A DNA stretch of 64,000 bases from an uncultured Acidobacteriota bacterium (GTDB lineage Bacteria; Acidobacteriota; Thermoanaerobaculia; Thermoanaerobaculales; Sulfomarinibacteraceae): positions 64,979 to 128,978 of the forward strand of contig CAVQJV010000003.1 in assembly GCA_963712805.1 (NCBI GenBank), given 5' to 3'. This document shows positions 1-64,000 of the stretch, one piece after another; the first letter of the stretch is position 1; each line of letters opens with the position of its first letter. Both the position numbers and the translations under genes were made by a program. The notes beneath the pieces are model-generated. The model searched no databases and was not told the DNA's origin. It was given only the letters and a program-made list of their open reading frames with translations.

Positions 1-1094
1 GGCACCACCAGCCAGGCGCTGAGCCCGCTGTTCTCGATTTCGCCGCTGACAATGAAGTAGGTCAGCGAGAAGTTGGTGGTCAGAAAGACCGGCGAGTCCG
101 GGTCCGGCTCGCCGATCGGGTAGATCCTGGGTTCGACCTGGATCGGCTTCTGCGGGTCGGTGAAGATGTTGAGCCGCAGGGTGATGAGCGCGGCGATCTG
201 CGCGGCGTCGAATCGCGGCAGCACGCAGATGCCGCCGAACTTGGTGATTTCGGTGACCGCCTCCAGGGTGCTCGCCACCAGATCGCGTCCATCGACGAAG
301 CTCAGGAAGGCAAAGCCGAGCGGCTTGTTGCCGGTCTTGATTGCCGATCTGCGGACGATGGTGTTGGCCTGGAAACGCTCCGCCGGCGAGTGGGTCTCGA
401 ACTGCAGCACGAGATCGGTGAAGCCGCCCTCACGGATTCTGCCGGCAGCGCTCGCCAGCCGGTCGAGATCGGGTGCGGTCAGAGCCAGCACGTGCCCGTT
501 GTCCCGAGCCACCTCGACCAGCTCATCCGCCGTCTCGGGCGTCGCCGAGGCGAGGACGCTGCGCGAACCTCGCACCGCCTCCGCCGCGCGCCGGAGCGCT
601 CCCGGTTCGGCGCTGCGAAGCACCAGCGGCTTGCCGGTGAGACGCCACGCCCTGCCCGCGGTCTCGACAAAGGCGTCGACGGACCCGCCGGCGTGGGTCA
701 CCGCCACCATGTCGATGCCGATGGTTTCGCCGACCCTTTCGATGCGGTACTCCTTGACCGCCGCCAGGGTCGCGTCAAGCTCCTGGACCGGAGCGGTGTC
801 ATCGACGTTGATCGCCAGCAGGGTCTGGTTGACGAAGGTCTTTTCGTGCCGGTAGAGCACGGTCTCCTCGCCGAGCCTGAGGGCGCCGTCGGGTCCAAGC
901 CGGACGCCTCTGACCGGTGGCTGGTAGGCCTTCGCGAGGACCTCGATCGCCTCGTCCGAGGCGTAGGGGCAATCCGCGATCTCGGCCTTCCGCGCCGCCA
1001 GCTTCATGGCGAAGGCGAGGCAGGTGTTGACCCCGCACTCCTTGCAGTTGGTCTTGGGCAGGAGCTTCTGGATCTGGAGACCGGTGAGCGCCAT
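1..1094 (-). CDS. acsC: Corrinoid iron-sulfur protein large subunit (AcsC/CdhE type); 3' end runs off the window
   Basis: Absent from the ORF track. My minus-strand translation from ATG at 1094 reads MALTGLQIQKLLPKTNCKECGVNTCLAFAMKLAARKAEIADCPYAS..., the N-terminal Cys-rich FeS motif of AcsC. It stays open to position 1. The start lies 2 nt after the acsD stop. Confidence 0.85.
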   Translation of the reverse strand, partial: MALTGLQIQKLLPKTNCKECGVNTCLAFAMKLAARKAEIADCPYASDEAIEVLAKAYQPPVRGVRLGPDGALRLGEETVLYRHEKTFVNQTLLAINVDDTAPVQELDATLAAVKEYRIERVGETIGIDMVAVTHAGGSVDAFVETAGRAWRLTGKPLVLRSAEPGALRRAAEAVRGSRSVLASATPETADELVEVARDNGHVLALTAPDLDRLASAAGRIREGGFTDLVLQFETHSPAERFQANTIVRRSAIKTGNKPLGFAFLSFVDGRDLVASTLEAVTEITKFGGICVLPRFDAAQIAALITLRLNIFTDPQKPIQVEPRIYPIGEPDPDSPVFLTTNFSLTYFIVSGEIENSGLSAWLVV

Positions 1095-1096
1095 GG

Positions 1097-2344
1097 CTAG
1101 GCCCCCCCGTCCATCAACCGGAAGATCGTGTCCCTGGTCGCCATCGCGGCGTCGGGGTGGTACATGATCAGGATGTCGGCGCCGGCGTAGAGCAGCGCCG
1201 TGGCGCAGCTCAGCTCCCACAGGACGGCCCGCTTGCCGATCTCGCCCCACGACGGGAAGTCGCGTTCGGGCGCCTTGACCTCCTTGACCTTCGCCGTCTC
1301 CTGGCCGGGCGAGACGATCATCGGGCCGGCGAGCATGGCGTCGCCGCCGAGACCGCTGAGACGAATGCGCTCCATCACCGAGTAGGTGTACTCGAGCCCG
1401 TAGCCCATGGCCCCGGTCATGGGATCCATGACGATCTGCCCGATGGGCACGCTCATGCCGGTGAGCAGGATGTTCATCTGCTTGCCGATGTTGACGTCGA
1501 TCGGGCTCTGCGCGACCACGGTGTGGCCGTAGGCCAGAGCCGCGCCGGCGATGGTGCGGTAGTTGTCCTGCTCGACCCAGTTGAGGAGCAGGTTCTCGCC
1601 GTAGCAGGCCTGGGCCACCGCCTTCATGACCTCGTTGACGGCGTCGAAGTGGTTGTGGCCGGTGATGATCAGCGGCACGTCGACGGCGGCGAGCACGTTC
1701 TTCACCAGCTCCACCGCCTGCTCGGGGGTCCGGTTGCCCTTCTCCGGATGGGTGCCTTCGAGCCGCACCGAGATCAGATCGGCGCCGTACTTCTCGACAC
1801 AGGTCCGCGCCATCTCCGGCGGGTCTTCGAGCAGGGCGCCGAAGATCCCGCGCAGCGCCGGGGGGATCTTCTCGGACACCACGTCGAAGACCTCGAGCGC
1901 GACCAGCGGCCGGTGCGGCATCTCGCCCTCCCACAGGTGGAAGGGCATGGCCGTGGCGCCGCCGACGACGTGGGTGACGCCGCGGGTCCCGCCCCGGTCC
2001 GGGCCGGCGCCGAGGGTGACGGTCCACACCGGCTGCTCGCATGTCTCGCGGACGACCTCGATGGTCGAAAGCGCGGCCAGCCGTTCGGCGGCGGTGGGGC
2101 CGATCTCGATGATGGGTTCTTGGGGGGCGGGCGCGGACACGGACACGGAGCCGGATGCGGACGCGGTCGCGGACTCGGACGCGGGAGAGGGGGCCGGGGG
2201 ATCGCCGAGGAAGCGTTCGCCCATCACCGCGATGATCTCGCGCACGATGTCCCGGGTCAGCGACTGCTTGAGGTCCCGCTTGACCTCGGCCATCACCGAG
2301 GCGGCGACGTCGGCCTTGAGCCGCGCGATCTCGTCGGGATTCAT
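1097..2344 (-). CDS. acsD: Corrinoid iron-sulfur protein small subunit (AcsD/CdhD type) with an atypical N-terminal helix and Ser/Ala-rich linker
   Basis: ORF 1097..2653. The body (...YGADLISVRLEGTHPEKGNRTPEQAVELVKNVLAAVDVPLIITGHNHFD...MIVSPGQETAKVKE...) is AcsD/CdhD-like. I chose ATG at 2344 (MNPDEIARL). Stop is TAG at 1097-1099. Confidence 0.85.
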   Translation of the reverse strand: MNPDEIARLKADVAASVMAEVKRDLKQSLTRDIVREIIAVMGERFLGDPPAPSPASESATASASGSVSVSAPAPQEPIIEIGPTAAERLAALSTIEVVRETCEQPVWTVTLGAGPDRGGTRGVTHVVGGATAMPFHLWEGEMPHRPLVALEVFDVVSEKIPPALRGIFGALLEDPPEMARTCVEKYGADLISVRLEGTHPEKGNRTPEQAVELVKNVLAAVDVPLIITGHNHFDAVNEVMKAVAQACYGENLLLNWVEQDNYRTIAGAALAYGHTVVAQSPIDVNIGKQMNILLTGMSVPIGQIVMDPMTGAMGYGLEYTYSVMERIRLSGLGGDAMLAGPMIVSPGQETAKVKEVKAPERDFPSWGEIGKRAVLWELSCATALLYAGADILIMYHPDAAMATRDTIFRLMDGGA

Positions 2345-4633
2345 GTCCGTATCCTCTCGACTCTCCGCGGGCGTCTCCGGCGCCGCGCCCCCGGCGACCG
2401 TCGGCGCCCGGGGGCGCGGCGGGTTCGACGGCCTCCGCCTGCCGCGCATACAGGGCCATGTCCTCCATCGCCAGCGCCGGGTGGCCGACCTTCTCCAGAA
2501 AGGCGCGGATCTCCTCGGGGTCGGTGGCGACGGTCTCGTCGGCGATCTTGTCGAGCAGGCCGGGCATGCCGTGCTCGTCGAACCGCAGCTCGAGGTCGTC
2601 CGCCAGCAGCTCCTTGAGCTCCTTCGGCATCCAGACCAGCCGCGGCGCCCCACCGTCGGCCGACGAGGAACTTCCGGCTGGTGAGGAAGATCTTGCCGCA
2701 GCCCATGAAGCCCGGCGTCTGGCGGCCGCCGCCGACCTCGCCGGCGAGGGTCGAGAAGTTCATGCCCACCGGCGTGTCGCCGTCGAACTCACGGTTGACG
2801 ACCATGACGCCGTTGCACTCGGGCACGTAGCCGCAGATGACCTCGAAGCAGCCGCAGCTCGTCATCGGCCGGTCCATGATCGAGTAGGCGGAGAACGACT
2901 CCAGGGTCTTGTGGCTGTTGACCCAGACGTAGTCGTTGACCCCCTCCCAGACGCCGCGCACCGGATCGAGGCACTCGCCCTTCTTGCACCGGCTGGTTGG
3001 CGCCGGTGGGGTCGATCTCGTGGGCGGCCTTGCCGTCGAGCCAGTTGTAGGCGCCGCACAGGCCGAGCCGCTCCGGGGTGATGATGCAGACGTGGTTGGG
3101 CGCGAAGGACTGGCACAGCAGACACGAGTAGAAGGTGTCCACCGACTCGTCGGTCATCGACTCGAGCCGGCGGTTGCGCTCGTCGTAGACCTTGCGCGCG
3201 ATCTCCCGGCGGCGCTCGACCTCGCCGACCTCGGTGAAGAGGGTGACCTTGACCTTGTCGACGATGGCGCCGTAGTCGGCGAGGATCTTGGCGTGCAGGA
3301 TCTTGCCGTAGTGGCGAGACGCAAACCCTTGTCGAACGCCTCCTTGGAGACCCGGGTCCAGACGATGTCGCGCTGGCCCATGTGCCACAGACCCTAGGCG
3401 CCGTTGAGGAAGTGGTGGATCTGGCGCTCGAGGATCGGCTCGAAGTCGGCCTGCATCTTGCGCCCCGCCACCTCGACCCAGATCCCGAGCGGCAGCGCAC
3501 CCTTCTCCTCGACCTCGTCGATCTCGGGCCCGATGACCTCGATCTCGCCGTCCGCGATCTCGTCCAGCTCGACCGTGGTCACGAACTCGAACGCGGGCGT
3601 ACGGTTGCCGCCGAACTCCACCCGCATGTCGGACTTGCGGATGCGCTCGCCCTCGAACGCCGGACCGTAGGGCACCGGCACCGGCACCTCGGTCACCCTG
3701 ACCTTGCAGCCGCGCACCTCGAGCGCCTTCTCGACCATGGTCTCGTGCGGCACGCTCGACACCACGTGCTCGTAGGTGCAGACGCCGGTCGGCAGGATCT
3801 CGGGGATGTCGGTGTCGGCGATGACCGGGAAGCCGTAGTTGATGGCGCCCGCCGCCACCGCGTACTTCTCGGCGTCCACCTCGCCGAACGCCATGACGAA
3901 GGCGAAGATGCGGTCCTTGTTGTACTTCAGGTTGGACTCGAAGTCGCCCGGCGCGACATCGCCGAAGGACAGCGCCACCCGGTTGGCGAAGCCGAGCGCG
4001 TAGACCAGCGCCGAGACGTCCTTGCCGAAGGGCACCAGCCGGGTCTCCCAGCCGAGCTGGACGCCCTCCTCCGCGAGCTGCTCGGCAAACTGCCGGCCGC
4101 CGGTGGCGCCGGCCATGAAGACGTAGAGGTTCTTCTCCTGCAGGTCGCGGGCGATCCGCACCGCGATCTCGTTGGTCGGCGCGGCGCCGGTGATGGCGGC
4201 GAAGCCGGGGGCGGTGCCGTCGACGAACTCGATGCCGCGCTCGCGGATGATCACGTCCGACGCGGCGCCGAGCCAGATGCCGTCGACCGGGCCCGGCCGT
4301 CATCGAGGTACTTGCACGCTTCGATGATCTCGCAGGCGAAGAGGCTCGCCACGCCGGCGTCGAGGGCGGACCCCAGGTAGGGCAGCCAGACGTCCTCGGT
4401 GGGACGTTGGGCAGCAGCTCCTTGGCCCGCCGGAGCACCCGGCGGCAGTCGGCCAGAGTCTCCACCTTGTGCTCCGACAGCGAGTAGATGATGGGCAGGT
4501 AGTAGGCGGTGGAAGGAAAGCCGACGCGATGCTCCTCGCCGTGGGCTTCGACGGCACGAGCGACGCTTCGGTCGGCGCGGGCGACCCACTCCACCGCCCC
4601 GTCGATGGCGCTAGCGCAGATCAGCTTCGACAT
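2341..4633 (-). pseudogene. acsB: Acetyl-CoA synthase (AcsB/CdhC), disrupted as assembled: at least 5 frame changes plus in-frame TAG at 3394-3396
   Basis: Pieces in three frames tile a full ACS. MSKLICASAIDGAVEW...GFPSTAYYLPIIYS; ...ACEIIEACKYLDDG; PGPVDGIW...GPAFEGERIRKSDMRVEFGGNRTPAFE...RKMQADFEPILERQIHHFLNGA; TAG; GLWHMGQRDIVW; ...DTFYSCLLCQSFAPNHVCIITPERLGLCGA; ...MTSCGCFEVICGYVPECNG; ...RLVWMPKELKE...GHPALAMEDM. The 3' end is not defined (see findings). Confidence 0.9.
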
Positions 4634-6593
4634 GGATCGTCCGCCGGTCTTTCATGTCCATGAATCTTGCGTTCGGCCTTCTTGTCGATGCCGAGCCGCC
4701 GGCGCCGCTCGTCGATGCAGCTCGAGCACCTTCCGCGCCGCTTCGAGCGGGTCCGGTTGAACGTGGAAGGAAGCGCCGAAGAGCTCGCGCGCTTCGTCGT
4801 TGAGGAAGCGAGGTGACCTTGTCGGAGCCCTCGATGTGGAACGGGTGGCCGAGGACCACGTCGACGCCCGAGGCCACGAAGTAACAGCCGATGGCGATCG
4901 CCTTCTCGCTCATCCACTCCGGGCGCCACGCCCGACCGCCGGCAGGTCGGACAGATCGTCGCCGAGCCCGCCCTCGAGCACCATCTCGGTGGCCGCCTCG
5001 AGGATGCGCGAGTTGTCGACGCAGCTGCCCATGTGCAGCACCGGCGGCATGCCCACCGCCTCGCAGACCTCGCGCAGACCCCTGACCGGCATCGGACAGC
5101 GCCGCCTCCGGCCGTCAGCAGACCCGCCTTGCCCGAGGCGATCGCCGCGCAGCCGGTCTTGAGCACCAGGACGTTGTTCTTGAGCAGCTCGCGGGTCAGC
5201 GTCGTGGTGTAGGCGTCCATCCGGGTCTTGGGGTTGCTGCAGCCGACGATGCCGCACACGCCCCTGATCCGGCCCTGGATGATGGCGTCGTTGAGCGGCC
5301 GGAAGGAGGCCCGGAACGAGCCGCCGAGCATGTACTTGATGGCGTCCACCGAGAAGCCGCCGACCAGCGGCCGCTGGTGCTCGGGGATCGCCATCTTGCC
5401 GCGGTCGCGGTTGCGGAAAGTTGGCGATGGCCCGCAGCACCAGCGCCTTGGCGTCCTCGTAGGCGTGGTCCTCGTCGAAGGGCAGGTGGGTGGCGCCGAC
5501 GGTCCGGGCGATCTCGCGAGGTGGAGACGATCTCGGTGTGGTACGCCGCCGCCACCTCGGGCAGGCTCGGCATGCAGCACTGGACGTCGACCATCATCAT
5601 CTCGACCGCGCCGGTGATGATCGCCAGCTCCTGCTGCAGGAAGTTGCCGGCGACCGGGATCCCGTGCCGCATGAGGATCTCGTTGGCGGTGCAGCAGATC
5701 CCGGCGAGGGTCACGCCGTCGGCGCCGGCCCGGACCGCCGCGGCCTCGATCTCCGGGTCGCGGACCGCGACGACCAGCATCTCCGACAGGACCGGCTCGT
5801 GGCCGTGGACCACGATGTTGACCGTGTTCTCGCCGAGCACCCCGAGGTTGACGTTGCCGCGCACCGGCTGCGGGGTGCCGAAGAGGATGTCCGAGATGAT
5901 GCCCGCGATCCGCGAGCCGCCCCAGCCGTCGGCGAGGGCCGTCCGCATGGCCTGCTGCAGCAGGTTGCGGTGATCGTGGTCGACGCCCATGGTGGAGCGG
6001 TGCATGGACTCGACCAGCATGCGGTCGATGCCGAGAGGTTCGACGCCGTGCCTGCGCCACACGCCCTGCCTCTTGAGGGGAGCGAGCTCGAGTCCTTTGA
6101 GCGGGCTCTCCTGGCTGGTGAACTCCGGCGAGCATGCGGTCGGCGAGGTCGGCGGCGATCTCCTCCTTGCTGCGGCCGAGGTCCTCGACCCCGTACTTGG
6201 CGGCGTTGCGGCGCAGCGACCGCTCGTCGCGGATGGCGTAGCCGCCCTCGAGCCCCTGCGCCACCTTCTTGAGCAGCAGCACCAGACCGCCGCGCGTGGT
6301 CGGAGTGGGCCGCCGCCCCACCGACCACCTCGCGCAGGTAGTTGCGGGCGACGACGGTGTGGGCGTCGGCGCCGCACACCCCGAGCGGCGCTCTTCGGGG
6401 TGATCCGGCACGGACCCATGTGGCAGACCCGGCAGCACAGACCCTGGTTGCCGAACTTGCACTGCACATCCTGGGTGTCCATGCGGGAGAAGGCGGTGGC
6501 GAGGCCTTCGACCTCGGCCTTGGTCAGCATCTCGATCGAGGCCGGGTCGAGCGCCCGCATTTCGGGGGTTCGCGGTTCTTTGCGCTTGGCCAT
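4611..6593 (-). pseudogene. cooS: Ni-CO dehydrogenase catalytic subunit (CooS/AcsA), disrupted as assembled: at least 9 frame changes
   Basis: N-terminus is MAKRKEP...QCKFGNQGLCCRVCHMGPCRI, the CooS Cys motif. Further pieces in alternating frames: CGADAHTVVARNYLREVVGGAAAHSDHA; ...NIVVHGHEPVLSEM...LAGICCTANEILMRHG...; ...GIVGCSNPKTRMD...; ...PPVLHMGSCVDNSRI...; ...WMSEKAIAIGCYFVASGV.... The tail overlaps the acsB ATG at 4633. Confidence 0.9.
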
Positions 6594-6600
6594 CGACTCG

Positions 6601-7379
6601 TCACTCCATTCTCATCGCGGACCGACGTCCGCGAGAAGGCGGTCGATCTCCGCGACCGCCGGGTTGTCGGGCCGCGAACCCGATCAGGCTCGAGCCGAGC
6701 TCGCCGAGTTCGGCGAGGCCGTCGTCGAGCGGCAGTCCGATCAACAGATCCGCCCCGGTCTTGTCTCGAACCGCCACCGCGCCATCCGGAATCCGGCCGT
6801 CGCGCAACCGGTTGACGATGATCGCCAGCGCGCCGTAGTCGAGACCCATCTCGAGCGCCAGCTCGTGGAGACGCTCCACTGTCGTGAGCCCGGCCTGCGA
6901 CGGGTCGGACACCATCACCAGCAGGTCGACCCGGCGGACGATCCGGCGGGAGAGGTTCTCGAGCCCCGCCTCGTTGTCGATCACGACCACCGGGTAGTCG
7001 TCGGCCAACCGTTCGATGACCCTCTTGAGGACGTTGTTGGCGTAGCAGTAGCAGCCCGGGCCCTCGCAGCGACCCATGGCGATGAGGTCGAAGTCCTCGG
7101 CCTCGACCAGGCTCTGCGGCGATCTTGAGTTCGAGCATCTGCTGCTTGGAGACGCCCGACCCGAGACCCTTGCCGGCGAGCTCGCGCGCCTGTTCGCGCA
7201 CCGCGCCCACGGTCTGGGTGACCTCGACGCCCGAGGGCGGCGTCGAGACAGCAGTTGGGGTCGGCGTCGACTGCGAGCACCGGCTTGGCACCGCGCGCGA
7301 TCAGCCGCGACACGGTCAGGGCCGCCACCGTCGTCTTGCCGGTGCCGCCCTTGCCCGCGATGGCGATCGTGAAGGACAT
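6601..7379 (-). pseudogene. cooC: CooC/AcsF-type Ni-insertion ATPase, at least 2 frame changes as assembled
   Basis: MSFTIAIAGKGGTGKTTVAALTVSRLIARGAKPVLAVDADPN (P-loop), then VEVTQTVGAVREQARELAG...SKQQMLELKIA in a second frame, then EAEDFDLIAMGRCEGPGCYCYANNVLK...VVIDNEAGLENLSRR in a third. A likely true stop TGA sits at 6612-6614 in yet another frame. Confidence 0.85.
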
Positions 7380-7385
7380 GATCGG

Positions 7386-8463
7386 TCAGACTCCGTGTTT
7401 CTCGCGCAGCGCGAGCGACAGCTCTCGGGTGAGCCGGAAAACCCGTTCCGCGTCCGCCACCGCCATCGAACCGGTGCCGCAGGAACCGGTGAGCATCGTC
7501 TGCTGGTAGACCACCCGGCGGTCGACGCCGCTCTTCTCGACGAGGTTGTCGACCATCTTCTCGTAGTGGTCGATCAGGGTCTCGGCGGTGTTGTTCCGCA
7601 CCGCGGCCGATGTCGGCACCACGCCCCAGGCCAACGCGTTGCCGCTCTCGAGGTGTTTCCTGACCTGGGCCGGGTACATGGCGATGGTCTCGCCGTACTG
7701 GTAGGCGTCGAAGTTGACGATCTCGGCGCCCGCGTCGATGGGGATCGACCACTCGGTGTTGCCGCAGCAGTGGATGCCGGCGAGAGCGCCGTCGGCGTGG
7801 ATGGCGTCCACCAGCTCCCCGAGCGCGGCCACCACCTCGTCCCGCGTGACCGAAACATAGGTCGAGCTGCCGAAGCCGGAGAGGATCGGCTCGTCGATCG
7901 AGCAGATCACCCGGTCGGCGTACGGCTTGAACCGCTGGATCTGCCACCGGCACTTCATGGCCAGCGCCTTGATGATGACGTCGCGGAACTCCTCGTTGTA
8001 GTACAGGGCGCGCTTGTTCTCGTCGACGATGGTGAGAGCGAAAGAGCACGGCCCGGTGGTCTGGCACTTGACGAACGGTCGCCTGCCCTCCTGGGTGCCG
8101 AGCCGTTTCTCGAGCTCGTAGATTCCGGCCCCGAACTCGGGGGAGACCGCCATCGAGGCGACGTCGCCGGTGCCGTCGTCGGGATCCATGGCGGCCATGT
8201 AACCCTCGTAGAACTCGGTGAACGCATCGATGTAGTCGCCCGAGGTCTCGAAGAACATCCGGCCCTTGGCGCGGTCGATGACCCGGCACGGCATGCCCTC
8301 GGAGTACTGGATCTCCATCTGCTCGTTGAGCCCGCGGCCCGACAGCTGCGGCCACATCGGCGCCTCCGGGAGGTTGCGCCAGCACCACGTCCACCGCCGC
8401 CGCGGCGTCGCCGTGGGGCATGCTGCCCACCGCACAGGCCAGGAAATCGGGTTTGAACACCAT
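7386..8463 (-). pseudogene. MetE-like (cobalamin-independent methionine synthase / MT2-UroD superfamily) Zn-thiol methyltransferase; one 1-nt frame change near 8370
   Basis: ORF 7386..8435, plus an upstream MVFKPDFLACAVGSMPHGDAAAAVDVVL in another frame starting at ATG 8463. Putative Zn ligands are IHCCGNT ... WGVVP ... TGSCGTG, with MetE/MtaA-like spacing. No pterin-binding motif recognised. Confidence 0.6.
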
Positions 8464-8492
8464 CGTCGCTCTCCTTCCTCTTCCGGCTGCGA

Positions 8493-8705
8493 CTACTTCC
8501 GCACGTGGATCTTCTTGCACGCGTCGGAGATCCGCGCCAACTCCCACATCCGCTCTGCGAGCCGTTCGCGGAGCTCGCCGAGATCTTCTCGCAGCTCGGT
8601 CCCGCCCCCGGCGGCGATCGCATCCTCGAGTTTCTCGACCCGGTCCTCGAGCTCGTCGATCTCGGTCATGATGCGGACATACTTCTCGCGTGCCACATCG
8701 GTCAT
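8493..8705 (-). CDS. Hypothetical 70-aa highly charged helical protein
   Basis: MTDVAREKYVRIMTEIDELEDRVEKLEDAIAAGGGTELREDLGELRERLAERMWELARISDACKKIHVRK. Its ATG overlaps the upstream cooC stop (ATGA at 8702-8705). No family recognised. Confidence 0.5.
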   Translation of the reverse strand: MTDVAREKYVRIMTEIDELEDRVEKLEDAIAAGGGTELREDLGELRERLAERMWELARISDACKKIHVRK

Positions 8706-9496
8706 CGGTCCGCCTCCCCCTGCACGACCCGCAGCAGGTTTTCGAAGGCCTCGAGGGTCCTCCCATCCAAGCCGTCCACAACCGACCGGCGGTCCCGATC
8801 CGCTGCGCGGATTCCCTCCGACAGGGGAATCGCGGCGACGATCTCGCGATCGGCGAGCGCATCGCGGAGCCATCGTTCATCATCGGACGTCGCGATCTTG
8901 TTGGCCACCACGCGGACGTCGCGGAGACCGATTTCGGCCGCCATGCGGAAGACCCGGTCGGCGCACTCCACCGAGGTCCGGCTCGGCTCGACGACCACGA
9001 GCAAGACATCGACGCCGCGCGCGGTTCCGCGACCGAGGTGCTCGATCCCCGCCTCCATGTCCATCACCAGGGCCTCGTCCTTGTGCAGCACGAGATCGGC
9101 CACCAGGGCCTTGATCAAGACGCTCTCGGGACATGCGCAGCCAGAGCCCCCGGCCTCGATTGCGCCGAGCACGAGGAGCGCCACTCCGTCGTGAACCAGC
9201 GCGTATCGGTCGGCAATATCGGCGACCTCGGGGTTGAGCTTGAAGATCTGACCGTACTGCCGGACCTTGGCGCCGGTCCGCTCCTCGATGAGCGCCCGGT
9301 GCTCCGAGATCGGGACGATCTCTCGTTGCCGTGCCTCGGGCACGCCGAGAACGGTGGCGAGATTCGCGTCGGGATCGGCATCCACCGCCAGCACCCGCCG
9401 GCCGGCCCGGGCCTGCAACAACGCGAGGGCCCCCGCGATGGTGGACTTGCCCGATCCCCCCTTACCGGCAACCGCGAGTTTCAATGCTGAACTCAA
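8702..9496 (-). CDS. cooC: CooC/AcsF-type Ni-insertion ATPase (second copy), intact
   Basis: ...LKLAVAGKGGSGKSTIAGALAL...VLAVDADPDANL...GGSGCACPESVLIKAL...MDMEAGIEHLGRGTA. I chose the TTG start at 9496, 7 nt downstream of GGAGG (9504-9508). Confidence 0.85.
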   Translation of the reverse strand: MSSALKLAVAGKGGSGKSTIAGALALLQARAGRRVLAVDADPDANLATVLGVPEARQREIVPISEHRALIEERTGAKVRQYGQIFKLNPEVADIADRYALVHDGVALLVLGAIEAGGSGCACPESVLIKALVADLVLHKDEALVMDMEAGIEHLGRGTARGVDVLLVVVEPSRTSVECADRVFRMAAEIGLRDVRVVANKIATSDDERWLRDALADREIVAAIPLSEGIRAADRDRRSVVDGLDGRTLEAFENLLRVVQGEADR

Positions 9497-9625
9497 CGAA
9501 GAACCTCCGCAATCACTCCCGAGGCCGGTCGATCGAATACCGACGGAGGGCCGGGCTCGAGGATTTGAGACGCCGTCATCGACTCCCACCCAGCGGTGAA
9601 TCCGCGGTGGTTCGCCGGAGCAATC

Positions 9626-10532
9626 TCAGCCCCCGATCGCCACGCCGCGGTGGGCGTCGACCAGCCCGCGCAGGGCTCGAATGTGATCGGGGCCGGTGCC
9701 GCAGCAGCCGCCGATGACGGAAACCCCGAGATCGATCAGTTGCGTGGCGGCTTCGGCCATGAATGCCGGCGTTTCCGGATACACAACCTCCCCCGCGCGG
9801 TTTTCGGGAAGCCCCGCATTGCTCTGGATGGCGATCGGCAGCCGCGAACATCTCCTGAACTCGCGACCGATCTCGACCATCTTTTTGATGCCGTTGCCGC
9901 AATTGGAGCCGACGATATCCGCCCCCGCTTCCTCGAGGCCCGCGGCCGCCTTTTCGATCGACGTCCCCATAATGGTGAAGAATCCGTTCGGGGTCGCGTC
10001 GAAGGTCATGGTGGCCATGATCGGGATGTCGGCGGAGATCGATCTTGCCGCTTTGATCGCGAGTTGCGCTTCACTCAGGTCGATCATGGTTTCGACGCAG
10101 ATCATGTCGGCGCCGGCCCCGATCAGGGCTCCGATCTGACGGACAAAGGAGTCGGAGATCACTTCAGGCGCCGTGTCCCCATAGGGCAACAGCAACTTGC
10201 CGCACGGCCCGACGGAACCCGAGATCAATGCGCGGTCGCCGATCACCGGGCGGAGAACCTCGACGGCGCAGCTGTTGATCTCCTCGGTCTTGTCGCTGAG
10301 CGAGTAGTCGGCAAGCTTGAGCGATGAACCCCCGAAGGTGTTGGTGGTGATGATTTCGGCGCCCGCCTCGAGGTAGAGCGCAGCGATCTCCCGCAACGCC
10401 TCGGGCCGGGTGAGATTGAGGTTCTCCGGACACGATCCCGGTTTGAGGCCACGCGCCATGAGCATGGTGCCCCACGCCCCGTCGCCGAGGAGAAGCTCGC
10501 CCGCGCGCACCTTCTTGAGCAGATCCGATCAT
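9626..10532 (-). CDS. Homocysteine S-methyltransferase domain protein (MetH Hcy-binding module as a stand-alone gene)
   Basis: ORF 9626..10510: LLLGDGAWGTMLMARG...ITTNTFGG...IVGSNCGNG...VIGGCCGTGPDHIRAL, the three Zn Cys of the Hcy module. The N-terminus is uncertain: either GTG at 10510, or ATG at 10532 with a 1-nt indel. Confidence 0.85.
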
Positions 10533-10593
10533 GACAGCACCCCCGCCGGAGTCTTCCACCCTACCGCGGCCACGCCTGTCAAAGGCGACATCG

Positions 10594-11235
10594 TCACGCG
10601 ACTCCCAGCAGTGTCTTCACCTGATCGACCGCATTCGCCGCGTCGTAGCCGTACGCGTCGGCGCCGATCTCGTCGGCGAAGTCCTTCGAAACCGGGGCGC
10701 CGCCGACGATGGTCCGGATCTTCCCGTTCAATCCGCGTTCCCGAAGCAGATCCACGACCCCCTTCATCGACGACATGGTGGTCGTGAGCAGCGCCGACAT
10801 GCCGATCACCGGCGCACCCACCTCCACGGCGGCGTCGACGAAACGCTCGGCGGAGACGTCGTTGCCGAGATCGATGACCTCGAGTCCGGCACCCTTCAGC
10901 ATGATCCCCACCAGGTTCTTGCCGATGTCGTGGAGGTCGCCCTGGGCGGTGCCGATGACCACCTTCCCGACTGCCGGAATTCCCTCCTCGATCATCAACG
11001 GTTTGAGCAGATCGATTCCCTTCTGCATCGCGCGGGCGGCGAGAAGCACCTCGGGAAGAAAGATCTCGTGACGGCGGAACAGATCGCCCACGACGTTCAT
11101 CCCCCCGATGAGTCCGTTGTCGAGGATCTCTCCCACCCCCAGACCCGCATCGATGGCCTGACGCGTCAACTCGGCGACGCGAGTGTCGTCCCCGTTTCTC
11201 AGGCTGGCACCGATCTCCTGAAGAATATCCATCAT
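10594..11235 (-). CDS. Corrinoid (B12-binding) protein, MtaC/MtbC/MetH-Cob type
   Basis: 213 aa. B12-binding cap helices, then GTAQGDLHDIGKNLV (DxHxxG), MSALLTTT and IVGGAP. ATGA overlap with the upstream gene at 11232-11235. Confidence 0.9.
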   Translation of the reverse strand: MMDILQEIGASLRNGDDTRVAELTRQAIDAGLGVGEILDNGLIGGMNVVGDLFRRHEIFLPEVLLAARAMQKGIDLLKPLMIEEGIPAVGKVVIGTAQGDLHDIGKNLVGIMLKGAGLEVIDLGNDVSAERFVDAAVEVGAPVIGMSALLTTTMSSMKGVVDLLRERGLNGKIRTIVGGAPVSKDFADEIGADAYGYDAANAVDQVKTLLGVA

Positions 11236-11763
11236 TGACCTCCAAGTGTGTCGTCAAGAACCGACTGGATCCGCTCTCGGCAGCCCTGGTCGGCACAGTC
11301 GGCGCAAAAGTCGAAATCGATGTCGAACTGGTGGATCTCTCTGTCAGCCGCCACCAAGACGCCCGAGACCGACTTCAGCGGCTGCATGAGGTGGCTCTCG
11401 TTGAGCGCGATACCGATCTCTTCCGGCCGAAGAACCTCGAAGAGCTTTCCCTGACCACTGACGTGCCAGCCGCAGTAACCCGGACTGTAGGGCAGCACCG
11501 CATCCCGGAAGCGATCGAACCCGACCGCGACAGCCATTCCTGGTGACCGCGAACAACGTCAGGCGGCGAGCATCGGGGAAGATCGCCTCGAGCGGCGTAC
11601 GAGGGGCGTTCCGGCCCTCACCCCGGTAGATCACACCGAAGTCCGCGATCGGAATGTCGGCTCGAATGCCCGCGGGATCGACCAGGTCAACGTAGATCTC
11701 AAACGCCTCGTCGATGATCTTGGTTTTCAGGGCGTCGCCGAGGAACGTGAGAGAGGGACGCAT
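11232..11763 (-). pseudogene. Methionine synthase reactivation (AdoMet-binding) domain protein; one frame change near 11540
   Basis: MRPSLTFLGD...IPIADFGVIYRGEGRN... joined to MAVAVGFDRFRDAVLPYSPGYCGWHVSGQGKLFEVL...LNESHLMQPLKSVSGVLV (MetH activation-domain motifs). RBS GGGAGGA lies before ATG 11763. Confidence 0.75.
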
Positions 11764-11984
11764 GATGATCCTCCCTGCGATGGTTGGGGTTCTCACACAA
11801 ACACAACGGTACCGTACCACAATTTGGCGTACAATCTCATCATATGGAACGTGGTAGATTCCAGGTCAATTCAGGCGGACGGGTTGACCGCCGGCGCGGC
11901 CTCGTGTCGACCACTCGTCGGTCCGGATTCGCGGCGGGGATCACCACCCCGTTCTTGGACTGTACGGTGCCAAAGGAGACCGAC

Positions 11985-14900
11985 ATGAACATGATCCGGA
12001 GAATTCTGATTTCGTTGCTGGTGCTGGCGACCACGAGCCTGGCTCATGCCGCGGGCAAGGAAGGCACGAACCAGGATCCGTTTCGACGGCCTCGAGTACC
12101 GGCTCATCGGTCCCGCCACGGGCGGGCGGGTGGCGCGGGTTACGGGGGTGGCGGGCGATCCTCTGACCTACTACGCCGCGACCGCGGCGGGCGGGGTGTG
12201 GAAGTCGGTCAACGGCGGCACGAAGTGGGAGTCGGTCTTCGACGATCAGCCGGTCTCGTCCATCGGCTCCATCGCGGTGGCGCCATCGGACCCCAACGTC
12301 GATCTGGGTCGGCTCGGGCGAGGCCAACATCCGCGGCAATGTCGGCGAGGGCAACGGGATCTATCGCTCGACCGACGCCGGCGAAACGTGGTCTCACGTG
12401 TGGACTGCCGAGGGTCAGATCGGGACCATGGCGGTCCATCCGGACGATCCGGACACGGCCTTTGCGGCGGTTCTCGGCAGCCCCTTCGGGCCCGGGCCCG
12501 ATCGCGGCGTTTTCCGCACCACCGATGGTGGAGACACCTGGCAGAAGGTGCTGTACAAGGACTCGGACACCGGCGCCTCCGATGTCTGTTTCCACCCGTC
12601 GAACCCGCGCATCCTCTTCGCCGGTCTGTGGCAGACCCGGCGGCAACCGTGGGGGATGACCTCGGGCGGCCCGGGGAGCGGTCTGTATGTCTCGCGCGAC
12701 GGCGGCGACAGCTGGAAGCAGATCGAGGACGAGGGCCTCCCCAAGGGCATCTGGGGAAAGGTCGGGGTTCGCGTTGCCGCCGGCGAGCCGAACCGGGTCT
12801 ACGCCCTCATCGAGGCCGAGGAGGGCGGGCTGTTCCGCTCCGACGACGGCGGAAAATCGTGGACCCGGATCAACCCGTCGCGGGGACTGCGACAGCGGGC
12901 CTGGTACTACTCGACGCTGACCATCGATCCCGGCAACGCCGACGTCGTCTGGTTTCCCCAGGTCGCCATGCTCAAGACCATCGATGGCGGCGACACCGTG
13001 CGCTCGGTCAAGGGCGGCGGCTGGGACTACCACGATGTGTGGATCGATCCGACCGACTCGAACCGGATGATCATCGGCAGCGACGCCGGCGTCTCGCTCT
13101 CCGCGGACGGCGGCGAGACCTGGATTCGGCCGGCCATCCCGATCGCCCAGTTCTACCACCTCACCGTCGACAGCCGCACGCCGTATCGAGTGCTCGGCAG
13201 TCTGCAGGACTTCGGAACGGCGTCGGGTCCGAGCAACAGCCTGCACGGCGGAGGGATCTACGTATCGGACTGGTATTCGGTCGGCGGCGGTGAGGCCGGT
13301 CACGTCGCCGCCGACCCATCCGACCCGGAAACCGTCTGGGCCGGCGAGTACCTCGGCTATATTTCCCGCTTCGACGGTCGCACCGGCCAGGCGCCGCATG
13401 TCGGGATCTACCTCGACAACGGATCCGGCCACGGTGCGGTGGACCAACGCTTCCGCTTTCAGTGGACCGCTCCCATCGCGATCTCGCCGCACGATCCCCA
13501 GGTTGTCTACCACGCCGCCAACGTCCTGTTCCGGACCTCTGACGGCGGCCAGAGCTGGCAGGCGATCAGCCCCGACCTGACCCGCGATGACCCGGCGAAA
13601 CAGGCCTGGGCGGGAGGACCCATCACCGGCGACAACACCGGGGTCGAGTTCTACTGCACGATCTTCGCGGTCGCCGAGTCGCCGGTCGAAGCGGGCGTCA
13701 TCTGGGCCGGCAGCGACGACGGTCTGGTGCACGTGACCAGGGACAACGGCGCCACCTGGGTCAACGTCACCCCGCCCGGGACACCCGAGTGGGGCACCGT
13801 CACCACCATCGAGGCGTCGCGCTGGGACGCCGGGACCGCCTACGTGGTGGTGGACGCCCACCGGCTCGACGACGAAACCCCGTACCTCTTCAAGACCGAG
13901 AACTTCGGCCGCACCTGGACGAGCCTCACAGCCGGCCTCGACCGCGAGACCTATCTGCACGTGGTGCGTGAGGACACGCGGCGCCCGGACATGCTCTTCC
14001 TGGGAACCGAGCGCGGGGTCATGGTCTCGCGCAACGGCGGCGCCGGATGGGAGTCGCTTCGCCTCAACATGCCGACCGTCGCGGTGGTCGACCTGGCGGT
14101 GGCCGGCGACGATCTGGTGGTCGGGACCCTCGGGCGCTCGGCCTGGATCCTCGACGATCTGACACCGGTGCGCGAGATGTCGCCGGAGATCGCGGCGGCG
14201 CCGGAGCACCTCTTCGCTCCGCGTCCGGCGGTGCGTTGGCGGTACGCCGACGCACCGTACGGAAGCAGCGCCGGCGCCGGCGACAATCCGCCCCGAGGGG
14301 CGATCATCAGCTTCGTTCTCCTGGAGGAACCCGAGGGAGAAGTCACCCTCGATGTTCTCGATTCGGACGAGCGGCTCGTGCGGCGGCTGAGCAGCGCTGA
14401 TCGAGGCGCCGTACACGCCGCCGGAGCACCCCGACTGGAACCCCAGACACCGAGGCCGAACCCGAGCTCGAGGCCGAGGCCGGAATCAACCGGGCATCGT
14501 GGGACCTCGAATGGGACGAGGCTGAGTGGCCGTCCGACGCCCGCTTCGACACCGGGACGCCGAGACCGGGACCGCTGGCGGCGCCCGGGGAGTACACGCT
14601 GCGGCTGACGGTCGACGGTCGTTCCACAACCCAGCCTCTGAGGGTCGACGCCGACCCTCGTTCGTCGGCCTCGGTCGACGACATCGAGGCGCAGGTGGCT
14701 TTCGCCCTCGAAATCCGCGCGCAGCTGGAGCGGATCACCGAGATGGTCGAGACCATTCGCGGGCTTCGCTCGCAGCTCGACGGACCGCAACAAACGTCTC
14801 GCCGATGACTCCCGGGCCGCCGAGCTGGTGACAGTCGGGCGAGGCACTCATCACCGGTCTCTCGGCGATCGAGGAAGCCATCCACAACCCCAACGCGGAA

Positions 14901-15139
14901 GTCGACTACGACGTCCTGGGCGGCCGCCACGGCGGGGCGAAACTCTGGTCCCGGCTGAGCTGGCTGTTCAACAGCGCACGCGAGCACGACGGGCCGCCGA
15001 CTCAGGGGATGGAGGAGATCGGCGCCGAACTCGCGACGGAGTTGGCGCACCAGGAATCTGCGCTCGATGCGCTCCTCGCCGAGGATCTGGCACGAATCAA
15101 CGAGCTGGCGAGCGAGCTCTCGATACGAGTATGTGTTGA
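11985..15139 (+). pseudogene. Secreted sortilin/VPS10-like BNR (Asp-box) repeat protein, at least 4 frame changes; 3' end uncertain (15139-15255)
   Basis: Signal peptide MNMIRRILISLLVLATTSLAHAAG with RBS AAGGAG. At least 10 Asp-box motifs: SVNGGTKWES, STDAGETWSH, TTDGGDTWQK, SRDGGDSWKQ, SDDGGKSWTR, SADGGETWIR, TSDGGQSWQA, TRDNGATWVN and others. The tail ...GPPTQGMEEIGAELATELAHQESALDALLAEDLARINELASEL reads in another frame. Confidence 0.8.
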
Positions 15140-15263
15140 CGCCGGAGACGTCGCCGATGACCCACGACGAGGCCGCGCCCCGTCGAACGCGAGAGCGCCG
15201 CGACGCGCTGTCCGTCGCGACCTGCAATCGGTGTCTCGTCGACCTCTCGGAGTAGAAAGGTAT

Positions 15264-16750
15264 TCAGAAACCATGGCGCACATCCAAGACGTCAGCTCGC
15301 TCTCCTTCGGTTTTCGGATTCTCAGCGACTCCCAGCTCACCCAGATCCATCACGCGTCGCTGGAGATCCTGCGCCGCACCGGGGTGCGCGTCCGTCACGG
15401 CGAGGCGCTCGATCTCCTCCGCGATGCCGGGTGTCCGATCAGCGACGGCGATCTGGTGAGGTTCCCGGCGGCGGTGGTCGAGGAAGCGGTGCGCTCCGCT
15501 CCCTCGAGGATCGTGCTCTGCGACCGCACCTCCGAGCCGCGGGTCTTTCTCGAGCGCCAGAGATCCTACTTCGGCACCGGGCTCGGATCTGCCCCACACC
15601 CTCGACCTCGAGACCGGAGAGCGGCGGCTGTCGCTCCTGTCCGACGTGGCGGACACCGCCCGTCTCGCGGATTCGCTGCCCAACCTCGACTTCGTGATGT
15701 CGATGGCCCTGCCGTCGGACGTGACCCCGGCGACCTCGGACCGGCACTCCTTCCTGACGATGATCTACGAACACCTCGAAACCGGTGGTGTTCACCGCCT
15801 GGGACGAGACCGGGCTGGCCGACATCATCGCCATGGCGGAGATCGTCGCCGGTGGCGCCGAGCGCTTGAGCCTCAACCCGTTCCTCCTCGCCTACCTCGA
15901 ACCGTCGTCGCCGCTGCAGCACTCGCAAACCGTGCTGCGCAAGATGATGATCATGGCCGACAAACGGCTGCCCTTCGTCTACGCGCCGGGCCCGGTCGAG
16001 GGTGCGTCGGCGCCGGTGACCTCGGCCGGCAGCCTGGCCATGGCCAACGCCGAGGTCCTGAGCGGCATCACCATCGCCCAGCTGCGGCAGCGGGGCGCGC
16101 CCGTGGTCTACGGGTCGGGCAGCGGCCCGCTCGACATGCTCACCACCGTCGCAACCTACGCCAGCCCGGAGTTCATGCTCCACTGCAAGGCGATGGCCGA
16201 GCTCGGACACCACTTCTACAAGCTGCCGGTGTGGGGCTTCGCGGGCTGCTCCGACTCCAAGCAGCCGGATCTCCAGGCCGGCGCCGAGAGCTCCCTGTGG
16301 ATCCTCTGGACTGCGCTGAGCGGGGCCAATCTGGTCCACGACATCGGATACGTCGAGTCGGGGATGACCTGTTCTTCCGAGATGATCGTCGTCTGCGACG
16401 AGATCATCGGTTTGGTGCGCCGGTTGCTCGGCGGTATCGAGCTGACGCCGGAGACCCTGGCCCTCGAGGTGATCGACGAGGTCGGACCGGGCGGCGACCA
16501 CCTCTCCACCGATCACACGTACCGTCACTTCAGGAAGTGCTGGTATCCCCGGGTCTTCGACCGCAGCAGCCACCAGTCCTGGGTCGAGGCGGGCCGACCG
16601 ACCGCCGTCGCGACCGCGCGCGAGATCGCCCGCCAGGCGATCGCCGAACATGAGCCCGACCAGCTGCCTGCGGCGACTCTCGAAACCCTGAGCGAGTCTG
16701 GTCGCGGCCGCCGACGATCGCTTCACCGCCGGTGCCCGGCGCGGTTGATG
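15264..16750 (+). pseudogene. MttB-superfamily (trimethylamine methyltransferase family) protein, non-pyrrolysine type; at least 3 frame changes
   Basis: MAHIQDVSSLSFGFRILSDSQLTQIHHASLEILRRTGVRV...; then ...SDLPHTLDLETGERRLSLLSDVADTARLADSLPNLDFV...; then ...KPVVFTAWDETG...VYGSGSGPLDM...GPGGDHLSTDHTYRHFRK.... No in-frame TAG. The likely end ...LVAAADDRFTAGARRG-TGA overlaps the next ATG. Confidence 0.85.
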
Positions 16751-18154
16751 CTCGACGCCGCCATCCTCGCCGCCTTCCTGATCATCCTGATAGGAATCGG
16801 CAGGTGGGCGGCGCGCCGGGTCCACTCGAGCCTCGACTTCCACCTCGCCGGACGGCGCCTCGGGCCGCTGCCGGTGGCTCTGAGTCTCGCGGCGACGGAA
16901 TTCAACGGATCCGGTCTGGTCGGCGGGGCTGGTCTGGCGTACACCATCGGCATCGCGGGCGTGTTCTGGAACTTCTCCGCGGTTCCGGCCTGGATCATTC
17001 TCGCGTTTACGGTCGCCGTCGCCTTCCGCAAGCTGTCGCTCTACACGGTGCCCGAGTTTCTCGGACAGCGATTCGACCCGCGCGCCCGACGTCTCGCCTC
17101 GCTGAGCCAGCTCGCATCCGGGATCATTTTCCTGGCCGTGCAGATCCTGGTCTCCACCCTGGCGATCTCGACCCTCTTCGAGATCCCGAGAGTGGTGGTG
17201 ACGCTGGCCGTGACCGCGGTGTTCTTGGCTTTCACCTTCAGCGGCGGCTTGCTGGCGGTGGTCTGGACCGACGTGATCTGCTACATCGTCCTGATGGCTG
17301 CGGTCGTGATCGGAGCGCCGCTCGCCCTGCACTACGCGGGGGGCCTCTCGGGACTGCACCAGGCGCTCCCCCCGGAACGATTCGATATCGGCCAGCTCGG
17401 CGTCATGGAACCGCTCGCCTGGGTCGCGTTGTGCTTCTACTCCTACGGAACCGACCAGGCGTATCTGCAGCGGGTCTTCGCCGCTCGCAAGGCGAGCTCG
17501 GCCCGTTTCGCCTACATCTTCACCGGTCTCAACTACCTGGTCTTCGGCGGCGCCATCGCGATCCTGGGGATGTCGGCTGCGGTACTGGTTCCGAATCTGG
17601 CCCACCACGACGAAGCTCTCCCGGCGCTGATCATCCACATCTTCCCGCCGGGGGTGAGAGGCCTCTTCATGACCGGCATTGTGGCGGCCACGATTTCGAC
17701 CTCGTCGTCGTTTCTCGCGGCGGGCTCATCCCTCTTTGCCAAGGACATCTACGAACCCCTCAGGAGGGGCGGCTGCTCGGAGAAACACCTTCTCCTGACC
17801 TCGCGTCTGGCCACCATCGGGATTGCGACTGCCGCGGTCTTCATCAGCCTGACCGCGCCGCGCGTGATCGACGCAGTGGTCCTGTCGGTCCTGGTCTCGC
17901 ACGCGGCCGTCTTCTTCCCGGTCCTGGCCGGGTTGTTCTGGAAGGGCGTTGCTCCGGCCGCCGGCTTTTGGGCGATCCTCGCGGGCGCCGCGGGAGGGTT
18001 GATCTCGCACTTCTTCCTGTTCGAGAACGTCGCGTACGTGGGAGTCATCCACCCCCTCTTCTTCGGACCTGTCCTTTCGGTGCTCGCGCTGGTGTCCATC
18101 ACCGCGGCCTTCAAAGCCCGCCGCCGCGACGCGGGCGATCGTCTCCCCAGCTGA
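16748..18154 (+). CDS. Sodium:solute symporter (SSS) family transporter
   Basis: MLDAAILAAFLIILIGIGRWAARRV...LAATEFNGSGLVGGAGLAY.... A multi-pass hydrophobic protein. In the ORF track it is fused to mttB only because of a 1-nt indel upstream. Confidence 0.85.
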   Translation: MLDAAILAAFLIILIGIGRWAARRVHSSLDFHLAGRRLGPLPVALSLAATEFNGSGLVGGAGLAYTIGIAGVFWNFSAVPAWIILAFTVAVAFRKLSLYTVPEFLGQRFDPRARRLASLSQLASGIIFLAVQILVSTLAISTLFEIPRVVVTLAVTAVFLAFTFSGGLLAVVWTDVICYIVLMAAVVIGAPLALHYAGGLSGLHQALPPERFDIGQLGVMEPLAWVALCFYSYGTDQAYLQRVFAARKASSARFAYIFTGLNYLVFGGAIAILGMSAAVLVPNLAHHDEALPALIIHIFPPGVRGLFMTGIVAATISTSSSFLAAGSSLFAKDIYEPLRRGGCSEKHLLLTSRLATIGIATAAVFISLTAPRVIDAVVLSVLVSHAAVFFPVLAGLFWKGVAPAAGFWAILAGAAGGLISHFFLFENVAYVGVIHPLFFGPVLSVLALVSITAAFKARRRDAGDRLPS

Positions 18155-18211
18155 CCATGCCGGAGTGTTTTCTCTCATGGTAATGTGCCACCATTCCCTC
18201 AGGGAGGCCGT

Positions 18212-19417
18212 GTGAACAACGATCATGACATCTTCGAGGCGATCGACCGGACCGCGCCGATCGACCTCCTCGCCGCCCTGGTCCGGATACCCAGTCACCC
18301 AGGAATCGCCGATCAGGAGGCCGGGGTCGCCGAGGCGCTGGCGGGTTTCCTCGCCACGGGGGACCTGAGCCCGGAGCTCGTCGAGGTCGTCCCCGGCCGG
18401 CCCAACCTCATGTGCACCCTCGAGGGCAGCGCACCGGGCCCGCACCTCGTCCTCTGCGGCCACACCGACACCGTGCCCCTCAACCAGGGAGATCCCGGCC
18501 ACGGGTTTTCCGGCGCGGTGCACGGCGGGCGGCTCCACGGCCGCGGCGCCGTCGACATGAAGGGCGCGCTGGCGGCCATGGCCGCCGCGCTGGTGGCGTT
18601 GCACCGGACCGGACCTCTCGCCTCCGGCCGGGTGACGCTCGCCGCGGTCATCGACGAGGAGACCGAGAGCCTCGGCGCCGAACATCTCATCAACTCGGGG
18701 TTCACCGCCGACGGCGCCATCGTCGGCGAGCCCACCCTGAATCAGATCTGCATCGGCCACAAGGGCCTCGAGTGGCTCGAGATCGTCTTCACGGGCAAGG
18801 CGGCCCACGGCGGTACCCCGACCGCCGGGATCAACGCCATCGACGCGGCGGCGAGCTTTGTCCAGCGGGTCCGGACCGGCCTGCTGCCCGAGTTCGCCGC
18901 CCGCACCGACGCCCTCCTCGGCCCGCCGACCATCAATTTCGGCACCGTACGCGGCGGCGATCAGCCGTCCACGGTTGCTGCTTCATGCGTGTTGACCGCG
19001 GATCGCCGCTCGCTCCCGGGTGAAAGTTACGAGCTCATGGGTGCGGAACTCGAGAGCTTGCTGGCCGCGGTCAGAGCCGAGATGCCCGGCCTTCGCACCG
19101 AACTCCGCCGGCTGCCCGGCGGGATGGCGACCCTCGAGCACGTCGCGATGAAGACCGCGCCGTCCGAAGCGATCGTGAACGCCGTCGCCGCCGCCCACCG
19201 TCGGGTCTGCGGCCGGGACGGCGAGCTCGGCGCGTTCCCGGCGTGGACCGATGGCGCGCTGCTCTCGGCATTCGCCGGGATTCCGACGTTGATCCTGGGC
19301 CCGGGCGATCTCGCGGTCGCCCACTCGCCCGAGGAGTCGGTCGAGACCGCCCAGGTCATCGAGGCCGCGCGCATCTACGCCCTCACCGCCACGGAGTTCT
19401 GCGGCCGCACGCCATGA
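18212..19417 (+). CDS. M20 family metallopeptidase (ArgE/DapE-like deacylase)
   Basis: ...HLVLCGHTDTVP...GRGAVDMKGALAAMAAAL...IDEETESLGAEHL...HKGLEWLEIVFTGKAAHGG.... I chose the GTG start at 18212, after GGGAGG. Confidence 0.85.
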   Translation: MNNDHDIFEAIDRTAPIDLLAALVRIPSHPGIADQEAGVAEALAGFLATGDLSPELVEVVPGRPNLMCTLEGSAPGPHLVLCGHTDTVPLNQGDPGHGFSGAVHGGRLHGRGAVDMKGALAAMAAALVALHRTGPLASGRVTLAAVIDEETESLGAEHLINSGFTADGAIVGEPTLNQICIGHKGLEWLEIVFTGKAAHGGTPTAGINAIDAAASFVQRVRTGLLPEFAARTDALLGPPTINFGTVRGGDQPSTVAASCVLTADRRSLPGESYELMGAELESLLAAVRAEMPGLRTELRRLPGGMATLEHVAMKTAPSEAIVNAVAAAHRRVCGRDGELGAFPAWTDGALLSAFAGIPTLILGPGDLAVAHSPEESVETAQVIEAARIYALTATEFCGRTP

Positions 19418-20772
19418 AATTCCGAGTCCCGCACACCTTCGCCCTGCTCTTCGGTCTGATCGTGATCGCCGCGGTCGCCACTCACTTCATCCCGGCCGGG
19501 ACCTTCGACCGCGTCGAGGTCCAGGGCCGCGAAGTCGTCGAACCGGACTCCTTCCACCACGTCGAGGCTCATCCGGCGGGGGTCACGGAGGTCTTTCTGG
19601 CCTTCCCCAAGGGTCTGCTGGAAACCGCCCACATCGTCTTCTACATCTTCCTCATCGGCGGCGCGTTCAGCGTCGTCAACGCCACCGGCGCCATCGAGGC
19701 CATGATCCACGGCGTCGTCCGCGCCTGCCGGGGCAACGGCGAGGTGGTCATCGCGGTGCTCGTTGTCCTGTTCTCGTTGGGCGGCGCCACCATCGGCATG
19801 GCCGAGGAAACCCTCGTCTTCCTGCCCGCGCTGGTGGTGCTGGCCAGGCGACTGGGCTACAACGAGATCACCGCCGGCGCCATCGGCCTGGTGGGCGCCG
19901 GGGCCGGTTTCGCCGGCGCGTTTCTCAACCCGTTCACCGTCGGTGTGGCGCAGGACATCGCCGGTCTGCCGGTCTTCTCCGGGATCGGTTTCAGACTCGT
20001 GGTGTGGGTGGTCCTGACGACCATCACGGTGGTCTACATCGTTGTCTGGTCTCGGCGTCGGAGAATTGAACCGGCGATCGACGGTCAGTCGTCCCCGTTG
20101 GATTCAAGTGAGTCCTCCCCGCTGGGTCTGAGAAAGTGGTCGGTGCTGGTGGTGCTCCTCGCCGCGTTGGCGGCCGTTGTGGTCGGCGCCATGAGCTGGG
20201 GCTGGGGGATCTTCGAGCTCTCGGGGCTCTTCGTCGGCGTCGCCATCCTCGCCGGCATCCTTGGCGGTCTCGGCACCAACGGGACCGCCGAGCGTTTTGT
20301 CGAGGGCGCCGCCGCCATCGCCGGCGGCGCCCTGGTCGTCGGGCTGGCCCGGGGCGTGCTCGTGATCTTCGAGGCCTCGAGCGTCACCGACACCATCCTC
20401 TTCGCCATGGCTTCGGCGGTGCAGAACCTCCCGGCCGACATCAGCATCGCCGGAATCTACGGGATCCAAGTGCTGCTCAACTTCCTGGTGCCCTCGGGCA
20501 GCGGCCAGGCGGCGCTGTCGATCCCGATCCTGGCGCCGCTCGCCGATCTCGTCGGCGTAACCCGGCAAACAACGGTTCTGGCGTACCAATTCGGCGATGG
20601 TTTTACCAACGTCTTCACCCCGACGCAGGGATACTTCATGGCCGGTCTGGCCCTCATCAAGGTCTCCTGGGAAGACTGGGTGAAGTTTATCTGGCCGCTA
20701 CAGTGTCTGTGGATCGGGACCGGCCTGATCCTGCTGCTGATCTCGCACTGGATGAACTGGGGCCCGTTCTAG
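19414..20772 (+). CDS. yfcC: YfcC family (DcuC-like) membrane transporter
   Basis: MKFRVPHTFALLFGLIVIAAV...NFLVPSGSGQAALSIPILAPLADLVGVTRQTTVLAYQFGDGFTN is near-colinear with E. coli YfcC. ATGA overlap with the M20 gene. Confidence 0.85.
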   Translation: MKFRVPHTFALLFGLIVIAAVATHFIPAGTFDRVEVQGREVVEPDSFHHVEAHPAGVTEVFLAFPKGLLETAHIVFYIFLIGGAFSVVNATGAIEAMIHGVVRACRGNGEVVIAVLVVLFSLGGATIGMAEETLVFLPALVVLARRLGYNEITAGAIGLVGAGAGFAGAFLNPFTVGVAQDIAGLPVFSGIGFRLVVWVVLTTITVVYIVVWSRRRRIEPAIDGQSSPLDSSESSPLGLRKWSVLVVLLAALAAVVVGAMSWGWGIFELSGLFVGVAILAGILGGLGTNGTAERFVEGAAAIAGGALVVGLARGVLVIFEASSVTDTILFAMASAVQNLPADISIAGIYGIQVLLNFLVPSGSGQAALSIPILAPLADLVGVTRQTTVLAYQFGDGFTNVFTPTQGYFMAGLALIKVSWEDWVKFIWPLQCLWIGTGLILLLISHWMNWGPF

Positions 20773-22592
20773 GGAATCACCGGCAGGACCAGCCGCGACG
20801 GGTGCTCGGCGTCGTGGTGGATCCGAATCTCCGCGGTTGCCATCTCGGACGAGAATGCCTCGGACTCCCCGGTGTGGAGATTTCGCGAGAAGTGCGGGAA
20901 GAAGGAGCCGGTGACGAGGATCCGCAGCCGGTGCCCGGCGAAAAACACCTGGCTCGTGAGCAGACGGTCGAACGTCAGCGAGTAGATCTTGCCGGGCTCG
21001 AGCAGCTGACGTCCGCGGCTCGGGTCTCGAAGACTGGCGCGCTGGACATCCGATCCCGGGCTCATGAGATTGAAGGCCGTCCCGTCGGGCCCCACGTCGA
21101 GGATCTTGACCCACAGATCGGTGTCCGGGCGGTCGCACGAGACAAAGATCTCGGCGGTGATGGCGCCGGTGATCTCAGTGTCTTCTGAAAAGGGTTCGGT
21201 CTCGAACACGAGCACATTCGCAGACCCGCCAAAACCGCTGTAGTCGTGCGGCCCGAACCCATCGTAGGGGTCCCGGGTCGGCGCCGCCGGATCGGATCGC
21301 AAGGCGCTCGGCTCTGACCGCGGCGGTGGCGGCAAGGGCGAAAGCCCCCCGTTCGCACCGGGTCCGGTACTCGGGGTCAAATATCGGATCTCCTCCATGC
21401 TCTCAGGTGGCCAGGCCGGCTCTTCGCGCCAATGGTCGTCGCCCATGACGAAGATCCGCACCGGCGCCTCGCGGTCTCCACCGGCGTCGATCCCCCGCAG
21501 GTGGCGGTCCATCCAACCCAGGATCAGCTCGTCGTAGTCGACGCCAGCCTCCGGGCCGAAGTCCCGGTCGCCGGTTTGCCGACGTCCGACCGAGGCCACC
21601 CCGTGGACCCAGGGGCCGATGACCAGCGCGGTTCTCGGATCGGCCTCGCCGGCGCGGCTCGCCAGCAGACCGGAGAAGTTCGTCGTCGCTCCTTCCGGGC
21701 CGTAGAACTCGTCATACCAACCTGAGAGGTTCAGCACCGCGGCGCTGACGCGGTCGTAGCGGCCGGGCAGCTCGGCCCAGTCCCACCAGGGGTCCTCGGG
21801 TGGATGGCGGAGCCATTCGGTGTAGAACGGCGCGGTCTGCTCGAGGTCGGGCAGCGACGCCAACGGCAGGAAGTTCTGCAGCTCCTCGGCGACCCGCGGC
21901 CACTCGGACCCGGCCTCGTCCTCGGTGACGGGCCCGGGCAGACCGAGCCGGCGGCGCGTGTCCGGCGCGATGGAGTTGAAAGCCCAGGACAGCCAGGAGA
22001 GATCCCAGACCCCGTTGCTGTAGAAGAATCTCCGCGGCGAGGAAAAGGTCATGGCCGGCACCATCGCCGCGAGGTGGGGCGGGCCCTCGAGCGCGGCGAG
22101 CCACTGGACGGCGCCGGGGTAGGACAGCCCGAAGGTCCCCACCGAACCGTCCGACCACGGCTGTCGCGCAGCCCACTCGATGGTGTCGAAACCATCCCGG
22201 CCCTCGTTGACGTACGGGAAGAACTCACCGTCGGACGCAAACCGCCCGCGGACATCCTGGAGCACCACCGCGTAGCCTCGCTCGACGGCACGCAGGTGGG
22301 TCTCATACCAGCCCTCAGTTTCATTCTTGCCGTAGGGCGTCCTATAGACCAGGGTCGGGAACGGACCACCCGCCGCCGGACGCCAGACATTGGCCCGCAG
22401 GACGACGCCGTCGCGCATCGGCACCGCAATGTTTTTCTCCACCACCGGCGGATCGGGACCGACCTGGGCGCACGCCCCGGAGAGACCGGCCAACACGACC
22501 GCGAGCAGCGCCACCCACCCCCTCGCCACAGACCAGGCGCTGCGCGATCTCTGGCCCGGGGGAGCGAGCAGGGAAAGGACATCGATGCGCAT
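20769..22592 (-). CDS. CocE/NonD family hydrolase (peptidase S15, Xaa-Pro dipeptidyl-peptidase-like), secreted, intact
   Basis: 607 aa: ...VLRANVWRPAAGGPFPTLVYRTPYGK...VVLQDVRGRFASDGEF...TFGLSYPGAVQW.... Confidence 0.85.
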   Translation of the reverse strand: MRIDVLSLLAPPGQRSRSAWSVARGWVALLAVVLAGLSGACAQVGPDPPVVEKNIAVPMRDGVVLRANVWRPAAGGPFPTLVYRTPYGKNETEGWYETHLRAVERGYAVVLQDVRGRFASDGEFFPYVNEGRDGFDTIEWAARQPWSDGSVGTFGLSYPGAVQWLAALEGPPHLAAMVPAMTFSSPRRFFYSNGVWDLSWLSWAFNSIAPDTRRRLGLPGPVTEDEAGSEWPRVAEELQNFLPLASLPDLEQTAPFYTEWLRHPPEDPWWDWAELPGRYDRVSAAVLNLSGWYDEFYGPEGATTNFSGLLASRAGEADPRTALVIGPWVHGVASVGRRQTGDRDFGPEAGVDYDELILGWMDRHLRGIDAGGDREAPVRIFVMGDDHWREEPAWPPESMEEIRYLTPSTGPGANGGLSPLPPPPRSEPSALRSDPAAPTRDPYDGFGPHDYSGFGGSANVLVFETEPFSEDTEITGAITAEIFVSCDRPDTDLWVKILDVGPDGTAFNLMSPGSDVQRASLRDPSRGRQLLEPGKIYSLTFDRLLTSQVFFAGHRLRILVTGSFFPHFSRNLHTGESEAFSSEMATAEIRIHHDAEHPSRLVLPVIP

Positions 22593-22747
22593 GAGCTGCC
22601 TCCGTGAGGGGCGATTATATGCCGATTTGCCCCTCGTGGTAGGAGTCGCGCCATGTGCGTGCTAGCCTCGATTCGATGACGGACACGCACTCCCCGCCCT
22701 CGATGTGGTACCCGACTCGAAAACGACCCACCAGGAGATGCTCCACC

Positions 22748-24187
22748 ATGATCAAAACTCTGCGTCTCGCATGCCTCGCATCCGCGCTCTTCGCCGCAAT
22801 ACCGAGCGTCGCCGACGATCTCCAGTCGACAAAGCTGGCGGCCGTCGAGTCCATCAACGCCCACCAGGCGGAGCTCGTTGAACTTGCCGACCAGGTCTGG
22901 ACCTTCGCCGAAACAGCGCTCCGCGAGACCCGCTCGGCCGCAGTCCTCGCGGACTACGCCGAAGCGCAGGGTTTCGTAGTCGAACGCGGGGTGGCGGGAA
23001 TGCCGACCGCCTTTGTCGCAAGCTTCGGTGAAGGCCGCCCGATCATCGGCATCCTGGGCGAGTACGACGCCCTTCCCGGGATCTCGCAACGGGCTCAACC
23101 GACCATCGAACCGCTGGTGCCGGGAGCGGCCGGCCACGGCTGCGGTCACAACCTGTTGGGCACCGCCAGTCTCGGCGCCGCCCTGGCGATCAAGGATCTC
23201 ATCGCCGCCGGCAAGCTTAGCGGCACCGTGCGCTATTACGGCACACCGGCCGAGGAGACGGTCGGCGGCAAGCTCTACATGCTCCGCGCCGGTCTCTTCG
23301 ACGATGTCGACGCCGTCCTCGCCTGGCATCCGAGCAACGAGATCGTGGCCGACACCGAGGGCAACCAGGCGGTAGTCGATATCGTGGTCGAATTCGAGGG
23401 CCGGACGGCCCATGCCGCCTATGATCCGTGGAATGGACGCAGCGCCGCCGATGGGGCCGAGGTCTTCACCTTCGCCCTCAACCTGATGCGCGAGCACGTG
23501 CGACCGACGGTGCGGATGCACTACGTCGTGACCGACGCGGGCGATGTTCCCAACGTGGTGCCCGGGCACGCCCGGGTGTGGTGTTGGCTGCGTGATTCGA
23601 GCCACGCCGGGGTCGACGGCCTGCTCGAGCGCGCCAAGCGGATCGCCGAGGGCGCCGCGCTCGCCACCGGCACCACCGCCCGGCTCACGGTCCAGTCCGG
23701 CGACTGGGAGATGCTGCCCATGCTGACCGGCGCCGAGCTGATCCACGCCAACATGATGTGGCTGGGTCCCATCGAGTACACCGCCGAAGAGCAGGACTTC
23801 GCGCGCCGGATCCAGCTCGCCACCGATGTCCCGCCCATCGGCCTCAAGGGAACCCCCGAGCCCCTCGATCTCGATCCCCGCGAGATCGCCGGGGGCTCGA
23901 CCGATGTCGGCGATGTGAGCTGGAAGGTGCCGACCCTTCACCTGTCGGTGACCACCGCGCCGGCGGAGGCGCCGTGGCACGCCTGGCCCGTGGTCGCGAC
24001 CGGCGGCATGTCCATCGGCCACAAGGGCATGGTCTACGCGGCCGAGGTCCTGGCCGCGACCATGGTCGATCTCTACGCCGATCCGGCAAAACTGGCTGCA
24101 GTCCGTCAGGAGTTCGAGGACAAGACCCGCGGCGTCGAGTACGTGAGCTACCTACCCGACGGCCCGCCGCCACTCCCGGTCGACTGA
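22748..24187 (+). CDS. M20D amidohydrolase (AbgB-like), secreted, intact
   Basis: MIKTLRLACLASALFAAIPSVA signal peptide; ...GILGEYDALPG...GHGCGHNLLG...YYGTPAEE...FEGRTAHAA.... Confidence 0.85.
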   Translation: MIKTLRLACLASALFAAIPSVADDLQSTKLAAVESINAHQAELVELADQVWTFAETALRETRSAAVLADYAEAQGFVVERGVAGMPTAFVASFGEGRPIIGILGEYDALPGISQRAQPTIEPLVPGAAGHGCGHNLLGTASLGAALAIKDLIAAGKLSGTVRYYGTPAEETVGGKLYMLRAGLFDDVDAVLAWHPSNEIVADTEGNQAVVDIVVEFEGRTAHAAYDPWNGRSAADGAEVFTFALNLMREHVRPTVRMHYVVTDAGDVPNVVPGHARVWCWLRDSSHAGVDGLLERAKRIAEGAALATGTTARLTVQSGDWEMLPMLTGAELIHANMMWLGPIEYTAEEQDFARRIQLATDVPPIGLKGTPEPLDLDPREIAGGSTDVGDVSWKVPTLHLSVTTAPAEAPWHAWPVVATGGMSIGHKGMVYAAEVLAATMVDLYADPAKLAAVRQEFEDKTRGVEYVSYLPDGPPPLPVD

Positions 24188-24386
24188 GGCATCATCTGTT
24201 CCTTGCGGTCCACCGTGGGGGTGTACAAGATCACCCGACAAACTCATGGCGAAAATTTCCATCGTTGAAAAGACACGCGATTCCGTCGCCGTGCGCGGTA
24301 ATTCGCGTAGAATCGATCGGCGGTGGCTGACCTCCGGCGCTCTCCTGACTGGCCCGCGTCAATCCCCATTTATTGCTCGAGGAGAC

Positions 24387-25654
24387 ATGGTAATGCCGGA
24401 GCAAATGAGGCAGACCGACGTAGCGGTGATCGGCGGCGGCATCGTGGGTCTTGCGTGCGCGCTCGAGCTGGCGCGGCAGGGCGTGAAAGTCTGTGTGCTG
24501 GAACGCGATCGGGTGGGGTATGGGTGCTCCAAGGGCAATGCCGGTTGGTTGACCCCCGCGTTGGCACTGCCACTTGCCGTGCCGGGACAATGGCGCAAGG
24601 CGCTGAAATGGCTTGCGGATCCTCAGAGTCCTTTCTATATCCGGCCGCGTGCAGACCTCAAGCTGCTCACCTGGCTCGTGGGTTTTCTCGCAGCCAGTCG
24701 CCGCAGCCGATTTGAGCAAAACGCCGCGGCACTCGTCAGCTTGAGCCAACTGAGTCTGGATGCCTGGGAGGCAATCGCCGGCGCTCCTGAGAACGAGCCT
24801 TTTGAATTCGCCCGCGACGGGTTGTTGGCCGTCTACGAATCCCGGGGGCTCTCGATGCAGCGCGAGCATCCGCAGAGATGACGGCGAGCTTTGGTGTGCC
24901 CTTCGAGCTATGGAGCGCAGATGCTGTGCGCGAATGTGAGCCCGCAATTCATGGCGCTCAGATCGGCGGGCTGTTTTTTCCTCGCGAAGGTCGTTGCGAG
25001 CCCTACCTTGCAGTTCAAACGCTGGCGGCTGCAGCCCGGCGGGCAGGCGTCGAGATCGTTGAGTACGCCGAAGTGCTGACCGCAGAGCGCGCATCGTCGC
25101 ACGTGCGTTCGCTGCGTACAACCCGTGGCCGCTTCGAAGCACACGATTATGTACTTGCTGCCGGTACCTGGTCAGGCGCGCTGGGTGCGCGTCTCGGTAT
25201 CACCATTCCAATGATGGGAGCAAAAGGTTACTCGCTGGTGGTGCCGCCGCTCGATCCTCAACCCCGGCGCTCGCTCTATCTCGCCGAGCGCAAGATCGCG
25301 GTCAATCCCCATGCGAACTCCCTGCGGATCTCCGGCACCCTCGAACTGGTGGGCGAAGACCTGACGGTCAATTCGAGACGCCTCGAAGGTATCGTCCAGG
25401 GGGCGCGAGGCATGCTGCAGCTCAACGATCCTCTCGGCGAGGTGGAAATCTGGCGTGGACTGCGTCCCTGCCTGCCCGATGGCATGCCTGCTATTGGCCG
25501 CACCCGCCGGTATCGCAACCTCTGGCTCGCAACCGGTCACCAGATGACCGGACTCAAGACTGCCCCAGGCACCGGCCGGCTGCTGGCAGAGTTGCTCTGC
25601 GATCAGACCCCGTTCATCGATCCGCTGCCATTTCGCGCCGATCGTTACGCCTGA
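24387..25654 (+). pseudogene. dadA: D-amino-acid dehydrogenase-like FAD oxidoreductase; one frame change in a C3G5 run near 24845
   Basis: ...DVAVIGGGIVGLACALELARQGVKVCVLER...SKGNAGWLTP...KALKWL... then (shifted) ALDAARASAEMTASFGVPFELWS...GHQMTGLKTAPGTGRLLAELL. Alternative start at 24393. Confidence 0.8.
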
Positions 25655-26163
25655 CCGAAGCTCGCAGCTCGCGCTTGCCGGCGATGGCGGGCCGGAATGA
25701 TCCAGGGCGAGAACGAGGCCGATCCGCTGTCGAGCGACCTGAATACGTCTTCGTGGTTCGACACCGCAAACGAGCAAACGGGCTCTTGCGGAGCGGCACG
25801 AGCTTGTGCCTGTAGGCCAAGCGGCTGAGGAAGGGGCAGTTCGCCAAGCTGTGGGCGGACGAGGAGACCAGGGCCTCGACGCGGGTGGCCCATTAGAAAC
25901 CGCCGGGGCAGGTGCCCCAGCGGTTCGATATCACCATGATTCGCGCAAGAGTCCCCAGCGAACACGAATGCGCTATGAGCCCCAGAACCTCAAACCAACC
26001 ATGAGACCAATCGTCCTTGGCCGGATCAGGGCCAGACCATACGAGCCGTTGGGAAAATTCCCGCCGGTGTCGACGGAGACGACGACGGCATGGTCATTCC
26101 TGATCTCGAACGGCGCCTCACCGAGCTCGATCGCGTCAAGCTCATCTCCATCGTGCCGGACTT

Positions 26164-26247
26164 TCAATACCCGAATTGTCTCAGGACCTCGCGCGCAATC
26201 ACCAGGCGCTGGATTTCGGAGGTTCCCTTGCCGATCGTGCATAGCCT
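26164..26247 (-). pseudogene. Remnant: last ~27 codons of an acyl-CoA dehydrogenase
   Basis: The minus strand reads ...LCTIGKGTSEIQRLVIAREVLRQFGY-TGA. The signature (E)GTSEIQRLVIAR is the ACAD C-terminal motif, and no upstream ACAD body is present. Confidence 0.45.
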
Positions 26248-26256
26248 GCAGCAGGT

Positions 26257-26746
26257 TCAGTCGAGGCATTCTCGGATGATCCTCGTGAACAGCGCGGCGC
26301 CCAGCGGGATGAGCTCGTCCGGGAAATCGTAGGCCGGGTTGTGCACCCCGGGCGCCGCTGCCGTTTTCTTCAGCGGGTTGGTAGAGCAGCACCACCCGGC
26401 CCCTTGGCGGTCGCGCTGCGGAGAGACTCTCGCCGACGCAGGCGAGGATCGCCATGTGGCCGTCGTGACCGCACGCGTGCGACAAGCCGTCGAGGGTGGA
26501 GCGATGCGCGGCCCGGCTCAGCTCCCTGATCGGCACCGCGTCGAGCTCGCAGCGCAGAAGCACGGTCGGTCCCGAGTCTGCTCCGGAAAAGACGAACGCC
26601 GCGCCGTGCCCGCCGAGCCCGCGGATCACCTCGTCGGGTTGGAGGGGCTCGAAGAACCGGCAGATCCTGGCGGCGGTCTCGGACTCGGACCCGGAGCGCT
26701 CCGGGTGCCGGTGGAGTTCGCGACGGAGCTCGGCCGCATCACTCAT
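26257..26746 (-). pseudogene. M20D amidohydrolase with a large internal deletion
   Basis: The N-terminal ~135 aa (MSDAAELRRELHRHPE...HACGHDGHMAIL...VVLLYQPAEENGSGA) abut the family C-terminus (GVHNPAYDFPDELIPLGAALFTRIIRECLD-TGA) in another frame. The middle ~200+ aa expected for the family are absent. Confidence 0.6.
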
Positions 26747-26787
26747 CGGGGGCCGGATTCGAGGGCGTCAGGCGCCGAGGTCATGAG

Positions 26788-28597
26788 TCACCCTCCGGAC
26801 GGCCCGCCTCCGGTTCCCGAGGGCTGAGCTCCAAAGGTCATCGAGCCGGCGAGAAAGGTCGCCTCGACGTCGATCGCGAGGATCGCCGACGGCTCGACCG
26901 CGAGCGGATCGGCGGTCAGCACCACGAGATCGGCCCGGCCGCCGACCGCCAGCGCCCCGCGTTCGGGTCCGCCGCCCCCCGCCGGCCACAGCCGGGTCTG
27001 GATCCTGAGGCTGTCGATCCGAGTGAGTCGCTCGCCCGGTTGCCAGCCGTCCGCCGGCAACCCGTTGCCGTTTTGCCGCGTGGTCGCGGCATAGAAGCCG
27101 AGCAGCGGTTCGGCGGGCGCGGTGAAATAGTCGGAGCCGAAACCGAGCCGGGCGCCGGCCGCCGCCATCCGGCCCAGGGCGTAGACCCGGTCGCTGTTGT
27201 CGACGCCGACCCGCGCGTCCTCCATGGCCAGCCCGTGATCGTCCGGAGCGACGAAGTCCGGGTTGACCGCGAGCACGATCCCGAGCGCGGCGGCGCGGGC
27301 GAAGTCCTCCTGCTGGGCGTAGGAAAAGTGCTCGATCCGGAGTCGTCCGGTCGGCAGTTCCGGCCGCTCGGCGAGGATCTCCGCATAGACATCGAGGGCC
27401 AACTCGACGGCGGCGTCGCCGATGGCGTGGGTCGCGACGTCGAAACCCGCGTCGAGGGCCGATGAGGCCTCCTGTTTGATCTCCTCGCGACTCATCCTCT
27501 CGATTCCGTGAGTGGTGGGATCATCGGCGTAGGGGTGCGAGAGCCACGCACCCCGGCTCCCGAGGGCGCCGTCGGCAAAGAGCTTGACGTGGGTGACGCC
27601 GATGCGCGGAGTCAACTCCCGGTAGCGCCCCGGGTCGGCGGCGATCTTCGCCATCAGCGGGCTCGGGCCCGGAACCATGAGGTGCACCCGAAGCGGCAGC
27701 GGCGCCTCGAGATCCGCCTCCACCAGCAGCTCGAGGTAGCGCTCGAAATCGAGGCTCAGATCGACGATTCCCGGCAACCCGAGGAAACCGGCGTCGAAGA
27801 CCTCGGTGACGCCCTGCGCCGACAGCGCCTCGGCCGCCAGGCGGAAGGCGTGCCGGATCTCGGCCGGCGACGGCTCGGGCAGCACCGGTCGCAGCAGCTC
27901 GTTGGCGCGCTCGAGGAGGACGCCGTCAGGGCTGCGATCGCGAGGCCCGGCCGATGACGCCGCCCGGCGGATCCGGGGTTTGGGCGTCGATACCCGCCGC
28001 CCGCAGGGCCTCGCCGTTGGCCCAGCCGGCGTGGCCGTCGACGCGGGTGAAAAAGACCGGATGCTCGGGCGCGGCGGCGGACAGTACCTCGTGGGTCGGC
28101 AGCTCGCTCGCGCCCCAGGCGCCCTGGCTCCAGCTCTGACCGAGAATCCAGGTCCCGGCGGGAAGCTCCGCCGCCCGCGTCCGGACCTCGTCGCCGATCG
28201 CTCCCAGCGAGCTCAGCCCCGCGAGGTCGACGAAAGTCGGCGACGGCTCGGCCCGGTAGAGCAGCGAGAATCCGAGGTTGAGCAGGTGGACGTGGTGATC
28301 GACGAAGGCCGGGACCAGGACCCGACCGGCGAGATCGACGTCGACGGTGTCGGGGCCGCGCAGCCGCTCGACCGACCCCCGGTCCCCCATGGCGAGAATG
28401 ACCCCGTCGCCGACCGCGAGCGCCTCGACGCCCGCCGGCTCACCCAGGGTCAGGATCGGACCGCCGCTGACGATGAGGTCGGCGACCGCCTGCTCGGGAA
28501 CTCCATCGTCGCCGGGTCGCGCACATGAGCCGAGCAGCGGCAGGCAGGCCACGAGGACCGACACGAGCGAGATCTTCTTGACATGACTCAGTTGCAT
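26788..28597 (-). pseudogene. Amidohydrolase-3 (YtcJ-like) metal-dependent hydrolase, lipoprotein-like signal; one frame change near 27930
   Basis: MQLSHVKKISLVSVLVACLPLLGSCA...VLVPAFVDHHVHLLNLG... joined to ...HVKLFADGALGSRGAWL...ATHAIGDAAV...RIEHFSYA...GSDYFTAP.... Confidence 0.8.
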
Positions 28598-29680
28598 CAC
28601 TCGGCTCCTCTGACGACGATGGTCGTCCCCGCCAGGAAGGCGGGGGTCACTCGTTCGAGATCTTCCGGCGAGACTGCGTTGACCGCCGCCGCGAACTCCT
28701 CGTCCGACAGTAGGCGCCCGCGACCGACCCATTCCTCGACGAGCTCCGCCGAGACCTCCTCGTTGCTCTGCGCGGCGCTGATCCGGCGACCGACGAGAGC
28801 GGCTTTGGCCTCGGCCAGCTCGGTCCCGGTCGGCGGCGCCTCGGCCAGACGCCGCAGCCCGCCGGCGAGCAGATCGCGCATCGCGCCGAGCTTGTCCGGG
28901 TCGACCCCGATCGCCAGCGACACCCGGCCGCCGGCGCCGTCGCTCAGGTACCCGGCGTCGATGTAATAGACCAGGCCGCGCCGGCTGATGGCCTCGACCC
29001 CCAATCGACCCTCGTAGCCGTGGCTCAGGACCCAGAGCAGCATCCGCCAGGCATACCAGTCCGGGTCGCTCGGCGCCGGCGCCATGACGACGTAGCCGAG
29101 TTGGTCCTGGGCCTTGGCCACGGCGAGGTCGATGATGATCTCGCGCGGACCGGCTTTCGGAACCGGAAGTACGGCGTTGACCGGTGTCAGATCGCCGAAC
29201 GCCGTTTCGAGCATGGGCAGGACGTCGTCGAGCTCGAGATCGCCGACGAGGACGATCGCAGCAGCCCCGGCACTCCCCTCCGCGCGCCTCGACGGCAAGG
29301 GCTTCGTCGAAGGCCAGAGCGAGACGCGCCGCCGGGTCGTCGACATCGCCGGAGAGGGCGACACCACCGGCGTCGCCGAGTTCAGCGCTGCGCGGGCCTC
29401 CTGCAGGGTGTCGTCCAACGCCTGCGGGCGGAACTTGAAATCAACGGAGGTGTGGCGCCAGACCGGCCAGTTGACGGTCGCGCCGGTATCGAACTCGAGC
29501 CCGGTGCTCGGCACGAGGATGCGGAGATAGGCCGCCGAGGAGAGCGAGTGGTGCTGGAAGATCACCGGCAGCCCGCCGCTGAGTCGGACGACCCGGGGCG
29601 GCGCAACCGCGTCGAGCGGCGGCGGGGCGGCCTCCGGTTCTCGGACGACCACGGCCTCACCGGCCTCCGGGGTCGGCGCC
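28597..29680 (-). pseudogene. M16-family peptidase-like protein (non-catalytic half). The start is uncertain and it may be fused to the upstream M16. Two frame changes near 29330-29400
   Basis: ...LSGGLPVIFQHHSLSSAAYLRILVPSTG...VLVGDLELDDVLPMLETAFGDL...GYEGRLGVEAISRRGLVYYIDAG.... No HxxEH motif. Confidence 0.6.
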
Positions 29681-31066
29681 GCCGGCGGCGGCCGGCTCCG
29701 GCGCCGGCCCGGCGAGAACCCACCCGATGGTGCGCTGGTGGGGCCGGAGATACTCGCCGGCCACCCGCGAAATCTCGGCCGGCGTGACCGCCGCCAGGCG
29801 ATCCGGCAGCTCGAGCAGGACATCGAGGGCGTCGAGCCCGGCGAAGTACGCGAGCTGGTGCGCCGCATCCTCGGTGGTCTCGAGATCGAAGACGAGCTCG
29901 TCGAGGAGCCGGCGGCGGGCCGTCGCCAGCTCCTCGATCGCCGGCGGCTCCTCGATGAGCGCATCGATCGCCTCCTGCAGGCGCTCCTCGAGCTCGGCCG
30001 TCGAGGCCTCCGGATCAATGCTCCCTGCGATGGTGAAGACATAGGGCGCGGCCTGCGGCGGGTACCAGGTCGCCAGGTCGTCGGTGATCCCGGCGAGTCG
30101 GGTTCCGGGCGCAACCGCATCGCCGAACTCGTTCTGACCGAAGTTGATCCCGCGGCCGCCCGCCAGCACCTGCTGGACAAGCAGGAAGGCGGGGTAGTCG
30201 GGATCGCCGACCGCCGGCGCCCGATAGGCCACCTCGAAGAGGTTCCGGCCGGATGCTCCCCGGAGTTCGATCCGCCGGACCCCGGTCTGCGGCGGCTCGA
30301 CGGTCGGCGGCGGCGCGGTTCTCTCGCCGCCCGGCAGGGCGCCGAAGAGCTCGCGCACGCGCTCGACGACGGCATCGGCGGCCACCCGCCCGACGACCGC
30401 GAGCACCGCGTTGGCCGGGCTGAAGCAGCGCCGGTAGAACTCGACCAGATCGTCGTGGCTGATGGCCTCGACATCGCTCTCCCAGCCGATGGTGTTGTTG
30501 CGATACGGGTGCTGGAGAAACGACACCATCAGAACCTCGTCGTTGAGCACGATCGCCGGGTCGTTCTCGTAGCCGTGCAACTCGGTCAGCACCGCGCCGC
30601 GCTCGGCCTCGACCTCCGCCGCCGGGATGAGCAACCGCGCCATGCGATCGGCCTCGATTCGCAGGGCCAGATCGAGGTGCTCGGCCGGCAGGGTCTCGAA
30701 GAAGGTGATCTGATCGAGCCAGGTGTAGCCGTGCCATTCGCCGCCCACGGCATAGATCGAGCTCACGAGCTCGGTGTCCGGGAAGTTCTCGCTCGCCCGA
30801 AATGCCATGTGCTCGAGAAAGTGCGTCAGACCGGTGCGGCCGACGTCTTCGTTTCGGGCCCCGACTCGGTAGAGCGCCTGGACGCTGACCACCGGCAGCC
30901 CCGGCGCCTCGAGGACGATCAAGGTGAGGCCGTTGTCGAGGCGGAACCGCTGCGCCTCGGCCAAATCGAACGCCGTGACGGGGCAGGTGAGGAGAATGAG
31001 CAGCGCCACCAGCCCGAGCTTGCTCCGGCTCCGCAGCAGTCTCTCATCGATCCTGTTGGTCGGCAT
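29657..31066 (-). CDS. M16 family zinc peptidase (pitrilysin-like), secreted
   Basis: 469 aa: ...RVGARNEDVGRTGLTHFLEHMAFRAS (HxxEH) ...LTELHGYENDP.... Confidence 0.85.
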   Translation of the reverse strand: MPTNRIDERLLRSRSKLGLVALLILLTCPVTAFDLAEAQRFRLDNGLTLIVLEAPGLPVVSVQALYRVGARNEDVGRTGLTHFLEHMAFRASENFPDTELVSSIYAVGGEWHGYTWLDQITFFETLPAEHLDLALRIEADRMARLLIPAAEVEAERGAVLTELHGYENDPAIVLNDEVLMVSFLQHPYRNNTIGWESDVEAISHDDLVEFYRRCFSPANAVLAVVGRVAADAVVERVRELFGALPGGERTAPPPTVEPPQTGVRRIELRGASGRNLFEVAYRAPAVGDPDYPAFLLVQQVLAGGRGINFGQNEFGDAVAPGTRLAGITDDLATWYPPQAAPYVFTIAGSIDPEASTAELEERLQEAIDALIEEPPAIEELATARRRLLDELVFDLETTEDAAHQLAYFAGLDALDVLLELPDRLAAVTPAEISRVAGEYLRPHQRTIGWVLAGPAPEPAAAGGADPGGR

Positions 31067-31170
31067 CGGGCGCCTCCGTGAGCGGGTTTTCTCAGGTTAG
31101 CACGCGGCTCCAGCTCTGCTACCCTCGGGCATCAACGGGCCGGACACGCGCCCAGCGCAGGAGGTTCCCC

Positions 31171-33739
31171 ATGCGGCGTCGAGAAAAGTGGAGCATCGGC
31201 CTCGTCTTCGCAGCTATCGCCTGTCTCACTCTGAACGGCTGCGGGGGCGACACCGGCGCGAATCGGCGCCCGGATCTCGGGGCCGGAATCGATGCGCTCT
31301 TCGCGCCCGCGACGGCGGGCGACTCCCCCGGCGCCGCGGTGATGGTGATCCGGGACGGGGAGATTCTCCACGCCGCCGGCTACGGCTACGCCGATCTCGA
31401 GCACCGCGTCCCGATCACGCCGCAGACCGCGTTCCGTCTGGCCTCGGTGTCGAAGCAGTTCACCGCCATGGCGGTCATGATCCTCGCCGAGCGCGGCCAG
31501 CTCGCCTACGACGACCCGGTGGTGAAGTACCTTCCGGAGCTTGCCCGATTCGGCGATCAGATAACGCTGCGCCACCTCCTCACCCACACCGGCGGCCTGC
31601 CCGACTACTACGACGCCCTCGAGGCGGCATCGACCGACAGCATGCCCGACACCGAGGATGCGATGGAGTTCCTGGCCGACTGGGGCGAGGCGGGGTTCCC
31701 CGCCGGCGAGCGCTACGAGTATTCGAACCCCGGCTACGAGATGCTGGCGCTGGTGGTCGAGCGGGTGTCGGGGCAGCGCTTCGGGCAATTCGTCGAAGAG
31801 AACATCTTCGCGCCGCTTCGATATGAACGACACCGTGATCCGCGACAGCTCCGAGCCCGAGATCCCCAATCGCGCCCTCGGCTACGCCCGCGCCGACGAC
31901 TGCTTCACGCTCGACGATGACCACAACCTGAACCACATCATCGGTTCCGGCGGGATGTACTCGACGGCCGAGGATCTCGCCCGCTGGGACGAGGCCCTGT
32001 ACACCGACACGCTCGTGCGGCGCGAGACCCTCGAGGAGGCGTGGTCGCCGGTGCGGCTGGCGGGGGGCGACGAGTTCCCCTATGGGTTCGGGTGGCGGCT
32101 CGGCCGCTACGGCGGTCTCGGCGAGCGGGTCTGCCACAGCGGCCACTGGCTGGGTTTTTCGAACTTCATCGCCCGTTACCCGGAACGCCGGTTGACCGTC
32201 ATCGTCCTTTCCAACATCGAGAACTTCGAGAGTGAAGAATTCGCCGGCCGGATCGTCGACCTCATTTACCCGTCGACGCTCATCGCCGGCGCCACCGTGG
32301 TCGACGGGACCGGGAAGCCTGGTTTCACCGCCGACGTCCGCGTCGAAGACGACCGGATCGCCGCCATCGGCGAGCTCGAGCCGGGGCCCGACGAGCCGGT
32401 CGTCGACGGCCGCGGTCTGGTCCTGGCGCCCGGCTTCATCGACACCCACAGCCACGCCGACACCGGCACGTTTGCTCATCGCGATGCCGTCGCCGCCGTC
32501 AGCCAGGGCATCACGACAACTGTGGTCGGCCAGGACGGCGAATCGCAGATGCCGCTCGGCGACTTCTTCGCGCGACTCGAGACCGAGCCGACCGCGATCA
32601 ACATGGCCTCGTACACCGGTCATGGGTCAATTCGGATGCAGGTGATGGGCGACGATTTCGCCCGCCCCGCCACCCCCGCCGAGATCGCGGCCATGGCGGC
32701 GCTGCTCGCCGAGGAGATGGCAACCGGATCGCTCGGTCTGAGCACCGGGCTCGAATACGACCCCGGGATCTACTCGACCACCGAGGAGGTGGTGGCGCTG
32801 GCTCGGGTGGCGGCATCAGACGGCGGCCGCTATATCAGCCACATCCGCAGCGAAGACCGGCACTTCTGGGAGGCGATCGATGAGATCCTCACGATCGGCC
32901 GCGAGGCCGCTCTGCCGGTGCAGATTTCACACGTCAAGCTCGCGCTCCGAAGCCTGCACGGTCAGACGGACAAGCTGCTCGCGACGCTCGACGAGGCGCG
33001 GGCCGCCGGGATCGATGTCACCGCTGACATCTACCCCTACACGTACTGGCAATCGACCCTGACCGTGATGTTCCCCGACCGCGACTTCGAGGACCGGCAG
33101 GCGGCGCTCTTCGCCGTTGAAGAGCTCGCCGCGCCCGAGGACATGCTGATTCCGGTCTTCGCACCCGACCCCGCGTTGGCCGGCAAGACCCTCGCCGAGA
33201 TTGCAGCGCTGCGCGGCACCGATCCGGCGACGACCTTGATGGATCTGATCCGGGAAGCGGAGGCGCTTCGGAAATCACGGGGGCCCGATGACGGGGAGGA
33301 TGATATCGAAAGCGTCATCGCGGTGAGTATGAAGGAGGCCGACATCGAACGCCTGATCGCCTGGCCGTACATCAACTTCTGCACCGACGGCGAGCTCGAT
33401 GGGACGCACCCGCGTGGTTTCGGTTCGTTTCCGCGCGTTCTCGGCCGCGATGTCCGCGAGGCTCACATCCTGACCCTGGAGGACGCCATCCGCAAGATGA
33501 CCACCCAGGCCGCGGCCAACGTCGGGGTCGCGGAGCGCGGTCGGATCGAGTCGGGCGCCTTCGCCGATCTCGTGCTCTTCGATCCCGCCACCGTCCTCGA
33601 CCGAGCCACGGCCCAGGAGCCGCAGGCCACATCAACGGGAATCGAGATGGTGTGGGTCAACGGTCGACCGGTGTTTGCGGACGGTCACCCAAGCGGGCGC
33701 ACCCCCGGCCGCGTCCTGCGGCGACCGCCGACCCCGTGA
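31171..33739 (+). pseudogene. Fusion protein: beta-lactamase-fold serine hydrolase (N-terminal) and D-aminoacylase-type amidohydrolase (C-terminal); one frame change near 31830
   Basis: Lipoprotein-like signal ...ACLTLNGCGG. SxxK = SVSK, YxN = YSNPGY, HSG = HSGHWLGF. Then, in the same ORF with no linker, ...IVDLIYPSTLIAGATVVDGTGKPGF...LAPGFIDTHSHAD...RYISHIRSE...ISHVKLA.... RBS GCAGGAGG at 31157-31164. Confidence 0.8.
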
Positions 33740-33752
33740 GGTTCCCCGACTC

Positions 33753-35737
33753 CTATGGGGCGCAGCAGCTCAGCCCGGCGCGGTAGCGGGCGAGGTTGGC
33801 CTCGAGCCGGGGAAGCTCGTCCAATCGGCCCTCCCAACTCAGGTCCCGGATGAGATCCTGCTGCAACCGGACGGCCTCTTCGAACACGCCCGCCTCTGCA
33901 AGAGCCATGGCCAGCGTCTCGAGACGATCCGGGCTCGGCCCGGCGCGCAGAGTGAGCCGGGCGAGCTCCAGCGCACGTTCCCCGTCCCGCGTGTCCGGGT
34001 CGTCGGCCGACGCGAGCATTCGGGCCAGGGCGTGCAGCAGCTCGACGCTCTCGGGAATCGCCTGCCAGCCTTCTTCGAGCCGCCGACGCGCCTCCAGCGA
34101 TCGACCCGAAGCGGCGAGGGCCTCGGCCTCGCCCAGCCGCGCCCGGATGTTTCCCGGATCGGCCTCGACGACCTGACGCAGGGTTTCGGCGGACTCCAGG
34201 TTCCGACCGAGCCGGCCCAACGCCGCACCGAGGTCGAGGCGGGCCGTAACCAGATCGGGGTCGAGGGCGAGCGCGGTGCGGTACTCCTCGACCGCGCCAT
34301 CGACCGACCCGTTTTGAAGCTCGATGACGCCCAGGTGGTGGTGGACCTGGGCCGCATCCGAGGGATCGAGGCTCAGCTCGAGGGCGGCCCGTAGCTTTCG
34401 CGGGCGGCCTCGAGCTCGCCGAGACGGAGGTGGGCGACGGCGAGTCGGATCCGCGCCCCGTCCCCTTCGAGCCCGAGCTCGCACAACCGCTCGAGATCGG
34501 CGATCGCTTCCCGGTCGCGGCGCAGCTCGAACCTCGCATTCGCCCTCGACCGGAGGGCATCGGTGTTGCCGGGTTCGAGCTCGAGCACGGCCGAGTAGCG
34601 CTCGACCGCCGCCGCGAGGTCGCCCGTCTTCTCGAGCACGTACCCGAGCATCAGCATCGCCTCGGTCATCCCGTGAGCGAAAGCGCGAGCGCCACCTCGA
34701 CCTGGTTTCGCGCGCCGGCGAAATCGCTCCGTTCGAGGCGGAGGCGGCGAGGGCAAGGTGGAGGCGGGCGCGGATCAGCCGATTGCGGGCCGGTTGCTTC
34801 CGGTGACGGATCCGGGGCGCCCGCCGACGGCGTCAGGTCCACGATCGCCTGGTGGATCCGGTCGACCGCCTGCGGCAGCTCCTTGAGGTGGGTCGCCGCG
34901 AACAGCACGACGCTGCGGTCGTCGTGGTCCTCCGGCTCGGCCGCCATCTCCAGCACCACCTCGACCACGTCTTCGTTCTTGAGCGGTTCGATCGCGGCGA
35001 GCAGCGGATCGGCGAATCCCGGGTCTCTGGTCGCCGCGCTGCTCCACGTGGGCCCGCGCCGCCTCGGTGTCGCCGAGCGTGCGATAGGCGAGCGCCAGCT
35101 GGTAGTGGATGATGGTGGCCTGCGGCTGCAGCTCGAGGGCCCTCGTGAAGTGCTCGACCGCCTCGTCGGGTCGGCCGAGGGCGCCGGCCGCTCGTCCGAG
35201 GCCGCCGTACGCGGCGGCCTCCGCCGCGCTGAGCCCGAGGACGCGTTGGAACTCCCGGTAGGCCTTCTCGTTGTCGCCGAGGGTGAGATGGAGCTCGGCC
35301 AGATGGAGGAGGGTCGGGAGGTCGCCGGGCCGAAGCTCGAGGGCGCGCTCGTACGCCGCCCGCTCGGAATCGAGGTCCCCGACCATCTGACAGACGAATC
35401 CGAGGTAGTACGGCCACCGGAAGTCGCTCGGGGACAGCCGGGCGGCGTTGCCGAAGCGCGACCTCGGCCGCGTCGTTGAGGTGATGGGCGATGTAGTACA
35501 TGCCGAGGGTTCCATAGGCCTCGGCGAGCTCGCCGTCGGACCCCGAGAGGCTGAGCTCGGACGACCCGGTCCTGGAGCAGCTCGAGGCGCTGCCGCGTCG
35601 CGTCCTCCATGGTCGAGAGGTTGGGCAGGGGCAGCGGGACGAGCTCCGCGCGATCGAAGTCGCCGTCGCGCCGACGCCAGCAGGACCGCCAACGAAACGA
35701 CCAGGTCGCCCACCGCACCAGCGCTCGCGGTCGTCAC
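33753..35737 (-). pseudogene. TPR-repeat protein, several frame changes; GTGA-coupled to the upstream CRTAC1 gene
   Basis: TPR-like segments in three frames: ...AAYERALELRPGDLPTLLHLAELHLTLGDNEKAYREFQRVLGL..., ...AVERYSAVLELEPGNTDALRSRA..., ...AVEEYRTALALDPDLVTARLDLGAALGRLG.... Confidence 0.7.
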
Positions 35738-37493
35738 TCGCCGCGGTTCACTCGTGAACCGCTGCCCCGGGTCAGGGTGGTGTAGCGATCGACGGCGAAC
35801 GCCGGTCCACTCCTCCACCGATCCCGTCGGGCCAGTGCACCTCGACCCGATCGACGGCCGTGCCGTCCGCCAGACCGACGAGCAGCCGAGGATCGTTGGC
35901 CGAGGCGTACCCGCCGTCGGTGCGGACCCGTCGCCAGAGGACGGGGCTGCCCTTGCGGTGGACGCCGACCCAGGCGCCGATCTGGTCCCTCGGGGGATCG
36001 CCGGCGACCAGCCGGAGACCGATCCAGTGGTTGGCGTTGCCGACGTTGTTGATGAGCAGCCGCGCCCGTCCGTTGCAGTTCTCCAGCAGCACATCGGTGT
36101 CGCCGTCGTTGTCGACGTCGCCGAAGGCGAGGCCGCGGCTGACCTCGGACAGCTCGAAGACCGAGCCCGCGGTGTCGCTCACGTCCCGGAAGCGGTTGGA
36201 CCCGAGGTTGCGGAACAGCTGGTTGGGCTGGCGCATCGGGAACGGGTCGTCCTGCCGCGCCAGGGCTTCGATGACGAAGACGTCGCCGCTCGCCGTCATG
36301 AGGTCGAGCAGACCGTCGTTGTCGTAGTCGAAGAAACGCACTCCCCAGCTCGTCCGGCCGACGCTCGGGGGCCCGAGCCCGCTGGCGGTGGTCCGGTCGT
36401 CGAAGACGCCGGTTCCGTCGTTGATGTAGAGGGTGTTGGTCTGGTAGCCGAGGTGGGTCATGAAGAGGTCTTCGTCGCCGTCGCGGTCGAAGTCGGCGGC
36501 GTCCACCCCCATGCTCGACTCGGAACGCCCGTCCGCGTTCACCGCCGTGCCTCCGAGCAGGGCGTCGTTGACGAAGGTGCCGTCGCCCTGGTTGATCCAC
36601 ATGTGGTTCGGCAGCATGTCGTTCGCGACGTACACGTCCATCCAGCCGTCGAGGTTGAAATCGGCGGCCATGACACCGAGGGCCTTGCCGGCCTCGTGCC
36701 GGACCCCGGCCTTGAGCGACCGGTCCTCGAAGGTCCCGTCGCCCCGGTTGCGGTAGAGCCGGTTGGTGACGGCGCCGTAGGCCTCGGGGGCGCAGTAGCC
36801 GGGGATTCCGGAGGGCAGCCGGCAGATCCCGTGCTTCTCGAAGCTGAAGTCGAGGTAGCAGCCGACAAAGAGGTCGAGAAGACCGTCGCGGTCGAAGTCG
36901 AGGAACGTGGCGCCCGAGTTCCAACGGGGATCGTCGATGCCGGCGGCCGCGATCACCTCCTCGAAGGTGCCGTCGCCCCGGTTCCGCCACAGCTGGTTGG
37001 GGCCGAAGTTGGTGAGGAAGATGTCGACCCAACCGTCGTTGTCGTAGTCCGCGACCGCGACGCCGACGCCGTAGCCGTCGGCCCGGATCCCGGAGGCTTC
37101 GGTGACATCGGTGAAGGTGAGAGCCCGGGTGCCGTCCGGCGCGATTTTCAGATCGTTGCGGTAGAGACGATCGCGCAGCGGATGGCCCGCCTGCGGCGGG
37201 GAGATCGCGTCGCCGACGCTCTTTCCGGGGCCGAGCATCGTGCCCTGGATCAGGTAGAGATCGAGATCGCCGTCGTTGTCGTAGTCCAGCATGCCGCAGC
37301 CGGGTCCGCTGATCTCGACGATGTAGAACTCGCCGGAAACACCGGCGAAATGCACGAAGTCGACCCCGAGCTCCTCGGCGCGATCCTCGAAGATGTCGCG
37401 GTGCAGCGGCCGGTGTTTCTGCGCCGCGCGGCCCAGGGTGAGACCGCCAGGATCAGCGACCAGCAACCAGACCGACTCACAACGGCGCACCAT
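35734..37493 (-). pseudogene. CRTAC1-family protein (FG-GAP/VCBS repeats + ASPIC/UnbV domain); frame changes in the last ~40 codons
   Basis: Repeated ...DYDNDGDLDLY..., ...DYDNDGWVDIF..., ...DFDRDGLLDLF..., ...DFNLDGWMDVY..., ...DFDRDGDEDLF..., ...DYDNDGLLDLM..., ...DVDNDGDTDVL...; then NHWIGLRLVAG...RTDGGYASANDPRLLVGL...VEVHWPDG. Confidence 0.85.
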
Positions 37494-37810
37494 GCCGGGC
37501 CTCCCGTCCCGCCGTCTTGTCGCTGTTCGCGAGATAGATCCTCACATTCATACGCGGACGTCGAGTTTCCCGTCGATGCTAGCACACGGCGCGATCGCGA
37601 CGCCGCAGCGAAGCGGGTGGGAACTGGGATCGGCTTTTCGGAGTCCGGGAGAAGCGGACGGGCGATCTCTGGCAGGCTTGAATCGAATCGCCCGCCGGCA
37701 GCGATGAGCGAAAGAGTCTATCGGCCCACCAGCGGTAACCTGGGAATGCCGGGTACACTGGACCTCGTCATGAGTCCTCGCTCAGCGACCGACCGTGAAA
37801 GGGAACCGGC

Positions 37811-38128
37811 ATGAACACGACAAACGCCTCATGGATCGTGGTCCTGATCGCGAGCGTGGTCGCCGCTTCCGCGGCCACCGGGACCGCCGCCAAGAGACCA
37901 CTGAATCTCGAGAACGTGCTCGCCCTCCGGCAGGTCGCCGACCCGCGGATTTCGCCCGACGGCGAGTGGGTGGCTTACGCGGTGACCGCAGTCGACCCCC
38001 CCGTGCTCGACCGCGACGACACTGACCTCTGGATGACCAGCTGGGACGGTGACCACACCGTACAGCTGGTCCACTCGCCGGAGCTCGAGCCACCCGAGGC
38101 TGAACTCGATCGAGAGGAGACGCCATGA
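37811..38128 (+). pseudogene. N-terminal ~105-codon fragment of an S9 peptidase paralog (signal peptide plus first propeller strands)
   Basis: MNTTNASWIVVLIASVVAASA...RPLNLENVLALRQVADPRISPDGEWVAYAV parallels the start of the S9 gene at 61983 (RPLTVDDYFRIRGVDDPQISPDGRWVAYTV). It stops after 105 codons, and the stop overlaps the next ATG (ATGA at 38125-38128). Confidence 0.55.
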
Positions 38129-40090
38129 CCCGAGTCGACTCCGTCCGCCTGTCCGTCGTCATCACCTCGTGGCTCGCCGCACTCTGCTTCGTCGCACCGT
38201 CGGCGGCGCAACACGAGGCCGCCTATGAGGATCTGCCGAGCGAGACGCCGGCCGTGTTCGAGCCCGTGACCGAGGACATTCGACTACATCCGGCGCGAGG
38301 TGATGATCCCGATGCGCGACGGGGTCAGGCTGCACACGGTCATCCTGGTGCCGAAGGGCGCCGAGGGCGCGCCGATCCTGCTGACGCGCACGCCCTACGA
38401 CGCCGACGAGCTCACGCGCCGCGCCGCCGAGCGCCCACCTCGGCCCGATCCTCTACGGCTACGACAACGCCACCGACGTGATCGTCGAGGGCGGCTACAT
38501 CCGCGTCGTCCAGGACGTGCGCGGCAAGTACGGCTCCGAGGGCGACTACGTGATGAACCGCCCGCTGCGCGGGCCGCAGAACCCGACGCCGGTCGATCAC
38601 GCCACCGACACCTGCGACACCATCGACTGGCTGGTGAAGAACGTCCCGGAGACGCAACGGCAGGGTCGGCATCCTCGGCATCTCCTACGACGGCTTCCTG
38701 CCCCTGATGGCGCTCGTCGATCCGCACCCGGCGCTCAAGGTCGCGGTGCCGATGAACCCGATGGTCGACGGCTGGATCGGCGACGACTGGTTCCACAACG
38801 GCGCCTTCCGGCAGCAGGGGATGCCCTACATCTACGAGCAGGAGGCGACCCGGAAGAACGAGGTCAAGTGGTGGACGAGCCACTTCGACGACTACGACAT
38901 GTTCATGGAGGCGGGCTCGGCCGGCGAGCTCGGGCGGCGGCGCGGGCTCGAGCAGGTCGGCTTCTGGCGCAAGATCCTCGAGCACCCGAGCTACGACGCC
39001 TTCTGGCGCGACCAGGCGGTGGACAAGGTGCTGGCGGCGCAGCCGCTGACGGTGCCGGTGATGCTGGTGCACAGCCTGTGGGACCAGGAGGACATCTACG
39101 GCGCGATCGCGGTCTACGAGGCGATCGAGCCCAAGGACACGGACAACGACATGGTGTTCCTGGTCATGGGCCCCTGGAACCACGGCCAGCAGATCGAGGA
39201 CGGCAGCTCGCTCGGCGCTCTGAGGTTCGGCAGCGACACGCGCTCTACTTCCGGCGCGAGATCCTCGGCCCGTTCCTCGCCCGCTACCTGAAGGACGACG
39301 CGCCGGCGGCCGACGTGCCGCCGGTGATGGCCTTCGAGACCGGGACCAACACCTGGCGGCGGCTGGCCGCGTGGCCGGCCGGCTGCGCGAGCGGCTGCAC
39401 GATCGAGGCCGACGCCGCTCTACCTCGGCGCCGGTCTCGGGCTCGGCTTCGCGGCGCCGCGGGCGGGCGACGAGAGCTTCGAGGAGTACGTCTCCGATCC
39501 CGCCAAGCCGGTGCCGTTCCTCCCCCGTCCGGTCCGCGCATCCGGAGGAGACCTGGCCCCAGTGGCTGGTCGACGACCAGCGCGAGGCCTCCGGCCGCAC
39601 GGACGTCGTGGCCTTCGTCTCCGACGTGCTGACCGCGCCGGTGAAGATCAGCGGCCAGCCGATGGCCAACCTGGTCGCCTCGACCAGCGGCACCGACTCC
39701 GACTGGGTGGTCAAGCTGATCGACGTCTACCCCGACGAGGTCGCCGGCCAGCCGGCGATGGGCGGCTACCAGCTGATGGTCTCGGCCGACATCTTCCGCG
39801 GCCGCTACCGCGAGAGCCTCGAGCACGCGGCGCCGATCGCGGCCGACGAGCCGCTGCTCTACCGCTTCGCGCTGCCCACGGCGAACCACGTCTTCCTGCC
39901 CGGCCACCGGATCATGGTGCAGGTCCAGTCGAGCTGGTTCCCGCTCTACGACCGCAACCCGCAGACCTTCGTGCCGAGCATCTTCTGGGCCGAGCCGGAG
40001 GACTACCGAAAGGCCGTGCAGCGCATCTACCACGCGCCCGGCCGGGCGAGCTTCATCGAGCTGCCGCTGGTCGTGTCGCGGGACAATTAA
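38125..40090 (+). pseudogene. CocE/NonD family hydrolase (peptidase S15), second copy; at least 6 frame changes
   Basis: Signal peptide MTRVDSVRLSVVITSWLAALCFVAPSAAQ. Pieces: ...VMIPMRDGVRLHTVILVPKGAEGAPILLTRTPYD; ...IRVVQDVRGKYGSEGDY; ...GILGISYDGF...; ...VMLVHSLWDQEDIYG...; ...GRYRESLEHAAPI...HRIMVQVQSSWFPLYDRNPQ.... Confidence 0.85.
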
Positions 40091-40202
40091 CGCAGAAGCG
40101 CAGAGGGTCACAGAGACAATGTAACGCCGCAAACGCGAAGGCATCGCGGTTGAACCGCGGAGGGCCCGGTCGACAGGTGTAAGGATGTTTACCTGAGAAC
40201 AA

Positions 40203-41588
40203 TCATGAGTTCGATGCTGCGGAACTCCGGACCCGGCACCGATCTTCGATCTCCTCGATACCTCGGATCAGTACTCGATCATAACCGTCGTAGAGATCCT
40301 GTTGCGTCGGATGGACCTCGATATCCGGCCGAATACCGATGCCGACGTACTCCCTCCCATCGGGGTAGACGCATTTCATAGTCACGACGCGGAAGTTGCC
40401 GCCGCCAGGAAGAGGCACTCGGAGAGGATTGCCGGTGCTGCCGGCGGTCATTTCGCCGACCAGGGTGACCCGCTTCGCACTGTGGAGGGGGACGATGAAG
40501 TCCTCCGCCGAGCTGTAGGTCGAGGGCCCGGTCAGGATGACGATCGGGCCGAGGTACCGCTTGCCCTCACGGGGTTGGATCTCGTGGGTGATCTCGGTCC
40601 ACACCGGCTCGTTGCCCCACGCGCGATCGGCGGCGACGTAGTGGGGGATTTTCGACACCCACGCCTGCACGGGACGATCGATCAAGAACCGGGTCACGTC
40701 GTCCGCATTGGTACTGTCTCCACCCGGGTTGAATCTCAGATCGATGATCATGCCCTTCGTGGCGGCCAGGTCGAGCTCGTTGATCAGCTTCTCGAATTCG
40801 CCCTTGAGTTCCTCGCTGTCGAAGTTGGCGATTTTGACGTAGACGATGCCATCCGGCAGCGTGCGGGATTCGAGGAGGGGCTCATCCATGTACCAGTGGA
40901 GCAGACGGCACAAGAACCGAGCGCCGCTTCGGTCCTGCGAGTTCCTTGTCACCTCCACGTTGCGCAGCGTACCGTCGATGTCCCGCACCTCGAGCGTGAC
41001 CTTGCTGCCCTTGGGGCCGGTCAGGAGGCCATACATGTTGATCGCCTCGTCGGCCTGCTTCGTGCCGCGGGAGTTGAAGCGGAGCACGTGATCCTGAAAA
41101 TAGGTTCTGACGGGAACCCCGTCCCCGACCTTCGTGATCTCGAGGCCGGGATAGATGCGTTGCTCCCGCAACTCGTCCGTATCTCCCGTGAGCGCCACGA
41201 CGAATTTGTCTTCGACCACTTGGATTTCGATCGGCGGCGAGTCGGTGCCGGGCTTGAAAGGGCCCCAAGGGGGGTTGACCGCGGTGTGTCCGTCGTGGAG
41301 CAGAGCGGCAAATTCCATCAATACCCGGTAATAGGACTCGAGATCGGGAGCCGCAATGACCTTGGGAATGTACTCCTGCACTTTCGCGTCCCAATCGAGA
41401 TCCGGGATCCGGTCGAAAAACGGGTATGCGTACTTCGCTTCCGCCCAAACCACCATCAAACCCCAGATCTTCTGCTCGACCGATCCGGTCCAATCCATCT
41501 CTCGAACCGCGGTGGCTCCTGGCTCTCGAGCCGAGACTGCACCGATGCTGAAGTAGAAAACCAGCACCAGAACGAGAGTCCTCTTCAT
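40203..41588 (-). CDS. S41 family peptidase (tail-specific protease-like), secreted, intact
   Basis: MKRTLVLVLVFYFSIGAVSA signal peptide; ...MIIDLRFNPGGD...ILTGPSTYSSAEDFIVPL.... Sampled GC about 55%. Confidence 0.85.
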   Translation of the reverse strand: MKRTLVLVLVFYFSIGAVSAREPGATAVREMDWTGSVEQKIWGLMVVWAEAKYAYPFFDRIPDLDWDAKVQEYIPKVIAAPDLESYYRVLMEFAALLHDGHTAVNPPWGPFKPGTDSPPIEIQVVEDKFVVALTGDTDELREQRIYPGLEITKVGDGVPVRTYFQDHVLRFNSRGTKQADEAINMYGLLTGPKGSKVTLEVRDIDGTLRNVEVTRNSQDRSGARFLCRLLHWYMDEPLLESRTLPDGIVYVKIANFDSEELKGEFEKLINELDLAATKGMIIDLRFNPGGDSTNADDVTRFLIDRPVQAWVSKIPHYVAADRAWGNEPVWTEITHEIQPREGKRYLGPIVILTGPSTYSSAEDFIVPLHSAKRVTLVGEMTAGSTGNPLRVPLPGGGNFRVVTMKCVYPDGREYVGIGIRPDIEVHPTQQDLYDGYDRVLIRGIEEIEDRCRVRSSAASNS

Positions 41589-42664
41589 CAGTTCCGATCC
41601 TCCAGGTGGAGCCCGGGCTGCACCGCCTTCGTGGTTTCCGAATATCCGGATATCCGATCCAACGCACCCTCCAGCGTCGCACCGTTCGAGGTGAAGACGC
41701 TTTCCCAGCCCGAGATCTTCTTCTCCAGGCTCGCACGGTTGAGTTCCGGGCTGTAATCGGAAAACGATCGTGGTCCGATCGCTCCTGTTGCATGGATGTC
41801 CAAGATCCGCGCCGGACCGGCGGCGTCCAGATTGAAGTCCGAGAGCCTCAGCTCCTTGGGTTCCGGAGAGTCCTTGGTCCGAAACCGCACGGTTCGGTTG
41901 GTGAGATCACAGACGTAGGACCACTGTGTACCCTCCCATGCCATCTCGTCGACGATCTTCATCCCGTAATCAGTCGGTGACAGGGATGAGTCTCCGCTCT
42001 TGTTGATGAGCGTGGCAGCGTTGACAAAGCGGTCGTCGACATGTGGCGCCTCGGGGTTGGGCGTCAGCGCAGCATCCTTCAAAACAACCGGGTTAGCCCC
42101 GCCAAAACCCTGGTAGGTTTTCAGCAGATCCATTTCGGTCGCGTAGGTCTCGTTGCAGAGAACGGTGATCGGCATGGCCGCACCGAATGTCAGGACGGGT
42201 TTGCCGTCGATGAACTCGATGGCAGCGGTGTTGCCTTCAGCGTCAGCAGCGAAAAAGTGCCAGTTCCAACCATCGATGACCACCTCGCGCGCACTGGCGA
42301 CGACCTGGTCCACCGACTCGAAGCTGTCGAGCAGATATTGCATCCACAACATCATGAAAAATCTCGGTTTGGTGGGATCTTCAGGGTACTTGTTCTCGAC
42401 CAGGGTCATCTCCTGAATGAAGAGCCCTGCCTCATTCATGCCGCCATCGACAAAATCCCGACAGAAGGTGTTGAAGGTGATCGATCCGTATTTGGAGACC
42501 CACGAAAGATGGGGATTGGGAACCGACCGCCCGTACGCCAGTTCGTTCCACGACCGGCTTTCCTTCCAGATCCCCCGATGGTTGATCACCACCACGCCCG
42601 CGGTGAACTTCTGACTGTCGAGATTCCGCCCGGCCACGATGGCGCCGTCTTTTTCAAAGGGTGT
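41588..42664 (-). pseudogene. Choloylglycine-hydrolase-family (Ntn, linear amide C-N) hydrolase lacking its signal peptide and N-terminal Cys nucleophile
   Basis: The frame opens only at ...TPFEKDGAIVAGRNLDSQ.... The family normally has a Cys about 10-15 aa before the GRN(L/M)D motif. A stop lies 3 codons upstream of F, and the sequence beyond is the 5' end of the divergent transposase gene. Confidence 0.7.
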
Positions 42665-43254
42665 TCATCGAGGGCGGGATCTACCACGTTTACTGCCACG
42701 CCGCTCGCGGCGAGGCGGTGTTTGCGGACCAGACGGAGGCGGCTGCGTTCGTCGATATCCTCCAAAAGATCAAGTGCCGGGACAACCTGGTCGTTTTCGC
42801 CTGGGCGCTGATGTCCAACCATTATCACATCGCGTTGCGGGCTGCCGAGGTTCCGTTGTGGCGCAGTATGGCGTCCATTCAGGGGCTGACGACCAAGGGT
42901 TTCAATCGGAGGCATCGGGTGTACGGCCCGCTCTGGCAGGGCAGATACAACTCGAGTGTTGTTGCAGATGAAAGGTACCTCTTCCAGTTGGTCGCGTATG
43001 TTCATCTGAACCCCGTCAGTGCCGGCCTCGTGGATGATCCGGCGAGGTACGAGTGGAGCGGGCACCGCGAGATCATCGGCAGCGACGACCATGCCCTCGT
43101 CGACGCCGATGAAGTGTTGATGATGTACGGCGACAACCGCAGAGCAGCACGAAGGGCGGACATGACGAGCCTGAACACCACGGACACCACCGCGCGGATC
43201 GGCTGTCGAAGCTGGATCAAACCCTTGTTGGTGATGGATGAAGGCGTGAGCTGA
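42661..43254 (+). mobile_element. IS200/RAYT-like Y1 tyrosine transposase gene, apparently 5'-truncated
   Basis: VFIEGGIYHVYCHAARGEAVF...LMSNHYHIAL...LWQGRYNSSVV...YVHLNPVSAGLV.... The usual N-terminal basic segment before GGIYHV is missing. I found no flanking REP or IS ends. Confidence 0.7.
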
Positions 43255-43420
43255 AATCATTGTGATGTTGTGATACCTGGCACGATTCATCTTTCATCCA
43301 GAGTAAAACGCGGCTCGCCACTCGTCAAACGCTGTGACGCCACTCCGAGTTGACACCGTGATCGTCCGGGCCCGGCAATGAAGATGATTCCCGCGAACCG
43401 GTGATACGCGGCCTTCTGAC

Positions 43421-44851
43421 TCAATCCCAAAGATCGCGGGGGTAGTCCTCGTACAACCTCTGGAATCCTCGACGGTACTCGCTTTCCGCCCGCCAGACTT
43501 TCCACAGGTCGCTTGGAACCAAGGGATGGCGATGCTGACGGAGCGGGGTCCTGCGAACTCCCGCCACTGCCTGCTCGGCGAACAGCGTTGCAAAGCGACG
43601 CAGGGGAATCTCGGTGGGAGTGATGGGATGCATACAGTCATGAAGATCGAACGCATTGTCGATCCAGATCCGAGGTTCCGCCTGTCGATAATCCGGTGTG
43701 CCGGGCGACGGCGTGCACACCGTGAAGCTGCTCTGAGCCGGTGGCAGGCGGTTGACGTAGTCCCGTAGTTCTTGGAAGTCGGTCTCCGTGTACTCGGGGT
43801 GGACCATGAATGCCGCATGGACCGCCACCCCCAACCCGCGAAGGGTATCCAGCGCCTTTTCGTTGTGAACGACACTACCGCCCTTCTTGTACTGCTTCAG
43901 TTCTTGGTCGTTGGTGAACTCGAACCCAAGAAACGCGGCGTCAAGCCCGATTTCACGCCATCGCTTGAACAGCTCGGGTGACCGGTTGACTGTCGTGGCG
44001 CGGGTCCACGCGAAATAGCGCTTGCGGATTCCCAGGCCGGCAATGGCCTCCGCCAACTCCCAGGCAAAGCCCTCGTCGATGAAGTTCTCATCGTCACAGA
44101 AGTAGATGTGCTTGGTAGGCGTCTGTGCGATTTCATCGGCGACCAAGGCGGCGGGTCGGGGGCGGTGCTCTCCACCACAGAGAAATGGGACCACGCAGAA
44201 TGTGCACTTCATCCGGCAGCCCCACGACGTACGAACCAGACTCACAGGGGGGAACAGGCGCTCCCACGGCGCCATCTCCTCGCAAGCCCACACCGATCGG
44301 TATCGCTCGGGCTGCCACAGGTCGCGTCGCGGTTTCGGTAGGCTCGCGGGATCCGGGAACCGTGGCCACCCTGCGGCGGCCTCAAGGTTGAAGCGATCAC
44401 CGGTCAATAGGACGTCTGGAATGCCGTCCGGGGGGTCTCCTTTCTCCAGCGAGTCCAAGATCTTCGAAAACGGGCCACAGCCCTCGCCACGGACGATGGC
44501 GTCGATTTCGGGGATATTGAAATCTGACGGGGCTACCGTTGCGTGGTGGCCGCCCACCACAACAAACGCGTCGGGGAGGCAGTCGCTGGTGAGATGCGCC
44601 AGCTGTTTGACGAAAGTCGCCTCATGCGTGTAGCTGGTGAAGCCGACCACGTCGGGTCGAAATCGATGCAGGCAAGCTCGGAGAGCGCGCACCGGATGGC
44701 GGGCAAGCCGAAGATCCAGAACGCGCGCCGCGTGAGGTTCCCGCACGACCGCCGCGATGTACCCAAGCCCGATCGGCTCGAGCCGTTGAAACGCCTCGAG
44801 CCCGAGGATTGTGCGCAGCCGCGCCTTCGGTTTGACCAGCAACACCCGCAT
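43421..44851 (-). CDS. B12-binding-domain radical SAM protein (class B)
   Basis: MRVLLVKPK...DVVGFTSYTHEA...VVVGGHHATV (B12-binding-like N-terminal domain). TSWGCRMKCTFCVVP is the CxxxCxxC motif. Alternative starts at 44866 and 44932. Confidence 0.8.
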   Translation of the reverse strand: MRVLLVKPKARLRTILGLEAFQRLEPIGLGYIAAVVREPHAARVLDLRLARHPVRALRACLHRFRPDVVGFTSYTHEATFVKQLAHLTSDCLPDAFVVVGGHHATVAPSDFNIPEIDAIVRGEGCGPFSKILDSLEKGDPPDGIPDVLLTGDRFNLEAAAGWPRFPDPASLPKPRRDLWQPERYRSVWACEEMAPWERLFPPVSLVRTSWGCRMKCTFCVVPFLCGGEHRPRPAALVADEIAQTPTKHIYFCDDENFIDEGFAWELAEAIAGLGIRKRYFAWTRATTVNRSPELFKRWREIGLDAAFLGFEFTNDQELKQYKKGGSVVHNEKALDTLRGLGVAVHAAFMVHPEYTETDFQELRDYVNRLPPAQSSFTVCTPSPGTPDYRQAEPRIWIDNAFDLHDCMHPITPTEIPLRRFATLFAEQAVAGVRRTPLRQHRHPLVPSDLWKVWRAESEYRRGFQRLYEDYPRDLWD

Positions 44852-44963
44852 GCCAATCCCGATCATACCTGGTTGATTCTGAGGACACGGGGTCCTATGC
44901 CGGTCGCAGCGCTCACGTTCAGGGGGCTTCACTATCGTCCGAGTTTCGCGTTACAGTTGCGGC

Positions 44964-45722
44964 ATGGGCCGAGAAGCCGACTCCAAGCAATCCCCTGTCG
45001 CCCCACATCCGCACCTGCACGCCTATTACTCGGAGGTGGACGATCGACGACGATTCGTGAACCGCCTCTTCGACCGCGGGGCCCGGCATTACACATGGAT
45101 CAACCACGTGATGTCATTTGGCACTGGCGTCTGGTATCGCCGGGAAGCCCTGCTGCGCGCGGGTCTGAAACCGGGGATGCAGGTCCTTGACGTCTGCGTG
45201 GGCAGCGGCCAGGTCGCTCGTGCCGCCCGCGGAGTCGTGGGCACGACGGGAACGGTCGTTGCGCTCGACGCGAGCTTCGGCATGCTCCTGGAAGCACGGA
45301 AGCGTGTCGCCGTTCCTTCGATGCAGGGGCTGGTTGAGGCGATCCCTGTGGTCGACGAGTTCGCGGACTTCGTCACGATGGGCTATGCCCTGCGGCACCT
45401 CGCCGACCTTCGATGTGCGTTCAGCGAGTTCAAGCGCGTGCTGCGGCCTGGCGGCACGCTGTTGATGATCGAGTTCGCTCGGCCGACGTCGCGTGCCGCG
45501 TACCACGCGCTGAAGCTCTACTTGCACTGGATTGTCCCGGGCATCGCACGCCTCGGGAGCCGGGAAGCAGCGACCATGATGCGGTATTTCTGGGACACCA
45601 TCGAAAACTGCGTGCCGCCGCGGATCATCCTCGACACTCTGCAGGAGGTTGGTTTCAAACGGGCAGCCAAGGGCGGGCAGATCGGGCTTCTGGCCGAGTA
45701 CACTGCCCAGAAACCGGTGTGA
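44964..45722 (+). CDS. Class I SAM-dependent methyltransferase, UbiE/COQ5-like
   Basis: ...YTWINHVMSFGTGVWYRREAL...VLDVCVGSGQVA...LRPGGTLLMIEF.... Confidence 0.8.
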   Translation: MGREADSKQSPVAPHPHLHAYYSEVDDRRRFVNRLFDRGARHYTWINHVMSFGTGVWYRREALLRAGLKPGMQVLDVCVGSGQVARAARGVVGTTGTVVALDASFGMLLEARKRVAVPSMQGLVEAIPVVDEFADFVTMGYALRHLADLRCAFSEFKRVLRPGGTLLMIEFARPTSRAAYHALKLYLHWIVPGIARLGSREAATMMRYFWDTIENCVPPRIILDTLQEVGFKRAAKGGQIGLLAEYTAQKPV

Positions 45723-45991
45723 GCCGTGCCCACGAGGTCAAGGCAGTGGCACGGCCTTCAGCCCGCGACGTTCGATTTCATCGAGCAGCTTGGGGAGAAC
45801 CGAGAGGATCATGCGGTCACCCGCCGTGCCAGGGCTGACCGGACCGTCGTACACGAGCGGCTCGATCTGCCTCTGGTTTGACAGAACCTCGAAACTCCAA
45901 ATGATCGGATCACCGTTCATGTGTAGAATAGTGCCTGGCCAGCGTGCAACCGGAGAAGCGGTCTCTCAATTCATAGCGGCAGGAGTAGGCT

Positions 45992-46273
45992 GTGGAAAAG
46001 AACGAACTGCGGGATCAGCTGAAGACCCTGACCATTGAGTCCCTCAACCTGCAGGGAATGACGCCCGACATGATCGCCGACGAAACCCCGCTGTTTGGTG
46101 AGGGTATGGGCCTGGACTCGGTCGACGCACTCGAGCTGGCGGTGGCGGTCGAGAAGAGATTCGGCATCAGGATAGCGGACGAAGCCGCTGCCAGAGAGGC
46201 GTTCGCGTCGATCGCGTCTCTCTCGGCGTTCGTTGAGCAGCGACTGGGACAGGAGCAAGCGCGCTCTGAATGA
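45992..46273 (+). CDS. Acyl carrier protein
   Basis: 93 aa with ...GEGMGLDSVDALELAVAVEKRFG (phosphopantetheine Ser motif). GTG start 6 nt after AGGAG. ATGA overlap with the KS gene. Confidence 0.85.
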   Translation: MEKNELRDQLKTLTIESLNLQGMTPDMIADETPLFGEGMGLDSVDALELAVAVEKRFGIRIADEAAAREAFASIASLSAFVEQRLGQEQARSE

Positions 46274-47502
46274 CCGATCGTCCACGAGTCGTCGTCACAG
46301 GAATCGGCGCAGTCAGCGCCTGGGGCTGGACATCCGGAGACCTTCAGCGGGGACTTCGAACCGGTCAATCGGCGATTTCGGAGCTCACGCTCTTCGACTC
46401 ATCCGCGCAGCGTACCCATCTTGCGGCGGAGGTACCTCCACCGTCTGACAGTCGACCCGCCAGCATCGATGCATCGAGACATCTCTCACGCGCCGATCGG
46501 TTCGCGGTAGCAGCCGCCTCCGAGGCCGTTGACCAGGCCGATCTCTCGCCCTCCATGAATCCCGTAGGCGTGTTCTTCGGCGGCAGCACCGGCGGCATGT
46601 GGGAGTGCGAAGAGTACGTGGCTCGTCTGCTTGGCGTCCGGACTGGTCGCCCGGCCATCGCATGGCTGGCCTCTCAGCAGATCAACTGTCCTGGGGACGC
46701 CGTCGCGAGGCATTTGCGCCTCACCGGGCCGACTCTCACCATATCCTCGGCGTGCGCGTCAGGAACGCTGGCCGTCGGTGCAGCCCTTGACGCGATTCGA
46801 CGCGGTGAGGTCAACGTGGCCATCGCGGGCGGATCGGACGCGCTTTGCATGCTGACATACTCCGGGTTCAACGCCCTGCGCTCAGTCGACCCGGAACCGT
46901 GTCGACCGTTTCGTGCTGATCGCGTCGGGTTGAGCCTCGGTGAAGGCGCGGGTGTGCTGGTCCTGGAGACAGCGCGGTCAGCCGAATCCCGCGGGGCGAA
47001 ACCGCTCGCCGAGCTGCTCGGATGGGGTGCGTCCTGCGACGCGCACCACATGACAGCTCCTCACCCCGAAGGCGAGGGGGCCGCACGCGCCATTGTCGCG
47101 GCTCTTTCGGACGCGGAACTGCAACCCGATGAGATCGGTTTCGTCAACGCCCACGGTACCGGCACGCCCCTCAACGACATCTCCGAGTGCAGAGCACTGC
47201 ACCGGGTGTTCGGCCCGCATGCTTCGGGAATCCCGGTCACCGCAAACAAGGCTTCAGTGGGTCACCAACTCGGCTGCTCAGGGGCGGTCGAGGCCGTCGC
47301 AACGGTGCTTGCTCTCGTACATCGCGAGATCCAGCCGACGGCGGGAGGTGGCGAGGTCGATGGGGAGATCGATCTCGACGTGGTGCTCGAGCACCCACGC
47401 TCGATACCTCCCGGCAGCATCGGCGTCAGCGTGAGCTTCGCCTTTGGAGGGGCATGCGCTGCCGTGATCGTCGCGGACCGGACGATCGGGGCGAGATCAT
47501 GA
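46270..47502 (+). CDS. Beta-ketoacyl-ACP synthase (KAS I/II, KS-alpha-like), catalytic triad present
   Basis: ...TISSACASGTLAVG... (Cys), ...CDAHHMTAP... (His), ...VNAHGTGTPLND... (His), ...KASVGHQLGCSG.... Confidence 0.9.
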   Translation: MTDRPRVVVTGIGAVSAWGWTSGDLQRGLRTGQSAISELTLFDSSAQRTHLAAEVPPPSDSRPASIDASRHLSRADRFAVAAASEAVDQADLSPSMNPVGVFFGGSTGGMWECEEYVARLLGVRTGRPAIAWLASQQINCPGDAVARHLRLTGPTLTISSACASGTLAVGAALDAIRRGEVNVAIAGGSDALCMLTYSGFNALRSVDPEPCRPFRADRVGLSLGEGAGVLVLETARSAESRGAKPLAELLGWGASCDAHHMTAPHPEGEGAARAIVAALSDAELQPDEIGFVNAHGTGTPLNDISECRALHRVFGPHASGIPVTANKASVGHQLGCSGAVEAVATVLALVHREIQPTAGGGEVDGEIDLDVVLEHPRSIPPGSIGVSVSFAFGGACAAVIVADRTIGARS

Positions 47503-48725
47503 GCCACGAGGCCGCGGTCATTACCGGAATCGGTGCTGTGACCGCTGCAGGTTGCGGGATTGCCCGTCTGGCAGAGGTTCTTGGCACGTCACAGGTCATC
47601 ACGACTGAGGTCGATCGATCCGCCGGGTACCACCGAGCAGGATCGGCACGCACTGCGGTGACCGCACTCCACGTCGACACTTCCGAGTGGCTTTCACCGC
47701 TTGCCGGCCGGCGCATGAGTGTGGGTTCGAGATACGCCGTTTCCGCGGCACGAATGGCGGTGGAGTCGGCTGCCGTCGAGCCCGACATCCTGTCTCGCGC
47801 CTCGATCACGAACGGGACCGCATATGGGGCGGCCGAAGTCACCGAGAAGTTGCTTCGTCAGATTCTCCTGGACGGGCCGGAGGCGGCCTCACCGGCGCTG
47901 TTCACCGAGTCGGTTGCCAACGCCCCTGCCGCTCAGGTGGCCATATCTATGGGGGTGAAAGGCCCAAACGTCACGATCACCCAGCGCCAGGCAAGCCCTC
48001 TGCTCGCTTTGGTCGAGGGGGCCGCGATGGTGACCACGGGTCGAACGCCGGTTGGGCTCGTCGGTGCGGTTGACGAGCTGAATCCCCTGCTGCACTCGGT
48101 TCTCGACCGGTTTGGAGCCCTCGCCCGTCCGGACCAGGATGGATGTGAGGTCGCACGGCCGTTCGATGCACGTCGCCGTGGGTTTCTGGCCGGCGACGGC
48201 GCGGCGTTCCTCGTACTGGAGAACAGGACTGCCGCGCGAAGACGCGGCGCCCGGATTCTGTGCCGCGTCGTCACCTGCGGCAGAGGATTCGATCCCGACG
48301 CGCCGCGGGCCGGTTGGGGTCGAGACCCATTCGTGCTTTCGGAGACCGTGTCTCGTCACCTGCATGCTGCCGGGATCAGTGCCGAGCAGATCGACCTGAT
48401 TGTCGCGTCGGGGTGCGGCTCGCCGTCGGCCGACCGAATCGAAGCCCTCGTCTTGAGATCCGTATTCAAGGATCATCCTCTGCCGCCGCTGCTCGCGCCG
48501 AAGTCCGTGACAGGCGATCACGGGGCTGGGTTCCTGGCTGCGTCCGTGCTGGCCGCCTGCGGCTCGCCGTTCGGAGCCACGCCCGGGTTCGAAGAACCGG
48601 ATCCGGAGCTCGGGGTCGTGCCGCATCGAGGTGGTGATCTCCTCTCCCCTCGGCTGACGCTCATCACGAGCTTTGCGGCCGGGGGAGCCGTGGCTTGGGC
48701 TGTCCTGGAGCGCTCCGAAGAATGA
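47499..48725 (+). CDS. KS-like protein lacking the Cys-His-His triad (Cys->Gln); chain-length-factor/KS-beta-like partner
   Basis: GPNVTITQRQASP aligns without gaps to GPTLTISSACASG of the upstream KS, so Q sits at the Cys position. The His positions read GRGFDPDAP and VASGCGSPS. ATGA overlap with the KS gene. Confidence 0.8.
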   Translation: MSHEAAVITGIGAVTAAGCGIARLAEVLGTSQVITTEVDRSAGYHRAGSARTAVTALHVDTSEWLSPLAGRRMSVGSRYAVSAARMAVESAAVEPDILSRASITNGTAYGAAEVTEKLLRQILLDGPEAASPALFTESVANAPAAQVAISMGVKGPNVTITQRQASPLLALVEGAAMVTTGRTPVGLVGAVDELNPLLHSVLDRFGALARPDQDGCEVARPFDARRRGFLAGDGAAFLVLENRTAARRRGARILCRVVTCGRGFDPDAPRAGWGRDPFVLSETVSRHLHAAGISAEQIDLIVASGCGSPSADRIEALVLRSVFKDHPLPPLLAPKSVTGDHGAGFLAASVLAACGSPFGATPGFEEPDPELGVVPHRGGDLLSPRLTLITSFAAGGAVAWAVLERSEE

Positions 48726-48906
48726 CCCGACGTGTGGCTGCTGCGATGCCGGCGTTTCAAGTCGAAGCGCTCGTCGCCGAGGTTGTTCGGCGAACCCTGG
48801 CCGTGCTGCCGGATCTCCTGGTGGTGGTCGTAGATCGGCGCGGCGAATCCCGTCAGCTGACCTCTCTTGCCGTTGCCGTTTGGGCGTGTTGAGAAACCAC
48901 ACATGA
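48722..48906 (+). other. Possible ~60-codon coupling ORF between the CLF-like and KR genes, frame-inconsistent as assembled
   Basis: ATG 48722 overlaps the CLF stop (ATGA) and reads MTRRVAAAMPAFQVEALVAEVVRRTLAVLPD.... A different frame ends at TGA 48904-48906, overlapping the KR ATG (ATGA). No family recognised. Confidence 0.3.
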
Positions 48907-49637
48907 GCGGCGCCACAGATATCACGTTGGTCACTGGGGGCACGAAGGGGATTGGTCGAGCAATCGTCGAGGCCCTCGTGGGGTCAGGCAAGCACGTCGC
49001 GGCCACATGGCGATCTAACGAGGTACTCGCTCGTGAAGTCCAGGAACAAAGCGGTGGTGTCGCTACGGGATTCGCGTGTGATCTTCGGGATCGCAGCCGG
49101 ACGTCATCGGTGGTGGACGAGGTCGAACAGAAGCTTGGGCCGATTGTTGGGCTCGTGAACAACGCGGGCATTTAGGTGAGCACCTTGCTGGCAATGACGA
49201 CCGATGAGACGTGGGACGAGATTGTCGACATCAACCTGGGCGGCGCCTTTCGGGTGACGCGGGAAGTCCTTCGTCACATGGTTTCCCGCCGGCGTGGGGC
49301 GATTGTCAACGTGTCGTCTCTGAGCGCGCTTCACGGCGTTCCGGGGCACGCCGCATACGCGGCGTCGAAGGCGGGCCTCATCGCAATGACACGGTGCGTG
49401 GCGCGCGAGATGGGGCGGCGCAACATCCGCGTCAATGCGGTCATACCCGGATATGTCGCGACGGATATGACCTCGGACCTCCCTGACAGCATTGTTCAAA
49501 CGCTGCGATCCGGCGAGGTCCTGCCGATTGGCACCGACGTGGCATCGGTCGCCGAAGCCGTACCTTTCTTGCTCTCCGATCGCGCCCGGTCCGTTACCGG
49601 GCAGTCGATCATCGTCGATGCCGGAACCACAGCTTGA
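48903..49637 (+). pseudogene. 3-oxoacyl-ACP reductase (FabG-like SDR) with in-frame TAG at 49173-49175
   Basis: MSGATDITLVTGGTKGIGRA...LVNNAGI-TAG-VSTLLAMTTDETWDEIVDINL...SSLSALHGVPGHAAYAASKAG.... It aligns without gaps to NNAGITRDNLLMRMKDEEW of E. coli FabG, and the stop falls on one residue position. Confidence 0.85.
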
Positions 49638-49709
49638 CGGATTCACACGCATTGCCGATGGCGACGTGACTGGCCGCAAAGCGCCACGCCCTGGCTATAC
49701 TCGTGACCG

Positions 49710-50795
49710 ATGAACGTCGCTCCTCCAACCGCTGAGCCGTCCCCGGCCGGCGCGGGCCCGCCGGAGCTGGGGCCGCGCGCAGCGGACCTTCCCCACGCCC
49801 CCGAGGTGGGCTGGGCCAAGCGCCTCCTCGGGCGGTACCACGTCACCGGGGCATTCTGGTTCCGCTTCCACTGGTGGGGGGTATCGATCGTGCCGAAGTG
49901 GGGAGTCGGCGCCCTCGTGGCGCTGTTCACCCCCTTCTTCTTCATCTGCCTGATCAAGGTCCGCCGCGCCATCAGCCGTAACCTCGACGCCGTTCTCGGC
50001 CCCTGCGGCTTCCTCCGCCGGCAGCTCCGGATCTTCCGCACCATGTGGACCTTTGGCTGGACGCTGTCCGAGCGCTACGAGCGCCTGGCCACCGACCGCT
50101 CCTTCCGGATCGACATTGATCTGCCCCGCTGGCTGTCCCTGTTCGAGTCCGGTCACGGCTTCGTGATGGTCACCGCCCACCTGGGAAACTTCGAGGTCGG
50201 CTCCATGCTGCCCGCCTTCGAGGAGGACCGGGAGGTCCACGTGGTGCGCGAGAAGGAGGCCGACCCGGAAGCCCAGCAGTTCATCCAGGAGCTGCTCGTG
50301 CGGGCCGGCGGAACCCGCTACGTCACCCACTTCGAGGGCGAGCACGCACTCCAGGGCGTGGAGCTCGTCCACGTGCTGCGCGACGGTGGCATCGTCGGCG
50401 TCCAGGGGGACCGACCCCGCAGCGGCGGTCGCACCGTGCCGGTGACCCTGTTCGGACGGCCGTTCCCGCTGCCCGCCGGTCCGGCAGCCCTGGCCCGCGC
50501 CGCCGAGGTTCCGCTGGTGCCGATCTTCGTCTTCCGCGTCGCCCGTCTCCACTACCGGATCGAGATCCGCGACCCGATCCCCGTCGACCGCTCCTCGAGC
50601 CGCGAGCGCGACGTGGCTGCGGCGATGGGCAGGGTGGCGGCCGATATCGAGTGGGCGATCCGCCAGCAACCCCACCAGTGGTTCTGCTTCCACGATGTGT
50701 GGCCCAGGAGCGTGCAGGGCACAGGCCCCGGCGCGCGTCCTGATATCGGGTTGCCTCCTTGGCCTCTGCCCTGCACGCTCCTTTCAATGCGCTGA
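49710..50795 (+). CDS. LpxL/HtrB-family (lipid A biosynthesis-type / lysophospholipid) acyltransferase
   Basis: ...RRAISRNLDAVLG...GHGFVMVTAHLGNFEVG (HX4E/D motif) ...GGIVGVQGDRP...GPAALARAAEVPLVPIF...QPHQWFCFHDVW. Confidence 0.75.
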   Translation: MNVAPPTAEPSPAGAGPPELGPRAADLPHAPEVGWAKRLLGRYHVTGAFWFRFHWWGVSIVPKWGVGALVALFTPFFFICLIKVRRAISRNLDAVLGPCGFLRRQLRIFRTMWTFGWTLSERYERLATDRSFRIDIDLPRWLSLFESGHGFVMVTAHLGNFEVGSMLPAFEEDREVHVVREKEADPEAQQFIQELLVRAGGTRYVTHFEGEHALQGVELVHVLRDGGIVGVQGDRPRSGGRTVPVTLFGRPFPLPAGPAALARAAEVPLVPIFVFRVARLHYRIEIRDPIPVDRSSSRERDVAAAMGRVAADIEWAIRQQPHQWFCFHDVWPRSVQGTGPGARPDIGLPPWPLPCTLLSMR

Positions 50796-50806
50796 GCGCA
50801 TCTGGA

Positions 50807-50886
50807 GGAGCCCGTACCGCAGAACCCCACTGACGCGCTGACAAGACAACGAAGAGCTCTGAATTGGGCGATGCGGTACGGGCTCC
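50807..50886. terminator. Perfect 15-bp inverted repeat with a 50-nt spacer between convergent operons; candidate bidirectional terminator or structured RNA
   Basis: ggagcccgtaccgca (50807-50821) and tgcggtacgggctcc (50872-50886) are exact reverse complements. There is no U-tract. Confidence 0.35.
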
Positions 50887-50915
50887 CAGCCCTCGGCGGG
50901 CCGGGGTGGGCTCCA

Positions 50916-51689
50916 CTACGCCATGTACGTGCTGATCGTGCCGTTTGCTGCAACTGCACCACCGGAGACGACCTCGAACAGGTAGGTCGACAGCGGCGGC
51001 AACGCCGCGTCGAGGCGGATGGTGACCTGCAGAGGGAATGCCACCGGCAGGCCGGTTTGGAGCACAACGTCTCGGGCGCCCACCAGATAGCCGACCCTGG
51101 GCTCCGGGTCGCCCCCGGCGCGCCGGCGCCGCAGCGCCTCGAAGGCCGCTGCCGCCTGGGCCGCGACCTCGAGGGCGACCAACGGCGGTGCGAACCCCTG
51201 CCCCGCGAAGGCTGAGCCCTGGGGGACCGCAGCCGAGGCCACGAGCCGGTCGTCGCCCGCCTCCACCACCGCGTCGAGGAGCAGCGCCGGACCACGGTGT
51301 GGGATCAGCGCCTCCGGCGCGGGGAAGCGCTCGCCGCCCGCTGCCACCTCACCGACGGCAGCCCCGGGCGCCGCACAGCGGCCGCTCGCCACCACTCCCT
51401 TGCTGGCCAGGTCGGAACCGCGGCGGAGCTCGAAGGCCCACTCGGCCTCACCCCTCGGCGACATCTGGAGCTCGAGCCCGTCGCCGGGTTCCACCACCTG
51501 CCGCAGCCTGAGCACGGTCACCGCGACCAGCTCGAGCTCGCGGTCGACGATGCGGCGCAACGCGTCCCGCACCAGCGCCAGGTGGGCGATGCCGGGAAGG
51601 ATCGGCCTCCCCTCGAAGTGCCCGACGAAGTGAGGCCAGCCGGGCTGGATGATGATCCCCTCGCTGAACGGGCCGACCACCGATGTCAC
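50916..51689 (-). CDS. Double hot-dog 3-hydroxyacyl-ACP dehydratase (FabZ/FabA-like plus second hot-dog domain)
   Basis: ...GWPHFVGHFEGRPILPGIAHLAL... is the dehydratase His motif; the second half has ...LIPHRGPALLLDAV.... I chose a GTG start overlapping the upstream stop (GTGA at 51686-51689). Confidence 0.75.
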   Translation of the reverse strand: MTSVVGPFSEGIIIQPGWPHFVGHFEGRPILPGIAHLALVRDALRRIVDRELELVAVTVLRLRQVVEPGDGLELQMSPRGEAEWAFELRRGSDLASKGVVASGRCAAPGAAVGEVAAGGERFPAPEALIPHRGPALLLDAVVEAGDDRLVASAAVPQGSAFAGQGFAPPLVALEVAAQAAAAFEALRRRRAGGDPEPRVGYLVGARDVVLQTGLPVAFPLQVTIRLDAALPPLSTYLFEVVSGGAVAANGTISTYMA

Positions 51690-52870
51690 GCCGGCCGGCG
51701 ACCCGACACCGCGCCCACCAGGAAGGCCGGGTAGACCTCGCGGATCCGCCGTACGTCCGGATACAGGCCGCACTCGACGAAGCCCGCGGACGCCAGCAAC
51801 CCCAGCCACTGCTCAGGGGTCAGGAAGCCGCCGTTGGGGCGCGAGGGCGGCTCGAGCCGCGGCGCGCGGAACGCCTCCAGCAGGTTGAACACCAGCTCGG
51901 TGTGCAGGGCCACGCCGTTGAAGGGCCGCAGGCACTCACCGAAGACAAGGAGCCCGCCCGGCCGCAACGCGTTCCGGACCTCTCCGAGCGTCAACCGCAG
52001 GTCCTTCGCGACGTGCAGGGTGTTGACCGCGAAGACCAGGTCCTGACTCTCGGGCGCCACCCCCTGGTCGGCGAACGGACGGTCCATGTCGAGGATGGAG
52101 AAGGACAGTACCTCGGGGTAGCGCTCGCCAAGCGCCCGCCGGGCACGCCTGAGAAACAGGGGGGCGAGCTCGGTGAAGTGGTACCTGCCCGGCAGCCGAT
52201 CGGACGCCAGGGCCTGGAGCAGCGCCTCGGCGCCGCTGCCGAGGCCGCCCCCCAGCTCGAGCACGTCGTCGGGGGCGGTCGGCAGCAGCGCCCGGGCCGC
52301 GGCGGCCGCCACCGCGTTGTTGACGGCGTAGAGCGGGTTGGCGTTGGAAAAGTAGGCCGGCCACAGGTCGAAGTGGTTCGGGCCGAAGAGCACCGCCTCG
52401 CCCGAGGTCTCGCCGCGCAGGAAGGCGGGGTAGTGCGCGGCCGCGACGTCGGCAACCCGGTAGGTGGGCAGCGCCGCGGGGTCGAGCACCCGCTGCCGCT
52501 CCTCGACCTCGCCCGGGTCGGGTGTGGAGAGGGGGGCGCGACTCGAAAAGCGACTGGTGCCATCGGCCTCGGTGGTCTGCTCGAGGTAGCCGTGACCCTC
52601 GAGAAGGCGCAGCAGCCAGTTCAGGACCACATCGGCTCGCATGGAGTCGAGGCCATGGCGCGCCGCCAGCTCGGCAACGCTGACCGGCGCCGCGAGGTCG
52701 CGGGCCAGCCCACACTCGGCCAGCACCCGCAACGCGAGCCGGACGACGTGCTCCTCGTGGAGGTCGCAGGAGGCGACGAAGCGGTCGTCGAACAGGGGCA
52801 ACAGCGCCGCGGGCAGGAGCTCGCGCCGGCGGTCGACGCCGCCGCTCCCGGCGGTGACCACTGGGCTCAC
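51686..52870 (-). CDS. Class I SAM-dependent methyltransferase with an N-terminal helical/dimerisation-like domain
   Basis: ...DVLELGGGLGSGAEALL...ILDMDRPF...DLVFAVNTLHVAKDL...LRPGGLLVFGE.... I chose the GTG start at 52870. Confidence 0.7.
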   Translation of the reverse strand: MSPVVTAGSGGVDRRRELLPAALLPLFDDRFVASCDLHEEHVVRLALRVLAECGLARDLAAPVSVAELAARHGLDSMRADVVLNWLLRLLEGHGYLEQTTEADGTSRFSSRAPLSTPDPGEVEERQRVLDPAALPTYRVADVAAAHYPAFLRGETSGEAVLFGPNHFDLWPAYFSNANPLYAVNNAVAAAAARALLPTAPDDVLELGGGLGSGAEALLQALASDRLPGRYHFTELAPLFLRRARRALGERYPEVLSFSILDMDRPFADQGVAPESQDLVFAVNTLHVAKDLRLTLGEVRNALRPGGLLVFGECLRPFNGVALHTELVFNLLEAFRAPRLEPPSRPNGGFLTPEQWLGLLASAGFVECGLYPDVRRIREVYPAFLVGAVSGRRPA

Positions 52871-52919
52871 CGGTGCCCCCCGGTTCGACGGCGCACGCGG
52901 GAACGCGCAGCACTCTTCA

Positions 52920-52950
52920 CCATTGGAGCGTAGCATGCGCCCCATTGGAG
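52920..52950. repeat. Direct 9-bp repeat ccattggag x2 (22-bp period) flanking a gcatgc palindrome, 50-80 bp upstream of the minus-strand methyltransferase start
   Basis: Copies at 52920-52928 and 52942-52950, read directly from the sequence. A possible operator or promoter element. Confidence 0.3.
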
Positions 52951-53085
52951 TCGGACAGGGGAGCACGAGGGGGGCAAATCGGCCCCCCCAGCCCAAAAAT
53001 GGACAAAAGGTGCCTGGCAAAAAGGGGTGCCGGGCATGGTTTTCTCGGGAGGACCGAGGACAGGCGTTGCCAAGACAGCATCCGT

Positions 53086-53109
53086 GCATCGTCTTTGGTC
53101 AGACGATGC
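53086..53109 (-). terminator. 9-bp-stem hairpin downstream of the saccharopine-dehydrogenase-like gene; candidate terminator without a U-tract
   Basis: gcatcgtct-ttggtc-agacgatgc. Neighbouring alternative pairings: gccgacg (53109-53115) with cgtcggc (53132-53138), and aggccg/cggcct (53124-53139). Confidence 0.25.
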
Positions 53110-53313
53110 CGACGTCTTGAGCGAGGCCGGCGTCGGCCTGCCTCTTGGCCCTTGAACAGGGCGGTTGGCAACCGTGACGCCGGCCCATTCGCCGGGGCGC
53201 CATACCGTGCTCCAAGGCGCCCGCCCGTGCGGCAAAGCGCCAGGGCGTCAACAGCGCCACCCATCATCCACCGCGGGCGCGACACTCTCCGGCGTCGTCA
53301 GAGGTTGCAGAGA

Positions 53314-54496
53314 TCAGGACATCGTCACCCGTTCGGTCATCGGGAAACCGCGTTTCCTCATCTCTTCGACGAAGAGCGCTGCCGGGACACCGGTTTCCAC
53401 CGGATGGACGCCGCGCGGGGTCTGGCCCCGGGCGTTCATGATGGCGACGATGGCGCCGTCGAAACCGGTGGTCCGTTCCATGGCGGTGAACCCGGTCTTC
53501 TCGTCGTAGTAGTCGATGACCTCGATGAGCGACTCGGCCGGTTTCCCGTCCTTCTCGCCGACCGCCTTGATCCTCAGGATGACGAAGTCCTTGTCGCCCT
53601 CCCGGGCCCGGATCCTGGGTTCGACACAGGCGTGGAAGACATCCCTCGGCACGACCTCGACACCGTTGACCGTGACCGGCTCGAGATCCAGCAGACCCAT
53701 GTCGATCACGGTTTTCCACTGTTCGAAGTGCCCCTTCCAGCGCAGGGTCTTGTTCTGGAAGGTCTGGACCTTGCCCGCGAAGGTCCAGGGCGCCGTCGAG
53801 GTCCCGCCGCCGGCCACGAAGGCCTCCATGGTGCCGATCGGCGGCGGAAACTCGACCGCGTCTTCGTAGTCTTCCCGCTGGAAGGTCGGCACCATGGTGA
53901 CCTTGCCGTTCTCTGAGGAACACCGCCTCGCCGTAGTACTCGTTGGTGAGCCCGGCGATGTTGAAGGTGCAGCGGTAGTTGAAGGGCGGCTCCGGGTGCT
54001 GCATGTTGCCGCCGTCCCACATGAAGACGTGATCCGCCCGGTCGAGCAGGGACATGGCGCGAACCATGAGGGAGGTGCCCATCCCGGGCACCTGGCCGCA
54101 GTCGGGGATGATCGCGATGCCGGCTGATCGCGCCGCCGCGTCGAGCTTGAGCTGCTCGAGCACGAGATCGGTCTTGCCCCCGAGATCGCACATGCAGGCG
54201 CGCGCCCGGATCGCCACCCCGGTGATGGCGGGGTTGAACCAGTACGGCACGGCGGAGAGGAACGAGTCGACGCCGGTGAGGAACGACTCGAGTCTCTTCT
54301 CGTCGGCGACATCGAGCTCGACGGCGGAGGCGATGGATGTGTTCAGGAGGTCGTTGACCCTCCGGGCCGAGGCCTCGGCCGCGCGAAGATCGACATCCGC
54401 GATGAGGACCTTCTTCGCATCACCGAACCTGGCCATGTCATAGGCCGCTGCGGTTCCCTGCCGGCCGCCTCCGAGCACTGCGTAGGTGTATTTCAT
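53314..54496 (-). pseudogene. Saccharopine dehydrogenase family NAD(P)-binding protein; one frame change near 53900
   Basis: MKYTYAVLGGGRQGTAAAYDMARFG...IIPDCGQVPGMG... joined to ...NGKVTMVPTFQREDYE...TLRWKGHFEQW...TAMERTTGF.... Confidence 0.75.
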
Positions 54497-54526
54497 GTTC
54501 CCCCTCGACGAAATCTGTTTCGGTCG

Positions 54527-55723
54527 CTAGACCCGTTCGATGATCATGGCGATGCCCTGTCCGACACCGATGCACATGGCGCACAGGGCAAAGCGGCCGC
54601 CGCTCCGCCGCAGCTCATACGCGGCGGTCGTCACCAACCGTGCGCCGCTCATCCCGAGCGGGTGGCCGATGGCGATGGCGCCGCCGTTGGGGTTGACCCG
54701 CGGGTCGTCGTCGGCGAGACCGAGGTCCCGGGTGACCGCGAGGGCCTGCGAGGCGAAGGCCTCGTTGAACTCGATGACATCCATCCGCTCGAGGCTCATC
54801 CCGGTCCGGGCGAGCAGCTTCCTGGTCGCCGGCGCCGGGGCGAACCCCATGATCCGGGGCTCGACGCCGGCGGTGGCCATGGCCACGACGCGCGCCATGG
54901 GCGTCAGCCCGTGCCGGCCGGCGGCGGCGTCGGACGCCAGCACGAGGGCGCAGGCGCCGTCGTTGACCCCCGAGGCGTTGCCCGCCGTCACGGTCCCGTT
55001 GTCCCGGAACAACGCCTTGAGCCTCCCCAGCTGCTCGAGGGTCGTGCCCGGGCGCGGGTGCTCGTCGGTCGTCACGACCAATGGGTCCTGTTTCCGGCGC
55101 GGCACCGTCACCGCGATGATCTCGTCGGCGAGCCTGCCGTTCGCCTGCGCCGCCGCGGTCTTGGCCTGACTCCAGGCTGCGAATCGATCCTGATCCTCGC
55201 GCGAGATCCCGAACTCTTCGGCGACGTTCTCGGCCGTCTCCGGCATCGAGTCGACGCCGTACTGGCGCTCGAGGGCGGGGTTGACGAACCGCCAGCCGAT
55301 GGTCGTGTCGAAGAGCTCGGCCTGCCGGCTGAACGCCTCGGTGGCCTTGGCCATGACGAAGGGTGCGCGGGACATGGACTCCACCCCACCGGCGATGATC
55401 AGATCCTGCTCACCCGCCTTGATGGCGCGAGCCGCAATGCCGATGGCATCCATCCCGGAGCCGCACAGCCGGTTCACCGTGGTCGCCGGTGACCTCGGCC
55501 GGCAGACCGGCGAGGAGGAGCGCCATCCGCGCGACGTTGCGGTTGTCCTCACCGGCCTGGTTGGCGCAGCCGAGGATCACGTCGTCGACCGCCGCGGGGT
55601 CGAGCCCGGGATTCCGCTGCAGCAGGGCCCGCAGGGGAATCGCGGCGAGGTCATCCGTCCGGACCGTGGCGAGGGCGCCGCCGTAGCGGCCCACCGGGGT
55701 TCGAATCGCATCGCAGATCAAGG
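54527..55723 (-). pseudogene. Acetyl-CoA C-acyltransferase (thiolase, PcaF/PaaJ/AtoB-like); one frame change near 55490
   Basis: MTEALICDAIRTPVGRYGG... then ...VNRLCGSGMDAI...NEAFASQ...GGAIAIGHPLGMSGARL...CAMCIGVGQGIAM. Confidence 0.9.
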
Positions 55724-55749
55724 CTTCGGTCATCTTGAACTCCATTGGC

Positions 55750-56577
55750 ACCGAACCGGTCATGGCGGTGTCTCGCCCGCGGCGCTCCCTGAGGCCGGGA
55801 TCAAGTCCGCGAAATTCGACGCCCCGGACGGCACCAGCGCGCGGAGGATTTCGAGCTCTCGCGCGGTCGGCGCCTCGGTCGTGACGAGCGGTGTCCGCGA
55901 CCTCGAGCAGCCACCCCGTGGCCGCGACCGCGGTCTCGGCCGACACTCCCGGGTGGAGATGGGTCAGGACGAGCTCGCCGCTTGAAGCATCGGGTTCGAG
56001 GATTCCGAGATCGGTGATCACCGCTTCCGGGCCGCGGCCGGGGAGGCCGAGTTCCAGCCTCGATCTGCCGCCGTGGAACATCCCCACGGTGGTCATGAAA
56101 TCGAGGGTGTCGACAAAGCTCTTTGGGTTCTGGCGCAGCAGAACGAGGGTTCGGCGACAGAAACCCGCGATCTCCGGCGCCCCGCCGGCGCCGGGAAGCC
56201 GCACCTTGGGCTTGTCGATAATCACCGATCACCGTCGAGTTGAGGTTGGCGAAGCGGTCGATCTGGGCGGCGCCGAGAAAACCGGTCCTGATCCAACCGC
56301 CCTGCAGCCAGTAGTTGAACATCTCCGGCACCGAGACCACCGCGAGCGCGGTCCGACTCAGCTCCGGATCGCCGATGGAAAGCGGCAGCACCGTGGGTTT
56401 GGTGTCCAGGGTCCCGCTCTCATAGATCATCGAGAGATCGGGGGCGTGGGTCCGCCGAGCGAGGTTGGCGGCCTTGGACGGCAGCCCGATGCCGATGAAG
56501 ACCACGTCGTCGGGATCGAGCAGCCGCGACGCGGCCACGACCATCATCTCTTCCGGGCTGTAGGCGGGCTCAGACAT
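55750..56577 (-). pseudogene. CoA-transferase subunit B (3-oxoacid/glutaconate CoA-transferase family); at least 2 frame changes
   Basis: MSEPAYSPEEMMVVAASRLL...IYESGTLD...FLGAAQIDRFANLNSTVIGDY then DKPKVRLPGAGGAPEIA...VITDLGILEPD...LTHLHPGVS.... Confidence 0.8.
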
Positions 56578-57424
56578 AGCCGTCCTCCTTCAACCGGGCG
56601 AGATACTGGCCGAAGTCGTCGGTCGACACGACATAGCGCTCCATCCACTCGCGGAACCCGTCGAAGTCCCTGCTGATCTCCCCCCAGCGCTGATAGAACT
56701 CATTGCTCCGGTCGTAATAGCCTTGGGCGTACGACGGGAATGCGCCCAACCGAGCCTCGCACACCACATCCACCGCCCAGCGGGGGATCACGGTGCCACC
56801 AGACCTCTCGTCAACCTCATCGACGATCTCCTCGACGGTGACGATGCTGCACGCGGAGGCCAGGATCGCCTCCTTCTGGACCCCGAGGATCCCGGTCATC
56901 CAGATGTTGCCGTGGCGGTCCGCCCGCTGCGCGTGCACGATCGCCACATCCGGCCGATGGGACGGGATCACGGTGAGCACCTCACCGGTGAACGGGCACT
57001 CGATGAATCTGATCTTCGGGTTGACTTCCGGGTACTGGGTCCCGCGATACCCCTTGAAGAACGCGCACGGCAGCCCGGCCGCGCCGGCGGCGAACGCATT
57101 CGCCATGGCGGCGTGCGCGTGCTCCTCGAACTCGATCTCATGCGGGACCCCGTGCTCGTAGGCGTCGCGCAGACGGAACAGCGACCCGACACCCGGGTTT
57201 CCGCCCCACGAGAAGACCACTTTGTCCGCACAACCCATGCCGATCATCTGATCGAAGATGATGTCCGGCGTCATCCGGATCAGCTCGAGATGACGGATGC
57301 CCTGGCGGATGATCTCGGCACCCGCGGCGTGAGGAATGAGGTGGGTGAATCCCTCCGCCGCCACCGAGCAACCAGGTTTGACGTATTTCTTGACGGCCTC
57401 TGCGAGCTCCAGGAATTCCGTCAT
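56570..57424 (-). CDS. CoA-transferase subunit A (3-oxoacid/glutaconate CoA-transferase family)
   Basis: MTEFLELAEAVKKYVKPGCSVAAEGFTHLIP...FSWGGNPGVGS...VAIVHAQRADRHGNIW.... 8-nt overlap with the subunit B start. Confidence 0.85.
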   Translation of the reverse strand: MTEFLELAEAVKKYVKPGCSVAAEGFTHLIPHAAGAEIIRQGIRHLELIRMTPDIIFDQMIGMGCADKVVFSWGGNPGVGSLFRLRDAYEHGVPHEIEFEEHAHAAMANAFAAGAAGLPCAFFKGYRGTQYPEVNPKIRFIECPFTGEVLTVIPSHRPDVAIVHAQRADRHGNIWMTGILGVQKEAILASACSIVTVEEIVDEVDERSGGTVIPRWAVDVVCEARLGAFPSYAQGYYDRSNEFYQRWGEISRDFDGFREWMERYVVSTDDFGQYLARLKEDGYV

Positions 57425-57495
57425 TCTGCTTTCCCCCCGGGGATCACCTGATTCACCAACCTCGTCTTTGGATTCTAACCCCTCTGTTTCGCGGG

Positions 57496-58921
57496 TCAGC
57501 GCAGCACCGATTGAATGAAGGCCTCGCCCTGTGCGACCACCTCGTCGTGGTCCTCCGGGGCCGAGAGATCGGCCAGCAGATCCCTGGTGCGGTTGCGCAG
57601 CCGATCGTCGGCCCGGGGATACCCCTGCTGCCGCCAGTCGTCCACCGTCAGGTTGGGAAAAACCGCACTCTCGAAGTACGCGGTGCGGAAGTGCTCGAGG
57701 GTGCCCGGGGTCATCAGGAAATTGCCGCCGGGCCCGACCCCGGCAATGTCGTCGAGAGCGGCCGCAACCTCGTCCAGCGCGAACCCGGCGGCGGTCCGGC
57801 GGGCCTGCGCGATGACCTCGTCGGCGTAGACGATGACCGCCGGCGACATGGTCGTCGAACCCAAGGTATCGCCGACGAAAGGCGCCAGCCCCACCTGACC
57901 CAGACAACTGGCCAAGTGGTTGGCCCACTGGTGGCCGGCGGCGATGACGTCCGCTCCCCAACCCATGCCGCTGCCCGAGGTGCCGCAGTGCGGCAGTCGG
58001 TAGAAGGCCGTCATCTCGGCGCAGGCCAGATCGAGCACATAGCTCATCGGGTCGTAGAAGTTGGCCATCCCCCGCATGTCGAAGAACGCCGGCAGCATCC
58101 CGATGATGATCGGCGCCCCGGGCCGGATCGACTGGCTCAGAACGAGCCCCGCCAACAACTCGGCATTGAGCAGCGCGAGGATGCCGGCCGGGGTGATCGG
58201 GGTGGTGGCCCCCGCCATCCCGTAGTTCGAGTAGATGAAGGGCAGCCCGCGCTCGATGGTCGCCGTCATCTTGTCGGCGGTTCCCCGGTTGATGACCAGC
58301 GGTGTGACCGGGTTGAAGTACGGAATCACGAACGGCTTCTCGGCGACATCGGGATGCAGGCGTTCGACGAGATCGAGCACGGCCGGATAGCGCTCGTCGT
58401 CGGACACCAGCACGACCAGCGGCTTGGTGCTGTTCGCCATCATTTCCAGCATGGCGAAAAGATCCGACTGGTCCGCGGGAGTGTCCTGAATGACACCGAC
58501 CGTCGAGATCACATCGAACGACGGCAACGCCTGCCCGAGCCGAACCACTGCTTCCATGTGGCGGCGGGCGAAAGGCTCGATCTCGTCGGTCATCGGGTCC
58601 TGGTAGTTGAGCGCGGTCACGCCGATGCCGAAACGGGTCTCGGCGCCATCGCCCAGGCGAAAGGCGGGGTTGCCGCGACGGTCGAAGATCTCCACCGCCG
58701 ACGGGGCCGACTGCAACGATCGTTGGACCAGCTGCGCAGGGATCAGCACCCGGTCGCCGTCCTCCTGCGCCCCGGCTCGAACCAGAACGCGCCGGGCCGG
58801 TTGGGAATCGACGCGCACCCCGGTGGTCGCCAGGATGCGCAGCGAGTAGTCGTGAACCTGGTCGATCTGCCGCTCGTCGAGCACGCTGAGTCGGGGACGG
58901 ATCTGAGTTGCGTTCGGTCAT
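57496..58921 (-). pseudogene. MttB-superfamily methyltransferase, second copy, non-pyrrolysine; probable frame change in the first ~10 codons
   Basis: ...IRPRLSVLDERQIDQVHDYSLRILATTGVRV...NYGMAGATTPITPAG...GPGGNFLMTPGTLEHFR.... No in-frame TAG. Confidence 0.85.
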
Positions 58922-59059
58922 CTTTTCACCCTCCCGCGGATCATACGACAGACGAAGGTCCGCAGCGGGCGCCGCGGTGCGACCTTTGCTAGACTCGCCC
59001 GGGCAGCCAGACAATTCACAGCTTGTTGAGACCCGGAGCCGCTACGAAGGAGGGTGACC

Positions 59060-61924
59060 ATGTCGACGTCTTTCCGCGACAGGAACGACCGCGCGAAGGG
59101 CCGCGAGATGACGGCCGTGCTGATCCTCCTGGCGCTTCATCTCCTGGTGATCCCCTTGCACGCCGAGGGTCCTCCCTCGCCGGACCGTCCCGAACCGGGC
59201 TCGGCGGAGGCGATCGCACGGTTCACCACCGACCCGCAGTTCGTCAGCCCCTGGGTGGCGTCCGTGCCCGACGCCGAAGGCATTCCGTCGCCGTCGGATT
59301 TTCTCGGTCGCGTCATGGGCGCGGCCGGCGAACTGACCCGGCTCGAGGAAGTCTACGGCTACCTGAAGGCGCTCGCCGAGGCTTCGCCGCGGGTGCACGT
59401 TGAGGAGATCGGCCGCACCGAGGAAGGACGCGAGATTCTGCTCGTCGCGGTCGCCGACGACGAGGGCATCCGCACTCTGACCCAGCTCAAGGCGGCCACC
59501 GCCGCCCTCGCCGATCCGCGGACGACCGATCCGGACCAGGCCGAGGCGATCATCGCCGGGGCGAGGCCGATCTACTACATCAACGCCGGTCTCCACGCCG
59601 ACGAGACCAGCTCTCCCGAGGCGGTCATGGAGCTCGCCTACCGGCTGGCGGTCTCCGAGGAACCGATGATCCGCCGCATCCGCGAGCGGGTGGTGGTGCT
59701 CATCAACCCGGTCGCCAACCCCGACGGGCGGGCCAAGATGGCCGACTGGTTCTACCGATATCTCAAGGGCAGAACCGACTACGACGAGCTGCCGCGTCAA
59801 TCGCCGCCGTACTGGGGGCGCTATGTCTTCGTCGACCTCAACCGCGACGCCCACCAGCAGACCCAGGCGGAGACGCAGGCGATCTACCGCATGTTCTGGG
59901 ACTGGCACCCGACGGTGATCCACGATCTGCACGAGAGCTTCGCCCTGCTCCAGACCTGGAACGGCACCGGGCCGTACAACCCCAACCTCGACCCGATCGT
60001 CACCAGCGCGTTTCTCGAGATGAGCTTCCACGAGGTCACGAGGATGACGGCGCTCGGCATGCCCGGGGTGTGGACCTGGGATTTCGGCGACGGCTACGGC
60101 CACCACTACGTCGACTCCGTCGCCATGAACCACAACGCCATCGGACGGGGCTACGAGACCATGGGCAACGCCACCGGCGAGACCGTCGAGCGGGTGCTCG
60201 AACCGTTCGCGTTGAGCAAGACCTGGTTCCGGCCCTGGCCCGCCACGAGCCCGCTCGAGTGGTCGATGCGCGACAGCGTCAACTACACCGAGACCGGGCT
60301 GCTCGCCATCCTCGACTACACCGCGGGCTCCGCCGCCGAGATGCTGCGCGACTTCTACCGCACCGGCCGCAAATCGTGGCAGCGGGGCGTCGCCGGCAAC
60401 CCGTTCGCGTTCGTCATCCCCGCCGACCAACCCGACCGCCGCCGCACCGCGCAGATGGTCAACCTGCTGCGGCGCCAGGGTATCGAGGTCGCGAGATCGC
60501 GGCAGGCGTTCACCGTCGACGAGGGCGCCTTCCCCGCCGGCAGCTTCGTCGTCCGTCTCGACCAGCCGTACCGCAACTACGCGGTCGACCTGCTGCTGCC
60601 GCAGGACTTCAGCTTCGCCGCCGGCCAGCTGCCGTACGACGACGTGTCGTGGGCGCTGCCGGTGCACTACGGCGTCGAGACCGTCCGCGTCGACGACCAA
60701 CGGGTGCTCGAGGTCGCCCTCGAGCCCGTCGATGTCGAGGTCGCGGCGACCGGCGGGGTCGACGGCCGCGGCCCGGTCTTCCTGCTCGCCGACACCGGCC
60801 AGGAGGCGTTGCTCGAGGCCCGCTACCGGCTGCAGGACTTCACGGTGCGGATCGCCGAGGCGCCCTTTTCGTCGGGATCGCAGGCCTACGCCGAGGGATC
60901 GTGGATCCTGCCGCCGCAGCCCGGGCTCGCGGAGGCCCTCCAGGGAGTGGCGGCGGAGCTCGCGCTCGACATCGACAGCGCCGCCTCCATTCCCGAGGCG
61001 GCGCAGCCACGACGCGCCGGCGCCGCGGCTCGGCGTGTGGGTGCCGTGGGCCGACACCGACTCCATCGGCTGGCTTCGCTACACCCTCGACCAGCGCGGA
61101 GTGCCCTACACCTACCTGCGCGACGAGGACCTCCGCGCCGGCGGGCTGCGGGAACGGGTGGACGTGATCCTCTACGGCAACGTCGATCTCGACCTGCAGG
61201 GCCAGATCCACGGGATCGCGGCGACAACGGGCCCGATGGCCTTTGAAGCCACCCCCGATTTCCCGAGCCTCGGCCGACCGGCCGCCTCGGCCGACATCAC
61301 CGGCGGTCCCGGCTGGGCCGGGCTGGCTGCGTTGACCCGCTTCGTCGAGGAAGGCGGCACCCTGCTGACCCTCGGCAACGGCTCGGCGCTCGCCCTCGAA
61401 GGGGGCCTGGTGCGAAACGTCCGCCGCGCTCACTCGAAACCGGGATCCGCACCCCGGGGGTGGAGCTCAGGACGCGATTCCTGATCCCCGACCACCCCCT
61501 CGGCTACGGCTATGGGGACGCCACATCGGTTTTCCGCTTCGACTACCCGGTCTACGACCTGCCGCGGCGCTGGCTGCGCATGGCCTACTGCACCTCGTGT
61601 CTCGACGGACCGGTGGACCCGAGATGGGTGGTCCTGCAGTGGGGCCCGGCCGATCCCGCAGCGGGGACCATGATCGTCAGCGGCGGCGCCCTGGGCGAGG
61701 ACGAGCTCGCGGGCCGGCCGGCGATCCTCGCCGTGCCCTCCGGCGACGGCGTCGTGGTGGCGTACAACTTCAACCCGATGCACCGCGACCTCAACCGCTC
61801 CGACTACCGCCTGCTGTGGAACGCGATCCTCAACTGGGGCGAGTTGCGGCCGGCCGGTCGAGAGCCTTCCCTGACGGCCGCGATCCAAATCCATATTGTG
61901 GGTCTCGAGACCAGATCGTGGTAG
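59060..61924 (+). pseudogene. M14 family metallocarboxypeptidase-like protein, secreted, large; 2 frame changes (about 61000 and about 61440)
   Basis: RBS GAAGGAGGG. ...YYINAGLHADETSSPEAVMEL (HxxE) ...VIHDLHES.... The tail pieces ...LGVWVPWADTDSIGWLRYTLDQRGVPY... and ...VVVAYNFNPMHRDLNRSDYRLLWNAILNW are in other frames. Confidence 0.8.
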
Positions 61925-61982
61925 GGTTGCCGTCGACCCGCACCTCGATCGCGCCAGAGAGCCTTCGATACGAGGTGAAGAG

Positions 61983-64000
61983 ATGAACCGATCGATTGCG
62001 GCGATCACCATCTGCATCAGCATCTTTCTCGCGCTCGGGCCCGGCGACGCCGGGGAATCCGCCGAGCCGGCCGCGCCCCGCCCGCTGACGGTCGACGACT
62101 ACTTCAGGATCCGCGGTGTCGACGACCCGCAGATCAGCCCGGACGGGCGTTGGGTGGCCTACACCGTCGCCACCTCCGATCTCGAGAAGGACAAGATGAC
62201 GACCCGCGTCTGGATGGTCCCCGCCGCCGGCGGCGAGGCGGTGGCCATGACCTCCGAGGAGCGGTCCGCCTCGCACCCGCGGTGGAGTCCCGACAACCGC
62301 TACCTGTCGTTCCTGGCGGCGCCCGAGGACGGCGAGGACCAGGTGTGGACTCTGTTCCGGAGGGCGGCGAAGCGGTCCAGCTCACCGACACCGCCCAGGG
62401 AGTGAGCGACTTCGAGTGGTCGCCGGACGGCCGGCGCATGGTCCTCGTGCTGCAGGACCCGACCCCGGTGCAGCTGGCGGTCAAGGCCGGCGAGCAAGAA
62501 ACCCGAGAACCCGCCGCCGTGGGTCATCACCCGCCGCCAGTTCAAGGAGGACTACGTCGGCTATCTCGACAGCCGCCGGACCCACCTCTTTGTTCTCGAT
62601 CTGGAGATCGAAGGGATGACCCAGATCACGTCGGGGGACTATGACGACACCCAACCCGCCTGGTCGCCGGACGGCGCTTCGATCGCCTTCACCAGCAACC
62701 GGTCGAGCGATCCCGACAGCAACTACAACACCGACATCTGGGTCGTGGACGCGAACAACACCGACCAGGGTCAAACGCTCATCCAGGTCACCACCAACCC
62801 GGGACCGGACGCGATCGCCGGCGTTTTCCCCCGACGGCACGCTGATCGCCCACCTGTCGGCCACCGACACCGCCGCCGACGTCTACGCCACCAACCACCT
62901 GGCGGTGGCGCCCGCCGCGGGCGGCGAGACGACGGTCCTCACCCGGGCACTCGACCGCAACGTCTTCTACCCGAAGTTCTCGGCTGACGGGCGCGCGGTG
63001 CTCGCGGCGGTGGAGGACGACGGCGAGCAGTACCTCGCCCGGGTGCCGGTCGACGGTGGCCCGATCACGCACGTGATCGGCGGGCCGCGATCGGTGGGCG
63101 AGTTCGCGGTCGGCAGCGACGGCCGCATCGCGGCAATGGTCTCCGAACCGCAGCTGCCGCCGGAGGTGTTCCTCGCCGACGGCGACGGGCTCACGCGGCT
63201 CACGCCACACCAACGACGAGGTGCTCGCCGGCATCCGGCTCGGCGCGGTCGAGAACGTCCACTTCAAGAGCAAGGACGGCACCGAGATCGAGGGCTTCAT
63301 CATCAAGCCGCCGGGCTTCGAAGACGGGAGTCCGCTACCCGACGGTGCTCCGCATCCACGGCGGGCCGATGATGCAGTACGACTTCGGCTTCCACTTCGA
63401 AGGCCAGCTCTTCGCCGGCGCCGGCTATGTCGTGGTCATGGCCAACCCGCGCGGCTCATCCGGCTACGGCCAGGACTTCTCGATCGCGATCTGGCAGGCC
63501 TGGGGCGGGAAGGACTTCGACGACGTGATGGCCGCGGTCGACGACGCCGTCGCCCGCGGCTATTCCGACCCCGATCGACTGGCGGTCGGCGGCTGGTCCT
63601 ACGGCGGCATCCTGACCGACCACGTGATCACCAAGACCGACCGCTTCAAGGCCGCCTACACCGGCGCCAGCGAGTCGCTCTACATCACCAACTACGGCCA
63701 CGACCACTACCAGCTGTGGTGGGAGAACGAGCTCGGGCTGCCGTGGGAGAACCCGGAGCTGTACCAGAAGATGTCGCCCTACTACCAGGTCGACAAGGTG
63801 GTCACCCCGACCCTCATCGTCGGCGGCGAGCAGGACTGGAACGTGCCGATCGTCAACTCCGAGCAGCTCTACCAGGCCCTCAAACGGCTCGGCGTGACCA
63901 CCGAACTGGTGGTCTACCCCGGCGAGTTCCACGTGTTCACGACGCCGTCGTACAACAAGGACCTCTACGAGCGCTTCCTCGCGTGGTTCGCGGCGCACGT
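61983..64000 (+). pseudogene. S9 family serine peptidase (prolyl oligopeptidase/acylaminoacyl-peptidase-like); at least 5 frame changes; 3' end off the window
   Basis: Signal peptide MNRSIAAITICISIFLALG. Propeller pieces ...ISPDGRWVAYTV..., ...FEWSPDGRRMV..., ...PAWSPDGASIAF..., ...AFSPDGTLIA.... Catalytic domain ...YPTVLRIHGGP...LAVGGWSYGGIL (GxSxG) ...LIVGGEQDWNVP.... Confidence 0.85.

Follow-up and report, generated by a model that had tools for sequence, protein, structure and literature searches.

The window, as we call the whole 64-kb stretch of DNA analysed here, comes from an uncultured acidobacterium and carries at 43.4–52.9 kb the genes for a B12-radical-SAM enzyme (rSAM), a UbiE-like methyltransferase (MT1), an ACP, a KS, a CLF, a KR interrupted by an in-frame TAG, an acyltransferase of the LpxL family, a fused dehydratase and a C-methyltransferase (MT2). 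Gene calls were checked by Pfam, NCBIfam models were scored against their own cutoffs, and tblastn was run with proteins from L006, which together with L007 represents two sister genomes (uncultured Holophagae MAGs). Pfam confirmed all of these gene calls, which a preliminary description had already made. The features are listed below by coordinates in the window.

42661..43254, plus strand: gene resembling an IS200/Y1-type transposase, by the left breakpoint in flanking DNA outside the cluster (Pfam Y1_Tnp, E=2e-7)
43288..43290, minus strand: junction J0, retained start codon (CAT on the plus strand) of a lost FkbO/Hyg5 chorismatase
43421..44857, minus strand: class B (B12-binding) radical SAM enzyme, HpnR-like, 478 aa, intact (Pfam B12-binding and Radical_SAM)
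44964..45722, plus strand: MT1, UbiE/COQ5-family SAM methyltransferase, intact, divergent from the rSAM gene (Pfam Ubie_methyltran, E=1e-29)
45741..45920, minus strand: J1 stump, a 60-aa in-frame fusion of ligase residues 1–24 and deacetylase residues ~229–267 (39 codons), by tblastn with L006 proteins
45992..46273, plus strand: ACP, intact, GLDSV motif with the DSV serine (Pfam PP-binding)
46270..47502, plus strand: FabF-like KS, intact, catalytic Cys present (Pfam ketoacyl-synt N and C domains)
47499..48725, plus strand: CLF, full-length KS-like partner, intact (Pfam ketoacyl-synt and Ketoacyl-synt_2)
48722..48892, plus strand: small ORF, a GT2 stump of the first ~34 GT2 codons followed by an out-of-frame tail
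48903..49637, plus strand: KR, FabG-like SDR with a premature in-frame TAG at codon 91, 49173–49175 (Pfam adh_short, E=8e-58)
49646..49662, no strand: junction J3, a 4.9-kb deletion; DUF2062, LolA-like and MMPL genes gone
49710..50795, plus strand: LpxL/LPLAT-family acyltransferase (Pfam Lip_A_acyltrans)
50751..50865, no strand: insertion of 116 bp where the acyltransferase and dehydratase genes converge
50916..51689, minus strand: fused ApeI-like and ApeP-like double-hotdog dehydratase, 257 aa, intact, of the same length in all homologues
51686..52945 (end approximate), minus strand: MT2, stand-alone class I methyltransferase, intact, upstream of the dehydratase gene (Pfam Methyltransf_12)

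The ATGA overlaps at 46270–46273, 47499–47502 and 48722–48725 and the GTGA overlap of MT2 and dehydratase at 51686–51689 were confirmed as previously described, and the feature ends about 75 bases past 52870 owing to the extent of MT2. The rSAM reading frame extends to 44932, yet its homologues begin at MRVLLVKPK, and the start was therefore set at 44857. This protein contains the CxxxCxxC motif and is 92% identical in amino acids to that of L006. It shares the B12-binding domain and radical SAM core with the hopanoid C-3 methylase HpnR and with TokK, its sole PDB match, but it is not HpnR, because it scored 200 bits with that model, the top one in NCBIfam, against a cutoff of 650. MT1 scored 138 bits with the UbiE model, under the cutoff of 216, while the ACP reached 79.5 bits with NF006617 (cutoff 70). 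The KS is 96% identical in amino acids to that of L006. The CLF scored 33 bits with Ketoacyl-synt_2 (cutoff 25), and its catalytic Cys is replaced by Gln (TITQRQASP in the window); 32 homologues conserve a TxxQR[QE]AG motif. In the acyltransferase, a 1-nt deletion just ahead of the ancestral stop adds 17 residues (relatives have 344 aa); all of its NCBIfam scores were under cutoff, with a PIM acyltransferase model at the top. PF22818 and PF22817 were found in 103/103 dehydratase homologues; the window protein itself was sub-threshold for both (E 0.013 and 0.011), with its two halves correctly ordered, and it weakly matched chains A and B of PDB 6qsr.

Alignment with L006 and L007 revealed the window's genes in conserved order at 90–96% nucleotide identity, in five collinear blocks that break exactly at the MT1/ACP, CLF/KR and KR/acyltransferase junctions. 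The additional segments of L006 encode, by Pfam, a polysaccharide deacetylase and an AMP-ligase, a GT2, and DUF2062, LolA_3 and MMPL proteins, and an FkbO/Hyg5 chorismatase gene lies beyond the rSAM gene (L006 2773–3720, NCBIfam TIGR04444). As judged from gene content, this set is a complete xanthomonadin/arcuflavin-type aryl-polyene (APE) cluster. In the 47 related loci whose flanks are complete, the ligase was found in 45, the deacetylase in 45, the GT2 in 46 and the acyltransferase in 42, and MT2 in just four. The preliminary description had taken the locus for an orphan system, separate from APE clusters, and had proposed a cluster comparison; with the intact APE-type cluster present in sister genomes, and with stumps of three of its genes left in the window, the orphan status is lost.

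The window carries three deletions, of 2.07, 0.59 and 4.9 kb, all flanked by microhomology, and its left flank has been replaced. On the left, homology to L006 and L007 begins at 43288, where J0 aligns with L006 3718–3720 and with L007, and everything downstream of the chorismatase start codon is replaced: a low-GC block (40203–43287, GC 0.59–0.60 against about 0.68 for the window) stands where relatives have the chorismatase gene. The 2.07-kb deletion (J1) lies in the MT1–ACP spacer at about 45848–45858, with the microhomology CCGT..CACGAGC. The 0.59-kb deletion (J2) falls between CCTGGTG repeats at about 48817–48823 in the alignment with L004, and GT2 residues 1–25 are retained in the small ORF at 92% by tblastn; GT2 is intact in L004, L006, L007, L087, L091 and L171. 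The 4.9-kb deletion (J3) corresponds to L006 12744–17688. The 116-bp insertion consists of inverted copies of both flanks, forms a strong predicted hairpin (−43.5 kcal/mol) and is absent from L006 and L007. The locus had been described as intact apart from one TAG, which does not hold, given the GT2 stump, the ligase–deacetylase fusion stump and the extended acyltransferase.

The direction of change is loss in the window, because truncated stumps are kept, the junctions lie in short direct repeats and the ligase, deacetylase and GT2 are near-universal in the 47 related loci; gain by insertion in the sister genomes is disfavoured because the stumps exist. Searches across the 64-kb window found no chorismatase, AMP-ligase, LolA or MMPL gene, nor any intact loading enzyme, starter enzyme or glycosyltransferase, nor a second KS. 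The reported lack of aryl-starter, LolA and MMPL genes is thus correct for these 64 kb. Its reading as design is not, since sister genomes hold these genes at the exact junctions of the window and stumps remain; on this comparison, the absence is a recent loss. The lost genes could sit elsewhere in the genome, beyond the 64 kb.

The intact acidobacterial relatives share the whole logic and gene inventory of the xanthomonadin (Xanthomonas pig/xan) and arcuflavin (Azoarcus arc) systems, for which chorismatase, AMP-ligase, ACP, KS, unusual CLF, KR, DH, MT, PS-deacetylase, GT, acyltransferases, LolA and an exporter are listed (PMC3949708; PMC6859482). Priming is common to both (a chorismatase of the XanB2/FkbO/Hyg5 type for the hydroxybenzoate starter, and an AMP-ligase that loads this starter on a dedicated ACP), and so are the KS with its unusual CLF-like partner, the FabG-like KR and the dehydratase, as well as a methyltransferase, polysaccharide deacetylase and glycosyltransferase, an acyltransferase of phospholipid type, LolA and an exporter. 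Unlike those systems, the acidobacterial family shows no halogenase at the loci seen, has its dehydratase as one fused protein, and adds the B12-radical-SAM enzyme, the UbiE-like methyltransferase and the PKS-type C-methyltransferase; the window copy in turn lacks chorismatase, ligase, deacetylase, glycosyltransferase, LolA and exporter and has a broken KR. Proteobacterial APE clusters (apeA-R in E. coli CFT073 and Xenorhabdus doucetiae) have the same type II PKS-like KS:CLF, ACP, KR, ApeI/ApeP-type dehydratase, LPLAT, glycosyltransferase, LolA-like and MMPL proteins and SAM methyltransferase, and their product is a methylated 4-hydroxyphenyl polyene on a GalNAc-phosphoglycerol lipid (bioRxiv 10.1101/2020.12.19.423268). 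In contrast to them, the CLF of this cluster has its full length of 408 aa and is not of the short ApeC type (265 aa in Thiocystis), there are only one ACP and one KS, and the starter comes from a chorismatase; the KS, 40% identical to the ApeO-like KS of Thiocystis, stands nearer to FabF. The APE resemblance noted earlier is therefore real, as seen in the ApeI-like and ApeP-like dehydratase homologues, the Ketoacyl-synt_2 match of the CLF and the inventory of intact relatives.

The rSAM and MT1 genes had been proposed as cluster members, and their co-occurrence with the KS core is indeed conserved in a subclade (five independent acidobacterial genomes plus metagenome contigs). The rSAM family (56–68% identity) adjoins APE-type clusters in Acidobacteriota, lies within the canonical APE cluster of Thiocystis violascens, and is also found beside housekeeping genes. 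Across related loci, rSAM and MT1 go together with the chorismatase, the aryl-starter module, which points to head-group tailoring by these two enzymes rather than plain acyl-chain branching. The best PDB match of MT2 was the DisA C-methyltransferase domain (6cca, ~280 residues aligned, E=1e-25), followed by CurJ, AprA, LovB and PsoF, which suggests alpha-methylation of a beta-ketoacyl-ACP intermediate; MT2 differs from these modular PKS domains in being stand-alone, translationally coupled to a dehydratase and part of a type II system. A methyl-branched chain, previously ascribed to all three methylases, is plausible because of this MT2 homology.

In its intact form, with the gene set taken from the sister genomes and the steps from characterised homologous systems, the pathway would begin with 3- or 4-hydroxybenzoate made by the chorismatase (FkbO/Hyg5/XanB2-type) and loaded onto the ACP by the AMP-ligase. 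Repeated rounds of extension by the KS/CLF pair, KR and fused ApeI/ApeP dehydratase would build a conjugated polyene, with methyl groups from the UbiE-like methyltransferase, the rSAM and the PKS-type C-methyltransferase. The LpxL-family acyltransferase, GT2 and deacetylase would join the chain to a glycolipid anchor, and the DUF2062, LolA-like and MMPL proteins would carry the product to the outer membrane. In the window the export genes went first, in an event common to related environmental lineages; loss of the deacetylase–ligase pair, the glycosyltransferase and the chorismatase followed, and the KR gained its stop codon.

Contigs from elsewhere bear on this history. L173 (Logan SRR14219474), an independent contig, spans J1 at 99.8% identity with no gaps, and L170 (98.0%) and L171 (96.7%) cover J3 as well as the 116-bp insertion, which is also present in L172; J1 and J3 thus recur in independent metagenome contigs from other samples. 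For the loss of GT2, the TAG and the replaced left flank, the assembly of the window is the sole source, and it has many broken genes elsewhere. KR codon 91 is CAG in L006, L007 and L171, and L171, which keeps GT2, has an independent TGA at KR codon 56. Two independent nonsense mutations within the export-less clade suggest that KR decay is ongoing. The TAG of the window lies, however, in a Dcm-type CCAGG motif that reads TTAGG there, and it might be a basecalling error due to methylation.

An unlikely alternative is that the trimmed cluster still works after export loss, for instance on an intracellular or inner-membrane polyene lipid or with missing steps supplied in trans, the window showing only the newest and perhaps partly artefactual lesions. 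Pairwise dN/dS between the window and L171, both without the export module, was well under 1 (KR 0.25, LpxL 0.34, DH 0.27), and lineage-specific N/S was 0.69 in the window against 0.56–0.65 in intact sisters. These values also weigh against the reading as a dead remnant, as neutral drift is not clearly apparent so far: either the genes were lost very recently or those that are left retain some function. Nine intact ORFs with catalytic motifs and a promoter-like site 5ʹ of the ACP also favour a working remnant. Against it stand the missing loading, starter and glycosyltransferase enzymes, the doubly hit KR, and the need of Xanthomonas pigment production for its cluster-specific KR (FabG3/XanH) despite a housekeeping FabG (PMC6859482).

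A purpose-built pathway, in which a methyl-branched non-aryl chain on a dedicated ACP is transferred to a membrane lipid by an LpxL-type enzyme and decorated by three methylases, is distinctly improbable. The MT2 homology, the CLF Gln, as in decarboxylative priming partners, and the wide retention of the acyltransferase would fit it, but the Gln is common to relatives with an intact cluster and is not an adaptation. With the "missing" genes in close relatives, stumps in the window, rSAM and MT1 accompanying the chorismatase and a broken KR, cluster comparison largely refutes this reading. Marginally less credible still is an intact genome misassembled from error-prone long metagenomic reads. 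In its favour, split or fused genes are numerous elsewhere in the window, the sister records look like MAG contigs from long reads, and the TAG coincides with the CCAGG motif; but J1, J3 and the insertion recur in independent public assemblies, the junction microhomology is typical of in-vivo deletion, and the cluster region aligns with relatives nearly indel-free. The suggested likeness to the rhizobial very-long-chain lipid A acylation cluster (acpXL-fabZXL-fabF2XL-fabF1XL-lpxXL) can be practically discarded: the ACP–KS–KS-like–KR–acyltransferase order is superficially similar, but the dehydratase is not FabZ, the acyltransferase falls under every LpxL/LpxXL-type cutoff, and intact relatives add chorismatase, aryl-AMP ligase, GT2, LolA and MMPL.

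The locus is thus very probably a deletion-riddled remnant of a xanthomonadin/arcuflavin-type APE pigment-lipid cluster in an uncultured Holophagae-related acidobacterium, that is, a decaying, half-deleted member of a common aryl-polyene type and not a novel lipid pathway. The nine remaining ORFs would be recent survivors; priming, reduction, lipid anchoring and export would all no longer be possible, and the remaining pathway is most likely non-functional. What remains new is the set of uncharacterised tailoring genes (for the B12-rSAM, the UbiE-like methyltransferase and the C-methyltransferase) in relatives with the intact cluster.

The gene cluster at approximately 43.4-52.9 kb of the window was checked with Pfam, and every gene call of the preliminary description, an account of the locus made from the sequence alone, was matched. 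The genes are listed below by window coordinates.

Genes of the window cluster
43421-44857, minus strand: B12-binding radical SAM protein (rSAM), by Pfam
44964-45722, plus strand: UbiE-type methyltransferase (MT1), divergent from rSAM, by Pfam
45992-46273, plus strand: ACP, by Pfam PP-binding and above the NF006617 cutoff, Ser motif present
46270-47502, plus strand: ketosynthase (KS), by Pfam ketoacyl-synt N and C domains, catalytic Cys present
47499-48725, plus strand: KS-like chain-length-factor partner (CLF), by Pfam, Gln at the catalytic Cys position
48722-48892, plus strand: 56-residue small ORF
48903-49637, plus strand: SDR ketoreductase (KR), in-frame TAG at 49173-49175 (codon 91)
49710-50795, plus strand: acyltransferase of the Lip_A_acyltrans family (LpxL-family), by Pfam
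50916-51689, minus strand: double-hotdog dehydratase, converging on the plus-strand run
51686 to about 52945, minus strand: methyltransferase (MT2), GTGA-coupled to the dehydratase

The ATGA and GTGA overlaps between these genes, with ATGA coupling KS and CLF, were verified in the sequence, as was the TAG in KR. The translated KS carries a Cys-His-His active site in the motifs SACASG, HMTAP and NAHGTGT. In 32 of 32 aligned CLF homologues the catalytic Cys is replaced by Gln or Glu, the motif TxxQR[QE]AG is kept across all homologues, and the window CLF scores 33 bits for Ketoacyl-synt_2 against a cutoff of 25. Protein Data Bank sequence searches with KS and CLF gave comparably strong matches to FabF, ishigamide-type and actinorhodin KS/CLF, and did not discriminate between these subfamilies. 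The window dehydratase matched the ApeI-like (E=0.013, N half) and ApeP-like (E=0.011, C half) Pfam families below cutoff, and both families were present in all 103 of its homologues with precomputed Pfam hits, one of them 98% identical. Of the two lipid-anchoring genes compared with ApeD and ApeJ, the acyltransferase is present and the glycosyltransferase is a stump of about 34 codons. Genes for chorismatase, ammonia-lyase, AMP-ligase, LolA and MMPL were found nowhere in the 64-kb window, so the reported lack of aryl-starter and export genes holds for its whole length. Nor was a second KS (ApeR) detected, the KS query matching only KS and CLF in the window and no extra KS lying within 10 kb in the sister genomes. 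An Rfam scan of the window returned no riboswitch or other RNA, and a promoter/terminator scan gave a signal at chance level.

Hundreds of CLF homologues occur in Acidobacteriota MAGs (Thermoanaerobaculia and Holophagae), where the surrounding gene order is AMP-ligase, ACP, KS, CLF, GT2, KR and MMPL, with DUF2062, polysaccharide deacetylase, LpxL-family acyltransferase and ApeI/ApeP-like dehydratase genes also nearby. Two sister MAGs, L006 (CAVQXZ010000006.1) and L007 (CAVWIJ010000012.1), both GTDB genomes labelled uncultured Holophagae, hold the intact cluster, with 90-96% nucleotide identity to the window per gene across it.

Intact cluster of L006 in cluster order (Pfam; chorismatase also by TIGR04444)
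2773-3720: FkbO/Hyg5 chorismatase
Between chorismatase and deacetylase: B12-rSAM, then UbiE-like methyltransferase
6167-6970: polysaccharide deacetylase
6992-8422: AMP-ligase
Between AMP-ligase and GT2: ACP, KS and CLF, in this order
11224-11931: GT2
Between GT2 and DUF2062: KR
12881-14053: DUF2062
14667-15326: LolA_3
15331-17661: MMPL
After MMPL: LpxL-family acyltransferase, dehydratase and MT2, in this order

Of the related loci, 47 had complete flanks of 10 kb, and in these the ligase (45/47, counted at full length), deacetylase (45/47), GT2 (46/47), KR (44/47) and acyltransferase (42/47) were near-universal, the window being the exception. The chorismatase was found in L006, L007 and two further loci, L090 and L091; of the 47 loci, 9 have it. 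As tblastn with the L006 MMPL and LolA proteins missed divergent MMPL genes that Pfam found in L001 and L003, the low MMPL/LolA counts across loci reflect detection limits rather than absences. The cluster is also a mosaic in GC3, with values of 0.70-0.78 in the chorismatase-to-DUF2062 part (window 43421-49637; L006 2773-14053) and of 0.85-0.90, as in the remainder of the genome, in the LolA-MMPL-acyltransferase-dehydratase-MT2 part (window 49710-52945; L006 14667-20991). In another locus, L038, the second module shares about 82% amino acid identity with the cluster and KS/CLF only 57-60%. The mosaic and these identities suggest that the core module was exchanged horizontally.

Alignment of the window with L006 and L007 gave five collinear blocks, with extra sister DNA between them at three internal junctions.

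Internal junctions of the window against L006/L007
J1, window ~45848-45858: 2.07 kb extra in the sisters, deacetylase and AMP-ligase lost
J2, window ~48817-48823: 0.59 kb extra in the sisters, GT2 body lost
J3, window 49646-49662: 4.9 kb extra in the sisters, DUF2062, LolA and MMPL lost

Short direct repeats were present at each junction (CCGT..CACGAGC, CCTGGTG and TCAC). Residues 1-24 of the ligase remain at 45849-45920 with 88% identity and, joined in frame to deacetylase residues ~229-267, make up a 60-aa ORF (45741-45920, minus strand). The small ORF, which had been counted as a gene of the cluster, turned out to be GT2 residues 1 to ~34 followed by an out-of-frame tail. Since such stumps are kept in the window, the direction of change is clear, namely that the window lost genes. 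On the left, homology to the sisters ends at 43288, and the chorismatase start codon (43288-43290) is the sole survivor of that gene; beyond this point the DNA is of lower GC and carries genes for an IS200/Y1-type transposase-like protein, a choloylglycine-hydrolase-family protein and an S41 peptidase. The surviving start codon now opens a 234-codon ORF (42586-43290, minus strand), which runs antisense through the Y1-transposase-like gene (42661-43254, plus strand) and could be mistaken for a gene by a naive ORF caller.

A 116-bp insertion was observed at 50751-50865, where the acyltransferase and dehydratase genes converge; it is shared with the related contigs L170, L171 and L172 and absent from L006 and L007. 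It holds inverted copies of its flanks (reverse complements of 50706-50727 and 50872-50886), is predicted to fold into a hairpin of -43.5 kcal/mol and is unique in the window. The insertion looks like a templated one that made a bidirectional terminator-like structure; a repeated mobile element was rejected, no repeats being found in the window or the loci.

Because split or fused genes abound elsewhere in the window, an error-prone assembly had to be weighed. Split, truncated or fused genes were located at 3394-4299, 15764-18154, 31000-33739, 38638-40090, 53264-54496 and 54527-56577, and include a CdhC fragment, the C-terminal part of an MttB fused to a sodium:solute symporter, a beta-lactamase, an X-Pro dipeptidyl peptidase (PepX), a saccharopine dehydrogenase, a thiolase and a CoA-transferase; indel errors of long reads or pseudogenisation on a wide scale could account for them. 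Within the cluster, alignment to the relatives showed almost no indels, and three independent public assemblies decide most of the question of whether its lesions are real. L173 (Logan assembly, SRR14219474) matched window 44468-46502 with 99.8% identity, gapless and spanning J1, while L170 (ERZ27251069, k141 contig; 98.0% identity) and L171 (JGI 3300036927, Ga0392309_0007980; 96.7% identity) both spanned J3 and the 116-bp insertion. In L171 the export module is gone, the 3' part of GT2 is kept and codon 91 of KR reads CAG, and KR has a nonsense mutation of its own, GGA>TGA at codon 56 (L171 2921-2923), indicating that KR was inactivated independently in two lineages. The GT2 deletion, the KR TAG and the left-flank replacement were seen in the window's own assembly alone; an intact GT2 occurs in L004, L006, L007, L087 and L091 and, for its 3' part, in L171. 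The TAG arose by C>T within a CCAGG motif, kept by both sisters, which reads TTAGG in the window. In a check for systematic basecalling errors at such methylation motifs, which might have produced the TAG, 33 CCWGG sites shared by the two sisters were compared; 10 were changed in the window, against about 6 expected, on an overall background rich in C>T/G>A changes.

From these comparisons a putative order of decay can be drawn. The export module was the first to go, in a lineage ancestral to the window, L170 and L171; KR would next have been inactivated independently in two sublineages, and the window lineage would further have undergone the GT2 deletion and J1, the latter found also in L173. 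We file the window locus as a copy of a known cluster kind that decayed not long ago; judging from its sequence, it would be a degraded derivative rather than a working member. The remnant is taken as most probably dead because it has no starter or loading enzyme, its KR is broken, the glycosyltransferase and deacetylase for the anchor are missing and there is no export module. In Xanthomonas, pigment clusters cannot do without their own KR although a housekeeping FabG exists (PMC6859482).

Relaxed selection was assessed by lineage-specific N/S counts and by pairwise Nei-Gojobori dN/dS. The window-specific N/S was 90/131, similar to that of the intact sisters. For KR, acyltransferase and dehydratase, dN/dS was 0.25, 0.34 and 0.27 between the window and L171, and 0.08, 0.23 and 0.61 for the intact L006-L007 pair, respectively. 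Neutral drift was seen neither by the N/S counts nor by dN/dS, KR alone hinting at relaxation. As neither test indicated neutrality, it is the lesions, rather than the substitution patterns, that justify the term pseudogene cluster. We read the substitution pattern as very recent decay; it is unlikely that the trimmed cluster instead retained some function for a while. Less likely still is a naturally minimised pathway, in which the ACP, a Gln-type KS/CLF that primes itself by decarboxylation, the dehydratase, the C-methyltransferase and the B12-rSAM would still make a polyene or acyl chain that is methyl-branched and non-aryl, and the LpxL-family acyltransferase would put it on a membrane lipid. 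The sub-neutral dN/dS of the clade that lacks the export module would in that case be a sign of selection for a new role, and either ketoreduction would fall to a housekeeping FabG or the TAG would be artefactual.

The remnant would once have worked like the xanthomonadin/arcuflavin-type aryl-polyene (APE) system, a subtype with a XanB2/FkbO/Hyg5-type chorismatase for 3-/4-hydroxybenzoate, which is gone from the window. The L006/L007 cluster matches the APE lipid logic of Xenorhabdus (bioRxiv 10.1101/2020.12.19.423268). Of the APE family, the window keeps a KS (ApeO-like), a Cys-less KS-like CLF (ApeC-like) and a dedicated ACP, but compared with a functional APE cluster it is short of the transporter (MMPL ApeM and LolA-like ApeL), the ligase (ApeH/XanA2/ArcT), an intact KR (ApeQ/XanH-like) and the glycosyltransferase (ApeJ-like). 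Whereas proteobacterial ape clusters have a short ApeC and two ACPs, the intact acidobacterial form has a full-length CLF and just one copy each of ACP and KS, and differs further in the fusion of the ApeI and ApeP domains in one protein, the chorismatase-derived starter and the extra methylases. A likeness to the rhizobial acpXL-lpxXL cluster for very-long-chain lipid A, which had also been proposed, was not borne out: that cluster uses a FabZ-type single-domain dehydratase, two FabF-type KSs (FabF1XL/FabF2XL) and an LpxXL acyltransferase, whereas the window dehydratase is of the fused ApeI/ApeP type, the acyltransferase scored below all lipid A acyltransferase cutoffs, and the intact relatives hold the aryl-polyene gene set.

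Concerning the three methylating enzymes, MT2 matched C-methyltransferase domains of modular PKSs, with DisA (6cca, E=1e-25) followed by CurJ, AprA, LovB and PsoF, and methyl branching of the polyene chain by MT2 may reasonably be inferred; MT2 occurs in only 4 of the 47 related loci. The methyl-branched acyl chain of the preliminary description stays plausible in so far as MT2 resembles PKS C-methyltransferases. Among related cluster loci, rSAM was never seen without FkbO and MT1, and in several loci the latter two occur without rSAM; this co-occurrence shows that rSAM and MT1 are not unrelated neighbours of the KS core, and the pathway to which they are tied is an aryl-polyene one rather than a plain acyl-lipid one. 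Because MT1 and rSAM travel with the chorismatase, their distribution points to head-group tailoring. Characterised APEs have a mono- or dimethylated hydroxyphenyl head group (bioRxiv 10.1101/2020.12.19.423268).

The rSAM family is well conserved (56-68% identity), and an orthologue with 60% identity ends the canonical APE cluster of Thiocystis violascens DSM 198 (CP003154.1, 2450656-2472086; our L088), which comprises AMP-ligase, ApeI-like, LPLAT, LolA_3, MMPL, KS, short CLF, ApeP-like and GT2 genes. APE-type markers lay within reach of rSAM in 22 of 82 loci; a second context in other lineages, housekeeping synteny with IleRS and RibF in 13 loci, is uninformative on function. A literature search found no characterisation of a B12-radical-SAM enzyme in an aryl-polyene pathway. 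Against the HpnR hopanoid C-3 methylase model TIGR04367, rSAM scored 200 bits, far under the curated equivalog cutoff of 650, and was set apart from HpnR as HpnR-like. MT1 was likewise below the curated cutoffs for UbiE/MenG quinone C-methyltransferases (NF001244, 138 bits against 216; TIGR01934, 122 against 158), its membership being at the Pfam family level only. Elsewhere in the window there is a corrinoid methyl-transfer setting (1097-4299, 9626-11253, 15764-16700 and 57496-58917), with CdhD and CdhC of CO dehydrogenase/acetyl-CoA synthase, a homocysteine S-methyltransferase-like protein, a corrinoid-binding protein and also two methyltransferases of the MttB superfamily. The MttB copy that is full-length has no in-frame TAG.

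Taken as a whole, the observations of the preliminary description were confirmed and its interpretation was supported only in part, the relatives and stumps identifying the locus as a probable decayed aryl-polyene cluster copy. The apparently orphan design of KS/CLF, LpxL-type acyltransferase and three methylases is explained, on comparison with the sisters, as a pigment-lipid cluster of a common kind that has recently lost genes. When hallmark genes are missing in one genome, close relatives should be compared before a new pathway type is proposed. Together with its environmental relatives, the window offers a time-ordered natural example of the decay of a biosynthetic cluster, in which the export module went first, followed by independent nonsense mutations and further microhomology deletions. 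The intact relatives define an uncharacterised acidobacterial aryl-polyene variant, whose tailoring set of an HpnR-like B12-rSAM, a UbiE-like methyltransferase and a stand-alone PKS-type C-methyltransferase lies outside all characterised aryl-polyene pathways. As the B12-rSAM family recurs in an APE cluster of a purple sulfur bacterium that is in culture, the function of this family is experimentally approachable.
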